Source of the DNA: Octopus vulgaris | Lineage: Eukaryota | Reading direction: 5' to 3' | Assembly (NCBI GenBank): GCA_951406725.2 | Contig: OX597816.1 | Location: 177,258,001 to 177,322,000, forward strand | DNA: 64,000 bases | In this document: piece after piece, positions 1-64,000 of the stretch | Layout of the letters: the number at the start of each line of letters is the position of its first letter | How positions within the stretch are numbered: position 1 is the first letter of the stretch | Notes under the pieces: generated by a model | Database searches by the model: none | What the model was told of the DNA's origin: nothing | Seen by the model: the letters and a program-made list of their open reading frames with translations, nothing else | Made by a program: the position numbers and the translations under genes

Positions 1-497
1 GAGAACGACGGCTGCGGCACCAACAACCTGAATATCATCCGGCCACTAGAAAGTGACACTATCGTAGGGTGAATCTGCAGATTAAACATTAAATCTCGTT
101 CGAAATCATTGTTTTCACCCGTTTCGTGTTGTTCTCGCTGTAACATATTTGTTATAATTTGTTATTAAGAGTACCAGGGATCTTTTGACTGGTGCTCTGT
201 GATTATTTTGCCACGTAATTGATATTGTGCCTAAAACAAAGACGATCGTTTAGCATTTAAAAAAAATACATATACAAGATAACATCAACAACAGCCATGA
301 AGGGAGCATCGAAGGGAAGAACCGTTCCTCTCACCAGCCCTCTTACTGCCTAAGATTTTCCTTCTCTTCCTTCAGCCATTCCAGTCCATGACTGAGTTGA
401 CGTGAGAGAACGACGGCTGCGGCACCAACAACCTGAATATCATCCGGCCACTAGAAAGTGACACTATCGTAGGGTGAATCAGCAGATTAAACATTAC
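1..497 (+). repeat. Direct repeat of >=91 bp (1-91 and 407-497; period 406) upstream of the L1/Tx1-like element
   Basis: GAGAACGACGGCTGCGGCACC...GCAGATTAAACATTA occurs twice with one mismatch; possibly 5'UTR monomers. Confidence 0.85.
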
Positions 498-498
498 C

Positions 499-732
499 TA
501 TTTCTTTATTACTCACAAGGGGCTAAACATAGAGGGGACAAACATGGACAGACATAGGTATTAAGTCGATTATATCGACCCCAGTGCTTAACTGGTACTT
601 AATTTATCGACCCCGAAAGGATGAAAGGCAAAGTCGACCTCGGCGGAATTTGAACTCACAACGTAACGACAGCCGAAATACCGCTAAGCATTTCGCCCGA
701 CGTGCTAACGATTCTGCCAGCTCGCCGCCTTA
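499..732 (-). mobile_element. tRNA-derived SINE family A (Nin/Deu-like domain), 16-bp TSD
   Basis: Minus strand: B box GAGTTCAAATTCC and GCCTTTCATCCTTTCGGGGTCGATAAA; TSD CAGATTAAACATTACC at 483-498 and 733-748. Confidence 0.85.
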
Positions 733-1199
733 CAGATTAAACATTACCACCACCCTACTACTATCACCAGTAGTAGCCCTACGTTAAGCATGCCGAAGGA
801 CAACGGAGAGAGTGCAAACAAGAGCAAACCCACTTCCACCGCCACCTCCACCACCACCACCACCACCACCACCACTATCATTGCCGTCACATGCACAAGC
901 ACAAATACAACGTAAACAGCAGCCGTTGTTATTTCTATATCGAATGGGTACGGTTTCGCACAAGCATGTCGACTGGAGAAAGATGACGTGTCAGAAAAAA
1001 CGTTAGGTGACGCCAAAGCGCATTTATCAAAGATTGGCAGAATACTATTTCTAAACACGCCGAAGTAATACGAGAAGATACTAAAAAAAAAAAAAAGGAA
1101 GAAAGAAAAAGAAAAAGGACAAACTATTATCTACAAGTATATTTCAAGAAAAGCCAGGAGACTGGAGCGAGCAGCGAAGGCCCAGATTAAAAAGTGCCT

Positions 1200-4100
1200 A
1201 AAACAAGTCTGGGGATAAAAACTTATGTCGTCTGTGGGAAACGCTTTAGCACAGTTGAGGTGAGATTCCCAGTTGAAGAAAAAGCCAAAGAAAGTGCAAA
1301 AACAACCCGCAAAATAAAGAACTGTGGCTCATTCCGCCATACCTCGATCGGGGATATGTTAAAATAAAGGTAGCAAGGGTACCACCAGAAGTGAACATCT
1401 TTTTACTGGCATCGAGATTAAAACAACAATTATCCCAGTGCGCAAAATGTGAAAGGAAATTTGGTCAGGCATGGGAATAGAATTATCGATACAGGACGAT
1501 TGGTTAAGTATCGAAGTTATTCCTGATCTAACCAACCTCCCTAACGGTATACAGCTATTCGTAGTTGTCGAGGACAGAAAGCCGGGATTTCACATTTGTG
1601 GCGAGACAAACCACTTAAAGGTTTCTGCCCAATGCAAAGAACAGGAAAAAAACTACCGCTGCAGACACCTCAAAAACAACAACAACATCAACATCAAAAG
1701 CAACAGCAATAGAATCACCACTACCACCACCACCACCACCACTAACAACAATAACAACTACGACAACAACAATAGCATCAGTGCCAAGAGCAGCAGCATC
1801 CGAAAGAACAACAACATGAAGAGAAGGAGCAGCAGGAGAGATTCATTCAAAATTAGCAGCAAGCACTGTTACAGCACACACACAAAAAATATCAATAACA
1901 TCACCTATACTATCGCAACCGAAAAAAGCCTCACCCATACCAGTCGACCAGACCCCAACTTAGAAATGCACGACTGTGCAGACATAATTCCACCGCCTCT
2001 TTCCACAGATTTCTCTGTGTGTGAAGACTCGTCTTGCAGGAAAACTACCAGAATGGTAAAAATTACAAAATGTAAAGTGCGATACAAGACTGAAGACACA
2101 GTATGAAAGATTAGAGGGGAGGGGGGGCACAGAAAGCAACAAACCATCACACACCCACACTCTCTTTACCAACGCAATTACCAACATCTCCGACACAACA
2201 GACACCACCAACATTACAAACACCTCAACAAACGGAAACATATCAATCCTGACAAAAAACATGCACAACCCTCCCAAAGCATCATGAGTTATACGGCTTT
2301 TGACACAAACAACAAGAACTTAATAAAGCATATTGAAACATACATTACTCACCGCATAATACACCGATTCACATAAAAAATAGAACGCAACAACAAACTA
2401 ACCGAAGAAAAACATCCCAAGGGAATGGAAGATTTCCGTGGAACATAAACAAAGAAAGGCTTTTGCAGACACCCACAAATTCTTCCCACAGAAATAGGGT
2501 AAGTGATTTTCTTCACACTCCTCTCCCAGAAACATCGCCTTGCTCAGAATAGTCAGAATGAATGCACGTGGCCTAGGCTCGCCTTAGAAACAAGGCGACC
2601 TACTCAATGACCACAGCTCACTAAGTATAGATGTCGTGGCTGTCAAGGAGACCACATTTTCTAATCGACAAGCTTTGATGCTCATTTTCGGTGGATACGA
2701 GATTTACTTATCTCCATGTAATCCGGGAATGGGGGTAGGTGAAACTGCAATGTTCCTGAAAGGTTTGCATCTCAAGACAAGAGCCATCTTCCTGTATCCA
2801 GAAACTATGTAGGTGGTACTGGATGTCAACAGTAGCGACAGGGGTGCTTTCAAAATGTTGGATATCTGTGCTTCAACAGGGGCAGGACAGCCGGATTTCT
2901 TCAGACGCCTGGAGGTTTTTCTGGGAACGTCTCGAACTTTGGTGTCAATGGGTGACTGAAACTGTCTTGGACGCATGTTTATACTGAGTGGGGCTTTCTA
3001 TTAGAAGAGAGAGGGAGACTTTTACCTGAATTTCCTGAATGTGTCAGTGTGGACATGGGCGAACCCCATCGGGTCACTTAGGCCATATCTAGATAGAATC
3101 GGCTGTAGGCCAGGAGATAAGGATAGCATAAGTTGCCACTTTTCAAAATTTTCGGCTACACACACCACAAGATTGTGATCTGCACGGTCGATATAGGTAG
3201 GCTTCGTAGGACCCAACTACTGGAAGCTGAACGCGTCATTCCAGGCGTGACAAGCTTACAGAGACCGGGTTAGAGAAATAGTTAAGCGGGCGTTGAAGGG
3301 ATTAATAGTCAACAACAAATGATGGTTTTCCTTAAAAAGGGCAACAAGAGTAGAACCGAAAACGTTTAGCAAGGCATAGAAAGAAGTAGAATAGAAGGAG
3401 TCTTAGAAACTTAAATGAGGCGCTTAGGAAAGGTATTACAACCACGTGCTCGTGGCAAGATTATCCGTGGACCATTTCTTCAACGCTGAGCAAGAAGGAT
3501 GTATTGTTAGAGCCAAGGCGCCTGCTTTAAGAAACGAGGGAACAAAAGCCGCTCAATGAGCCCGAGTTGATGAGGCGTAACATGGCTGCAAAGCCACAAT
3601 TCGGTCTTTTGGGGACAAAAATTGGCACCTAGTACTCGATCTCGAGCAGATGCGTGCAGTTCTGATCAGCTTGGATCAATCAAAACCCTTCAACAGTGTC
3701 AACCACCAATACTTGGCGGTCGTTCTCAAGGTGACTGGTTTCGGTCCCGTTTTTCGCGGTCCGATTGCCGTAGTGTACAACATCTGCTCGGTAGTTCGGA
3801 TGAATGGTTATGTGTCGGAACCGTTCAGCATCATGCACTCGTCTGTCATGGGTGCCTCACTTCGTCTCTTCTGTATGTACTGGCTCTATAGCCACTGCTG
3901 CAGAAATTGGAGTCGTTGGAAGGCATTCCATGCAAACTAGGACGTCGGAGAACTGTGTCGGCATGGCGGACGACATTACTGCCATAGTTGGTACTGGTCT
4001 AAAAGAATACGAGACGGTGACAGGTGCCAAAATTAATCAAGAAAGTCAGTGGGTTTGTAGATCGGGGTGCTGGACGGAGGGACCGGTTAAACTGCTCGGA

Positions 4101-6200
4101 GTCTGGTTTGATCCGGATCCTTAAGAGAAGAAAAAATGGGACGAGGTGACAAGCAGAGTCGCCAATCTCACCCAGAAATGGGCTGAAAAAAGTTATCTTT
4201 GAGGTCGGGCAGAGGTGGCAAATGCATACATCGCCTCCGTCATATACTACCGCTTCGCCGTCGTGCCTTGCCATAGTTTATGTCGGACTAGCAGTATAGC
4301 CCGGCTTTGCTCGGGATTAAGTTAGGATTATTAAGCTAATCAAGCTCTTTATTTCTAAGCAAACTAATTAACATCGACGTCAAATTTGAGTGAAATCCGT
4401 TGAAATTGGTAAACTTTTGGCTGAAATTTTGCTGACAATTTGATTGGGAAACCCCATAAGGAATTGGTTTATCGATTTTTTCCCACTCATCGATTGTTTT
4501 TTTTTTTTTCATTTTTGGAGAACTTAAAGCATTCAAAGATCCCACGGGTCCTAAGTAATGCTGGCATCAAGTTTGAACAAACTACATCAAAATTGGTAGA
4601 CGTTATGGTTGAAAAGAGTCAGATCTCTCCTTTCGAAAACATGGACAGTTTCGAAACATTGTTTACAAAATGCAAATTTGTAAACACCCAGGCGTAAGTT
4701 TTGTAAGTGGAATAGAGAGACCTACCTTCTCTCACAGAGATTTGAGAGTCAGATCTCTCCTTTCGAAAACATGAACAGTTTTAAACATTGTTTACAAAAT
4801 AATAGCTGATCGTTTGCGAAGGACCGTGTCTAGTCAACACGTAGGTCTTTTGCTCTGATAACCTCTGTTCTTTCCCATGTTCACGCACGACCAGCTATAT
4901 ATCGCTATGAGTGGAGCAACGGATTCAGCTAATTTAGAAATTAGTTGTGGAGAAACGGAGAATATCGTTTATATTGTGTATAACACACACACATTGCATA
5001 CATATGTTTTGTACGCATACATGTTCGTGTGTGTGTGTATGACTGAAGCCATTCACATATACATACATACATACATACATACATACATACATACATACAT
5101 TCACACATACATACATACATACATATATACATACATAACAGCACCTCTCTGTCTGTTTTTGCCTGTCAATCACTCAGTAAAAAGACGAAATTTTAAAAAT
5201 ATGTTATCTCTCTCTCTCTCTCTCTTCCTCTCCCTCCCTCTCTTTACCCCGTCGCTAGAAGGGGGCTTAAATCATGTTTGTATAAATAACGGTGGATTTC
5301 TCCGCCGTGAAAATTGTTAAGTTATGGTCGAAAATATATTTTTACCGCTATTCGCTGGTGCCTCGGGGGAAAATAATTTAACGAAAATACAGCTAGGGTC
5401 CTGACGAATGTCCTCCTAAAATTGGAGCGACATGCGTGCTAATTTGTGGACGTGCATAAATTACATTCACGTACACACACACACACATCCTACCTTTTAT
5501 ATATATACAGATAAAACTGGAGTGCATACTCTTCCGCTTTCTGTAGAAGGCACGCATTTCACTGGTCAGGTGCTCAATTTGCTGTCAGCACTTGCTGAAT
5601 CTAGCATGGCCTGAAAGCTGATGTACAAACATGTGCTGAGGCTACATCTCCAGCGCTTCCTCGACGATGAGCCGGTGTGGTCGCCGTTTGACAGATTCAC
5701 TCTTCCGCAGCTCGTCCCTTTGACTGAGCTGCAGTCCTGGATCAAGCATAGACCGAAGCAGGGTACCTAGCACCTAGAGTACCCCAGGCGCTCACAATCC
5801 TTTGTCAGTCGGGCAATGCGGTTGGTGGAAGTTCCACTTTGGCGTTCTATAGAGAGTTAGTGGCGGGCTCGTGCGACGACGTTCTCGGGGAGAATGTGGA
5901 TGTTGATGAGAATCAGCTGGCTGGTCTATAGATAATTTCCAGCAATCTCTGATCTTGCAGTGCTGCCGGACATATTTCCAGTTGAAGATAAACTCCACAG
6001 GCATGGAAGTGCCACCTGCCGGATCTACTCGGAAGGTGTGCAGAGCGACGAAGGAATTATAAAATGCCCGAGCGTTGTTGGTTTGAGGGTTAATGTTGAA
6101 CAGCTTCGGAATCTGTAGTACGGATCTGGCTATTGGCTGAGTTCATTGTGAAGATCGTTTCAGCGCCTAGCTTTGGCCAGAAGGACAGACAGTGTTTGGT
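1200..6200 (+). mobile_element. Decayed L1/Tx1-like LINE (ORF1 zinc-knuckle remnant, APE endonuclease, RT), interrupted by a Helitron
   Basis: ORF1 'HICGETNHL' (~1590); APE start 'RIVRMNARGL' (~2545); RT 'LISLDQSKPFNSVNHQYL', 'MADDIT', 'VKLLGVWF'; many stops and frameshifts; ends approximate. Confidence 0.8.
4288..5511 (-). mobile_element. Non-autonomous Helitron inserted at A^T in the LINE
   Basis: Minus strand starts TC (5511) and ends CCCGAGCAAAGCCGGG hairpin + CTAG (4288); no TSD; removing it restores LINE reading CGG ATA AAA CTG GAG (RIKLE). Confidence 0.85.
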
Positions 6201-6424
6201 GCTTTAACGAAAGACGTGTGGTGGACCAGGTTGAAAGGATTGAAGACACTTGAAAAGGAATGTGAGGGAAAAGAAGAGGGAAATGATGCCTTCCAGTCAA
6301 GTTATTGATCGTTGGGTGGAAGGATAGTCCGAGTAAACGAGTCTGCTCTTTTGTCCATTACCTTATGCTTTTATAATTCCTTCGTTTTGAAGTTTCTATT
6401 CATTAGTTATCATTATTCAAGTAT

Positions 6425-7164
6425 TCAGTCTTTGGTCATATTCTTGTCTGTTGGTGGTTTTACTCGAAGGAGATATTTGCGAAGTGTTGTATTACTCTTG
6501 AATACTGTCCTGATGTCATATGGGCCGCTTATCTTTTGTATCTTTTCGGAGAGGCCTTTCACATAGAGTAGACAGACTGTAGACAGTTTATTGGCCTCAT
6601 CCTCTCTTTTCTTCATAATTGGAGTGGATTGTATGTTTTTGGGGTAGTTGTTACTTAGCTTGATCATTTCTTCGTGCTGGGTATCACGATCACTACTTAT
6701 ATTATTTGCTCAATGTTTTAAGCACTGAGCAGTCCCTCTCTTTACACTGTATGGATAGTGGGAATTGAAGCTGAGGTGTAGTCCAGTAAAGGTCGGCTTG
6801 CGGTATACGGATGTCCTGAATCCTTACTTGGTGCTTGTTATTAATACACCCAGGAATGCCAGCTGATTGTCTTTTTCCTTTTCCATTGTAAACTATATGG
6901 ATGGCTTTATTGAGTTCACATGATCTAACAGCATTTAGACATCTTCCTGGTGGGCCAGAGTATAAAGGTGTCACCAACATATCGCAACCCTAGGGTTGGT
7001 TTTAGTAGTGTTGATCCTAAAGCCAAGTTCTCGAAGTATTCCACGTATATATTGGCTATTATCGGTGATAATGGCGAACTCATAGCTAAACCCTCTTCTT
7101 GTCGATATATATCAGTGTCCATACTGAAGTAGGTAGTTTCTACACAGAAGGTCAACATTTCCAA
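6425..7164 (-). mobile_element. Penelope-like element RT/thumb fragment (inverted part)
   Basis: 'YRQEEGLAMSSPLSPIIANIYVE', 'RYVGDTF', 'YVKGLSEKIQKI...VFKSNTTLRKYL'. Confidence 0.85.
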
Positions 7165-7645
7165 ATCGGGTATAGCTGATCATGTATGGAATAATGGAGA
7201 CCACCTCCTCCTGTGGGATGAAGTTAAAATGATAGAGAACAACACTGGAAAATAGGAAAACTAAAAGAAGCAGCACATATGCTAGGACACAACAACCTCC
7301 TAAGGAGACTGAGTGCAGATAGGAATAGCATATGAGAACCGGTATTAAGGAAGGATAGGAAAATATAAAATTTATAAGCCCTAAAATTCACTCCATATTT
7401 GCCCACGTAGTGGCTAAGAGCGCACGCTACTAACCCCAAGATTCTGAGTTCGATTCCAGGTAGTGACCTGAATAATAATAATAATAATATTAACATCGAA
7501 AAATACCTTAGCAATGAGAGCCCAGGTTCAAAATATTCCCAAGACACCTGATGAAGGCTGGAAGGTATATCAGCCGAAACGTTGTGTTAACAACAAACAA
7601 GATGAGGACAAATATTCGTCAAATGTAAATAATGTAAATAATGTA
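7165..7645 (+). mobile_element. Penelope-like element 3' part: GIY-YIG C-terminus and pLTR-like tail
   Basis: 'SGIADHVWNNGDH..LWDEVKMI...WKIGKLKEAAHM'; tail carries a tRNA-like head on the minus strand (~7400-7470) and a hammerhead motif. Confidence 0.75.
7543..7588 (+). ncRNA. Minimal type I hammerhead ribozyme motif
   Basis: gacac-CTGATGA-a-ggctg..cagcc-GAAA-cgtt-gtgtt; stem I gacac/gtgtt; palindromic AACGTT stem III. Confidence 0.8.
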
Positions 7646-7688
7646 AAAAGAGATGATATTTGATTAGAATTCGAAGTTTTTAAGTTCC

Positions 7689-7906
7689 TTACTCTCTTTT
7701 ACTTGTTTCAGTCATTTTGACTGCGGCGATACTGGAGCACCGCCTTTAGTCGAGCAAATCGACCCCAGGACCTATTCTTTATAAGCCTAGTACTTATTCT
7801 ATCGGTCTCTTTTGCCGAACCGCTATGTTACAGGGACGTAAACATACCAGCATCGGTTGTCAAGCAATGTTGGGGACACACACAGACACACAAACATATA
7901 CACACA

Positions 7907-7959
<53 letters not shown>

Positions 7960-8117
7960 GACGGGCTTCTTTCAGTGTCTGTCTACCAAATCCACTCACA
8001 AGGCTTTGGTCGGCCTGAGGCTATAGTAGAAGACACTTGCCCAAGGTGCCATGCAGTGGGACTGAACCCGGAACTACGTGGTTGGTCAGCAAGCTACTTA
8101 CCACACAGCCACTCCTT
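7689..8117 (-). mobile_element. tRNA/CORE-like SINE family B with internal microsatellite
   Basis: GGTTCAGTCCCAC..CCTTGGGCAAGTGTCTT head, central (TA)n/(TG)n, GTAAAAGA-type tail. Confidence 0.85.
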
Positions 8118-9807
8118 CTTAACAACTTGACAATTTCCTGTCAATGGATAGTCAGAATCAAAAGAGCGACAGGGAAAAATACTTAGTCATATTTAGTTAT
8201 AGCCTTTAAAGTTCTCAGTCCCTGAGTAGTAAACTTAATCTGTTGACTGGTTTCACATCACTACAGGTACACTGGGTTCGTGTTGCAAGCATTCAGGCCA
8301 GGTTTTCGGTGTCCCCCCCCTCTCATTTGTCCTGTGAATGGTCATGAGCACTGCCTTCACTCCTGATTAAAAAAATAACTAAAGCCATAGCCGAAATTAA
8401 CTTTGCTATTTAGTCATGTGAGATCGATAAAATAAAGTACAGTGTAAGTACGGTCATGAAAGAAATTAATATTTATTAGATTCCCATTTCTCAAAGTCTA
8501 TATCCCATCAGAATGGTCAGTGGTCCATGTAGTTAATAGTTTTCAACTAATCTGCTTCATGAATTTACATGGGGAATTAACTATGTTCTCCTTTCTCGAA
8601 ACATTAATATTTTCTACTGGGTCTCCGTTCCCTTGTTTATCCTATTTGTTTTGATACTTTTAAAAAAAATGTTGTCGTTTTGTTATAAGTAGAGTATGAA
8701 GATCTTTAATCTTCATACCACACCATTGTCTCTTCCTTTTACATGTTATAAGCAAGCACACGATCAACATAGATTTGTGAAACTCAATTTCTTCTCGCTG
8801 TCTTCCAATAAGCTTTCTTGACCAGCAGTTCAAGATGCTAAAATCTTCTTTGTCATTAGATCAGAAACTGCTGATTTCCTTGTAGTAATTACTTCTATAA
8901 TCATGTATAATTTGATGGAAGAATAGATAAATTTGCCGTATGTATATCGTAGGGAAAACTTCATTTTGTCAGATGATTCAGAAAATGAAATTTTTCAAAT
9001 GCAATTTGAAAACCAAAAAGATAACGTCAGCATCAGAAGTAATACATAAAGAACATCCAATTATACATCAAGAAAACATTTTATGGGAAGTAATGAAGTA
9101 AGGAACAGTCACACAAATTCAAATCTTTTAAAAAGTGAACCAGGGTAGAATATTAATTATATGATAATGGATTTTTATCATATTTATTTGGGTTAATAAA
9201 ATTTACTGCACAGCTGAAGGTACTTTTCTAAGCGATATCAATTAGAAAGCGAATAGTATTAAACGGTTGCATGCATTAATTTCATAGAAACAGATTGTTT
9301 ATATAAATCTGTATTCAAACTAGTATTGTCGATAGGATACTTGTTTTAACCGAAGTCGATAATCAAAACCCTATTAGTTTTGGTATTGATAATACTTCAC
9401 GAATTTTGAAGTATTATGCTGTTTCGTGTAATTATCTAAGAAAAATACCAAAGAGTTAAAAAGGAAGAGAAGAAAAAATAAATAAAAGTACATATATTTA
9501 CTCGTCTGAGATAGTGCAAAACTTATGAATGTAGTATTAATGTAGTATGTTGCTACAACAAAATGATAGAAAATCCATTTCGCATATTTATAGGCTGAAG
9601 TGTATGTTAAAGCTATGTCGGGATATATTCTTTATTCCTACTTATATTCAGTTCTGGCTATCATTGTAGCCAATCTTTTATTTTCGACTTTTTGTTATAA
9701 CTTCACTGACTGCGCACAATGAAGAGAGAAAATTCTTGTGCTTGTTGATCGGCTGTTCTTCGAGTAAGCGAAATTATCTGCGTATAACTAATAAAAAAAA
9801 GTAGATC

Positions 9808-9879
9808 TCATTTACACCAGTTGCCAAAAATAACACCTCTGCCGGTCTGTTCGTTCTCCTCTGGCTGTATATCAAATAA
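9808..9879 (-). CDS. Putative terminal coding exon LFDIQPEENEQTGRGVIFGNWCK*
   Basis: Acceptor TTTTTTTATTACAG, phase 0, open to TGA; unique sequence; phase matches exon 14078-14177. Confidence 0.55.
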   Translation of the reverse strand, partial: LFDIQPEENEQTGRGVIFGNWCK

Positions 9880-10734
9880 CTGTAATAAAAAAATACACAT
9901 TTGTGCTCGCACACTTGTTCAGCGTTGTGCCTGACAGATGTGATATTTGATGAGTTTGAAGTTAGAGCAACTGTAGCAAAGTTATGCACCAATAAAGCTC
10001 ATGTTCCAAAAATTACAACAGTTTTTTCCCCCCCTCAAACCCTGTACTACTCATTTTACTCATTTATCATTCTAAATTTTAACTTTTCTTTGATTACCAC
10101 TCCATTTCTCACATTTATGCCACCTATTAAGATCAAATACACTATTAGGTTAAAAAGTTGTCACCTTAAACTTGTTATTTCAACTATTACTAGAAGGCAT
10201 CTCTTTTAACTGAAAGGTCCACTGGATGTAAAAATTTAACATTTCTTTCACCAGTGATATAGTATATTTATCTGTCATAAATTCTGTCCGGATTAGCATA
10301 AGTTTCACATAATGAAACATACTGATAATTATATAAACTCCGAGAAAGTATTTTTTCCCCAAAACAGTAAAGTTAATTTTGCCTTTTCTTTACAACAGTA
10401 GATTTTAGATATGTAAGCATTATTTGTCAAAATGTATATCTACAATTTAAGAGAACAAACAGAATCTCTCAACATGTTATAAAAATTGTTTTAGCTGTTC
10501 ATAACTAACATTCGAATTTATGGTCTGGTTTCCATCAAAAATGGAAATCAGGTCATCTCAGCATTTATGGCGTTGTGGTGCTGATTTGTGTTTACTCGGT
10601 TTAAAGTTCTTTCTATTCTTTCTTTTTATGTAAGGATTTACATAATTATGTAAATTATGTAGGGCTTCAGATTACGCAAAAAAATCAATACTAATGTTTT
10701 CATACACAAAAATATATGCGTCTTCATTCTAGTT

Positions 10735-11280
10735 TAGGCTCAAGGCCATGCAGTTTTAAGCAGAGAAGTTTAGTCCATACCATCGATCCCAGTACTTGAC
10801 TGGTAATTTATTTTATCAGAATGCAAAAAGCCAGAACAAACAATGGTCAGAAAATTTTTCCGGTTCACAACAATTCTGCCAATGACTTGAAATACTGATT
10901 TAAAATTTTGGCACAAGGCCAGCAATTTCGGGAGAGTGAGTGTGTCGATTACATCGGCCCAGTGCTCAGCTGGTACTTATTTTATTAACCCCGAAAGGAT
11001 GAAAGGCAAAGTCAACCTCAACGGAATTTGAACTCAGAACGTGAAGACGGACGAAATGCTGCCAAGCATTTTACCCGGCGTGCTAACGATTCCGCCAGCT
11101 CGCCGCCTTAATGACTTGAAATATTTTTGGTTTCAAATTTTGGCACCAGGCTTGTAATTTCGGAGTCCAACTGCTACTTCGAAAGGATGAAAGGCAAAGT
11201 GGAACCTCGGCAGCATTTGAACTGAGAACTTCAAGTCGGAAGAAATGCTGTTCCCCATTCTGCCAGCTCACCGCCTTCAT
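10735..11280 (-). mobile_element. Cluster of three family A-type SINEs
   Basis: Middle copy ~10895-11109 flanked by TSD AATGACTTGAAATA; flanking copies degraded. Confidence 0.7.
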
Positions 11281-11571
11281 TTGAAATATCATTAAATTAG
11301 ATTATTTTACTTCAATTAGTAGATCGTTCATCTATATCCCCTTAATTTTTGCTTTTAAACATAGTAGGGAACAGTGTTGGTCCTAACAAAGAAAGCCAAA
11401 ATACATGTTTGTCTTTTCTTTTATATTTAGTTTGAGATAAAAGTGGAAAGCTGACAGAATCGTTAGCACGCCGGACAAAATGCGTAGTGGCATTTCGTCC
11501 GTCTTTACGCTCTGAGTTCAAATTCTGCCGAGGTTGACTTTGCCTTTCATCTTTTTGAGGTCGATAAAATG

Positions 11572-11954
11572 GGGAAGCACTCCGTCGGTTACGACGACGA
11601 GGGTTCCGGTTGATCCGATCAACGGAACAGCCTGCTCGTGAAATTAACGTGTAAGTGGCTGAGCACTCCACAGACACGTGTACCCTTAACGTAGTTCTCG
11701 GGGATATTCAGCGTGACACAGAGAGTGACAAGGCCGGCCCTTTGAAATACAGGTACAACAGAAACAGGAAGTAAGAGTGAGAGAAAGTTGTGGTGAAAGA
11801 GTACAGCAGGGATCACCACCATCCCCTGCCGGGGCCTCGTGGAGCTTTTAGGTGTTTTCGCTCAATAAACACTCACAGCCTCGTCTCGGAATCGAAACCA
11901 CGATCCTACGACCGCGAGTCCGCTGCCCTAACCACTGGTCCATTGCGCCTCCAC
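11572..11954 (-). mobile_element. tRNA-derived SINE family C nested in a family A SINE (~11443-12035, +)
   Basis: Head GTGGAGGCGCAATG..CAGTGGTTAGGGCAGCGG..GGTTTCGATTCC; TSD CGATAAAAT on both sides. Confidence 0.85.
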
Positions 11955-12116
11955 CGATAAAATAAGCACTGAGATCAATATAATTGGCTTATCTAGTTCC
12001 CCAGAATTGCTGGCCTTGAAGCAAAATTTGAAAGCATATTTTGAGATATAATTATTTTGATTTTACATCTTACCAAGCTCATTTTTGCTTTATTAGTTCT
12101 CAAGGTTCGTCTAAAT

Positions 12117-12570
12117 CAGGATTTCTCAATCATTGTTTTTTGTCTATAGACCTCTTTGATTACTATTTTATTCTGGTGGATCTCATAGCCTTGTTAAAAA
12201 ACTAGTTAAATAGACATCTCTTTAAAAAATTCTCACATTGATTTTCACAGATTAACTTGTGTAGTTTGAACTGTGTAAAATGTTTGAGAAAGAAACCCAG
12301 CTGTTTCTTGCAATACATACTAATCTATACATCCGAGGCAAAATTTTCGGCGGAGATAAAGAATACGTACACCACCCGTTTTCGGCATAATAAAAACTCT
12401 AAACCCTATCCCTAAACCCTAACCCTAAATACCGGGTGTACATATTCTTTACTTTCGCCAACTTTTCTCTGGGGCCCTTAGAATATTATTGTGGATCCCC
12501 AATGCTATAAGGACCCTCGGGGGCCTTGTAGGCCTACAGGGGTCACATAGACCCAGTTTGAGAACCACTG
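12117..12570. mobile_element. hAT (Charlie-like) MITE
   Basis: TIRs CAGGATTTCTCAA / TTGAGAACCACTG; 8-bp TSD GTCTAAAT/GTCGAAAT. Confidence 0.75.
12349..12459. mobile_element. 111-bp MITE (Merlin-like) with CCCTAA-like internal repeats, nested in the hAT MITE
   Basis: TIRs GGCGGAGATAAAGAATACGTACACC / GGTGTACATATTCTTTACTTTCGCC; 8-bp TSD AAATTTTC/AACTTTTC. Confidence 0.65.
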
Positions 12571-13024
12571 GTCGAAATGAAAGCCAGAAACCTACTGGAA
12601 GAAATTCATCCGCCTAAACTAATCCCCAGCAAAATGGCAACAGACTTTTTGTGCCCGATCTATGCACTTGTTAGCAGTTTAAAGCCCAAACAAAAAGCAA
12701 TTCCTTCAATTAACACTTAAATAAGTTATTTGATATTAGTATAATTATTTCTTAATTAATTTTCTTTGAAAAATAAACTAATAATATATTTCATGTGATT
12801 ACTTTTAAGTATTTCCATGTCATCTAATATGATTCTCTCCTTGTGTAAGTTTTGATTTTTATTTTAAATCACCATGAAAAATGGATTGGCTCTAGACTAA
12901 AAAAAAGACGGATTTGATAATATAGTCCCATATATGTATGTATGTATGTAAGTATGTATGTATGTATGTATGTATGTATGTATGTATGTATGTATGTATG
13001 TATGTATGTATGTATGTATGTATA

Positions 13025-13079
<55 letters not shown>

Positions 13080-14077
13080 CTTTAGTTAAATATATTCAAT
13101 AAGAATATTATATACTGGATTTATATTGAGTGCTCTATTGTATCAAAGTATTAATACTATTAAAGTATTTATATATTTAATAGGAGCGATTATATACATA
13201 TATATTTTCTAATGATATATTATTATTAATATTAGGAAATCAATACCAGAAAACTCCTCAGAAAGATATACGCGTTTGAGAAATAATTGTTGTATTAAAA
13301 ATATATGAATAAATAAATATAAATATATATATATATATGTAAATATATATAAGTATAAATTAATAATGTATATGATAGTTTAAAAGTTTTGAATATAGTA
13401 TTTAAAGCATCTTTCGATCGTTTCACATAAGTGTTGTCCCTATCACGAAATCCTATATTGATAAGCATTTATAGACAACTCTTCTGCTCTTCAGAGTAGT
13501 AGAATTTGAATTTTGCATAAAATTGGAATGGTAGTTTTTTTGAGTTTTTTTAATTTGAAGTAATACTATAAAATGGTGTTTGTTTAAAAGATAAATTAAA
13601 AATTAAAAATTACTACTTTTGATGAGAGTCCTTAAATCCATATATACTTCCTTGGTTATTCTTCTGCAATAATCCATAATATTCATATGTAAAATCCGTT
13701 ATATTATCTTGTGTTCCAAATATAGTTCATATAGTTAGTTTAGAAATGAGAAATTTGTATATAATTTAGTATGAGAATCTTGAAATTCATATATGTCTTC
13801 TTGCTACTCTGTAGCAATCCATAATACTTTTGTCTTGGTAATTCCTCTGTGTGTGTATATATATATATGATTTCTTATTCTTACATTGCAACATAAGGTT
13901 GAAGTTTTCCAGACGAAAGGCAGAGACGATCGACCGGTTCGCGGTATAGCCTTGGTACTTATTCTTTCAACTTTAGAGAGAAGTTTTGCTATGTATTGTT
14001 CTCTGGTTGGATTTGAACACAGAACGTAGAAAAAAGAAATGAAATACTGTAGAGTATTTAGCTTGTTTTCTATTTAC

Positions 14078-14177
14078 TTTGCTTCCTAGTCCATCACCGT
14101 TTTTTATGTACCAAATATTAGGAACATGGTGCTGCATTTTTATGGATTGGTATGAGAGTCTGCGACACAACATGCCT
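14078..14177 (-). CDS. Putative internal coding exon (R)GMLCRRLSYQSIKMQHHVPNIWYIKNGDGLGSK
   Basis: Acceptor TTCTTTTTAG, donor AAA|GTAAAT; 100 nt; phase 2 to phase 0; unique sequence. Confidence 0.5.
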
Positions 14178-14479
14178 CTAAAAAGAATATTAGGAACATA
14201 AGTAACTAATTTTAATTAAAAAACAACAACATTGGAACCATTGCTCTATGGCATGATTACTCTTTTTTCCCCCCGATGAATATGAATCAGAAAAAAAACT
14301 TTCAGCTATTTCCCATGAATATATACTAGCTATCTACGATAAGAGCAGAGTGCAAATTGAGACAATTTAAGTTGTAATGTACTTATTTTTATTCATTATA
14401 TTTGATAGTGCCAAACTATATAGTGTACCTTATTGAACAATATATATGTAAACGTTTACATAACACATTCATGGTGCTA

Positions 14480-17400
14480 TCTTTACAAAACCTCTTTGTA
14501 AACAATATTTTCCGTTTGTCTACAACTTAGTTTCAAATTAGCTGAATCCATTGCTCATTGCGACATACAGCCGGCCGTGCGTGAATATGGGAAAGGGCAG
14601 AAACACACCGACGTGATCCAAAGTCTCGCGCTGAGATTTGTTGTAAGGGAGAAGGCTAATTTGATAGGAAACTGCCTGCGTCGTAATTGAAATGGAAACT
14701 AATTATCTGAAGGCATCAGAGGTATCCGAGGTATAAACAGACGTTTGCCAGTGTAAGAAGGACCAGTTGCTATCACCGCTTCAATGACGTGAGAGTTAAG
14801 TTCCGTAACAGTATATCTTGTTCCGTTGCAATGTCCATTAGATGGGTCAGACTTCTTCAAAGTTATTTTGTGTACTGGTAGTCCCGATGGATTGAAGTTG
14901 TTCACGAAATTTTGCGGATATTGATGGCAATTTTCATCGTCTACAGTGTCTGAACTTAGATATTCCCGACTTTCTCCTGGGAAGCTCTTGATCCTATGTT
15001 CATTTACGCTGTTGATGACATCATTGGTTGAAGCAATAACAGCTCGTGAACATAACCATGACGGGATTCGTATGCTCTTCGTCTAAACCATCGAAGACAA
15101 ATTTGCACATTTCAGAAAAGAAGTTTCTTGGACAAACTCAGGCCGGGTTTGAATTGTGTTTTTATGAGGCTCAATATACATGCAGTTTCCAAATCCGCAA
15201 CAGAGAAATTGCGAACTTTCATGTTTATTGATAGTTTCAATTCTGTGACAGACTTCCAGATATATGATGTCTTCAAGGTTGCGTTGATTATCTGAAGTCG
15301 ACTTCCACGCTTGACAACTGGTAGAATTTGCTTCCAAGTCACCAACAAACAAAACGCATATTCCTCCAAACAGATCTTTTCACCTCCTGGTGTTGCGAAA
15401 GGAACGATCCAAGCATTCAAATAGAAGTTTATCACCTTGGCTGACTTCATCGACTATCAACAGGTCAGTCATCCTGAAGGGTTTTGCGGTTGCATCATGT
15501 TCGGATATTTGGCAAGTAGACTCTGGCGTGATGTTGATAGGAATTTTGCAGCGAGAGTGGGGGGTTCGACCATTGTGTAGCTGGATAGCTGAAATTCCTG
15601 AAAGATCAATAGCGAGTACGATTTTTTTTCTCCGATCGTAGAAAATCTACAATCGCATTCACGAGATATTTTTTCCCAGTTCCACCACTTGCACTCAGGG
15701 CAAAAATCTTGTTTTCAGTGTTTTTACTGATAACCGCATTTACTACCGTATCATACACATGTCTTTGCTCTATGTTCAACGTATCATACACCTCGGCAGA
15801 CGATCTTCTCAGACTACCAGCATCGAAGTCAACTTCTTCGGAAATATTTTTTGACATCAGATCGCGCGACACGCTGTAATCAGGTTTTGGCAGCTGGAAA
15901 TTTTTCACCTGATCAAGCTCATCTCTCTGAAGACGTCCTTGCAGGCGAATCAATACTTCATTTTCAATGCTAGGATTAAGCTGGTTGACATTATTCTGAT
16001 ACATGACATCACGTGCTAATTCAAGTGTCCAACTCTCCCCAAAAGGATCGAGGATCAGACGGCCTGCAACATATCAACATGATGGCAAAAAAAACAACAA
16101 CTCTATAAGTGAATCAACAAAACGAATACTTGCAGCTTCTTCCATTGCACAGTGTATTTCTCGATTATCGGATATGAACCGACGTCTTAGGCATGCTTCA
16201 TGAAATGTTGGACAAACATTTCCATCGACCGATTTCAAGTCTTCAAAGCTAGTTGCACCTGTCACATTGTGAAGTAATATTCGGAGATGAAAGAGTTCAG
16301 ACTGGTGTGCGCTCAGTGAAATGGTTGGGGTTCGCTCAATGGTATCAGTTTTCACATCTAGTACATAATTTCTCTTGCCTCGCTTTCTCCTTTGCCAAGA
16401 CTTGTTTTTACCAATCCATGTGTAGAACTTCGGAAAGTCTTGGTATAATATCTGTCTAGCCTTTTCATCTTGTCTATTGGTAGCAAAGAAAGCCATCAAT
16501 TTTGTTGTCGGTGGTCCTTTTTGCACAGCCTAGTTCACCGGACGACAGGAAATCAACTAAAATGTTGAATCTACTTAAGATCTTCGTTTCATTTTCAGGT
16601 TGATCATTCGTGGATAGTACCATATAATCCCTACTAGACGTTGAAATATGACGCTCACATCAACGTAGAAGTCGTGCACTCCGTCTAGGCAGTTAAGTAT
16701 TTATACAAATACATAACGAAAGGTCAAGATAGAGTCATCTTTAATACTGATGGTGGTCAGCAAGTCATAGTCATCAATAAAATTGAAAATTTGTAGGATG
16801 CTGTTGGTGTATGAAAAATCCATACAACTTCCAAATTGCCTTGCTAGAAGAGATGTATCGAGCACTCACGAAGTTTTCAATTTTATTGATGACTATGACT
16901 TGCTGACCACCATCAGTATTAAAGATAACTCTATCTTGACCTTTCGTTATGTATTTGTATAAATACTTAACTGCCTGGACGGAGTGCACGACTTCTACGT
17001 TGATGTGAGCATCATATTTCAACGTTTAGTAGGGATTATATGGTACTATCCACGAATTATCAACCTGAAAATGAAACGAAGATCTTAAGTAGATTCAACG
17101 TTTTAGTTGATTTCCTGTCGTTATGTTATTGGTATTCGCATACTGGTAGTGACAATATCTCTGACAAAAAATGATACTTACCACAAAATCTATCTGTTCA
17201 CCCTGACATGTGAGCAGCTTCTGATGATTCAGCCTGCCGTCTGATGGACTTCTTCTTCGATACGTGGGGTAGCTGTCTTCCGGGATGATGGTTGAATGCT
17301 GGAACGGTTTCGGGAAATCATTTGTACAATGTGCTCCATCCTTACCAACTTCCATACATGGACTTGATTCGTTAGTAGAACTACAGGGACCATGTGTATT

Positions 17401-18892
17401 GTGCGCCATTACGGCCTTGAATAACTTTGGATTCTTATTTTAATCAGGAAATCCTGCACTAACTACTTTGTCGATGACTTCTGGCACGGCAAGTTTGTGT
17501 TGAGGAGCCATTATAAGCAGTATAAGCGCATGTGTAAGTTCACGTTTCTGCCATTCAATGGTGAATGTGTGGACGATAACTTTCCCCAATACATGTTTTT
17601 TTCAGAAGATCGTGAAGAAGTACGCCGAGCTTCATTTTAAACACTCTAGCTAAAATGTTGGGACGGTCCTCAGGGTGCTCACCTGGAAATAACGCACTCT
17701 GAATCTCTGGCCACTTTGGATTTGTCGTGAAAGTGATAAAGTAGTCGGGCTTTCCCATCGCTCTGACTATAGTTATAGCACTTTGTCAGGCTTCATTGTA
17801 AAATCTTGGACTTCTTGTGATGGTCGGTAGGAGAATGATTCTTCTAGGTGTCACTGAATCATTTTGATGTATGGCATCAAGCAATCCTGAATACTTTTTT
17901 GCTCTTATCGCAGTTTGATTTCGTTCAACCCACTGAAGCCTGCTTCGTTCAACTTTCGCCCATTGAGCTACTGCATATTGCTGCAAGAGCCTTCTACCTC
18001 GCATCACATGGTTATCTGAATTTATTCTCACTTCAAGATGATAAGCATAGAAATCCATTGCTGTCAATGTCTGTCCATTTGTTTTCTTCGAATTCAGCCG
18101 CCAGCCATCAGTTCCTTCTTGAAACAACAAGATATAGTGTAGTGGATCATAAGATCGATGAAGTGAGTTAATGCGTTTGTACGGTGCATTCTGACAGTGG
18201 ATGATGACACCCAAAGGATCTTTAATATCACCAGGAACCAACGCAGCAACTTCAGAATTCATGGGTAGGTTATATTGTCTACAATGTTCATTGGACGGTT
18301 TTGGTTTTTATCGCGATGTAAAATGATTGAAAGATTTTCAGTTTTTGACAATCTATAGCTGCATGAAAAGATAGAACGTAAGGATTAACTTGACGAATAC
18401 GGTTTTGTAGAGCAGTAACTATATCTGGATCTAACTGATCCATGTGCTCCATACGATTTCTAGTCTCATAATCTGTATCTATTCCTCTTACATAATCTGT
18501 ATCTATTCCTCTTACATAATCTGTAATCTATTCCTCTTACAAAACTTACCTCCGGGTGCCAAATTTGCCTCAGTTGATGATATTACTCAGAGGGTGGGTG
18601 GGTGGGACAGGGTCAGGGGCAGAAGGAGGATGTCAAGCATGTCCCTTTAGGAGAGTATAGGCTACCCTATTCCTTCTGGAATCTCCGGGTACCAAAGTTA
18701 TCTCCGGGTACCAAAGTTACCGCAATTGATGAAATCACTCTGAAAATAGGGGGTGGGGGAGGGACTAAACCTGTATATAAACCACGCTAGAGACCCCCGA
18801 ACACCCCTACAAAGTTCATGCCGATTGGCCCAACCGTTTGGCCGTAATGTGAGTACAAACGGACGGACGGACATTACGCCCATTATAGTATG
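14480..18892 (-). mobile_element. Decayed autonomous Helitron (Rep + Pif1 helicase)
   Basis: 'GKPDYFITFTTNPKWPEI', 'HINVEVVHSVQAVKYLYKYITKG', 'YDPLHYILLF..GTDGW', Walker A 'ASGGTGK', 'NGHCNGTRY', 'LFIPRIPL'; frameshifted; ends approximate. Confidence 0.9.
18468..18541. repeat. ~24-bp tandem repeat x3
   Basis: CATAATCTGTATCTATTCCTCTTA repeated three times. Confidence 0.85.
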
Positions 18893-18914
18893 ATATATAT
18901 ATATATATATAGTA

Positions 18915-18973
<59 letters not shown>

Positions 18974-19122
18974 GTGAAATAGAAAGATGAATAATCTTGT
19001 AGCAGATTAATCAAAAGTTTAACCGATGTTTGACCAAAAGTTTGACCATGGGCTCTTAGGAGCCTAGTTCGATTTGTTTTGCTCCGCCTCTGTTCTGTTT
19101 TTGTTTTTTCCAACGGATTTCC

Positions 19123-19215
19123 TATTTCTTCCTGAAGAGAAAGACACAATATGGTCTCATTATTCAATCGGATTTTGGTAAATTGTGCCTTTCGAAACAC
19201 GTGTAGAATGAAATA
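19123..19215 (+). ncRNA. Type I hammerhead ribozyme motif with long stem II
   Basis: tatttcttc-CTGAAGA-gaaagacacaat..attgtgcctttc-GAAA-cacgtg-TA|gaatgaaata; predicted cleavage after 19205. Confidence 0.85.
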
Positions 19216-19263
19216 AAACGATTTCTGTTCAATCTTCGTTCAGCTCCATTTCTTCAATTCACT

Positions 19264-19295
<32 letters not shown>

Positions 19296-19845
19296 TTCCC
19301 ACTCATAAAGAAAGAAGTATTTTATGGATCAATAAATCCTTTACTCGTAATTTGCATTATTTCTGCAAGGAATAAAAAGCCATTAAAAAATATAACACTT
19401 TTACGGTTGTTAGCATTCTTTTTCTGTAATATTCTAGGTAACAAACACTTTACTCATAGAAATATGCATATTGTTAAGAGGACAGGAAGCATTAGAAAAA
19501 TGTCACAAATTTAGTCACTGGTTAGAAAGACAGTGAAGGCGGATAAATCATTGGGCTTGGTGTTATGTTGTCACTTCATTCTTCACGGCTTTATCATATT
19601 TTTGCGAGAATAAAACACGCACAAGAAAAATGCCTTTGCAAACGCCTAAATATTCTAGTTTACTAAATTTGCTTATCTATTTTTAACGGACATAGTCGTC
19701 TTGATCAACAACTTTAAAAATAATTTCATTGTCATTTAACGTATCAGTTGTCCAAACTATTCAGGCCACCAGCACTCCTAATCGGAAGAGTAATTAATTT
19801 GACAAATAGTCGGCTTATTTAACCATTCTTACGGCTAAATATATA

Positions 19846-20062
19846 TGAGGGGGTGCTGAAAAGTTCCTGGCTTTGGGTAAAAGAAAATACAGGAGGATCA
19901 GTTAATTATGATTTTATTCAACATATTCCTCTCTCATATTTACACACTTATTGCTGCAGTCCTTCAGTTTTTCTAAGCCAGGTAAAGGAATTCGGAAAGT
20001 TGAGCCTTCAACAAGGCCTTTCGCAATGCCCTTAAAGCCAGGAACCTTTCAGTACCCCGTCG
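19846..20062. mobile_element. Mariner-derived MITE
   Basis: TIRs TGAGGGGGTGCTGAAAAGTTCCTGGCTTT / AAAGCCAGGAACCTTTCAGTACCCCGTCG; TA flanks. Confidence 0.8.
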
Positions 20063-20625
20063 TATTTAGCCATTCTTACGGCAATATATACCTATAGCCT
20101 ATTTCAAGTGGGGTTAGATAGGTTTCTTAACGCTAGCGCATTTCATTCTAGAAATCACGTTAAATCTACTTCAATTACAATAAATGGAAACGGAGTTTAA
20201 AAATGACATTAATTTACTTAAAACTAAAACTTCATTTAACAGCCGTTGATTCCAGATTTATAGCGAAACATTGTTGAATTTAGAATTATTATTTTGCGCG
20301 CGTAATTGCAGGGAAAAACCTGGAAAACGGCTGAACGAATTTCCACCAAATTTGGCAGAAATACTCATTGAGTGATTGGCTTGAAATGATGACCATGTGA
20401 TTTGATTATCTTAAACAAAAAACGTTTTTAAAATCATACTTACAAATTTCCCGATAAGGAAGTGGTCATATTATTTTATTCCCTTTCTTTTTCATATGAA
20501 TCGACCCTCGTCTGCACGTGTGTAGATCATGGTGTTCCTATGCGCGTAGGCATGTGTGAGTATATACATACATACATACATACATACATACATACATACA
20601 TACATACATACATACATACATACGC

Positions 20626-20659
<34 letters not shown>

Positions 20660-21136
20660 TGATGGATTCGAGGGTTTGGTTTAATTGCGAATTGATTTCT
20701 TAATTTCACCGTTCTTAGGCTTTTATTCAAACACTAACAAAGCTTAATTAAGTTCAATTAAAAGCATGAGTAAGCAACGCATTGTAAGCCTCACTATCAT
20801 TTGCGGAAAAATTTACTTGCGCTCAGGGTATGCATCGCCCCTCCGAAATAATTTTTTTCTATTGATTTCATATTATTGATTCCTGAAAAAGTAAGTGAAA
20901 GAATTAAGAAAAATGAAAATTAGCAACGTTCATGGATGTTTTTCAAGATTTTTGGGAGGAAACGACACTGGATAAAGTGTGTGGCGTCAGAAAGAAAATA
21001 CTGGATATTTCGAAGGAAATTAAATGCTGAATCGGTGTGTTGTAGTTTTCTTTTTATAACTCGATACTTTTTGATTAAACCTTGGGTGGCTGAAGCGAGC
21101 TGTGGGTCCAAGCCTTTGATAATCTTTCTTAAAATA

Positions 21137-22442
21137 TTAGGTTGTTCCGAAAATAATGGCCGCTCTGTGTTGTGTTTCGAAACGCAATTTTATTATAGTA
21201 TTTTAATTGTATTTTAGGTGAATTTCGATATATTTAATAATTGATGTATGCTCTTTAATAATTTTCTACTTATTTCAGACAGAAAACATTTTTGAAGCAT
21301 AGGCGCCCTTAATTATGAACATGACAAAAAAAGGACCTTCGCTTACTTTTCTTGCATTAGTTGAAGCTTGGGCACAATACCTCCCAAACTATTGCCAATA
21401 CCAAAAGAGCATGAGGTGAGGAGCCCACAAGTGATCGCACATTACGAAAGTGGTTTCAGAAATCCCGTAGTGGTGATAAGAGCCTTGAAGATGAAGGTAG
21501 AAGACTGTCATGCAGTCTTATCAATGAACATTTGAAAGCAACTGTTGAACAAAACCCACGTCAAAGTGTCGGTATTGCAACGGTCTCACGTAATCTACAG
21601 AAGATTGGTAAGGTGAAAAAGCTCGATAAATGGGTACCGCACGAGCTAAATGAAAATCAAAATGTTCGGCATTTTGAAGTGAGCTCGATGCTCTTTCTGC
21701 AAAACACTAATGATCCTTATTTTGACCGAATAGCCACTTGTGACCAAAAGTGGATCCTTTATGATAACCATAAACCAGGTCAATGGCTTGATTACGATGA
21801 GTCCCCCAAACATTTCCCAAAGCCAAAGCTGCATCAGCAAAAGATTATGGTAACTATCTGGTGGTCTGCAATTGGTGTTGTCCATTACAGCTTTCTCGAA
21901 GCCAATCAGAGAGCATTACGGCAGAGGCTTACGGCAATCAAATCGCTGAAATTCATGCTCACTTGCAAAAAATGAGATCTGCAGTAGTGAATCGTCGTGG
22001 CCCAATTCTGCTTCACGATAATGCAAAGCCACATGTTGCAAGCATGACACTGCAGAAACTCACAGACTTGGGATACGAGACTTTACCACATCCTCCATAT
22101 TCTCTTGATCTTTCATTCACTGACTATCATTTTTTAAGCATTTAAACACATTTTTAAGTGATAAAACTTTCAGGTCCGAACCAAAGATGGAATCACCTAC
22201 ACATTTTTAAGTGATAAAACTTTCAGGTCCGAACCAAAGATGGAATCACCTTTCAAAGATTTCTTAGCATCAAAGCAAACAGGTTTTTGTCAACGAGGCA
22301 TAAATAATCTCGTTGATTGATGGCAGGGATCCATAGATGTTCACGGCTCATACTTTGGCTAATCAAGACATTTTTTTAGTGTTAGTTTTTCCAGAATAGA
22401 ATTATGTTTCTGAAATCGGCCATTATTTTCGGAACAACCTAA
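21137..22442 (+). mobile_element. Full-length decayed mariner (DD34D) transposon
   Basis: TIRs TTAGGTTGTTCCGAAAATAATGGCCG; 'WVPHEL', 'TCDQKW', 'LHDNAKPH', 'HPPYSLDLSFTDY'; frameshifts; ~53-bp internal tandem duplication at ~22146-22251. Confidence 0.92.
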
Positions 22443-22565
22443 TGTGAGGGATCATAAAACTGCAAGGTACATAACAGAATTTGCGTTGAGGCAGTCTAAC
22501 GATAGTTTAACTGGCCAAAACTTCGAAGTTATTATCAATGATATTTCTGATTAACATTTACATAG

Positions 22566-22641
<76 letters not shown>

Positions 22642-22653
22642 GTCTGTCTATAT

Positions 22654-23035
22654 AGGCGCAGGCGTGGTTGTGTAGTAAGAAGCTTGCTTCCCAACCACAA
22701 GGTTTAGAGTTCAGTCCCACGGTGTGGCACCTTGAGCAAGTGTCTTCTACTATAGCCTCGGGCACACCAAAGCCTTGTGAGTGTATTTGGTAAACGGAAA
22801 CTGAAAAGAAGCCCGTCGTGTGTTTTTGTGTGTGTGTACCCCCACACTTGAAACCGGTGTTGGTGCGTTTACGTCCCCATAACTTGCCATAACGGCAAAA
22901 GAACACGATAGAATAAGTACCAGGTTTAACAAATAAGTACTAGGGTCGATTCATTCGACTAAAAATTCAAGGCGGTGCCCCAGCTTGGCTGCAGTCTGAT
23001 TACTGAAACAGGTAAAAGATAAACGATAAAAGATA
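22654..23035 (+). mobile_element. SINE family B
   Basis: Same head, CORE-like segment and tail as 7689-8117. Confidence 0.8.
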
Positions 23036-23230
23036 TATATAAATTCTTCACGTGCACGCATGCGCAGACATACACATACGTATACAAAGCAACAACGCCA
23101 ACGCACTCAGAAACTCACACACCTGTTTTCTCACTTTTCACCACTGAATCTTACTACCGCTAACCTGTCAGTACCACTCCCTTATACGCATATCAGTCGC
23201 ATAGACACAAACACACACGCACACAGACAC

Positions 23231-23466
23231 TACCTATTTCTTTATTACCCACAAGGGGCTAAACATAGAGGGGACAAACAAGGACAGACATAGGTATTAA
23301 GTCGATTACATCGACCCCAGTGCGTAACTGGTACTTAATTTATCGACCCCGAAAGGATGAAAGGCAAAGTCGACCTCGGCGGAATTTGAACTCACAACGT
23401 AACGACAGGCGAAATACCGCTAAGCATTTCACCCGGCGTGCTAAGGTTTCTGCCAGCTCGCCGCCT
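23231..23466 (-). mobile_element. SINE family A
   Basis: Near-identical to 499-732. Confidence 0.85.
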
Positions 23467-23704
23467 CGACGCACACACTGGCCGTTTTCGCACTTTCCTA
23501 CCTTCAAAATTCACTTTTCCTATCTTTCTCACTTCCAACTTTGTAATAATAACTTCCCTACTTTTCTTGCATTACTCTTTCTCTTCCCTCTAGACTTGTC
23601 TTTTTTCTGACTAAGAGCCATACCCGAAACGTCAAACATCCCTCTTTTTTTTTCCATCTTAAACTGAGCATCAACCTAATACATTCACTGGATATGTCCT
23701 TTTG

Positions 23705-23738
<34 letters not shown>

Positions 23739-23939
23739 CTGTGAGCTGGCAGGGGTATTTACTCCGATTTTAGGTTCTGAGTTCAAATTCTGATAAGGTC
23801 CCCTTTGCCTTCCACCCTTGCGGGGTCGATAAAATAAGTACCAGTCGGGCATTAGGGTCGATACAACTGACTATTCTCCTCCCCAAAAATTATACGCCTT
23901 GTAACTATAGCAGAAATGATTATATATATATATATATAT

Positions 23940-24015
<76 letters not shown>

Positions 24016-24740
24016 TGAACATAGACAGCCAATTTCAGTTCGGTTATGTGCGACATATAATCACTGGAAATGTTCAATAAGTAGACAGTGCTATAAATTT
24101 GTCTATATGAATTTTTTTAAAAGAAAAATTATCTCAGATATAGTGCATCAAGAAAATATGGAAAATTTAGCAAAACAACCAAATATTTCAGCCACTTTTA
24201 GGCTAGACGCAGTTACTAGTTTAACCATACACAATAAGGTAGTTGTTGACATCAAGAATAATTGGCATACAAATAGACCAGGGACGAGGTTACACACACA
24301 CATACACAAAGAGATATACAAAGACACTAACATGAGTTTGTTGGTAGGTGGTGCTGATGGTGGTGGTGAGGAACTCCAGCGCAGTATGGAGAACTATTTC
24401 GCCCGGGCGAAGATCCAAAATAATTTTAATTTTCAAAGAATTTTGAAGTTGAAGTTGTCAGTTGCTGTTTAAATCTCGGAAAATTTTCTGAATACACACA
24501 CGCATAGTAGTTATTTGAGTAACAAACTGTTATTGAGAGTTCCTCGGGGCCGATCATAAGACAGTCGTATGCTATCTACTCATGACTTCTTGATAATCGC
24601 TTACAGGAAAATTGTGAGATTTATTGAAATTCAATAAATTACCATTATATTCTGCTTTTGGTATTCGAATATTTTTTCTTTCCACCTTGCTTTTCACCTA
24701 TGTGCTCATACGTGTGCGCGTGTGTGTACGTGTACGTGTG

Positions 24741-24788
<48 letters not shown>

Positions 24789-25379
24789 TGTGTGTGTGTG
24801 TGTGTGCATAGATATGATTGCATAGTTTTGCGGAATATTTTTTACCTTCAGAAAGAAATATCCGAGGAGAAATGTCTTTCTAAGGGCAAATACCAGAACC
24901 TAAACGTTACAGAACAGTTGGCAATTTTTGCAAAAATGAGCAATTTCAGTACAGTAAAAACGGTAGCTAACCATGAAAAACTAAGGTCATTTTCGGAATC
25001 GGAACCCTCAGATTAGCTAAAAAAAACGTGTTTTGTTTCTTGGCACCAAAAATTGTCTTGACCAGTGTTATCTATCATATTACAGCATCGCGTCATCTAT
25101 ATGTGTGTGTGCAATAGTTATGGTCATTACAACTATGTAAACAAATGAAAACTTATACGTTCCAAATACATTTGATAAAAAAATAATTTTTAATATTAAA
25201 AATTACTAAAGCTACGATCACTATAAATCGATGCGTTTAACTTTAACTTAATTTAATAAATTATATTATATAATATCATCTACATATTCATGAGAAACGT
25301 GCTTAATAGAATTTATGGCAATCTCAATGCTACTGTCACTTGTGTGGGAAGCTTTATATACATCTTTACTATTTGATAA

Positions 25380-28327
25380 TAGGAGGTTTACATTTTAGAA
25401 GTAATTGTCCTTTTAAAAACCGTAAGTGTTTTGAGTGTAGAAAAATCGGATATAAAAGCTCACATTGTATAGCGAAACAGAAAAAAGGATAAAGAAAAAA
25501 TTCTAGAAAGAATATACTGTTAACAAAAATTCTAAGCAAGGCTCAAAAAAGAAAATTTGTGTCTATAAAACTGAATAATGTGAATATCAAGTTACTATTG
25601 GATATAGACAGTTCTATAACGATAATTAATACAGGTACATTGAGAAAAATAGGGAAACCTAGATTAAAGGAAACTCCGAAAATTGCGCGAGGTGTTTCAG
25701 GAAAAAATTGCATTATGGGTGAAATAATAAGTGATGCTACGTTTCATGGAAAAACTTTGAAAGCCAAAGTTTTTGTGTTAAAAAATACGACAAATTTATT
25801 TGGAACATACCTCCCCATAAATAATTTTTTGTAAAAATGTGTATGGTTCTTCCACCAGTATAAATAAAGCGACGGAAGATTTTAAAAAAAGAATTAAAAA
25901 GAAATTTTCCTGAAGTTTTTTTCTGATGAATTGGGTCTTTGCACCAAAACTGAGGCGAAGTTTCAAGTGAAAGAAAACGCTATGCTGGTACTTTTCGCAG
26001 CGCTGAAACAAGACAACAAAGAATACGATAGACTTGAAAAGCTTGGCGTTATTGAAAAAAATGATTACACAAAATGGGCGAACCCAACAGTTTATGCCAA
26101 GGAAAAAAAATAATAAACTCTGAGTATGCGCTGATTTTTCAACGGGATTACATGAATTTTTGATGCCATTACCAAGTCCGGACGAAACTTTTGCGATGTT
26201 GAATGGAGGAAAAATGTTTTCAAAGTTGGACTTATCTGAAGCATATTTGCAGGTAAAAATCTGTGAGGAATGTTTAAAATTATTGACAATAAATACCCAT
26301 AAAGAGTTGTATAAATTTAATTGACTCCCCTTTAGTACAAAGGTAGCACCTGGCATTTTCCAACAAGTTCGGATTTCGTTGTAGTTTACCTAGACGACAT
26401 ACTCATAAAAAGTGAACCTCGGAGTCAGCATGCTGAGACTGTTAAAGAATAAAAGATTATGGGTTTAAGCTCAGTGAGGAAAAGTGTGAATTTGTTATGC
26501 CGAGAATAAAATATGTAGGGCAGATTATTAATGAAAATGATCGCAGACCAGAACCGTCTAGGGCGAGTGCAATAAAAATATTACAAGCATTTTGGGGCTC
26601 GCAAATTACAGCCAGGTATACATACCGAAGGTGCACGATATAAGAGCACCCCTGAATAGCTTGTTAAAAAAAGACGTTAAGTGGAACTGGTCGGATAAAT
26701 TTCAAAAAGCTTTTGAAGAAAGTAAAAACGTCATAACGTCGAAATGATCGTAATCACATTTTGACCCGAATTTTGAAATAGTGGTGACAGTAGATGCTAG
26801 TGAAAGTGGTATTAGAGCTCTGATTTTATACAAATATGAAGACGGTAGCCTGAAAGCGGTGGCTCATGCTTCGCGTTCATTATTACCGGCTGAGAAAAGT
26901 TACAGTCAAATAGAAAAAGAGGCATTAGCCATCATATTTGCGGTAATAAAATTCCATAAATTTATATATGGAAGAAGGTTCCGTCTACAGACAGACCACC
27001 GCCCATTATTGTCGTTCTGTGGATCAAAAAAGGGTATTTCCACATATACAGCCAACAGACTGCAGCGCTGGGGAACGATCCTACTGAATTACGACTTGAA
27101 AATGGAGTATTTGCCATCGAAAAAATTGGGACAAGCAGATGGTTTGTCACGGTTACTACCAAAATACAATGAACCACTTGAAGACACAGAGATAGCGGCG
27201 TTAAAAGCCGAAAAGGAAATAAAAAATGCAATGTTGTGCGTGAATTACCTGTGACATTTGAAGAAATAAAAATTAAGGCAGAGACGGACGAGTTTATCAT
27301 AAAAATGAAAAATAAAAGTGAGATAAGAAGATACAAATAAAAAATACGTGTGGCTGGATGTAACACAGTTTCAAATTTGTATTTGATGTTTGATAATGTG
27401 CTTATTTATGCACAGAGGGTCTACATCACTACAAGGTCCAACGTTAAAGGAATTCCACACTGGACATCCAGGAATTTCTAGGACGAAGTCGCTTATGAGG
27501 AGTTATAAATGGATCTAGATATTGAGAAGTTGGTAAAGTTCTGCAGAGGTTGTGCTCTGGCAGCGAAACTCCCACCTATAAAATTTCAACCTTGCCCCAA
27601 GACCGATATTCCATGATCCAGACTACACATAGACTTCACAGGACCGTTAAACCGTTCTTATTATCTAATTGTGGTAGACAGCTTTACTAAATGGCCAGAA
27701 ATGTGTAAACGTAGAAAACCGACATCCACGGTAACAGTGGAATTTCTTTGCTAGGTTTGGTGTCCCGGATACCATAGTCTCCGATAACGGTACACAATTA
27801 ACGGCAAATGAATTTAACAATTTTTGCAAGTTGTTCTCAATTGAACATATCACTACTCCTTCGTATCACCCAAGATCAAACGGGCAAGCGGAAAGGTTCG
27901 TGGATACATTTAAAAGAGCATTAAAGAAATCAAGAAACGAGCTAATCGATGACGCAGCATCGACACAATTCTTGAGGGTTTATAAGATAACACCAAATAC
28001 AAACACTTTTTCAGGCAAGTCGCCGGCGGAACTAACGTTTACTCGAAAAATAAAGTCAATTTTCGACAAGCTGTTACCAGTAAGAAAAATAAATAGGGAA
28101 AACACTGATTATACGACAAAACACCAGCGACAAGGTGTTTTTCAAAATATATAAAAAAGATTTATAGATATTGATGGAAGACAAGGTTGGGAAGACAGAG
28201 TAGTAACAAAAAGAATAGGCAAAATGACGTATATGATGAGGCGAAAAATGGGAATACAAAAGACATTTAAACCAGCTAAAAAATAGATATACGGAAAAAT
28301 TAAAAGAGCTACCTATGGAAGTATTCT
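25380..28327 (+). mobile_element. Decayed Gypsy/Ty3 LTR retrotransposon gag-pol (Mag/K02A2.6-like)
   Basis: Zinc-knuckle remnant ~25400; protease 'LLLDIDSSITII'; RT 'YLDDIL'; RNase H 'VDASESGI..YSQIEKEALAII..TDHRPL'; integrase 'VSDNGTQL', 'YHPRSNGQAERFV'. Confidence 0.92.
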
Positions 28328-28499
28328 CCCCTGATGAAATACTCAATTAACCAGTTTCAATATGAATTTCCAGAAAGGAGTTACATTCCAACGTGTTGGT
28401 CGACCCTTGACAGACACAGATATGCGTGTTTTGGTAATGAATATATTTTTTAAAAAACGTTATGCGTATATTCAAATATACTTATAAAAAAATATATAT

Positions 28500-29385
28500 G
28501 ATTTAGTTCTGCACGTACGTTTGTTATACATAACTGTTGTTATCGATGGTGGCGTTGCAGTTAGGGTGAACTAGGTATCATAGAGAGAGAGAGAAAGACT
28601 GAAAGAGAGAGACAAATAGAGATAGGTTGAGTGAGAGTGGGCGAGAGACATTTCCCCCTTTGAGATAGACTTCCGTTGACAGTTTATATTATTATTTTTA
28701 TTTATTTATTTTTCTTTCATCATATCTCCCTTTTTGAGATTTTCCTCCTAGGGAAGTTTAATCTTTCTTCCGTTTAGGCAATACTTCAAACCGTTCTGTT
28801 TGTTTCCTCTTTCTTGTGCCGCTACGCCTATGTTCCATTCCATGTGGCGTTGTAACATCAAAAATGTCATAGAATACTTCCATAGGTAGCTCTTTTAATT
28901 TTTCCGTATATCTATTTTTTAGCTGGTTTAAATGTCTTTTGTATTCCCATTTTTCGCCTCATCATATACGTCATTTTGCCTATTCTTTTTGTTACTACTC
29001 TGTCTTCCCAACCTTGTCTTCCATCAATATCTATAAATCTTTTTTATATATTTTGAAAAACACCTTGTCGCTGGTGTTTTGTCGTATAATCAGTGTTTTC
29101 CCTATTTGTTTTTTCTTACTGGTAACAGCTTGTCGAAAATTGACTTTATTTTTCGAGTAAACGTTAGTTCCGTCGGCGACTTGCCTGAAAAAGTGTTTGT
29201 ATTTGGTGTTATCTTATAAACCCTCAAGAATTGTGTCGATGCTGCGTCATCGACTAGCTCGTTTCTGGATTTCTTTAATGCTCTTTTAAATGTATCCACG
29301 AACCTTTCCGCTTGCCCGTTTGATCTTGGGTGATACGAAGGAGTAGCGATATGTTCAATTGAGAACAACTTGCAAAATTCTTAAA
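28500..29385 (-). mobile_element. Inverted copy of the Gypsy integrase 3' end, with PPT and LTR-like sequence
   Basis: ~28872-29378 is the reverse complement of ~27822-28327; it continues to the ORF end and a purine tract AAAAAGGGAGA (~28725-28735). Confidence 0.8.
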
Positions 29386-29746
29386 TCTCAGAATGATAAT
29401 GCACCAATTCGCACAGCTAAAGTTGTTACTTAATGGCACGAGGGACATTCTAGTGAAGTTGAACATCTTATCTGTCCACTACAGTCCCCAGATCTCAATA
29501 TTGCTGAACATTTATGGTGCATTTTAGAACAACAAGTTAGGAGTCGATATCTTCCACCATCATCGCTACAAGAACTGGAGACTGTTTTAGCTGAAGAATG
29601 GACAAGAATTCCTTTGAAAACAATTCAAACTTTGTCCGAGTCCATATCTCGTAGAATTCAAGCTGTAATTACTGCCAAAGGCGGTTCTACCCCATGTTAA
29701 AATAAATTTTAAGGTGTTTACATTATTTTGTCCAACCCCTGTACAT

Positions 29747-29796
<50 letters not shown>

Positions 29797-29814
29797 GTAG
29801 ACACACACATACAA

Positions 29815-29891
<77 letters not shown>

Positions 29892-30957
29892 TATATATGT
29901 GTGTGTGTGCACATATATATATTAATGAGAAAAAGAAAAAAATGGGGAAAGTGACGTATAGGCATCAGTTTATTCAAAGATTTTCAAATCAAATGAAATT
30001 CTTATCCTTAAATCTGTTTCCATATCCACTTAGTTCATTTAGAGAAATTAAATTAATTTCCCTCCGGAAACAGTTCCTCAACCATAGGATGAATTTGATC
30101 AGATAAAATGCTTAAATAGTCTTGACTATTTATTCTGCCACGAAGAGAAACCATTGTGTCGGCGGATTTCCAAGATATAGTTCCCCAGATCATCACAGAT
30201 CCTCCGCCATGTTTAACAGTTGGAAGAAGGCAGTCTGGGTCAAATGCTTCTTTTGGCTGTCTCCACACGTATACTCGGCCAGTGGTCGGAAATAAGGTAA
30301 AGGATGACTCGTCCAAGAAAATAACATTCTTCCATTGCTCTAGGTCCAATTCTGTAGGTTTTTACTCCACCCTAAACGCTTCGCAACGTTTGTTTTTGAA
30401 AGTAGTGATTTTTTGATTGCGGCCCTCCCGTGAAATCCGAGTTTGTGCACCTTCCGGCGAAAAGCTTTTGTAGAAACTGGGTTCTTGAGGTGGTCATTAA
30501 GCTCTGCAGTAATTTTTGGAGCTGCACTTTTGTGATCTTTTCTAATAATTCGTGTAAGAGTCCGACGGTTCCTATCTGAAAGTTTTGGTTTTCTTCTGGT
30601 TTTCTTCTTCGACGAGGATGTTTTTCCCTCTTTCTCAAAGGCTGTCATTACTCTCGAGACAGGACTTCTTGATACACGAAACATTTCGGCTGTTTTCGTT
30701 ACACTAGTGCCGGCGATAGGTCTGTCATTTTAATGAATTTTAATGAAAGTCCGATAGATCTGTCATTTTAATGAATTTTAATTACCTTTTTCTGATGATA
30801 TTTGGAGAGAAAAACAGCAATTTTAGCGAAACATATTAAGCAACACTAATAATAAATCAAAAAACATAAAAGTAAACAAGCTTTTGGCAGTTTTATAGAT
30901 ATTTCAAAATTATGATGCTATGATGCTAGGTGTTTCCATTATTTTGTCGAACCTCTG
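29385..30957 (-). mobile_element. Tc1 (DD34E) transposon split by an inversion: 5' part 30957-30056 (-), 3' part 29385-29741 (+)
   Basis: 'WKNVIFLDESSF', 'PTVKHGGGSVMIWG'; plus part 'NDNAPIRTAK', 'QSPDLNIAEHLW'; TIR copies 29712-29741 and 30928-30957, each followed by TA. Confidence 0.88.
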
Positions 30958-30982
30958 TAAATATATATATATACATGTATAA

Positions 30983-31020
<38 letters not shown>

Positions 31021-31110
31021 TTATACATGTATGTGTATATACTTATGTACATGTGTATGTTTTGCGTGTATATGTGTGTTGTGTGTGCGCGCGCGCGCGT
31101 ACATATGTAA

Positions 31111-31412
31111 TCTTTATATAAAAAAGTGAAGTTGTGTGTCTGTCTCCTACGATTTAGATTCCTAACTACTCCCACATTTTGCGGTGCAGTGTAACCAAAA
31201 CCGGGTATCTTATAGTCGTGATTCATATTGAGCCCTTCTGGGTATTAGCGCGCGTCTATGATGAGTCTACGATTTAAAAAAAAAATTTACCATATTTTTC
31301 CCTCATTTTTAATGCATTTTTTTTTGCTATTATATAAGGGAAGTAACTCTCTAAAAATGCTTATATAGTTATTTCCCTTACAAACCTGAGCAACGCCGGG
31401 CGATACTGCTAG
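31111..31412 (+). mobile_element. Non-autonomous Helitron
   Basis: A|TC...CCTGAGCAACGCCGGG...CTAG|T. Confidence 0.85.
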
Positions 31413-31896
31413 TCGTATATATAGGGAACAGCTTTTCTTTTGTTGTGTCTGGGGAGAGTCATTTTTTTTGTGCCTTATAATGTAACACACTCACCGGTAA
31501 AATTTCCACTTATTTCTTATTTTTATTTTCCTAAAATTTTCGTTGCGTCTCGCAACCTTTTCAATAGTCTTCACTCTTTTATACACGTTTTACAAAATGC
31601 ACGAACGTGTTCAATTTTTACCTCTTTTATTTTAGATTATTTTCCATTTTGTTATTGGTTATTTTTGCAGTTAATCTAGAACAATAAAATTTCAAAATTC
31701 ATATTAAAATATTTCCGGGCCTTCACTGTTTCCTTTTCAAGAATTGAATATTTTTGGTGCCTGTGTTTCTTATGCATTCTTTGAATTCATGTAGACTTTT
31801 CAACCGAAGTTGTCTTAACTATTAGGCTTCCACATCAGTTGTATTGTGTAATTTTTTTTTACTGTGGTTAAATTGTTATCATTACAGTGGATGTAA

Positions 31897-32281
31897 TGGA
31901 AGCACTCCGTCGGTTACGACGACGAGGGTTCCGGTTGATCCGAATCAACGGAACAGCCTGCTCGTGAAATTAACGTGTAAGTGGCTGAGCACTCCACAGG
32001 CACGTGTACCCTTAACGTAGTTCTCGGGGATATTCAGCGTGACACAGAGAGTGACAAAGCCGGCCCTTTGAAATACAGGTACAACAGAAACAGGAAGTAA
32101 GAGTGAGAGAAAGTTGTGGTGAAAGAGTACAGCAGGGATCACCACCATCCCCTGCCGGAGCCTCGTGGAGCTTTAGGTGTTTTCCCTCAATAAACACTCA
32201 CAACGCCCGGTCTGGGAATCGAAACCGCGATCCTATGACCGCGAGTCCGCTGCCCTAACCACTGGGCCATTGCGCCTCCAC
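31897..32281 (-). mobile_element. SINE family C
   Basis: Near-identical to 11572-11954 and 38446-38830. Confidence 0.88.
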
Positions 32282-32289
32282 TTCATTAC

Positions 32290-33480
32290 AGTAGCCATGT
32301 ATTAGTTATTTGTGTGTTTTCTTTGACACTGAATCGTAATGAGTAAGGCTTCCATAATTCATTTTTGTGAGGTATTATATGATCCTCTCCTACTTTTTGT
32401 CTTTGTTTTGTGGTGTACAGTATAGTGTTTTGCGATTGTTGTTAATGCATAGTGTGGCTCCGAGATAATGTCCAATGTAACAGCTGATTACATTGGTCAT
32501 TCGTAGCATGTTTTGTGGTTTACATGCCCGTGAAGTGTTATTGTTATGTAGGCTTTTGGTTTTGGTGTTTTTGTAGTATATTAATAGTTAAAGTTTATGG
32601 ATAAATGAGATGCCTTTTGTTCCATTTCTTGAGGATTTTGATAATGTATTTATCTTTACAATAGTCTTTATGCATTTGAATGATATAGTAAATGTTGTGT
32701 AGTTTGTGTATATTATTGGATATATTCTCTGATGCATTGTTGTAGAATATTTGGTATTCTATTCTTCTATAGCTCGGTCTACTTATCTATCAGAATACCC
32801 TTTGTTAATTAATGTTTGTTTTATTCTGTGGATTTCTTTTTCTAGTACCTTGTCTTCAAACAAAACCATATATGCACTTCTAAGGCGTGACTTTATTACT
32901 GCCATCATGATATAGTTTTGTGTGCATTTACTGTCCTCATATCGGACATATATGCATTTTGTTTGATCCTTTGCTGTATACTGACACAATGCGTCTTACT
33001 TTCTGACCTGCATGATTATGTCTTATTTGTATTCTGGATATTAAATGTTTGCACGGAGCTGGTCTATAAGTCTTCCTTCAGTTTCTCAACGTCCTTAAAT
33101 TTATCCATTACCACCATGTGTTTATGTTTTGGTATTATTCTGTTCTCTATTGCGTATAAGTAGAATGTGGCAAACGTAGATACCAGTCAGAAGCCTATGG
33201 TCACTCTATCTTAGCATAAATTACCTTGTGAGCAGCAGAAAGATACTTATAAGGTAATCTCTTTTTCATAAGTTTGATGGCATCGCAGGTTGCTTCATTT
33301 TTGGCTCTTTATAGACGTTTTGTTCAGTGATTTTTATTGTTTCTGTCACCACGACGTTAGTGAACAAACTTTCTACATCTCATGTGGAGATGGTACCTAT
33401 TGCGTTAGTCTTTCCTTAAATTTTTTAAAGAATTATCTGAGTACTTTATATTATATTCCTCTGGTGTATTTTATTTAATG
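32290..33480 (-). mobile_element. Highly decayed PLE RT/GIY-YIG relic
   Basis: 'KEIHRIKQTLINKGYS' resembles a PLE thumb; degenerate YIG at ~32490; ~32812-33058 duplicated at ~37011-37257. Confidence 0.6.
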
Positions 33481-33720
33481 ATGTATTCTTTCTTACATTC
33501 ATATACACACACGGTATAGAAATATGCATTTAGATATACGAGTACACGTATATGTTTAGATATTGTATGTTCACACACACACACACAAACACACACGCAC
33601 ATGTGTATATATGTATATGTATGTAGATGTACATTCATACCTATACACACATATATACATACGTATATGTATATATATACGCGTATATTCATGTGTGTGT
33701 ACATGGACACACACATACAC

Positions 33721-33761
<41 letters not shown>

Positions 33762-33973
33762 CATACACACACACACATATATATATATATACACACATTC
33801 ACACACACACACACGCACACATATATATGTATATATGTATATACATTCATTTTATGTAAGCGTAAAAGAGCACACCTAATATATGTGGTATAAAGATATG
33901 CGTATGTGCGCGTATATGTATGTATGCATATATATAATGTAGATATACATACATACATACATACATACATACA

Positions 33974-34009
<36 letters not shown>

Positions 34010-34913
34010 TATAAACATATAGAAGCGTTGCTGGCTCTTCTTATATCTTTATAAAGATGTGTAAACATTAATTTTTATACACGGAAACCTATGTAAACAG
34101 GTACTCAACATACATAATATACGCACACACACGCACCCACACACTATGAAACTTACACCGACACACGTAACTACATATGCAGATATATACTAATTTACAC
34201 ACACACAGAGTGAATATAGAACAGTGTGAGAGATAATAAGACAGAGGCCTTGTAAGAGAGATGTGTAAGGAGAATATAGTTAGTTAAGGTATATAGATAT
34301 ATATCAGATGTATATGTGTACTTAACGTCCATAGGCATAAGTATTAATAACATTTTTACTATATATATCTTTAGTTGTTGCCTTTTCGCTTACATTGTAC
34401 CTTGTTACTATTACTTACAATTGTATACGTTACATTTGAGCAGCTTTCTCTCTTCAGTTTGTTTACTGTTGTATAACATACGAATGCCACATAAAGAATT
34501 AAAAAAATGCGTTGTATGTCGTTTCGTACATTAAGCATGGATCTGCATGCTTCTTCTTACCGCCAAGCCAGTCATTCAAATGGTTCATCACACTAGTAAA
34601 TTTGTTTTCGTCGTTGTTGTTGCTGTGTAGGTCTTTTTTTGTTTCGGATTTAGTAGATCTCCGAGCATAAGCGTGACAGCCGCGATCACTCCGTCTTTTA
34701 TTTAGAAGTAATGTTTGTATTCATGACTAACTACACTTTCTAATACGTCTTTCCCTTTAATGCAGTGAAATGTGGAAGATGTAGCTACTATTCATAACAA
34801 GTTTAACTACTATGCAGGGGGCCCCTCGTTTACTCGACAGGTATATGTTGTAATTTTACGGGTCTCCCGAAAGCAGACATCTCAGTCACATTTCTTATTT
34901 TTTTATTGCCTAC

Positions 34914-35388
34914 ATCATCATCATCATTGTTCGACCGTGGTCGAGACAATGGAATTTACCATGCTACGCCAGACTTCACGGTCCATCATGGCATTACGGA
35001 GGTCCTGTTGCTGGATGCCTGTATCCCTGGAGATTACATCAGGGTAGGAGAGTGTGCGCCCTCTGGTATCACGAGTAGATGGCTTCCAGAGGAGAAGAGC
35101 AGAAATTACTTTTTTTTCAGCTCTACAACAATGTCCAGCAAACTGGACTCTCCTACCTTTCACAAGAGATGACACAGGTGGTAGTTTCCCATATATTTGC
35201 ATTTTGGTTGGATGGCGCCTCCACGAGAGATTTTGAGCTCTCATAAGGAGGCGAGTGTAGGTTCCTCTCAACCGCTTCTTTGATAACGTCCAGGTTTCTG
35301 AGCCATATAGTAGAATTGGTTCGACTGTGGCTTTGAAGATTTCAAGTTTGAAGTCTCTACTTAGATTTGATGACCAGATCTTATGCAA
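34914..35388 (-). mobile_element. 5'-truncated RTE-like LINE 3' end with (TGA)n tail
   Basis: 'FKATVEPILLYGSETWTL', 'RRVQFAGHC', 'DREVWRSMV'. Confidence 0.85.
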
Positions 35389-35775
35389 GGGGCTAAACAT
35401 AGAGGGAACAAACAAAGGAATTAAGTCGATTATATCGACCCCAGTGCGTAACTGGTACTTAATTTATCGACCCCGAAAGGATGAAAGGCAAAGTCGACCT
35501 CGACGGAATTTGAACTCAGAACGTAACAGCAGACGAAATATCTATTTCTTTACTACCCACAAGGGGCTAAAAACAGAGAGGACAAACAAGGACAGACAAA
35601 CGGATCAAGTCGATTACATCGACCCCAGTGCGTAACTGGTACTTAATTTATCGACCCCGAAAGGATGAAAGGCAAAGTCGACCTCGGCGGAATTTGAACT
35701 CAGAACGTAACGGCAGACGAAATACAGCTACGCATTTCGCCCGGCGCGCTAACGTATCTGCCAGCTGGCCGCCTT
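35385..35775 (-). mobile_element. Head-to-tail dimer of SINE family A
   Basis: Two Nin-like bodies and one tRNA head; junction GACGAAATA|TCTATTTC at ~35540. Confidence 0.8.
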
Positions 35776-36088
35776 ACATTTCTCAGTTACAATCTCAAAC
35801 CGTGTAGAGCGGTATTATGCATGCACATTAACTTACATGTAAAGACTCAACCCAACCAACCGTTATAAACACCACTTACATCGCCGCCGCCTCCAGAGAG
35901 TGAGGAAAGAGGCAGTCATAAAAAAAACTCATTGAAAAGGTACATGTGTAGCGAAAGACTTTGACGCATTAAATAATGAAGTGAAGTACTGTTAATTCCT
36001 TATGTGAAATGATCCGTATCGTAAGCATTTCGAATTGATTATCCTTTTGCATTTCATAAAATAGCTTATACATACACAATGAATGTAA

Positions 36089-36487
36089 TCTTTATATATG
36101 AAAGAGAGGTTGTGTGCTGTCTGTCTCCTACGATTTAGATTCCTAACTACTCCCACATTTTGCGGTGCAGTTTAACCAAAACCGGGTATCTTATAGTCGT
36201 GATTCATATCGAGCCCTTCTGGGTTTTAGCGCGCGTCTACGATGAGTCTATGATTAAAAAAAAAATTTACCATCATTTTTTTCCATTTTAATGCATTTTT
36301 TCGCTATTATATAAGGGAAGTAACTCTCTAAAATGTCTACGATGAGTCAACGATTTAAAAAAAAATTTAACATCATTTTTTTCCATTTTTAATGCATTCT
36401 TTTGCTATTTTTTGGCTATAACTCTCTAAAAATGCTTATATAGTTATTTCCCTTACAAACCCGGGCAACACCGGGCGATACTGCTAG
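36089..36487 (+). mobile_element. Non-autonomous Helitron (same family as 31111-31412, internal duplication)
   Basis: A|TC...CCCGGGCAACACCGGG...CTAG|T. Confidence 0.85.
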
Positions 36488-37903
36488 TTGCTTATATAAC
36501 TTTCGTATCAGTTCAGTTTCTCTTGATATGTGCAGTTTCACTTTGTAACATTTCGCTTTTCAGCAAAACTATTCCGCCTGTTACATTTTGACTAAGATTT
36601 GCCAACGACAGAATAGAGCTACACGTCTCTTTCGCTTTTAATGCTTTTATGATTTAATGCACCTACCAACACTTGCTCATCCCATTAAAAATTTTCTGGA
36701 CACTTTCCAGAAATTTCCCGTTTGAGACATTTGTTCCACCAGAACTTTCCCGATTTTAGAAGTTTGAGGATTTCTGATTAAAATTAGAACCACTGAATAT
36801 GTACTTCTAATGAGAGAATCACCATGTCAAAATATAACAATATCTGTTTCATTATACAGTATCCCATCATGAATATTAGTAGGATTATATTTAGTACACT
36901 TTTTTGTTGATCCCAAGCTATCCCTTAAATGAAAGCCATTCTAGCCACAACCATTATATCTTTTATATATGCATAGTATATCTAAAATAATATTATCTTT
37001 TGTGTTTTCGAATGTTTGTTTTATTCTGTGGATTTCTTTTTCTAGAACCTTGTCTTCAAACAAGACCATATATGCACTTCTAAGGCGTGACTTTATTACT
37101 GCCATCATGATATAGTTTTGTGTGCATTTACTGTCCTCATATCGGACATATATGCATTTGTTTGATCCTTTGCTGTATACTGACACAATGCGTCTTACTT
37201 TCTGACATGCATGATTATGTCTTATTTGTATTCTGGATATTAAATGTTTGCACGGAGTGTGATTTGTGTGGAGCTGTCACAGCTATTTTTATCAAGTCGA
37301 ATGGCGACATAACTTCCTTTGTTGGATCAAGAGATTTTTCTCCTTTTTGGTGTGAGAAAAAGTGGATGGCAGTGTCGACAGATCATTGAGAGATCATCGT
37401 ATTGATATTCTTTTAAAGCAGTTGGTAAGACAGTCCTGAACTATTGAGTTCACATAGGAGACAGCATGTATTCACATTGTAGATACTACAGTAAGTAGAG
37501 CTGGATTTACTATAAAAAATAATCACATGCTATTGGCAGAGACATTCGAGCAATGCAAATAAAGCCTTGCAGTGTTTGTTTCAGCTCTCTGTGCTCTGAG
37601 TTCAAATCCCGCCTAGGCCAAATTTATTTATCGTCTTTCAAGATTAATATACAAAATGTTCCAATCCAGAGTGGTGGATTGGCAAAACTGTTAGAGAGGT
37701 CGTGCAATATCTATGCGTTCGGTCTTTTTGTTCTGGCAGTAACGCCTGTAACATCCTTGATACTAAGTTGTATTGGCCCAAGTCATTGTTCTTTCCTTCG
37801 GATCAACATTAGTGGCGGGGGGAGGGTAGACTTGCATGCATTTTACTACCAAAGTTCATTAAAAAAAATTGTCCTGGCTTGCGTATACCTGTATAGATGT
37901 ATA

Positions 37904-38285
37904 GTGGAGGCGCGATGGCCCAGTGGTTAGGGCAGCGGACTCGCGGTCGTAGGATCGCGGTTTCGATTCCCAGACCGGGCGTTGTGAGTGTTTATTGAGC
38001 GAAAACACCTAAAGCTCCACGAGGCTCCGGCAGGGGATGGTGTTGATCCCTGCTGTACTCTTTCATCACAACTTTCTCTCAGTCTTACTTCCTGTTTCTG
38101 TTGTACCTGTATTTCAAAGGGCCGGCCTTGTCACTCTCTGTGTCACGCTGAATATCCCCGAGAACTACGTTAAGGGTACACGTGTCTGTGGAGTGCTCAG
38201 CCACTTACACGTTAATTTCACGAGCAGGCTGTTCCGTTGATTCAGATCAACCGGAACCCTCGTCGTCGTAACCGACGGAGTGCTC
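37904..38285 (+). mobile_element. SINE family C
   Basis: Full-length copy, inverted relative to 38446-38830. Confidence 0.88.
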
Positions 38286-38445
38286 CCACCACTTGCAGGC
38301 AATATGAGAAAAGTAACAACAAAAGAGCATATTACCAACATTTATTTCTTGGGGTTTTTTTCTAATAAAGAGAAAACAACTTACGCTTTTTTTTTTCTTG
38401 GAAGGAAGATTCCATCGCACAAGTTTGATCATATACATCTGTGGA

Positions 38446-38830
38446 TGGAAGCACTCCGTTTGTTACGACGACGAGGGTTCCGGTTGATCCGAATCAACGG
38501 AACAGCCTGCTCGTGAAATTAACGTGTAAGTGGCTGAGCACTCCACAGACACGTGTACCCTTAACGTAGTTCTCGGGGATATTCAGCGTGACACAGAGAG
38601 TGACAAGGCCGGCCCCTTGAAATACAGGTACAACAGAAACAGGAAGTAAGAGTGAGAGAAAGTTGTGGTGAAAGAGTACAGCAGGGATCACCACCATCCC
38701 CTGCCGGAGCCTCGTGGAGCTTTAGGTGTTTTCACTCAATAAACACTCACAATGCCCGGTCTGGGAATCGAAACCGCGATCCTACGACCGCGAGTCCGCT
38801 GCTCTAACCACTGGGCCATTGCGCCTCCAC
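38446..38830 (-). mobile_element. SINE family C
   Basis: Full-length copy. Confidence 0.88.
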
Positions 38831-40063
38831 ATATTTAGTACATAGTATGTCATACTGTCTTGTCAGCTAAACAATGGAAGGATCGAGTATGCGCAATAAT
38901 TTAGGCATTTCTTCAAGTAACATTTGGCATCAATCTGATTCTGACGCAGATGTATTTTTCTCTCGGCGAACCAAAAACAGAACAATAAAATTGACGAGTT
39001 TTTCATTGGGTAAAATGTTTTTGTGAGCCCGGGAACTGTAATCGAGAGGGGAAACTGTCACAAAACAGTCACAATCATCCCTCGCATTACAACTGAGAGA
39101 CGTCGGTTTATTGACTCATACATCTGATTATAGGATTACTTGTTTAACCAATAAACTGAAGAGTCATAACTGACAGACACCAGTCTACTGGTTCGTAAAC
39201 GTAGCACCTAGGAACTTTTATTCAATCACCCGCCTATAATTAGCTGGTGATGGATAACCTTTTTAAGGAAATTCAAGCAAAGATGGTCTATTTTCATTAA
39301 ATATAATTATGGAAATTTTGTGTAAGAGAGAAATATTATAATAATTTTAATGAGCATAGGACATCAACGCTTTTCAGCAAACGAAACGTATTGTATTATA
39401 CGCTCAAGTTGTTGACTGAAATAATTAAACAAGATTTTCTGCTTGTTACATAATCTAATTACACACACACACACACACACACGCACACACATATATAATA
39501 TATATATATATATGAAGGAAAGACAGCCTGCTGACAAAACCGCTGGAATTACAAGCTGAATATTTTTACATAATCTAGTTTCGCGTCTCTACATCTTAAG
39601 TACAAACTCTATCAGTGTCAACGTTGGCTTTCGTTCCCCAGGGAATCAAAATAGTTTCAAGTGGTTTGTTGACACTGAGTTTAGAGACTTGCTAAGTTTT
39701 AAGTTAATCTGCATATCAGTATTCAAACAACTGATACTCCTGTAGAGTCCAATTCGATAATAAAAGCATGCTAAATTGGTCAAGGCGTTAAAAACACGAT
39801 TATATGAGCAAAGGGAGTAATTCATGTGGACAATTGTATGAGTTAAATAAACAACTGAGCAATGGCAGTTGTTTATCTAAATGGCGTCTTTTTGTAAATT
39901 CAGTCCATTGCCCACATGACTTACTTCGCCCACTTCAATTTTTAATTATGCAAATTATTTCTGTACAAAAATGCTTTTCAGTATCTAAAAGCCGATGAAA
40001 GACAGCTATACTATGTTGATAAGCCCAAACAAGATTTAATCCTATCAATAATTATCCCGTTAC

Positions 40064-40127
40064 CTGGATACAAATATTAGACTTCTCTGATTCGTTCTAA
40101 ATTTCTTGAAATTGTCTCCCTTTCTTT
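40064..40127 (-). CDS. Putative coding exon RKGDNFKKFRTNQRSLIFVS(R)
   Basis: GTTAATGCTTTTCAG acceptor, CAG|GTAACG donor; only one open frame, ending in phase 2 to match exon 14177. Confidence 0.4.
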
Positions 40128-40478
40128 CTGAAAAGCATTAACGAATGTCGCTAAATTTCTTTTTCTTTCAATTAAGAGCGATATTTCAAGTGAGACATTC
40201 AGTACATTAACACTTAACTTACAAATGCAAATAATGCTTTTTGAAATAGATGATGCAGACGTTTTAAAGTAATTCAACCAATTACCAGATTTTGCTGTTG
40301 TCCACCTCTAACCAGTTTGATGGCACATTGTCATTTGAATGTAAGTTTGCAACATGCACATCCGGTACTATGGAAATTCAATGATTTTTGTCTTGTTGCT
40401 CATCGTACAGGTCTGAATTGTAATTGTACTGAATTGTGGAGTAGGGATAAAATTTTCTATCGTTGGACCAGTTTTTTC

Positions 40479-41160
40479 GGCGCTCCTTTTGAAACGCACC
40501 TCTCCAAGAAAATGAAATCCAATTTAAAAAGTTATGAAAATGGAAAATATATGCAAAAAATTAAGAAGATTCATCCATTTTAAAATATTTCATACTAAAA
40601 AATAAAAAAAAAAACCTAAAACGGACACTCGCGAATATAAAGAAACATGTCGGACGACACAAGGGGAGGTAATTTGATTTCACCACTCAGGTATTATTAC
40701 TGATACACGGGGCCAAATAGCCACTGAGTTATATGTTCTATAATACATTCTCTCTGTAAACTGAAAACAAATATAAAAATAACAAACTTGCATACGTCTT
40801 AAACATATTTATTCTATTGTTTTATAATTATTTCTGTCATAAAGAGTGTGCACAGTAAAAAAAAATCTGATTAAAAACAATCAAGAATTTGCAAACGATA
40901 TTGTCGGGCTCCTTGTATTATTAATAATACCTAACTGGTAAAAGTAAATTACTTCCCCTTGTATCGTCCGACATGTTTCTTTATATTCGCGAGAATCCGT
41001 TTTCCGTTCGTTTTATTTTTTAGTATAAAATATTTAAAAATGGATGAATCTTTCTAATGTTTTGCATACATAATGAATTTTGTATATATTTTCCATTTTC
41101 ATCACTTTTTTAAAAATTGTATTTCATTTTCTTGGCGGGGTGTGTTTCTAAAGGAGCTCC
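40479..41160. mobile_element. Non-autonomous DNA transposon with ~195-bp TIRs (MuDR-like)
   Basis: ~40479-40675 is an imperfect reverse complement of ~40946-41160; GG/CC ends. Confidence 0.75.
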
Positions 41161-42217
41161 CTATTTTCTTTGCAATTAAAAAATTGGAGTAATGTTTATA
41201 TTCTTTTTCAGACAGAGAGGATATGTTTTAATATTTGGGTTATTATTGCTATGAAGTCAAACAGTTGCACAGTCATACACTCATTCTTTCAATGTGACTC
41301 TTATTCTTCCAAGTTAGCCATGAATTATACGAAGTCAAGTCATGGTGATCCGAAGCTGGGTTGACATTTCGATTCCCACTTAAAGTTAATACGCTTCACT
41401 AATACCAGGCGAAATCCCCCCGATAACGCCTCAAGACCCATAGTAGTATGTTTTTTCTAGTTATTTAATTATTTATGGTTATTTATTTCATCCTTAAACA
41501 TACAGGTCAACCAAGTGTCTTAAGTAGGTATTTACCCCAGTCCTAGAAGTCAAAAGATTAACGATGAGTCTCATTGCTGATAATGATTAGATTGTGGGTC
41601 GTAAGTAACTGTAAATAAGGATTGCATTCTCTGTAATTAAATACGGAGATTCCCAAATTCGTACCTGATGAATAAAGCAACGCTTAATTAAATAACCAGC
41701 GGAGTATATTTCTGATATTTATTTTCTCGATTCTGAAAGAATATAAAATTAAAGTGAGCCCCAACAAGATGAAAACTATGAACTTAAAGAAACTTAAATA
41801 GCTGTAGATAAGCAATCTCTGTACATACTATATTAAACCTCTACAGAATGATAGGCATAGTCGACTCTGTTGGAATTTGAACCCAAAGCGTAAGGGGATG
41901 CGATTAAATACTGTAAAGAATTTTGCTGGCCACTCTATCAATATCACCAAAGGATCTCACATCAAAAATGGTAATTCCTTGGAGAGTAAAGCAAGTCGTT
42001 AACTGATTCACTTCCGGATATATTGACTCTCTTCTGAGTAACCGAACAGGAAATTGTGTGTAAGTTTCCTATTTCAGTAACAGTAAAAACTTTCTCTCCT
42101 CCTCTCTTTCACCCTCCATTCTTCTCTGCGTCTCTCCCCCTCTCTCTCTGCACACACACACACACATATTTATATTTATATACATGTATAGATATGTGTA
42201 TGTTAGTGTATGTATAT

Positions 42218-42265
<48 letters not shown>

Positions 42266-43384
42266 CACACACATTTAAAATACACACATGTATGACGTCA
42301 TATATGTCTATGACGTCATAGTGCATTACACAGCACATTTGGATAATTTAAATTATAAGATATACCTTCTATTTAAAAAATCGCACAATTTTAACCTCGA
42401 TGTAGAAGGTTGCGAAGCGGTTACATGACCCTTTTAATCTCTAAATATTGTATAAGAGTATATAAACAGCAAATATTAAAAAGGTTAAATCGAGGCAACT
42501 GTAAAGTACCAAATGAGTTTGAACATATAAATATATTTGCATCCAACGAAGAGAATCATTTTTTCCTTTTGATGTTCCAAATGTACATGGTAATAGAAAG
42601 CTGGAGAAAAAAAAAGTATGAGCAAAATATAAGATAGAAAGCTAAGAAGGATTTAACTAAAAATAATTGACTCAGAATGAAATAGCCTCTATTTATCGCT
42701 CTTCTATTTCTTTTGTTCTTGTAGTTGTGGCTTAACCCCTGATCGGATTTGATTGAGTAGACTTATTATCAAATGCGTTCCTTTCATGGCCACCGTGTCT
42801 TTCAGACATAATACATTAAGGATTACATTATTCAACGTGTCTTTCCTTCTTTAAGTCGGGAGGTGTGTGATTTTTAGGAAAATTTGGTTTCTATTTCTAG
42901 CATGTCGAGCCACTATGTAGAGACGCCACTGTCGTGCTCGTCTTTTGTGCGTGTGTATGTTCTTGAGAGAGAGAGAGAGAAAGAGACAGAGAGACAGAGA
43001 GACAGAGACAGAGAAAGAGAGAGAAAGAGAGAAAGATAGACAAAGAGAGAGAGAGAGAGAGAGAGAGTGTGTGTAAGCGCGCGTATGCGTGTCTACACCT
43101 GTACACAGAGAAACGAAGTATAAAATCATCAAAAAACAATATCCGTGGTAATTATGACTTCAGTTTATAATCTGTTGTTAGAAAATGTCTGCATGTATGT
43201 ACATAATTGGCTAGAACTATCCTGAAGAGCAACGAAGCAGAAAAGCATCAATTTTATAGATCATAATTCTGTTACTTTCAATAGCTGTTTCATTAAGATT
43301 AAACAATTAATTCCATATTTACGCAATTAAGATACATAATTAGAGTTTTTCTTAATTGAATTGATTTAAATCAATGTTTATATT

Positions 43385-43808
43385 AGGCGCAGGAGTGACT
43401 GTGTGGTAAGTAGCTTGCTAACCAACAACATGGTTCCGGGTTCAGTCCCACTGCGTGGCATCTTGGGCAAGTGTCTTCTGCTGTAGCCCCGGGCCGACCA
43501 ATGCCTTGTGAGTGGATTTGGTAGACGGAAACTGTAAGAAGCCTGTCGTATATATGTCTATATATATATGTATGTGTGTATATGTGTTTGTGTGTCCGTG
43601 TTTGTCCCCTAGCATTGCTTGACAACCAATGCTGGTGTGTTTACGTCCCCGTCACTTAGCGGTTCGGCAAAAGAGACCGATAGAATAAGTACTGGGCTTA
43701 CAAAGAATAAGTCCCGGGGTCGATTTGCTCGACTAAAGGTGGTGCTCCAGCATAGTCGCAGTCAAATGACTGCAACAAGTAAAAGAGTAAAAGAGTAAAG
43801 AGTAAGAG
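43385..43808 (+). mobile_element. SINE family B
   Basis: Full-length; near-identical to 59737-60155. Confidence 0.88.
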
Positions 43809-44131
43809 TATTAAATCAAGAGGAATATTACAGGGAACGCCAACTATAAAGTTTTGCTGCTTGGATGGAAGACATACATTAACATTTTGCAGATAATTGT
43901 TTTGTATGTCTGCTGGTGTTACAAAATGGATCTAACCATGATATTCTGTTGATCTGATGAGCTAGCTTTCTACATTAGTTTGCAAAATGTTAAATAGTAC
44001 TATGCAATTTATAACAAAACACACCAGTGCAGACATGTAAAAGAATATTTTTCCATAATGTTGGCTGCCAAACAATCGTCATCCTGTGGATATCAACTGG
44101 CGAAATAAATATATTCATCTAATATTAGCTG

Positions 44132-44175
<44 letters not shown>

Positions 44176-44312
44176 TAAACTTAAATGTTGAAGTGAATCG
44201 AACGGCTTTTGCGTGTTTCTTAAATAGGTTACAAACACCTTCCACGCTGCAATTGTTTTCGTTTCAGCACACGATCTCAGATCAAATCACTTGATATGCG
44301 AGTACATCTCCG

Positions 44313-44366
<54 letters not shown>

Positions 44367-44606
44367 GCAGATAATAGAAAATGAATTGGACGACATTCTA
44401 TATTTAAAATCATTTCAGTTGTTGTGATACACTTGTAGTATATTGGTAAGCTGATATAATTATCATTTTTAACTATTGCCCATCCAAGTTGTAAGATGCA
44501 CTTTTTAAGGTGATTGTTTAAATAAGTCCTTCGTTAGATCATACTGCCATTTCAGTCACAGTGAGAATGAATACCCATACCTGTATGCTATTTTCAGCAT
44601 AATAGT

Positions 44607-44659
<53 letters not shown>

Positions 44660-44668
<9 letters not shown>

Positions 44669-45590
44669 AGAGAACAAAAACGCAATAGAGGACAATAAAA
44701 CATTCGGACAGATAGACGATACAAAAGTGGACAAGTGAAACAACAATTTGAAGGATAGGCAAAAAAAATGACGGGGCATTCGGGGCCTTCCTTCCTCAGT
44801 CAAGTACCAGGAGTCACGACCGTTTGGGGCAGTTACACTTGAGACAGTTCGATCTGGTTGCCCCCCAAAAAGTCGAAACTGAGAGCATTAGACTCCTTTG
44901 TAAGAAAGCTACCGAATGTGTACGAAAACAAAGACAAAAAAAAACGGAGAACATGGTACACAATAACATATACAAACTACAAGAAAATAACAATAGGTGT
45001 CTTTCGATTGAAAGCGAACCCAATTGAGCTGGCAAGTGTGAAGTGAAAGCCTAAAGGCAGGAACATAGGAGATAGCCATAAGAAGTGTTGGCCGTCTGCA
45101 GTCTGGCTAAGAAAAAGATCATGCGTGGCCGGACACCGGCCACGTGAAGGAGGAGAGATGGGTAGGGGGCAGCGGGATTGAAGGATTAGAAAAAATTCAG
45201 AGAGAAAGAGAAAGGTACAGGGGAGATAAACGAGTGGGAAATAGTGGGGGTTAAGGAGAGGGCCAAGAAATGTGAGAGAGAAGGGAAGCGAGAGAAAGTA
45301 AAAAGTAAGAAAGTAAGAGGGGGACTAAAAGATAGAGTAAGAGTCGTACAAAATTTAGATACACACCTACTATAAGGCGAACACATGGGTGTACGTACGC
45401 CGCTATATGTATATATAAATATAAAAATGGAACAAAAACGCAATAGAAGACAATAAGACATTCGGACAGATAGACGATATAAAGGCGGACAAGAGAAACA
45501 ACAATTAGAAGGACAGGGAAAAAAAGACGGGTCATTCGTGGCCTTCTTTCCTCAGTCAAGTACCAGAAGTCACAACCATTTCGGGCAGTT
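44660..45590 (-). mobile_element. Non-coding element with terminal direct repeats (pLTR-like), flanked by (TA)n
   Basis: ~44670-44834 is similar to ~45430-45590 (period ~756); related sequence at ~48240-48520. Confidence 0.65.
44777..44918 (-). ncRNA. Candidate structured RNA, copy A (multi-pseudoknot, unknown class)
   Basis: Seven helices with compensatory changes against copy B; G-U bias points to the minus strand. Confidence 0.55.
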
Positions 45591-45699
45591 ATATATATAT
45601 GTATGTATAGGGATGTATGTGTGTGTGTATGCGTGCGTGCGTCCAATTTACATATACATGACTATTGGTATGTGCAGAAATAAAACATATAATGAACAT

Positions 45700-46016
45700 G
45701 CGCTTGCTTCTCTACCACGTGGTCCTGGGTTCAGTCCCACTGTGTGACACCATGGGTAAGTGTCTTCTGCTATAGCCTCGGGTCGACCAAATCCTCGTGA
45801 ATGGATTTGGTAGTCGGAAACTGAAAGAAGTCCGTCGTATCAATGTATGCACCTGTGTTTGTGCCCCCATCATCGCTTGATAACCAATGCTGGTGTGTTT
45901 ACGCCTCCATAACTTAGCGGTTCGGCAAAAGGGACCGATAGAATAAGTACTAGATTTGAAAAGTAAGTACTGGGGTCGATTCGTTCGACTAAAACCCTTC
46001 AAGGCGGCGCTCCAGC
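45700..46016 (+). mobile_element. SINE family B (degraded)
   Basis: GGTTCAGTCCCAC head and 3' half. Confidence 0.75.
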
Positions 46017-46346
46017 AAAATACAAAGGAAGGGTGGAGAAAGGAATTTAAGTGCAAATATAAAGTATGCATCTACACACACATATAATATATACCGTGCT
46101 CTCATCATATCCAAAACCCGAAAAAACATATCTACATCTATATAAACAAGTATACACAGCCATATTTATGAACGTACATGTACGCACACTGAAATACGTA
46201 GAAATGCAAACTTAGACAAACACACATTGACTCTAACTAGAATATCCATGAGTTAAAGCTTTAATCTAACATCAAATTCTATGATTCGTTTTGTTTTAAT
46301 TATATTAATATAATAGTTCACGTGCTGTTTAATGAATGACATACCT

Positions 46347-46762
46347 ATTTCTTTATTACCCACAAGGGGCTAAACGTAGAGGGGACAAACAAGGACAGGC
46401 ATAGGTATTAAGTCGATTACATCGACCCCAGTGCGTAACTGGTACTTAATTTATCGACCCCGAAAGGATGAAAGGTAAAGTCGACCTCGGCGGAATTTGA
46501 ACTCAGAATGTAACGGCAGACGAAATACCTATTTCTTTACTACCCACAAGGGGCTAAACGTAGAGGGGACAAACAAGGACAGACATAGGTATTAAGTCGA
46601 TTACATCGACCCCAGTGCATAACTGGTACTTAATTTATCGACTCCGAAAGGATGAAAGGTAAAGTCGACCTCGGCGGAATTTGAACTCAGAATGTAACGG
46701 CAGACGAAATACCGCTAAGCATTTCGCCCGACGTGCTAACCACTCTGCCAGCTCGCTCGCTT
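46347..46762 (-). mobile_element. Head-to-tail dimer of SINE family A with 14-bp TSD
   Basis: TSD TGAATGACATACCT at 46333-46346 and 46763-46776; internal period 184. Confidence 0.85.
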
Positions 46763-47330
46763 TGAATGACATACCTTTTGCTTCAAGGCAAATAGCACAC
46801 TACTTTTGGTATTGCCATTACTCCACACAACTTGGTTTTGTTGCATGTTTGAAAGATATTCTGTGTATGCATATATTCGTTTATTTCGTTTGATATTTAC
46901 CCTCCCTTTCCTTAGAGTTCTTGTCTCTGGGTTTTTCTGTCCTTGTTCGTCTGATCCGGCAGATTGCATTGCTGATATCGCACAGTTGGGCTTGTATTGT
47001 CGGAAGGTGTCGGGGTTTGTTGCATTTGGTCAGTAGATGATGGGAGTTAGGGTAGGTGTCTGCTTTCGTTTGTACTTTTCATTTTAGTGCATTTTCCCTG
47101 TAGGTTTCTTTCTTGTTCCTGAGCTATGTCAATGGCAGAAATCACTATTTTTCTGGATCAATTCTCTCCCAGTTCATATCCCATCTGGAATGGCCAACGA
47201 TGTGGCCTGTTAATACTTTTATTGATCTGCTTTATGACTTTATATTAAGAATTAATTATGGAATCTTTTCTCAAAAAGTTAATAGTTTATATTGGACCAT
47301 ATCTATGTTTCTAGATTTATGCAAATTGCT

Positions 47331-47795
47331 GTTCCTTATCTCTATAGGTGATAAAAATCTCAGGCGGCTGGTTGGTTGGTCAGTTGTATACGCTTAATGT
47401 TGTATAAGATGAGAGCAAAGGTGAGAAAAAAAGAGAGAATATATGTACGTGTGTGTGTGTATGTAAAAGAGAGAAACAGATACAGTTCCTTATCTCTATA
47501 GGTGATAAAAATCTCAGGCGGCTGGTTGGTTGGTCAGTTGTATACGCTTAATGTTGTATAAGATGAGAACAAAGGTGAGAAAAAAAGAGAGAATATATGT
47601 ACGTGTGTGTGTGTATGTAAAAGAGAGAAACAGATACAGTTCCTTATCTCTATAGGTGATAAAAATCTCAGGCGGCTGGTTGGTTGGTCAGTTGTATACG
47701 CTTAATGTTGTATAAGATGAGAGCAAAGGTGAGAAAAAAAGAGAGAATATATGTAAGTGTGTGTGTGTATGTAAAAGAGAGAAACAGATACAGTT
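47331..47795. repeat. 154-bp tandem repeat x3
   Basis: Units start at 47331, 47485 and 47639; nearly identical. Confidence 0.92.
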
Positions 47796-48151
47796 AATAT
47801 AAAAGGTTCAGGATGGGAGCACATACTAGGCTTGGTAACAGGAGCAGGAGTAGCAGTAAATGATAGAATAGTTAAGGAAGAAGTTATGTGAGAAATTTGT
47901 TATATTTACTTTTATTTAAGGTAATAAATATTGTTGCTTTGAAAATAACTTAGTATAAACATTAGAAATTTGATAAAAATTCAATTATAATTATTGTATG
48001 TATTCCGTATTTCCTGCTATCACCCAAGGCAGAAAAAGTATACTTCCAAAGTTGTACGTTATATGAAGAGTAACTGTATTTTTTTATATATGTATTATTT
48101 TGTGATAAGTATAATATCTTTAATCTTAATACCGAATCATTGCCTCTTCCT

Positions 48152-48249
<98 letters not shown>

Positions 48250-48307
48250 TACAAACTGGGACAAGAACGCAAAACATTTAGGAGACGACACAAAAACACG
48301 GACGGGA

Positions 48308-48450
48308 CATTCGAAGCCTTCAATCTTCAGTCAAGAACCGGATAATCCTCGCAATTTCGGCTGATTAATCTTGAGATTGCTCCAATCCAGCCAGCCTCAA
48401 GGAAAAACTAAGCTACGAGCAGTAGATTCCTTGGAAGAAAGCCTCGAATG
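48308..48450 (-). ncRNA. Candidate structured RNA, copy B
   Basis: 14-bp closing stem CATTCGAGGCTTTC/GAAGGCTTCGAATG plus six inner helices covarying with copy A. Confidence 0.55.
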
Positions 48451-48716
48451 TATACAAAACAAGGACGGAAAAACGGACGATGCTACACGAATATGAATAC
48501 AAAATAATACGTAAAACAATAATAATAATCGTGACGCATATTTGCCATTTGAATATGGCTAACCCCTAAGGGTGGATGCTACTGTAGTTTGTAGCCCCAG
48601 GAAGACACCTCCTCCAGCTAGCTATAGACACACTTTCTGTGCCCTCTCGAATGTCCCGTCCGTGTTTTTTGTGTCGTCTCCTAAATGTTTTGCGTTCTTG
48701 TCCCAGTTTGTATTTT

Positions 48717-48770
<54 letters not shown>

Positions 48771-49067
48771 CACACACACACACACACAAATATATATATA
48801 TATACAAGGAAGAGGCAATGATTCGGTATTAAGATTAAAGATATTATACTTATCACAAAATACTGATAGGGCACAGAAAGTGTCTACAGCCAGCTGGAGG
48901 AGGTGTCTTCCTGGGGCTACAAACTACAGTAGCATCCACCCTTAGGGGTTAGCCATATTCAAATGGCAAATATACGTCACGATGTGTTACCGCTACTGTT
49001 TATAACTCGCTCTGAGATTTATCATTAATAATGATAATACTTAAAAACAATAATAATAATAAAATAA

Positions 49068-49112
<45 letters not shown>

Positions 49113-49324
49113 CTTGCTTCGGGAGTTGCATTCGGTACGATGTGTTTATTTATTTTGGTAGTTTTGACTTAAAGAATCCCTCATGGAGTGGCATTTATGT
49201 ATAGTAATGCCCTCTACATAATATGAATAAATATATTAAAGTGAAAGAATTGGTGGATTTTTCTGTTATGAGGTTTTTCACGCTAAATACTTGGTAAATA
49301 CTTATAAAGATTTTATCCCATTTT

Positions 49325-49394
<70 letters not shown>

Positions 49395-49509
49395 AGAGTT
49401 TAGGAAAAAAACAAAAGACGAAGGCAGGTGGTGTACAAAACAAACAGATGTATTAGTATAACGCTCAGGAAAAAAAAAAACTTTTACGTTTCGAGCCTAC
49501 GCTCTTCTA

Positions 49510-49573
<64 letters not shown>

Positions 49574-49575
49574 CA

Positions 49576-49622
49576 AAAACTGTCTGATGAACGGTAACGA
49601 GAAACTCAGAGTAACAGATTTT
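49576..49622 (+). ncRNA. Minimal type I hammerhead motif in an ~80-bp (TA)n-flanked unit
   Basis: ctgt-CTGATGA-acggtaacga-GAAA-ctcagag-TA|acag; stem II closing pair is degenerate. Confidence 0.7.
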
Positions 49623-49649
49623 GTTGAATTTTCTGCTGCTTAAAATAAA

Positions 49650-49747
<98 letters not shown>

Positions 49748-49885
49748 ATATGCATATATACATATATATATGTATATATATAGATATATATGAATATATA
49801 TATCTGCATATATGTATATATATACATGTATATATATGTATATATACATATATGTATACATAGATATATATACGTATATATATAT

Positions 49886-49921
<36 letters not shown>

Positions 49922-49959
49922 TTTATATGCATATATGCATGTATAAATGTATATATATA

Positions 49960-50005
<46 letters not shown>

Positions 50006-50122
50006 CATATACATACATATACATACATATACATATACATGTAAGCCCAGTACTTATTCTATCGTTGTTTAGCCGAACCGCTAAATAACGGGACATAAAC
50101 ACACCAGCATATATGAAAATGT

Positions 50123-50154
<32 letters not shown>

Positions 50155-50187
50155 ATATACATATATATATGTACATATATACATAAA

Positions 50188-50227
<40 letters not shown>

Positions 50228-50289
50228 TATGTATATATATATGTATATATATATCTATATGTATATATGTACGTATATATGTATATACT

Positions 50290-50699
50290 CTTTTACTCTC
50301 TTTTACTCTTTTACTTGTTTCAGTCATTTGAATGCGGCCATGCTGGAGCACCGCCTTTAATCGAGCTACTCGACTCCGGGACTTATTCTTTTGTAAGCCC
50401 AGTACTTAATCTATCGGTCTCTTTTGCCGAAGCGCTAAGTAACGGGGACATAAACACACCAGCATCAGTTGTCAAGCAATACTAGGGGGACAAACACAGA
50501 CACACAAACACACACGCACATATATATATACATATATACGACGGGCTTCTTTCAGTTTCTGTCTACCAAATCCACTCACAAGGCATTGGTCGGCCCGAGG
50601 CTATAGTAGAAGACACTTGCCCAAGGTGCCACGCAGTGGGACTGAACCCGGAACTAAGTGGTTGGTAAACAAGCTACTTACAACACAGCCACTCCTGCG

Positions 50700-50702
<3 letters not shown>
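50290..50702 (-). mobile_element. SINE family B
   Basis: Full-length copy. Confidence 0.85.
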
Positions 50703-50744
<42 letters not shown>

Positions 50745-50856
50745 GTATACATATATGTATGCATATATATATATATACATATATTTATACATATATGTAT
50801 ATATGTATATACATATATGTATATATGTATATATCTATCTATATTTTTATATATAC

Positions 50857-50887
<31 letters not shown>

Positions 50888-51455
50888 AATTAGAGAAAAA
50901 CCACTATTATGTCATTCAAAAACATGATAGACATAAACCATATCATATAAAAAATACAATATATGATAAAACATATATCTAGATCACAGAAATTACATAA
51001 TAATAAATAAACAGTATATAATAAGTAAAATGACTACGTATATATATATTAATTAATAAATCAATATATAATTTATTTAATTAATAAATATAGATTAAAT
51101 TATAGTAATTTAGCTTAACTTAAGTATATGATTTATTTTAACTATTTTTATTTTAATTGATTGGACTCTTATATTTTTCCAGTAAAGATATACTATAATT
51201 TGTTAAAATTATTCTCAAAACTAAAATATATCTTCACAGATAAAATACATATTTCTACCTATTTACTCTATTTTTTACCTTAGGTCTTTAACGTGATAAA
51301 TGTATTATAGACACCTGGTCCTACTTTTTAAGTTTCAAATTTAGTTAACGGAGTTTCTTCTATAAGAAAAATCATGTTTTTATTTAAGAAATATTGTTTA
51401 ATTCATTCGATTATTTATTAAAAATATATATTTAACTATTATTGTTATTATTGTT

Positions 51456-51557
51456 AACCTGAGGAGTGACTATACTTTTAAATTGAATTGTTTTTGGATT
51501 AAATTAAAATTTAATTGTAATTCGAATTGAAGTTATAGCCGCGAAACGTACGTAGTC
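51456..51557 (+). ncRNA. Type I hammerhead motif with long AT-rich stem II
   Basis: ac-CTGAGGA-gtgactata..tatagccgc-GAAA-cgtacg-TA|gt; palindromic stem III; weak stem I. Confidence 0.65.
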
Positions 51558-52865
51558 TTTTTACTTATATACTGTTTATTTATTATTATGTACCTTTTGT
51601 GATCTAGATATATGTTTTATCATATATTTTATTTCTTCGAGATGATATGGTTTATGTCTATCATTGTTTGTATTACATGATAGTGTTTTTTCTCTAATTT
51701 ATATATATTATATATTTATATGGTAAAATTTGATTTAATACTAAATTGAATTTTTCCCTGTAAGTTTGGAGTTATACTTCCTGATATTCTTATTATGTAT
51801 ATATATATATATTTATTTATTTATAAATAATAATGATATAATAAATTAACTGCATAATACATTAATACATAATACATTAATGATGACTTATGTATGTATG
51901 AACAAGCCCAAAACACTCTGGGTGGACGTTTTGTCCAGCACCTGGTGAAGACTACTGCCCATTGGGCAAAAAAATTAAAATCAATAATTCTTGATTTACA
52001 TAAACTATATTAAGTGAAAACTTGTCGAGTCAAAATTTCTGCTGATTCTTTGGAGACTTAGTTCTATTGGCCTTTAGTGATTTTGTCTAGTCTAAAACTT
52101 GAGCAGGTTATGAATCAGTATTTTGCTTTACTTTAGCTTTTTATTTTTTTTTATTTTGCAGTATATTAATCATTTCCAGCCTTGCTTTGTTTGTTTCTAT
52201 CGCGATATCAATATGAGCATCTTTACTAATGACTTTCCAAGTGAAAATAATCTTAACGTTTAAAATATGTTAGAAAGAAAAAGTTGTATATGATTCCAAA
52301 GATTTATTCCCCTGAAAAATGGATTTAATATGAGAAAACAAAATATATTTTCATATTTCTATGGATTTCGCCTGGAGCGAAGAGATGCGATCAGCAACAA
52401 AATTACCACCAAAATTATCCTAAGCAAGCATGAAAAGTGTTTACTGCCGAAACATAAGTAAAACAAGTTCAAAAATGTTAATCATTCTCCCTACTTATCA
52501 TCCCATTTCTGAATAGTTTAAATATAGTTCTCTAATAATTATCCAGTTTGTTTGTTCTCTATACTCTACTTCATATCTTATGCTTCATAGTTCACATTTT
52601 TATGGTCATTTTGCAGGGCGGATCACAGTATAGTTGAAACACTCCCAGGATCATTGTGATATTAAATATATGCCATCTCTTGTATAGTCTTTACTACGAG
52701 ATTGAGTTTATAAACCAGAAAAGCTTGCAGCCACGCAGAGAAAATCGCATGTATTAATACATACATACACTCACACACATACACACACACATATATATAT
52801 ATATATACATACATACACACACACACACACATATATATATATACATATACATATATACATATATT

Positions 52866-52901
<36 letters not shown>

Positions 52902-53002
52902 TGAATATACATATACATATAAATATATATATATACAAAAAAATATACATATACATATATACATACATATAGATATATACATAATAGATATATAATTAAT
53001 AT

Positions 53003-53178
53003 GCGCAGGAGTGGGTGTCTGGTAAGTAGCTTGCTTACAAACCACATGGTTTCGGGTTCAGTCCCACTTCTTGACACCTTGGGCAAGTGTCTTCTACTAT
53101 AGCATCGGGCTGACCAAAGCCTTCTGACTGGATTTGGTGAACGGAAACTGAAAAAAGCCAATCGTATATACAGATGTA

Positions 53179-53210
<32 letters not shown>

Positions 53211-53605
53211 CGTGTATGTGTGTGTGTTAGTGTCAGTGTGTGTGTGTGTGTGTGTGTGTGTTAGTGTCAGTGTGTGTGTGTGTGTGTGTGCATATATGTA
53301 TATGTTTGCGTGTCTGTGTTTGTCCCTCCACACACCGATAGACTAGTAGCTAGACATTATTTCTGTTCAGTGAAACAGTATTTGTATGTCCGTGTGACCC
53401 GCTCGTTTTGGCAGTTCGGGACAGGCTTTATTCTGTAAATAAAGCCTACTTTTGCTTTTCTTACGGACAAACACAGACACACAAACACATACATATACAA
53501 CCGATGTTGGTGTCACTTAGCGGTGCGGCAAGAGAGTCCGATAGAATAAGTACTAGGCTAACAAAGAATAAGTCTTGGGTCGATTTGCTCAACTAAATGC
53601 GGTAT
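53003..53605 (+). mobile_element. SINE family B (expanded microsatellite, interrupted)
   Basis: Head at 53003-53168; 3' half at ~53500-53605. Confidence 0.7.
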
Positions 53606-54622
53606 TCAAGTTTGAGGCACGTCTGGCTCTACCTGGATGGTGAACGAGTGTGGTCTCCGCTCGCTTGACGGTTTCCCAGCTTTACTAGTTTTGGTGGTAG
53701 AGAAAACTGGTTTCGTCGAAGATCGAGGTTGGGTACCTGGTATACAGAATGCTGTAAGGCTCTTCTCCAGTTCCGCAACTCGGGCAACGCCAGCGGTTTC
53801 GGTACCAACCTATAGTAGGTTGGTAGAGGCTGGAAATGATGATGCCCTGGGAAGGACCCTGGGTCTCGATGATCATCAGTTAGAGAGCCTGTTCCGAAGA
53901 ACATTCGGGCCGAAGACACTGGATAACTTCCAAAATTCTTTGGCCTGGCAGTGTCACCGAGGAGCCCTACCCGTTCGGGATAAGCTCACCAGACACAGCC
54001 ATCGTGAGCCATCGGCCTGTCCAAGATGCGAGCGGGACATGGAAACCGTCCTGTACGCTATTGTTCAGTGTCCGGGAATTTCAGAAGTGTGGGTTTATGC
54101 AGAACACCTGTTGTCAGATGGAAGAAGAGTACAGCTATCGGCTGAATCAATTGCAAAAATTAACCCGTTGGAGTTCCTGACGGAAGTAAGAATTGTTTTC
54201 TCGTAGTAGTATCAATTACGAGAGAGGTGATATGGAAGTCAAAGATGAAAGGGATTGTGACAGACTGCTTCGTATCCGGCCTCGCCCTGGTGAATGTTTT
54301 TACCTTTCACCTTAGAAAGAAGGTGGGGCTGGAAAGGAGGTGTCTATGTTCAAACACGTATGGCACGTATGTTGGGAGTGAAAGGCCCTGCGTGAATACG
54401 TCAGAAAGATTACAAAGGTACCGGTATTAAAGACAGGGCTCGTGGGGTCGGAGCTGACCTGTTTTTAATGCCTCATTGTGTTATTTTTATATATGTAATT
54501 TTTTTTGTGTTTCATTCGTTAATCATCTGTCATTGTAAATTTTTAAACCCATACGATTGTATATGACACCGTTCATATTGTGTTGCCCGACCCTGTTTGT
54601 GCGCCTGTATGGGCAATAATAA
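53606..54622 (+). mobile_element. L1/Tx1-like LINE 3' end (zf-RVT domain) and 3'UTR
   Basis: 'LAWQCHRGALPVRDKL..CPRCERDMETVLYAIVQCP'; AATAAA near 54617. Confidence 0.8.
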
Positions 54623-54734
54623 AACCAAATATCCCTGAAAGTTTCATCCGAATCCATCAGTGGTTCCTGAGATATCTTGTCCACAGACAAACAAGCAAAC
54701 AAACGCGACTGAAAATAATGCCTTCGCCTTGTAA

Positions 54735-56957
54735 CGTAAGAACGGTCTACCCACAGACCTAGTGTCCCTAGCAAGCTCCCCGTAGAGTATGTCCTTGGGG
54801 ATTCTGCCATCTTTCATACGGCTAACATGCCCAAGTCATCTCATACATCTTTGTGTGAGGAGTGCAAACATGCTTGGTATTCCTGCTTGCTTGAGGACAT
54901 CTTTGTTGGGGATATGATTCTGCCATTTGATGCGGAGGATTTTCCAGAGGCAGCGCAGGTGAAAGATGTTTAGGCGACGTTCTTGGCGTGTGTATAGCGT
55001 CCAGGTTTTACTTCCATACAGTAGAGTGCTGAGTACACATGCCTGGTAGATCTTCATTTTGGTGGTCTTGGTCAGCTTATTGTTGTCCCATGCCCGTTTG
55101 GAGAGTTGGGCCATCACAGCAGCTGCCTTGCCAATGCGTATATTGAGCTCAGCATCAAGAGATAGGTTGTAGGTGACGGTAGAGCCAAGATAGGTAAACT
55201 TCTCCACCTCTTGTAGTCTGTAGTTTCCAATACGTATGTTTGGGATGTCCGATGTAGCCTGACCGATGATGATGGGCTTCTTCAGGCTGATAACTAAGCC
55301 AAAGTTGCTACATGCTTGCTCAAAACAGTTGTGTGTGATGCCAGAGAGGCATCATCAGCAAATAGCATCTCCTTGATCAGAACACTTCTGATTTTGGTTT
55401 TGGCACGCAGGTGCGAGAGATTGAACAGTTTCCCATCACTGCTACTGTGTAGAAACACTCCATCATCTGACGTCTGAAAGGTATGTGACAGCAGCAGCGA
55501 GAAGATGCCAAATAATGTAGGAGCAAGGATACAATCTTGCTTTACCCCGTTTTTTTTTTGGAAGGCGGCTGATGTTGAACCATTGTGCTGTATGTTGCCT
55601 TGCATATCATCATGGAAAGATTTGATGATCCTCAGCAACTTTGGTGGACATCCGATTTTTTGGAGCAGGATGAAGAGGCCTTTTCTACTTACCAAGTCAA
55701 AGGCCTTTGTCAGATCAATGAAGGCCATATATAATGGCATTTTCTGCTCTCTGGACTTCTCCTGAAGTTGGCGTATGGAGAATATCATGTCAATAGTTGA
55801 TCTGCTTCTTCTAAAGCCACACTGCAATTCTGGATAAATTCGAGAAGCAAGCAGTTATAGCCTGGACAGGATAACGCGAGCAAAGGCCTTTCCAACAGTG
55901 CTTAGAAGAGTTATTCCTCAGTAATTGTTACAATCACCACGGTCACCTTTGTTTTAGTAAAGCGTAATGATGTTTGCATCAAGCATATCCTGAGGGACTG
56001 TACCCTCTTCCCAGCACTGACACAGAAGCTCATGAAGGTGCCGAAGCAGGATGGTGTTTTTGCCGGCTTTGATGATCTCTAAAGGGATGCCGTCTTTTCC
56101 CGGAGCCTTGTCACTTGCTAGGGAGTCAATAGCCTTGATGAGCTCTGCTATAGATGGCAGACTGTCAAGTTCGCACATGACTGGCAAGATCTTGACACCC
56201 TCGATTACAGCCTCAGCTACCGTGGTCTCCCATGAGAAGAGATCCTGGTAGTACTCCACCCATCTATCCATTTGCTTACTTTGGTCCTTGATGAGATCTC
56301 CAGTAGTTGATTTCAGAGGGGCTGACTTAGTTGCGGATGGACCGAGGGCCTTCTTCAAACCGGCATACATCCCACGGTTGTCGCCACTGTCAGCAGCTGA
56401 CTGGATACTCTGACAGATTTCCTGCCAATACCTATTTGCACAGCGTCTGGCAGTCAGTTGGGTTTTATTTCTTGCCTTTCTGAGTTCCTCGAGTTACGTT
56501 GTAGAAGAATCACTCTTGTATTGCATCAGAGCTGCACGCTTTGCTTCGATAACTGGTTCCAGCTCTGAGAGCCCAGCACTGAACCAATCTGGGTTTTGCC
56601 TTTCTCTCATGCCGAAAGTATCTATTGATGTGGTATAGAAAGCTTCCCTGATATAATTCCACCTACTTTCAGCAGAGGAGGTTGGGCAGCTACTGAGGGC
56701 AACCTTGATAGAAACAGCAAAACATTTTCGCAGTGTAGGATCCGAGGTTCTGGCAGTGTTAATGCGTGGTCGGCCCATTTTCTTGGAGTGATAGACTTTT
56801 TTAGGCAGAATCCTCACCCTGCTTCTTATTAGTGAATGATCTGTGTCACAATCCGCGCCTGTGGTAACTACGGGTCAGTTGAACAGAATTCAGAAAGGAT
56901 CTTCGTGTAATGATGAGATCCAGATGATGCGAGTGGTGAGATCTTGGATGTCTCCTA
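54735..56957 (-). mobile_element. Decayed RTE-clade LINE ORF2
   Basis: 'QCGFRRSRSTIDMIF', 'FIDLTKAFDLV', 'GVKQDCILAP', 'MLFADD', 'FTYLGS', 'LLYGSKTW'; truncated at a (CA)n run. Confidence 0.92.
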
Positions 56958-56960
56958 TAT

Positions 56961-57033
<73 letters not shown>

Positions 57034-57109
57034 CACACACACACACAGATAAATTGATAGATATAACTGAGTGGGCAAACAAAAACATGAGACAATGCCT
57101 AGTGTTTTT

Positions 57110-57430
57110 TTTTATATTTTGATAAGCCTGGTACTTATTCTATCAGTTTCTTCTTGTGAAACCAGTAAGTTATGGGAATGTAAATAAACGAACACCAGTT
57201 GTGAAGCAGTGATGAGGGAGAAACACAAAAACACACACATAGATTTACATATATACATACATATATATACAATTGATTTCTTTCAGTTTCTGTTTACAAA
57301 ATCCACTGACAAGGCTTTGGTTGGTCTGAGGCTATAGCAGAAGACACATGCCAAGTTACCACACAGTGGGACTGAACTGAGGACCATGTGTTTTGGAACG
57401 AAGTTTGTTACCACACAGCCACACCTGTAC
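57110..57430 (-). mobile_element. SINE family B (old, degraded)
   Basis: Divergent head and CORE-like segment. Confidence 0.7.
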
Positions 57431-57633
57431 CTTTGTATGTGTGTGTGTGTGTGTGTGTGTATGTGTGTATGGATGTATATATGTATGCATGTATATATGT
57501 GCATATATATGTGTACATATTACATGTACATACATATTTATATACATCCATATATATACATGTATATATATATATACATCCATATATATAAATCTCTATA
57601 TATACATCTATATGTATACATCTATATGTATAC

Positions 57634-57759
<126 letters not shown>

Positions 57760-58419
57760 CATGTAAATTTAAACTTAAAATAATAAGGTTAAAAAATTGA
57801 ATATTAATTTGATTAATATGAATTGAAAACCAGTGGTGTAGCATATAAGACCATAGCGGATCTTCTAGCAAAATGGATGTCCACTGTTAATGGTTCATCC
57901 CTTTTATATAATAGTTTGACTTTAATAGTTTCAGTATTAAAGTGAAAGCATGTGACATTACAATAGAAAGATGTTTTTGTTTCACTTTTAACACGTAATA
58001 CTGAAATAGTGGAGAAGATATGGTATTGCTGTGGGCTCGCCTTAGGCAAGATGTCAAAATGACATTACATGGAACCTAAGTAAGGCGTGTGTAAAATTTG
58101 AATGAAATTAGTTGTGTAGTTCTCAAGTTTTAGGGATTCATACATACAGGCAGACACACACACATTCTCAGTTTTATATATATAGATTTATATATATATA
58201 TATACATACACGCACAATAGCATGCATTATATTATATAATCACGATATGCAAAGCCAATGTCAATTACTATACGTTTAAAATAGCATGTTCGTAGTAGGA
58301 TATATATGTTATATCGTGTGTTTGTGTGTTTGTGTGTTTGTGTGAGTGTGCATGTGTGAGTGTGCGTGTGTGAGTGTGCGTGTGTGAGAGTGCGTGTGTG
58401 CGAGTACTGACCCCAGATG

Positions 58420-59720
58420 GAATTACAAAATTTGAATATGGAACAGTCTCTCAAGAATGTTCTAACACTAATCCCTCTCTCACACCAAGCAGTGTATTGC
58501 GTTTTATGGAAAAGACCGAAGATCTAATCAAGATAGAAAAGATATTCCACCGTTAAGGAGAATATTGCTGGCACCAAAGAAAACAGCTTCAGTTTCAGAT
58601 GTAGACGGAACATAAGAGTGAATGACTTATATTGAGATCTGAATAGGATGCAAAAGGTTTTAAGAAAATCACCCAAAAAACCTTTTAAAGACATGGTTCT
58701 CAAAGATTTAACAAGATCTGAAAATTTTAAACACGTCAATTTTTCTACAGCTATCAAAAAGCACGTACAAAATTGATAACTACTCATACCATAAGCATCT
58801 TTCTTACAATATCGCCAGAACAGATAGGAAAACTGAGCTTAGTACTTATAATAATATTAATTTAAAAGCAAAAGACATAGATACCAGCCTAAAACAGACC
58901 GTAGTACAGAAATTTGAACGTTATACAAACCATATATTACCTTTAAAGATCACATATATTTTATTGTTGTCAATCCTAAATTCAGATTATTGAATGCAGG
59001 CAAATATGGATTAAATAAGGGCCAACAAAAATATTTTGGATACCATGATTTTAAACTGGTCCCGTCATCTCTGTTGTAGTACAACATTTCATCTATTATC
59101 AAGGTGTTTATTATCCAAATTAGATAATAAGCACATTTGTGAATTCTACGTGGTTCGATATGGAAGAGTTATACATATCTGTTAAATCCTTTTTTCATAA
59201 AAGTTTCAGCGTTTGGTTGAGGTTTCACTCAGGAGGTTTCAACTTAGGTTGAGGATTCAGACATTAATATAAGTTATTCTGCTAAAGGAGGCGGTCTGGT
59301 AGAATCGTTAGCACGCCGGGTAAAATGCTTAGCAGGATATATATTGCCCGTCTTTATGTTCTGAGTTCAAATTCTACCGCGGTCGGCTTTGCCTTTCATC
59401 CTTTTGGGGTCGATAAAATAAATGCTAGTCCCCTCCCTTCAAATTTCAGGCGTTGTGCCTATAGCAGAAAGAAATATTAATTAGTATGCATACTTGGAAA
59501 TCTGTGTTAATTTGTTTAGGCTTAATCATAGTAGCCATGAATCTTTTGGTGTAACCATGCGATCTTACGCAATGTACGTAAGGTTTTTTAATTAAAAGGA
59601 TTGTAAATCTTAGATTTATTCGGAAGAGATACCACTCGGCAGAGTTCGGAATTTACCTTTTGAGCAAAAGCCTGAATGGGCACCAACATATTCAAAGAGT
59701 TAAATTTAATTCTAACTAGT
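58420..59720 (+). mobile_element. Decayed PLE RT relic interrupted by a family A SINE (~59287-59475)
   Basis: 'YITFKDH...NPKFRLLNAGK', 'WFDMEELY', 'FGVTMRSY' match ITLKDHK, FDI..FYPSI and FDVTMGSYDG. Confidence 0.65.
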
Positions 59721-59736
59721 GATTTCATCCTTTCAC

Positions 59737-60155
59737 ACGCAGGAGTGGCTGTGTGGTAAGTAGCTTGCTAACCAACCACATGGTTCCGGGTTCAGTCCCA
59801 CTGCGTGGCATCTTGGGCAAGTGTCTTCTGCTATAGCCCCGGGCCGACCAATGCCTTGTGAGTAGATTTGGTAGACGGAAACTGAAAGAAGCCTGTCGTA
59901 TATATGTATATATATATGTGTGTGTGTATATGTGTTTGTGTGTCTGTGTTTTGTCCCCCTAGCATTGCTTGACAACCGATGCTGGTGTGTTTACGTCCCC
60001 GTCACTTAGCGGTTCGGCAAAAGAGACCGATAGAATAAGTACTGGGCTTACAAAGAATAAGTCCCGGGGTCGATTTGCTCGACTAAAGGCGGTGCTCCAG
60101 CATGGCCGCAGTCTAATGACTGAAACAAGTAAAAGAGTAAAAGAGAGAAAAGAGT
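59737..60155 (+). mobile_element. SINE family B
   Basis: Full-length copy. Confidence 0.88.
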
Positions 60156-60432
60156 ACAGGATAAATCATAATCGATCTACTGCATTGCTTGTACACTAAT
60201 GCTATTGTTTCATACCATTGGCCCAATGTTGTACCAACGATTATCCTAAGTATGTCTTTTCCTTGTTTTACTTTCTTTGTGCGTTGTGAACATTTGACGA
60301 GTCTTATATATAGCTTCTAGTATTTTCGTCTTCCGCTCGTTAGGATTTATGCTGTTGAGTGTGAGAGCTGTTTATGCTTTATGTTCTTCTGTATTACTGG
60401 CAAGGTAGGGAGGTCAATAGATTTAGTAGGTA

Positions 60433-60815
60433 CTAGCAGTATCGCCCGGCGTTGCTCGGGTTTGTAAGGGAAATAACTATAAAGCATTTTTAGAGAATTA
60501 TAGCCAAAAAATAGCAAAAAAATGGGAAAAAAATGATGGTAAATTTTTTTGAGAGTTAAAAAGGTCGAGTTGCGTCCCCTAGACAGTCTGTGGTTTGTGT
60601 TTCTGATTCTCGACCCCATGTCGAATTTATCGATTTTTTTCAGAACTGGGGGAACTTTTCAAAATTTTCGCTGCGTTAGTTTTGAATTATGACATTGGGC
60701 TATGTGTGTGTTAAGTTTCATCAGAATCGGTTGAAAGCCGTGGTCAGGGTGAGGGTACAACCTAACAGACACACAGACACGCAGACAGACAAACTGCCGT
60801 TTATATAGAGAGAGA
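60433..60815 (-). mobile_element. Non-autonomous Helitron
   Basis: Same 3' hairpin + CTAG as 31111 and 36089 but a different 5' half; A^T insertion. Confidence 0.8.
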
Positions 60816-61313
60816 TAGAGCCAGGTTCCTTAGTGATTTATGTAGAATTTTAGTTGTTAAGCACTAGCGCCTGGAGAATGGTAGGAAAATATAAGTGTGA
60901 TTTCATCGTGCATGAGGTTGAATGATCTTGTAGGAATAGGTCGAAATAGAAAATGCAAGTTCTTGGAATGTTGTTGTTTTAGTCTACTTAGACTTGGTAG
61001 GTTAACGGATAGTCAGTGATTTGCTTCTTGAAGTGATGTTGAGTATATTTTTTGTGAGTGGATAGCAAGATATTGAATGGAAAACTTTGCTGATATCAAT
61101 GGTAGTTAGAATGGTAGATGCAGAACATTCTTCTGTTTTGTTGAAGCATTTATATTTCTAGTATTAAGCAGACTTGTTTGTGTGGTAAGAGGTTTACTTC
61201 CTTATCACATGGTTCAGTCCCATCGCATGGGACCTTGAGCAAACGTCTTCTACTATAGCTCCGGACTAACTCTTATGAGTGGATGTGGTGGACAGAAACT
61301 GAAAAAACTCACC

Positions 61314-61785
<472 letters not shown>

Positions 61786-61939
61786 GGGTAGTTGAAAAAT
61801 AATTTTAAAATACTTATAATTTATTTATTAAAAATCTCATTTTTCTCAAATTTATTGTGTATGTTCTTTAGTGTATGGGAATTGATTCTATGTTTTCTTG
61901 CAGACCGATTATTTTCTTTGAAATCTAGAAGCCCTACAA

Positions 61940-62052
61940 ATATGGTCTGATCTCTTTCAAAAATATCATCTGGTGTGAAGAAGCGGCATTCCACACCGGT
62001 GGCTTTCTGAACCGTCACAACTGCCACCTACCGGGCAGGAGAAGATCCTCGT
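61940..62052 (+). pseudogene. Tc1/mariner-superfamily transposase fragment
   Basis: 'IIWCEEAAFHTGGFLNRHNCH' resembles the FSDEAHFHL.G.VNKQNCRYW motif. Confidence 0.6.
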
Positions 62053-62627
62053 ATTACCTCGGAAAAAATACACACACATACATACATTCGTATGTATGTG
62101 TGTGTGTCTTAGTGTTTGTCTCTGCCACCATCTGACAACCGGTGTTCGTTTCTTTACATCCTCGTAACCCAGTGGTTCGGCATAGGAGTACCAGGATTAC
62201 AGGGAAAAAAACAAAAAACAAAAACGAGAAAACTAAGTACTGGGATCAATTTGTTCCGCAGTATGGCCGCAGTCCAATGACGGAAACCAGTAAAAGATAA
62301 AAGAGATAAAAGATTACGTTTCTAAGTAGTATGGTGGTTGGATGTAGTTGCCGGATCCGATTTATGATCGACGGCTAAGTGTGAGTGTAATGTCAAGGAT
62401 TAGACTTTCCAGAATTATTGAGAAGGGGGTCTCCATGCACCCACTTAACCGGCAAGAAATTGCAGCCAAATCTTCCTCACATTTTATTGAACTGTCTTCA
62501 GAAATAGGTATATATTATACCTCATAAACTAATATTAAATAATTGCATGGTTTATGCGTAAGTGTACGTATTTACTATTCTACTGATTAGTAGAAGTTTA
62601 CACCGGAAAATTAGAAAACAACTATTA

Positions 62628-63361
<734 letters not shown>

Positions 63362-63557
63362 GTTAAGGCGGTGAGCTGGCAGAATCGTTTGCAAGTGGCA
63401 CTTCCTTCGTTTTTACGTTCTGCGTTCAAATTCCTCCGAGGTCGACTTTACCTTTCATCCTTTCGGGGTCGACCAATTAATTCCTCGTTGACTAATCGAC
63501 TGGTCCCCTTCCGCTAAATTTCAGGCCTTGTGTCTATAGTAGGATGATTATTATTAT

Positions 63558-64000
63558 TCTATGTTTGACTTTTGCTTTATATTTGTACAAGTTGGCTCCA
63601 AGTCTCACCCAGAGACCTCAAGAGACAACAGTTTGAAAGTTCATGTTGTTGTTATACTTAGTGTACCATATATTTGGGTTTTTTAGTGTTGTACTAGTGA
63701 ATGTCTAAAAAAAAACATACGATAATTATGTTTGTTTTAAACCTTGAGATTACATAGAAAGTATTTTGCGTAGGATATGAGCAGTTCCCATGAGCACTAT
63801 CTTTTCAATATGATGTCTGGCCTATTTGCATCTATCTTTCTGTCAGTTTGAATGGTGAAGTTTCAGAGGAGTGAGATGTGGTCATTTTCAAGCACTGGAG
63901 GAGGATTGTGTTCCCACCAGTTTTTTTCATGGGGCAAATCCAGGTTTTTGCAAATTACCCAGTGAATATATTATTCAGCTCTATCATGCCTGTTGAGATA
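63558..64000 (-). mobile_element. 3' end of a restriction-like-endonuclease LINE (R4/Dong/NeSL-like)
   Basis: 'WWEHNPPPVLENDHISLL*NFTIQTDRKIDANRPDII'; 3' end abuts short (AAT)n. Confidence 0.7.

Follow-up and report, generated by a model that had tools for sequence, protein, structure and literature searches.

A type I hammerhead unit in an octopus TA microsatellite as the probable 3' terminal piece of a Hydra-clade PLE

The window, the whole 64-kb stretch of Octopus vulgaris DNA analysed here, contains a unit of about 300 bp on the plus strand (18970/18971-19267; 297 bp, 35% GC), flanked by a left (TA)n tract (18893-18970; period 2, 38 copies), the presumed insertion target, and a right (TA)14 tract (19268-19295), beyond which the sequence no longer belongs to the repeat. 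Read along the plus strand, the unit comprises the decayed C-terminal end of a putative Hydra-clade GIY-YIG endonuclease (18970-19027), assigned through a motif match and a comparison by eye, an 11-nt filler at an internal deletion (19028-19038), the first 9 nt of which repeat 19040-19048, a 3' UTR-like segment (19039-19122) that includes a U-rich tract and a small hairpin at about 19048-19066, a type I hammerhead (19123-19215) with a predicted cut after A19205, and a tail of 62 nt 3' of that cut (19206-19267), containing one AATAAA at 19212 and kept in genomic copies. The segment at 19039-19122 occupies the place between the ORF end and the hammerhead, as in Hydra consensi.

An earlier note on this DNA had described a non-coding unit lying between (TA)n tracts. 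The flanking tracts were found as described, but such flanking is common in the window, which holds 33 TA tracts and 15 inter-tract units of 60-700 bp; the term non-coding suits all of the unit except 18970-19027, where a decayed coding remnant is present. The 64-kb window carries no second copy of the unit. It also carries no tRNA gene, and a reading as a tRNA-derived SINE was dropped for that reason. A B-box-like word was spotted by eye near 19067.

The surroundings contain remnants of other elements. A decayed Helitron occupies approximately 14700-18310 on the minus strand, with Helitron_like_N and PIF1 Pfam matches, and the left TA tract of the unit adjoins the end of this decayed region; the segment leading up to that tract (18420-18892) consists of short tandem repeats with a 75-bp internal duplication and may represent a Helitron terminus. 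Fragments of a mariner-type transposase, an LTR retrotransposon (RNase H, integrase) and non-LTR elements (zf-RVT, RVT_1) are distributed over 21415-22145, 26754-28154, 53616-54206 and 55294-55854. Near-perfect tandem repeats lie at 46341-46713 (184 bp, two copies) and 47331-47795 (154 bp, three copies), and the first hammerhead descriptor applied found no hammerhead in either array.

The hammerhead itself is a real sequence and structure motif, and its cleavage is predicted. The core half CUGAAGA spans 19132-19138 and the second core half, GAAA, spans 19194-19197, placing the halves 55 nt apart. Helix II pairs 19139-19150 with 19182-19193 in 11 of 12 positions, the exception being an A19144.C19188 mismatch, and closes a loop of 31 nt (19151-19181). 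Helix I pairs 19123-19131 with 19206-19215 through nine pairs, with U19209 bulged. The GUA triplet lies at 19203-19205. Stem III is formed by an 8-nt palindrome (19197-19204), which as a monomer gives 2 bp and a tetraloop. All structural elements proposed in the earlier note were thereby confirmed, namely the perfect CTGAAGA and GAAA cores, a stem II of about 12 bp with one mismatch, a stem I of about 9 bp with one bulge, the GTA triplet, and the palindromic CACGTG of stem III, which proved slightly longer than the 6-mer; its label of a minimal hammerhead was wrong, given that helix III is present and helix II is very long.

The possibility that this structure is a chance hammerhead look-alike within an unrelated repeat, having neither catalytic nor PLE ancestry, was weighed against these features. 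A relaxed type I descriptor yielded 0.12 loci per dinucleotide-shuffled 64 kb, none of 300 shuffles carried stems as good as those observed, and a Hydra-style core pattern with four-base stem III arms matched the unit and none of 100 shuffles. Rfam reported nothing at gathering score in the 64 kb, and at E<=10 over 18900-19350 it returned chance matches only, with no hammerhead among them. Neither the whole unit (z -0.37; 66 of 200 shuffles fold as well) nor the isolated motif (z +0.60) showed excess folding stability relative to shuffled sequences. The missing Rfam match and the ordinary stability would suit a look-alike, against which stand the shuffling results, a core invariant among variants, and an independent endonuclease remnant on the same strand in the expected place; a coincidental resemblance is therefore judged extremely improbable. 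Outside the locus, core-pattern loci in sequence collections (five metagenomic, seven from prokaryote genomes) were rejected as chance, all 12 being devoid of helices or real similarity, while the viral collection held no locus with the core pattern and an exact 21-nt viral scan returned none.

Hammerheads recur within the window. An 80-bp unit between TA tracts (49571-49650, plus strand) carries a complete Hydra-style type I hammerhead, matched by none of 100 shuffles, with its core at 49584, four-base stem III arms around one nucleotide and a 37-nt tail; it is unrelated in sequence to the unit at 18971. A PLE-type minimal hammerhead occurs at approximately 7544-7587 (plus strand), having a 4-bp helix I, an extra nucleotide after the core, a 5-bp helix II and no loop III. 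The region upstream of it, at approximately 7180-7360, looks by eye like what we take to be a decayed Penelope/Poseidon-type endonuclease end. A minimal hammerhead 3' half is located at 49392-49510 on the minus strand, with helix II, GAAAC at 49492 and GUA; the TA tract at 49330-49391 follows after about 100 nt, and the 5' core has been lost next to a (CT)n tract. The first descriptor gave a single match in the window and missed two other complete hammerheads, so its only hit cannot be read as a count; three complete hammerheads in 64 kb indicate that PLE ends are routine in this genome. The layout of the hammerhead at 49571-49650 resembles that of the Hydra-2_aMil row in PMC8557442; statements credited here to published sources refer to the accessible portions of those texts.

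The affiliation of the unit was addressed through its 5' portion. The first frame reads LCEIER*IIL*QINQKFNR, a coding remnant of about 20 codons with stops at 18988-18990 and 19000-19002, and no intact RT-EN ORF of the kind carried by an autonomous PLE. The endonuclease of Hydra-clade elements is C-terminal and ends in CxLCxxE[KR] followed by hydrophobic residues (PMC8557442); of the CxxC preceding the conserved E, the unit retains the portion from the second Cys onward. Compared by eye with LCMAERYIIL of Hydra-1_Obim, the remnant shares seven of ten residues and 20 of 30 nt. A Hydra endonuclease pattern, built from six published families and chosen as a test after the peptide had been seen, matched once in the six frames of the window, at 18970 and on the strand of the hammerhead; its chance rate was 0.02 per shuffled 64 kb, and one in 20,000 unit shuffles matched. 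Pfam assigned no family to the 20-residue remnant. In X7, one of four public runs aligned on the locus, loose letters behind 19027 continue the same frame with YLxxKxxAV, to be set by eye beside YLNSRTEAV in Hydra-1_Obim, and the form in another run, X4, has one extra base behind 19027. The distance from the endonuclease motif to the core is 162 nt plus the deleted segment, versus 258 nt in Hydra-1_Obim (by eye).

The remaining layout is likewise that of the Hydra clade, in which 26 of 27 rows list a (TA)n target and the hammerheads, whose stem III arms are self-complementary, are located close to the 3' end (PMC8557442). In the unit, a C-terminal endonuclease end stands directly upstream of the 3' UTR, a type I hammerhead with self-complementary stem III lies near the 3' end and is followed by the 62-nt tail, and the copy in the window is inserted in (TA)n. 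The four-base stem III arms are identical to those of two Hydra rows, Hydra-1_cRog and Penelope-17_HM. No RT, which in Hydra-clade elements has DKT and RWK motifs with a CxCX5C linker and no CCHH, lies inside the unit, no PLE ORF was found nearby among the scanned ORFs of at least 100 aa (16 of 75), and there is no pLTR or partial tandem at the locus and no back-joint in the four runs. Judged from the sequence, the unit is most probably the 3' terminal piece of a Hydra-clade PLE, comprising the last endonuclease codons, the 3' UTR, the hammerhead and the tail, with a probability of roughly 0.85. The earlier proposal of a non-autonomous, PLE-derived piece in a TA microsatellite is thus supported, and the endonuclease remnant, layout, 3' position and target sharpen it to the Hydra clade.

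A competing assignment would derive the unit from the 3' end of a different PLE clade with a (TA)n target, be it Naiad, Neptune or Nematis, and treat the Hydra-like peptide as a coincidence. Naiad was the first lead. The five cephalopod Naiads listed in PMC8557442 all prefer (TA)n, some Naiad core halves lie 35-50 nt apart, close to the 55 nt of the unit (PMC8557442), and other PLE hammerheads typically have a long helix II (PMC4209133). Naiad was dropped because its endonuclease is N-terminal, it has no canonical hammerhead and the published Octopus Naiad 3' ends differ from the unit, as far as the accessible text of PMC8557442 goes, whereas the unit has its endonuclease remnant just 5' of a complete hammerhead. 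None of nine short motifs from the unit and its variants occurs in the accessible part of the PMC8557442 supplement, where line breaks can hide a match, and the Penelope/Poseidon rows compared there are without the LCxxE[KR] motif. Assignment to another clade is accordingly considered quite improbable.

The distribution of the unit was examined in public sequencing runs. At least half of 26 sampled words of the unit were held by 19 of the 24 runs listed, covering nine studies and five organism labels and including assemblies of only 36-42 Mb; one of the runs may be the source sample. Contigs from four of the 19 runs were aligned on 18951-19840, with 894, 39, 441 and 133 placed; run X20 (share 0.23) was left aside. 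Cover was limited to ten bins of the unit in three of the four runs, with none from 19281 on, and the fourth (X15) contributed one flank contig of depth 10 over 19477-19840. The summed depth of X15 over the ribozyme was 20,000-36,000 relative to 10 on this flank; summed depth is not copy number, and if the flank is single-copy and overlapping contigs inflate the sum by as much as 31-fold, roughly 120-3,600 copies may be estimated for the X15 organism. In public runs the unit belongs to a high-copy family that occurs under five organism labels. X1, the deepest DNA run, left the right flank (19281-19840) uncovered although its cover of the unit was very high; a polymorphic flank, filtering or a partial reading are possible causes.

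The family occurs in several forms. Loose ends were found behind 19027 in all four runs (up to 59 nt) and before 19039 in three of the four (up to 109 nt) among those shown, with 41 more existing; longer family members therefore hold other sequence at this point, and the copy in the window carries an internal deletion. One X1 contig skips from about 19027 to 19125, a second deletion form in which both outer parts are kept, and one X4 contig joins unrelated sequence to 19223 onward and looks like a very short 5'-truncated copy. Depth in X1 falls 5'-ward, from about 1,000,000 over the ribozyme to 13,747 at 18981-19010, which suggests 5' truncation, although fragmented contigs, skipped repeats and the likeness cut-off all act as confounders. 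In the run alignments, sequence flanking other copies was passed over as repetitive. Beyond the predicted cut, at 19221-19250, depth stays at the level seen over the ribozyme. A 157-nt contig in X4 spans the cut site and is identical to 19079-19235, the RNA status of this run being a guess and its contigs carrying no end information.

These data bear on the earlier description of the unit as retrozyme-like. On that account it would be a solo monomer of a non-LTR retrozyme, a tandem family whose multimers are cut, circularised and re-inserted by PLE enzymes. A length of 297 bp, 35% GC and a type I hammerhead fit the retrozyme definition (PMC7229834), and retrozyme families frequently have dispersed monomers among their members and originate from PLE ends (bioRxiv 10.64898/2026.07.22.740005, based on a sample of mostly vertebrates). 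Seven runs in three studies hold the unit and would add transcripts to this picture, their RNA status again being a guess. Against a retrozyme stand the single copy in 64 kb, the absence of strong self-pairing in the monomer RNA (z -0.37), and the colinearity of the unit with a PLE 3' end (endonuclease remnant, UTR, hammerhead, tail). The sole joint in the four runs is the internal skip, and none leads from the 3' end back to the 5' end, bearing in mind that contigs drop rare forms and that arrays may exist elsewhere. With one unit at the locus, no head-to-tail joint in any of the four runs and a monomer that is not highly self-paired, the retrozyme-like label is not supported, and a solo retrozyme monomer is regarded as unlikely.

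Within the Hydra-clade reading, two arrangements were distinguished. A discrete non-autonomous family is given marginally better than even odds, and ordinary 5'-truncated copies of a full element fall just short of even. The family is distinct from Hydra-1_Obim, as the hammerhead and UTR sequences differ.

Sequence variation offers a view of how the ribozyme has been maintained. The four runs gave 27 variant rows at 24 positions of the unit; 19 variable positions lie in the 93-nt motif and none on its 13 core positions (P=0.04, possibly favoured by the alignment filter). Seventeen changes were tied to one X4 contig by piece-end distances, and most of them are common to one X7 contig. This divergent X4/X7 haplotype turns the A.C mismatch at 19144/19188 into C-G, changes three helix II pairs to G.U, including the conserved G10.1-C11.1 (19193), and breaks the pair at 19190, with helix II still paired at 11 of 12 positions; one helix I pair (19211) is also broken. 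A more divergent form, found in the loose ends of three runs, has the stem III ACAUAUGU, a perfect 8-nt palindrome reached through a double change, and three double changes would let the 3' strand of its helix II pair with the variant 5' strand, provided that the two are linked. Helix II is variable at 10 of 24 positions and the loop at 7 of 31, so that the helix is as variable as the loop, a common allele opens the terminal helix II pair (19182), and transitions produce G.U pairs even without selection; these points count against maintenance. Overall, the evidence for selection on the ribozyme is moderate. No variant rows fall on the two stop codons, where rows near piece ends may be hidden, and this invariance hints weakly that the family spread after the ORF had died.

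Folding computations were used to consider how the ribozyme could act. For the isolated 99-nt motif, stem III of the monomer forms with a probability of 0.04; the active fold is 1.1 kcal/mol less stable than the minimum, a gap that widens to 6.0 kcal/mol for the whole unit. Left unconstrained, the dimer of this motif folds into a double hammerhead at -44.7 kcal/mol, versus -31.8 kcal/mol for two monomers, a gain that is only modestly unusual, being equalled in 13 of 250 matched windows. In dimer folds of the whole unit and of its 3' half, the core is sequestered and paired elsewhere, so a dimer hammerhead is not predicted by folding in the longer context; action as a dimer is plausible, on modelling, for the isolated motif. 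PLE hammerheads with a weak helix III cut poorly and need dimers (PMC4209133). In the Anolis PLE, the one PLE tested biochemically, hammerhead mutants had no effect on insertion and uncut RNA was the main template (PMC11167929).

From PLE biology, a mechanism may be proposed in which an autonomous Hydra element would supply the RT-endonuclease that binds the transcript in trans, the GIY-YIG domain of this enzyme would nick (TA)n DNA, and target-primed reverse transcription would copy the RNA from its tail; an early stop or a short template would leave a copy of about 300-400 bp inside the microsatellite. The unit itself is decayed, has an internal deletion and has multiplied to high abundance. 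Its hammerhead probably has little activity as a monomer, since stem III offers 2 bp and a tetraloop and the length of helix II puts the usual loop contact out of reach; cutting would be most efficient in a pair of RNAs joined by the palindrome. As there is no tandem partner, the reaction would depend on trans pairing of two transcripts or on weak monomer cleavage. The template would be mostly uncut RNA, given that copies keep the tail beyond the cut site, and retention of the 62 nt at full depth fits the Anolis PLE result. More speculatively, the copies might constitute a SINE-like, non-autonomous Hydra-derived family with fixed ends, shared stops and internal-deletion sub-forms, occupying hundreds to thousands of (TA)n sites in several related species with no tandem arrays, and carrying a long-helix-II hammerhead that escapes descriptors and Rfam and is selected to cut only through trans pairing of transcripts via the stem III palindrome; this fuller picture is tentative and somewhat doubtful as a whole.

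No description of the family was found in the accessible literature on PLE and Hydra-clade hammerheads and on octopus and cephalopod elements, and an entry in Repbase or Dfam is possible; the accessible part of PMC8557442 lists one octopus Hydra family. The present unit adds a high-copy Hydra-clade family in a cephalopod genome and is no new kind of element. Its unusual parts are the 12-bp helix II with a 31-nt loop and, possibly, its standing as a discrete non-autonomous family. Rfam does not recognise this form, in which 55 nt separate the core halves, so ribozymes in such genomes may be undercounted. Being dispersed, and having both natural covariants and a clear dimer palindrome, the family would also be convenient for comparing monomer with trans-dimer cleavage.

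Among known systems, Hydra-clade PLEs (PMC8557442), with Hydra-1_Obim closest, share with the unit an endonuclease motif, UTR, type I hammerhead and short tail in this order of parts, as well as the (TA)n target and self-complementary stem III arms; no pLTR is seen at the present locus, and Hydra-1_Obim is also listed without one. The unit differs from them in having no RT and a dead ORF remnant, in a helix II of 12 bp with a 31-nt loop versus 3-7 bp and 3-10 nt in 26 Hydra rows (PMC8557442 File S2), and in a stem III without the central nucleotide of Hydra hammerheads. Non-LTR retrozymes (PMC7229834; Li, Clavereau and Pollet 2026) are similar in size (150-450 bp), low GC, type I hammerhead, non-autonomy and PLE derivation; unlike them, the unit is not tandem at its locus, shows no head-to-tail joint in four runs, is not highly self-paired, and has helix sizes that preclude the canonical loop 1-loop 2 contact. 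The minimal hammerheads of metazoan PLEs (PMC4209133), mostly single dispersed motifs in truncated PLEs, resemble it in the long helix II, the G10.1-C11.1 pair, the palindromic stem III region and a dimer-type architecture, whereas they possess neither helix III nor loop 3 outside the core pairs and the unit has 2 bp and a tetraloop. Non-autonomous Chlamys elements such as MRC1 (PMC8557442) are, like the unit, PLE derivatives similar to an autonomous 3' end; unlike it, they are green algal, usually show pLTRs and copies arranged head to tail, and in the accessible text are mostly without hammerheads.

Follow-up and report, generated by a model that had tools for sequence, protein, structure and literature searches.

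A predicted hammerhead ribozyme with non-circular block order in a non-coding Penelope-like element of Octopus vulgaris

The window studied here is a stretch of 64,000 nucleotides of the Octopus vulgaris genome (GenBank assembly GCA_951406725.2, contig OX597816.1, positions 177,258,001 to 177,322,000), and two diverged copies of a highly structured motif on its minus strand raise the question of what kind of RNA they encode. A first-pass annotation had read them as a ribozyme-like RNA that is conserved and contains several pseudoknots, belongs to a Penelope-like element (PLE) and has no Rfam model, and this was upheld. The same annotation stated that the RNA did not fit the hammerhead, and here our analysis led to the opposite reading, as all 15 core positions are present, in a non-circular arrangement to which canonical models are blind. 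The predicted ribozyme is new in its wiring and its home and not in its catalytic class.

Copies in the window and conservation of their helices

All coordinates are those of the window and refer to its minus strand unless stated. The copies lie where they had been placed, B at 48450-48308, A at 44918-44777 and the partial copy C at 45591-45526, and a sequence-only RNA model run on the window matched these three known copies only. No Rfam family matched in the window at gathering score, and there was no ribozyme among the 20 weak Rfam matches around the finding.

Copy B (48308..48450) is a complete ribozyme by sequence, with all core positions intact, and the whole B insertion (48243..48528) is a 5'-truncated copy that ends at (CA)n(TA)n. 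Copy A (44777..44918) belongs to a second subfamily and is wired as B, with G10.1 at 44863, C17 at 44843 and CUGAGGA at 44799-44793; it is likely inactive, since G12 is replaced by C at 44826. The whole A insertion (44670..45591) comprises a partial upstream repeat of A's element, which is copy C (45526..45591) and starts 7 nt 3' of the predicted cut, one 756-nt non-coding unit, whose body at about 45404-44941 is pyrimidine-rich, and a 3' tail reaching (TA)n. 

Several other repeats were observed. An inverted copy of B's 3' tail (48647..48720, plus strand) is part of an inverted duplication that takes in flanking DNA. Around copy B (48096-48983) such duplications are nested, 48096-48314 corresponding to 48862-48647 and 48528-48648 to 48983-48865, and they include flanking DNA as in complex PLE insertions. 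Between the A and B insertions there are two 184-nt tandem copies of a SINE-like repeat (46341-46760; others at 495, 23231 and 35386) and a 154-nt unit in three tandem copies that are 99% alike (47331-47795). A decayed fragment of a Penelope-type reverse transcriptase (RT) lies at 6416-7000 (minus), with no ribozyme copy nearby.

Seven helices, H1 to H7, had been claimed. For their evaluation, 135 full copies among 204 profile matches were sorted into eight groups of at least three, 62 copies were picked across subfamily groups and aligned, and 35 named pairs of H1-H6 were scored. Pairing was found in 93.2% of the cells as against 86.4% after shuffling, a value that none of 500 shuffles reached, while slid controls gave 18-41%. 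Cells with a two-sided change numbered 167 versus 61 in shuffles, although this test overstates the difference because the copies are related. In total 13 pairs were changed on both sides, which is not significant by itself, as 48 of the 500 shuffles reached that number; they are distributed as 3/5 in H3, 2/7 in H4, 3/5 in H5, 4/6 in H6, 1/6 in H2 and 0/6 in outer H1. The six pairs of outer H1 were paired in 95% of cells with no two-sided change, and inner H1 was left out of the count because the alignment is shifted there. H4 was paired in 85.9% of cells; in 19 of the 62 copies one of its pairs was broken (A-C), and in 22 a second one. Pair-breaking states also characterize some subfamilies: family A has U-U in H4, two groups have A-C or C-A in stem I, and subfamily B has two U-U pairs that adjoin A9.

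These data support H1-H6, with covariation in H4 and in H6, H3 and H5 (stems I, II and III below). The strands also follow each other as proposed, with H3, H5 and H6 crossing. H7 was unsupported: the register of copy B gave no two-sided change, a result equalled by 500 of 500 shuffles. It was rejected also because the columns assigned to it differ between A and B, and because its bases pair inside H2 in most copies, its 3' side being the catalytic CUGA.

Hammerhead identity and a split core

H6 corresponds to stem I, H3 to stem II and H5 to stem III, and they are accompanied by CUGANGA, GAAA and a C17 site; CUGANGA directly follows H6' and GAAA directly follows H3' in each copy (with C for G in copy A). 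In copy B the order starts with the 5' strand of stem II (H3, 48391..48396, G10.1 being 48396), which pairs with 48364-48359, and the 5' strand of a helix joining stems I and II (H4, 48385..48390), which pairs with 48343-48338 and is placed as the helix of type SGC. Block S follows (48369..48380), with a stem III strand at 48380-48376, C17 at 48375 and a stem I strand at 48374-48369, so that the predicted cut is between 48375 and 48374. After 4-5 nt comes block G (48351..48364), formed by the 3' strand of stem II, GAAA at 48358-48355 and the other stem III strand, then H4', and finally the first half of block C (48324..48336), with the stem I 3' strand at 48336-48331 and CUGAAGA at 48330-48324. 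The core letters C3-U4-G5-A6-N7-G8-A9, G10.1-C11.1, G12-A13-A14, A15.1-U16.1 and H17 are complete in B and in the eight subfamily majorities, and identical in all of the latter save N7 and H17, while the stems change. In addition, the motif was present in contigs from four public runs, which carry four organism codes, and among variants of at least 8% N7 was the sole core position; five pattern matches were obtained from metagenomes, in none of which were the helices seen by eye.

According to Eckert et al. 2023 (PMC10085705), the hammerhead can be divided into blocks C, G and S, and the orders SGC and CSG occur and cleave in vitro; type SGC has a short link between stems I and II plus a helix joining the other sides of both stems. 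The RNA studied here does not have the circular C-G-S order and pseudoknot-free core of types I, II and III, as its order is S-G-C and its stems cross. It shows the SGC block order, the short I-II link (1-5 nt long in all eight examples) and the I-II helix (H4). However, it departs from strict type SGC in its broken block C, the stem II strand lying upstream in 83 of 97 cores. By its core and stems, as read from sequence, this RNA is a predicted hammerhead that belongs to none of types I-III.

Two further families sustain this assignment. The window family, composed of subfamilies B, A and D (2300, 2209 and 473 first-look genome candidates, respectively), has more than 6,500 copies of a non-coding tandem unit of approximately 700-870 nt; one pattern of the window's motif gave 6562 places and its reversed control none. 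Family F, found by descriptor (2866 candidates, the top matches 97-99% alike), is a young, non-coding unit of 790-863 nt with at least 1275 exact pattern matches (loci L264-L318, for example L273:900-1900), and family N (1203 candidates) was derived from the flank of locus L009. F, N and A/B/D have only words of 8-10 nt in common, yet they parse alike, and every hammerhead core letter stands at the expected helix end in these three unrelated families, stems I, II and III being of unrelated sequence in F and N. Of 24 N copies 16 kept the C-GAAAC...CUGANGA pattern intact, as did 18 of 25 in F. The 27 parsed F copies had A, C or U at H17, and a second stem III is present in F, with two compensatory changes. 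The 100% pairing of H1 in F was built into the search pattern and was left out as evidence.

The stem II strand does not stand after CUGANGA and sits upstream instead. A descriptor built on the core letters and stems I and III, run on 238 loci and the window, found 97 scrambled cores, 83 of them with the upstream strand and none with a strand right after CUGANGA, when stem II was defined as at least 4 pairs with at most one G-U, no further than 2 nt from CUGANGA. In the window it found copy B, and in 300 shuffled windows it found nothing. The strand past A9 instead forms H1 together with the motif's 5' end (in copy B, 48321-48308, starting 2 nt past A9, with 48437..48450), and the chain goes from H1 through the hairpin H2 (48398..48433), which separates H1 from the 5' strand of stem II, to G10.1. 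Family F presents the same arrangement by eye, five bases pairing directly past A9 and H2 stopping directly before G10.1, and this split wiring, with G10.1 directly after H2, is common to families A/B/D, F and N although their sequences are unrelated. In the simplest model, H1, H2, stem II and the core would meet in a four-way junction at the A9/G10.1 step. The chain would then be interrupted within the core, and the three links between blocks would all be closed. Constrained folding clearly recovered H1 in three of eight examples and often gave a local hairpin instead. Other PLE hammerheads conserve an extra base between positions 9 and 10.1 (PMC4209133). The literature searched, which included few subscription papers, reported neither a split core nor permuted hammerheads in Naiads, and a split core is not described in the accessible parts of PMC544870, PMC10162972 and PMC13725137.

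It is unlikely, in our opinion, that the core is not split at all, and that stem II is made from the bases after CUGANGA, as in an ordinary SGC hammerhead, or in an RNA dimer, H1-H3 being a resting fold. Family F does have a possible stem II of 4 pairs, two of them G-U, one base past CUGAAGA, and arthropod Naiads appear by eye to use 3-pair stems II; nevertheless, none of the 97 cores had a stem II within the definition given above. A GGC five bases past the core in A and B could pair before GAAA, but it is absent from subfamily D, whereas the upstream strand tracks its partner with three two-sided changes and pairs fully in F and N. As for the dimer, other PLE hammerheads act in this way (PMC4209133), but stem III has 5 pairs here, so no dimer is needed.

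Copy ends and mobility of the element

The split-core hammerhead predicts a bond at which the RNA would be cut, and the 5' ends of genomic copies were mapped with respect to it. For the window family, the first 100 of the 6562 listed places gave 98 distinct contexts with upstream DNA, from which four were dropped (two internal deletions, one inverted arm and one duplicated locus), leaving 94; ends beyond -140 reflect divergence from the references and were excluded. From -3 to +24 of the cut there were 33 of these 94 ends, that is 15.7 per 1000 copy-bases, 7.4 times the flanking rate. Elsewhere, there were 3 ends at +25 to +44 (1.6 per 1000 copy-bases), 12 at -103 to -4 (2.3) and 2 at -41 to -4 (0.9). 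Because this 28-nt interval had been chosen after the data were seen, a scan test was run, and none of 5000 simulations reached 33 ends in any interval of 28 nt; the best upstream edge of the pile-up was -3, followed by -4 and 0.

In family F, with the interval fixed beforehand, it contained 27 of 90 ends (from the first 90 of 1275 places, with no rows dropped), a 5.7-fold excess (p 2e-8), at 13.6 per 1000 copy-bases compared with 4.3 downstream (7 ends) and 1.8 upstream (9 ends). Ten of the 27 were at one position, and 18 remain when this is counted once. These ten copies (L377-L331 set) start 8 nt 3' of the predicted cut and have different flanks; their shared start may mark a site where joining is favoured, or a short form that was amplified again. 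Both samples were drawn from one contig, and the ends are spread across 25 nt and not at one base. Judged from genomic sequence, the pile-up just 3' of the predicted cut is likely the footprint of cleavage, and it would also point to linear cut RNA, and not circles, as the source of many copies.

The spread over 25 nt would also suit a hammerhead-derived fold that no longer cuts, in which the pile-up was produced by transcription starting there or by the RT stalling in the knot, and PMC8557442 places promoters in Penelope pLTRs; furthermore, many genomic copies, A included, have core mutations. We regard this explanation as improbable. Neither a start nor a stall is expected to place its upstream edge at the predicted bond in each of two unrelated sequences, a stall should appear on the 3' side, where the RT enters the structure and where ends were rarer, and core letters other than N7 and H17 stay constant in the eight subfamily majorities while stems change. 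The original view of a new ribozyme class, or another seven-helix RNA unrelated to the hammerhead, agrees with the lack of a Rfam match and with a topology unlike types I-III, but it is hardly credible given the core letters at the expected helix ends of three unrelated families and the failure of H7.

We therefore consider it very probable that this RNA has a complete hammerhead core with non-circular blocks and an upstream stem II strand, and that it likely cuts itself after C17 and so sets the RNA 5' end of a non-coding Penelope-like element. In the mechanism that we propose, H1 would stack on H2 within the four-way junction that they form with stem II and the core at A9/G10.1, and monomers would be released from tandem transcripts by cleavage. 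An RT of Penelope type, most likely that of a Naiad, would prime at (TA)n some 130-200 nt downstream and copy to the cut end, giving short copies, and longer copies would arise from RNA that was uncut, rejoined or used in template switching.

The structure of the element was then considered. Its copies are cut short on the 5' side and have their 3' end at (TA)n, approximately 60-110 nt past the motif; long copies are head-to-tail repeats with a spacing of 706-872 nt at 8 places, and of 790 and 863 nt in F. There is one ribozyme per non-coding tandem unit, a feature of non-LTR retrozymes, although it is not the type I hammerhead which also defines them. Neither the A/B/D units nor those of F were found with an RT or endonuclease (EN), and the window's element has no ORF, hence not that of a Naiad, with its N-terminal GIY-YIG and C-terminal RT. 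It has the build of a non-autonomous PLE or retrozyme, and it is at most a non-autonomous Naiad passenger.

Concerning the enzyme that moves it, the shared wiring and target favour a Naiad RT. On the other side, the Naiad copies observed are old (about 85% alike) whereas B and F are young, and there is an abundant Neptune family in the genome, which is a possible helper. Neptune as parent was rejected, as the GIY-YIG piece beside a copy in locus L041 comes from a different, Neptune-type family, which carries a minimal hammerhead itself; the window motif appeared in 4 of 30 Neptune-type loci, each time as a separate insertion, and Pfam gave no match on the Neptune-type EN piece. Neptune RT loci contributed nothing further on the RNA. 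This Neptune-type PLE (L062-L091) had 13263 first-look endonuclease candidates, and its minimal hammerhead, of canonical order, lies near the 3' end, its first core letters often not being CUG.

Naiads and comparison with known systems

According to PMC8557442, Naiads lack canonical hammerheads and some have cores or 'half cores' that match no descriptor. Family N matches by eye the octopus Naiad 3' ends published there. In its locus L393 the ribozyme region is preceded, at a distance of about 670 nt, by the end of an RT remnant (RVT_1, E 2e-4, short of the curated cut-off) with no EN match between, and the RT is thus the last domain before the 3' UTR, as is characteristic of Naiads; both extended copies of the family are 5'-truncated. 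The last ~650 nt of 19 of the 54 Naiad records published in PMC8557442 were parsed, by eye only. Each record was named by its position before the next header, an order checked for Lpol, Ptep and Sdum alone.

Twelve of these 19 Naiad 3' ends were read by eye as non-circular hammerheads. The CSG form was seen in five nematode records (Parc, 3_Nbra, Hcon, Hpol and Asuum), the SGC form in four from arthropods (Sdum, with a U3-A8 core, Smim, Ppla and 1_Dst, with an irregular stem II) and the split form in three from cephalopods (Obim, Ovul, and Esco, in which one stem II pair is broken). Ptep and 3_Dst parsed partially, and no hammerhead was seen by eye in the viewed portions of Lpol, Omin, Adux, the record before Cmel and the record before Obim. 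Seven of the eight 'half core' records were viewed by eye, of which six parsed and one did so in part. A 9-nt piece of the window motif had no match in the accessible supplement, where FASTA line breaks can hide matches. The record before Obim has a 3' end that by eye resembles a different, pistol-like small ribozyme, and so some bivalve Naiads may use another class.

From this survey it seems probable, though with less assurance than for the window RNA, that across nematodes, arthropods and cephalopods the Naiads use hammerheads permuted in a non-circular way, covering all openings of that class (CSG, SGC and, in the cephalopods, a form absent from the papers searched, its core opened by a four-way junction), that cutting in the germ line would fix the RT end, and that the ribozyme has spread to thousands of retrozyme-like passengers. 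If true, non-circular hammerheads would move from unassigned environmental sequence to animal genomes, in thousands of copies, the Naiad 'half cores' would be explained and the argument that Naiads thrive ribozyme-free would be undone. The pile-up of copy ends at the predicted cut would provide a genomic read-out of the role of PLE ribozymes.

Animal non-LTR retrozymes, as far as the accessible parts of PMC7229834 and bioRxiv 10.64898/2026.07.22.740005 describe them, share with the window's element non-coding tandem units, one hammerhead in each and a link to PLEs, and the unit length falls within their reported 51-972 bp. They carry type I hammerheads, however, whereas that of the window is scrambled and most of its copies are dispersed and under one unit. 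Canonical-order PLE hammerheads (PMC4209133) are likewise near the 3' end of the element and tolerate an extra base between 9 and 10.1, but they have little or no stem III and are dimeric, unlike the window RNA. A motif of this kind is found in the Neptune-type family of the genome, which is a distinct element. Naiad PLEs (Craig et al. 2021, PMC8557442) resemble the window's element in their (TA)n targets, 5' truncation, partial tandems and inverted 5' copies; they differ in that the window's unit is non-coding and has the wiring in common with them, not the sequence.

The closest relatives are the type SGC and CSG hammerheads (HRIMA-1 and variants). In the available part of PMC10085705 their examples come from metatranscriptomes and metagenomes, none from the genome of a known organism, no known alignment exceeds 1-2 nt between CUGAnGA and the stems, and the block is assumed to be unbreakable. 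They share with the window RNA the non-circular order, the short I-II link, the extra I-II helix and an identical core; in the window RNA, unlike in them, block C is opened, the RNA has its own ends there, and H1 and H2 are inserted. The stated rule of an uninterruptible CUGANGA block would then be broken, if this reading is true, and a new attachment place for engineered domains would be available. What is new here is the wiring, with its opened core, and the home of the ribozyme, and not the catalytic class, as the SGC order has been known since 2023 from environmental sequence.
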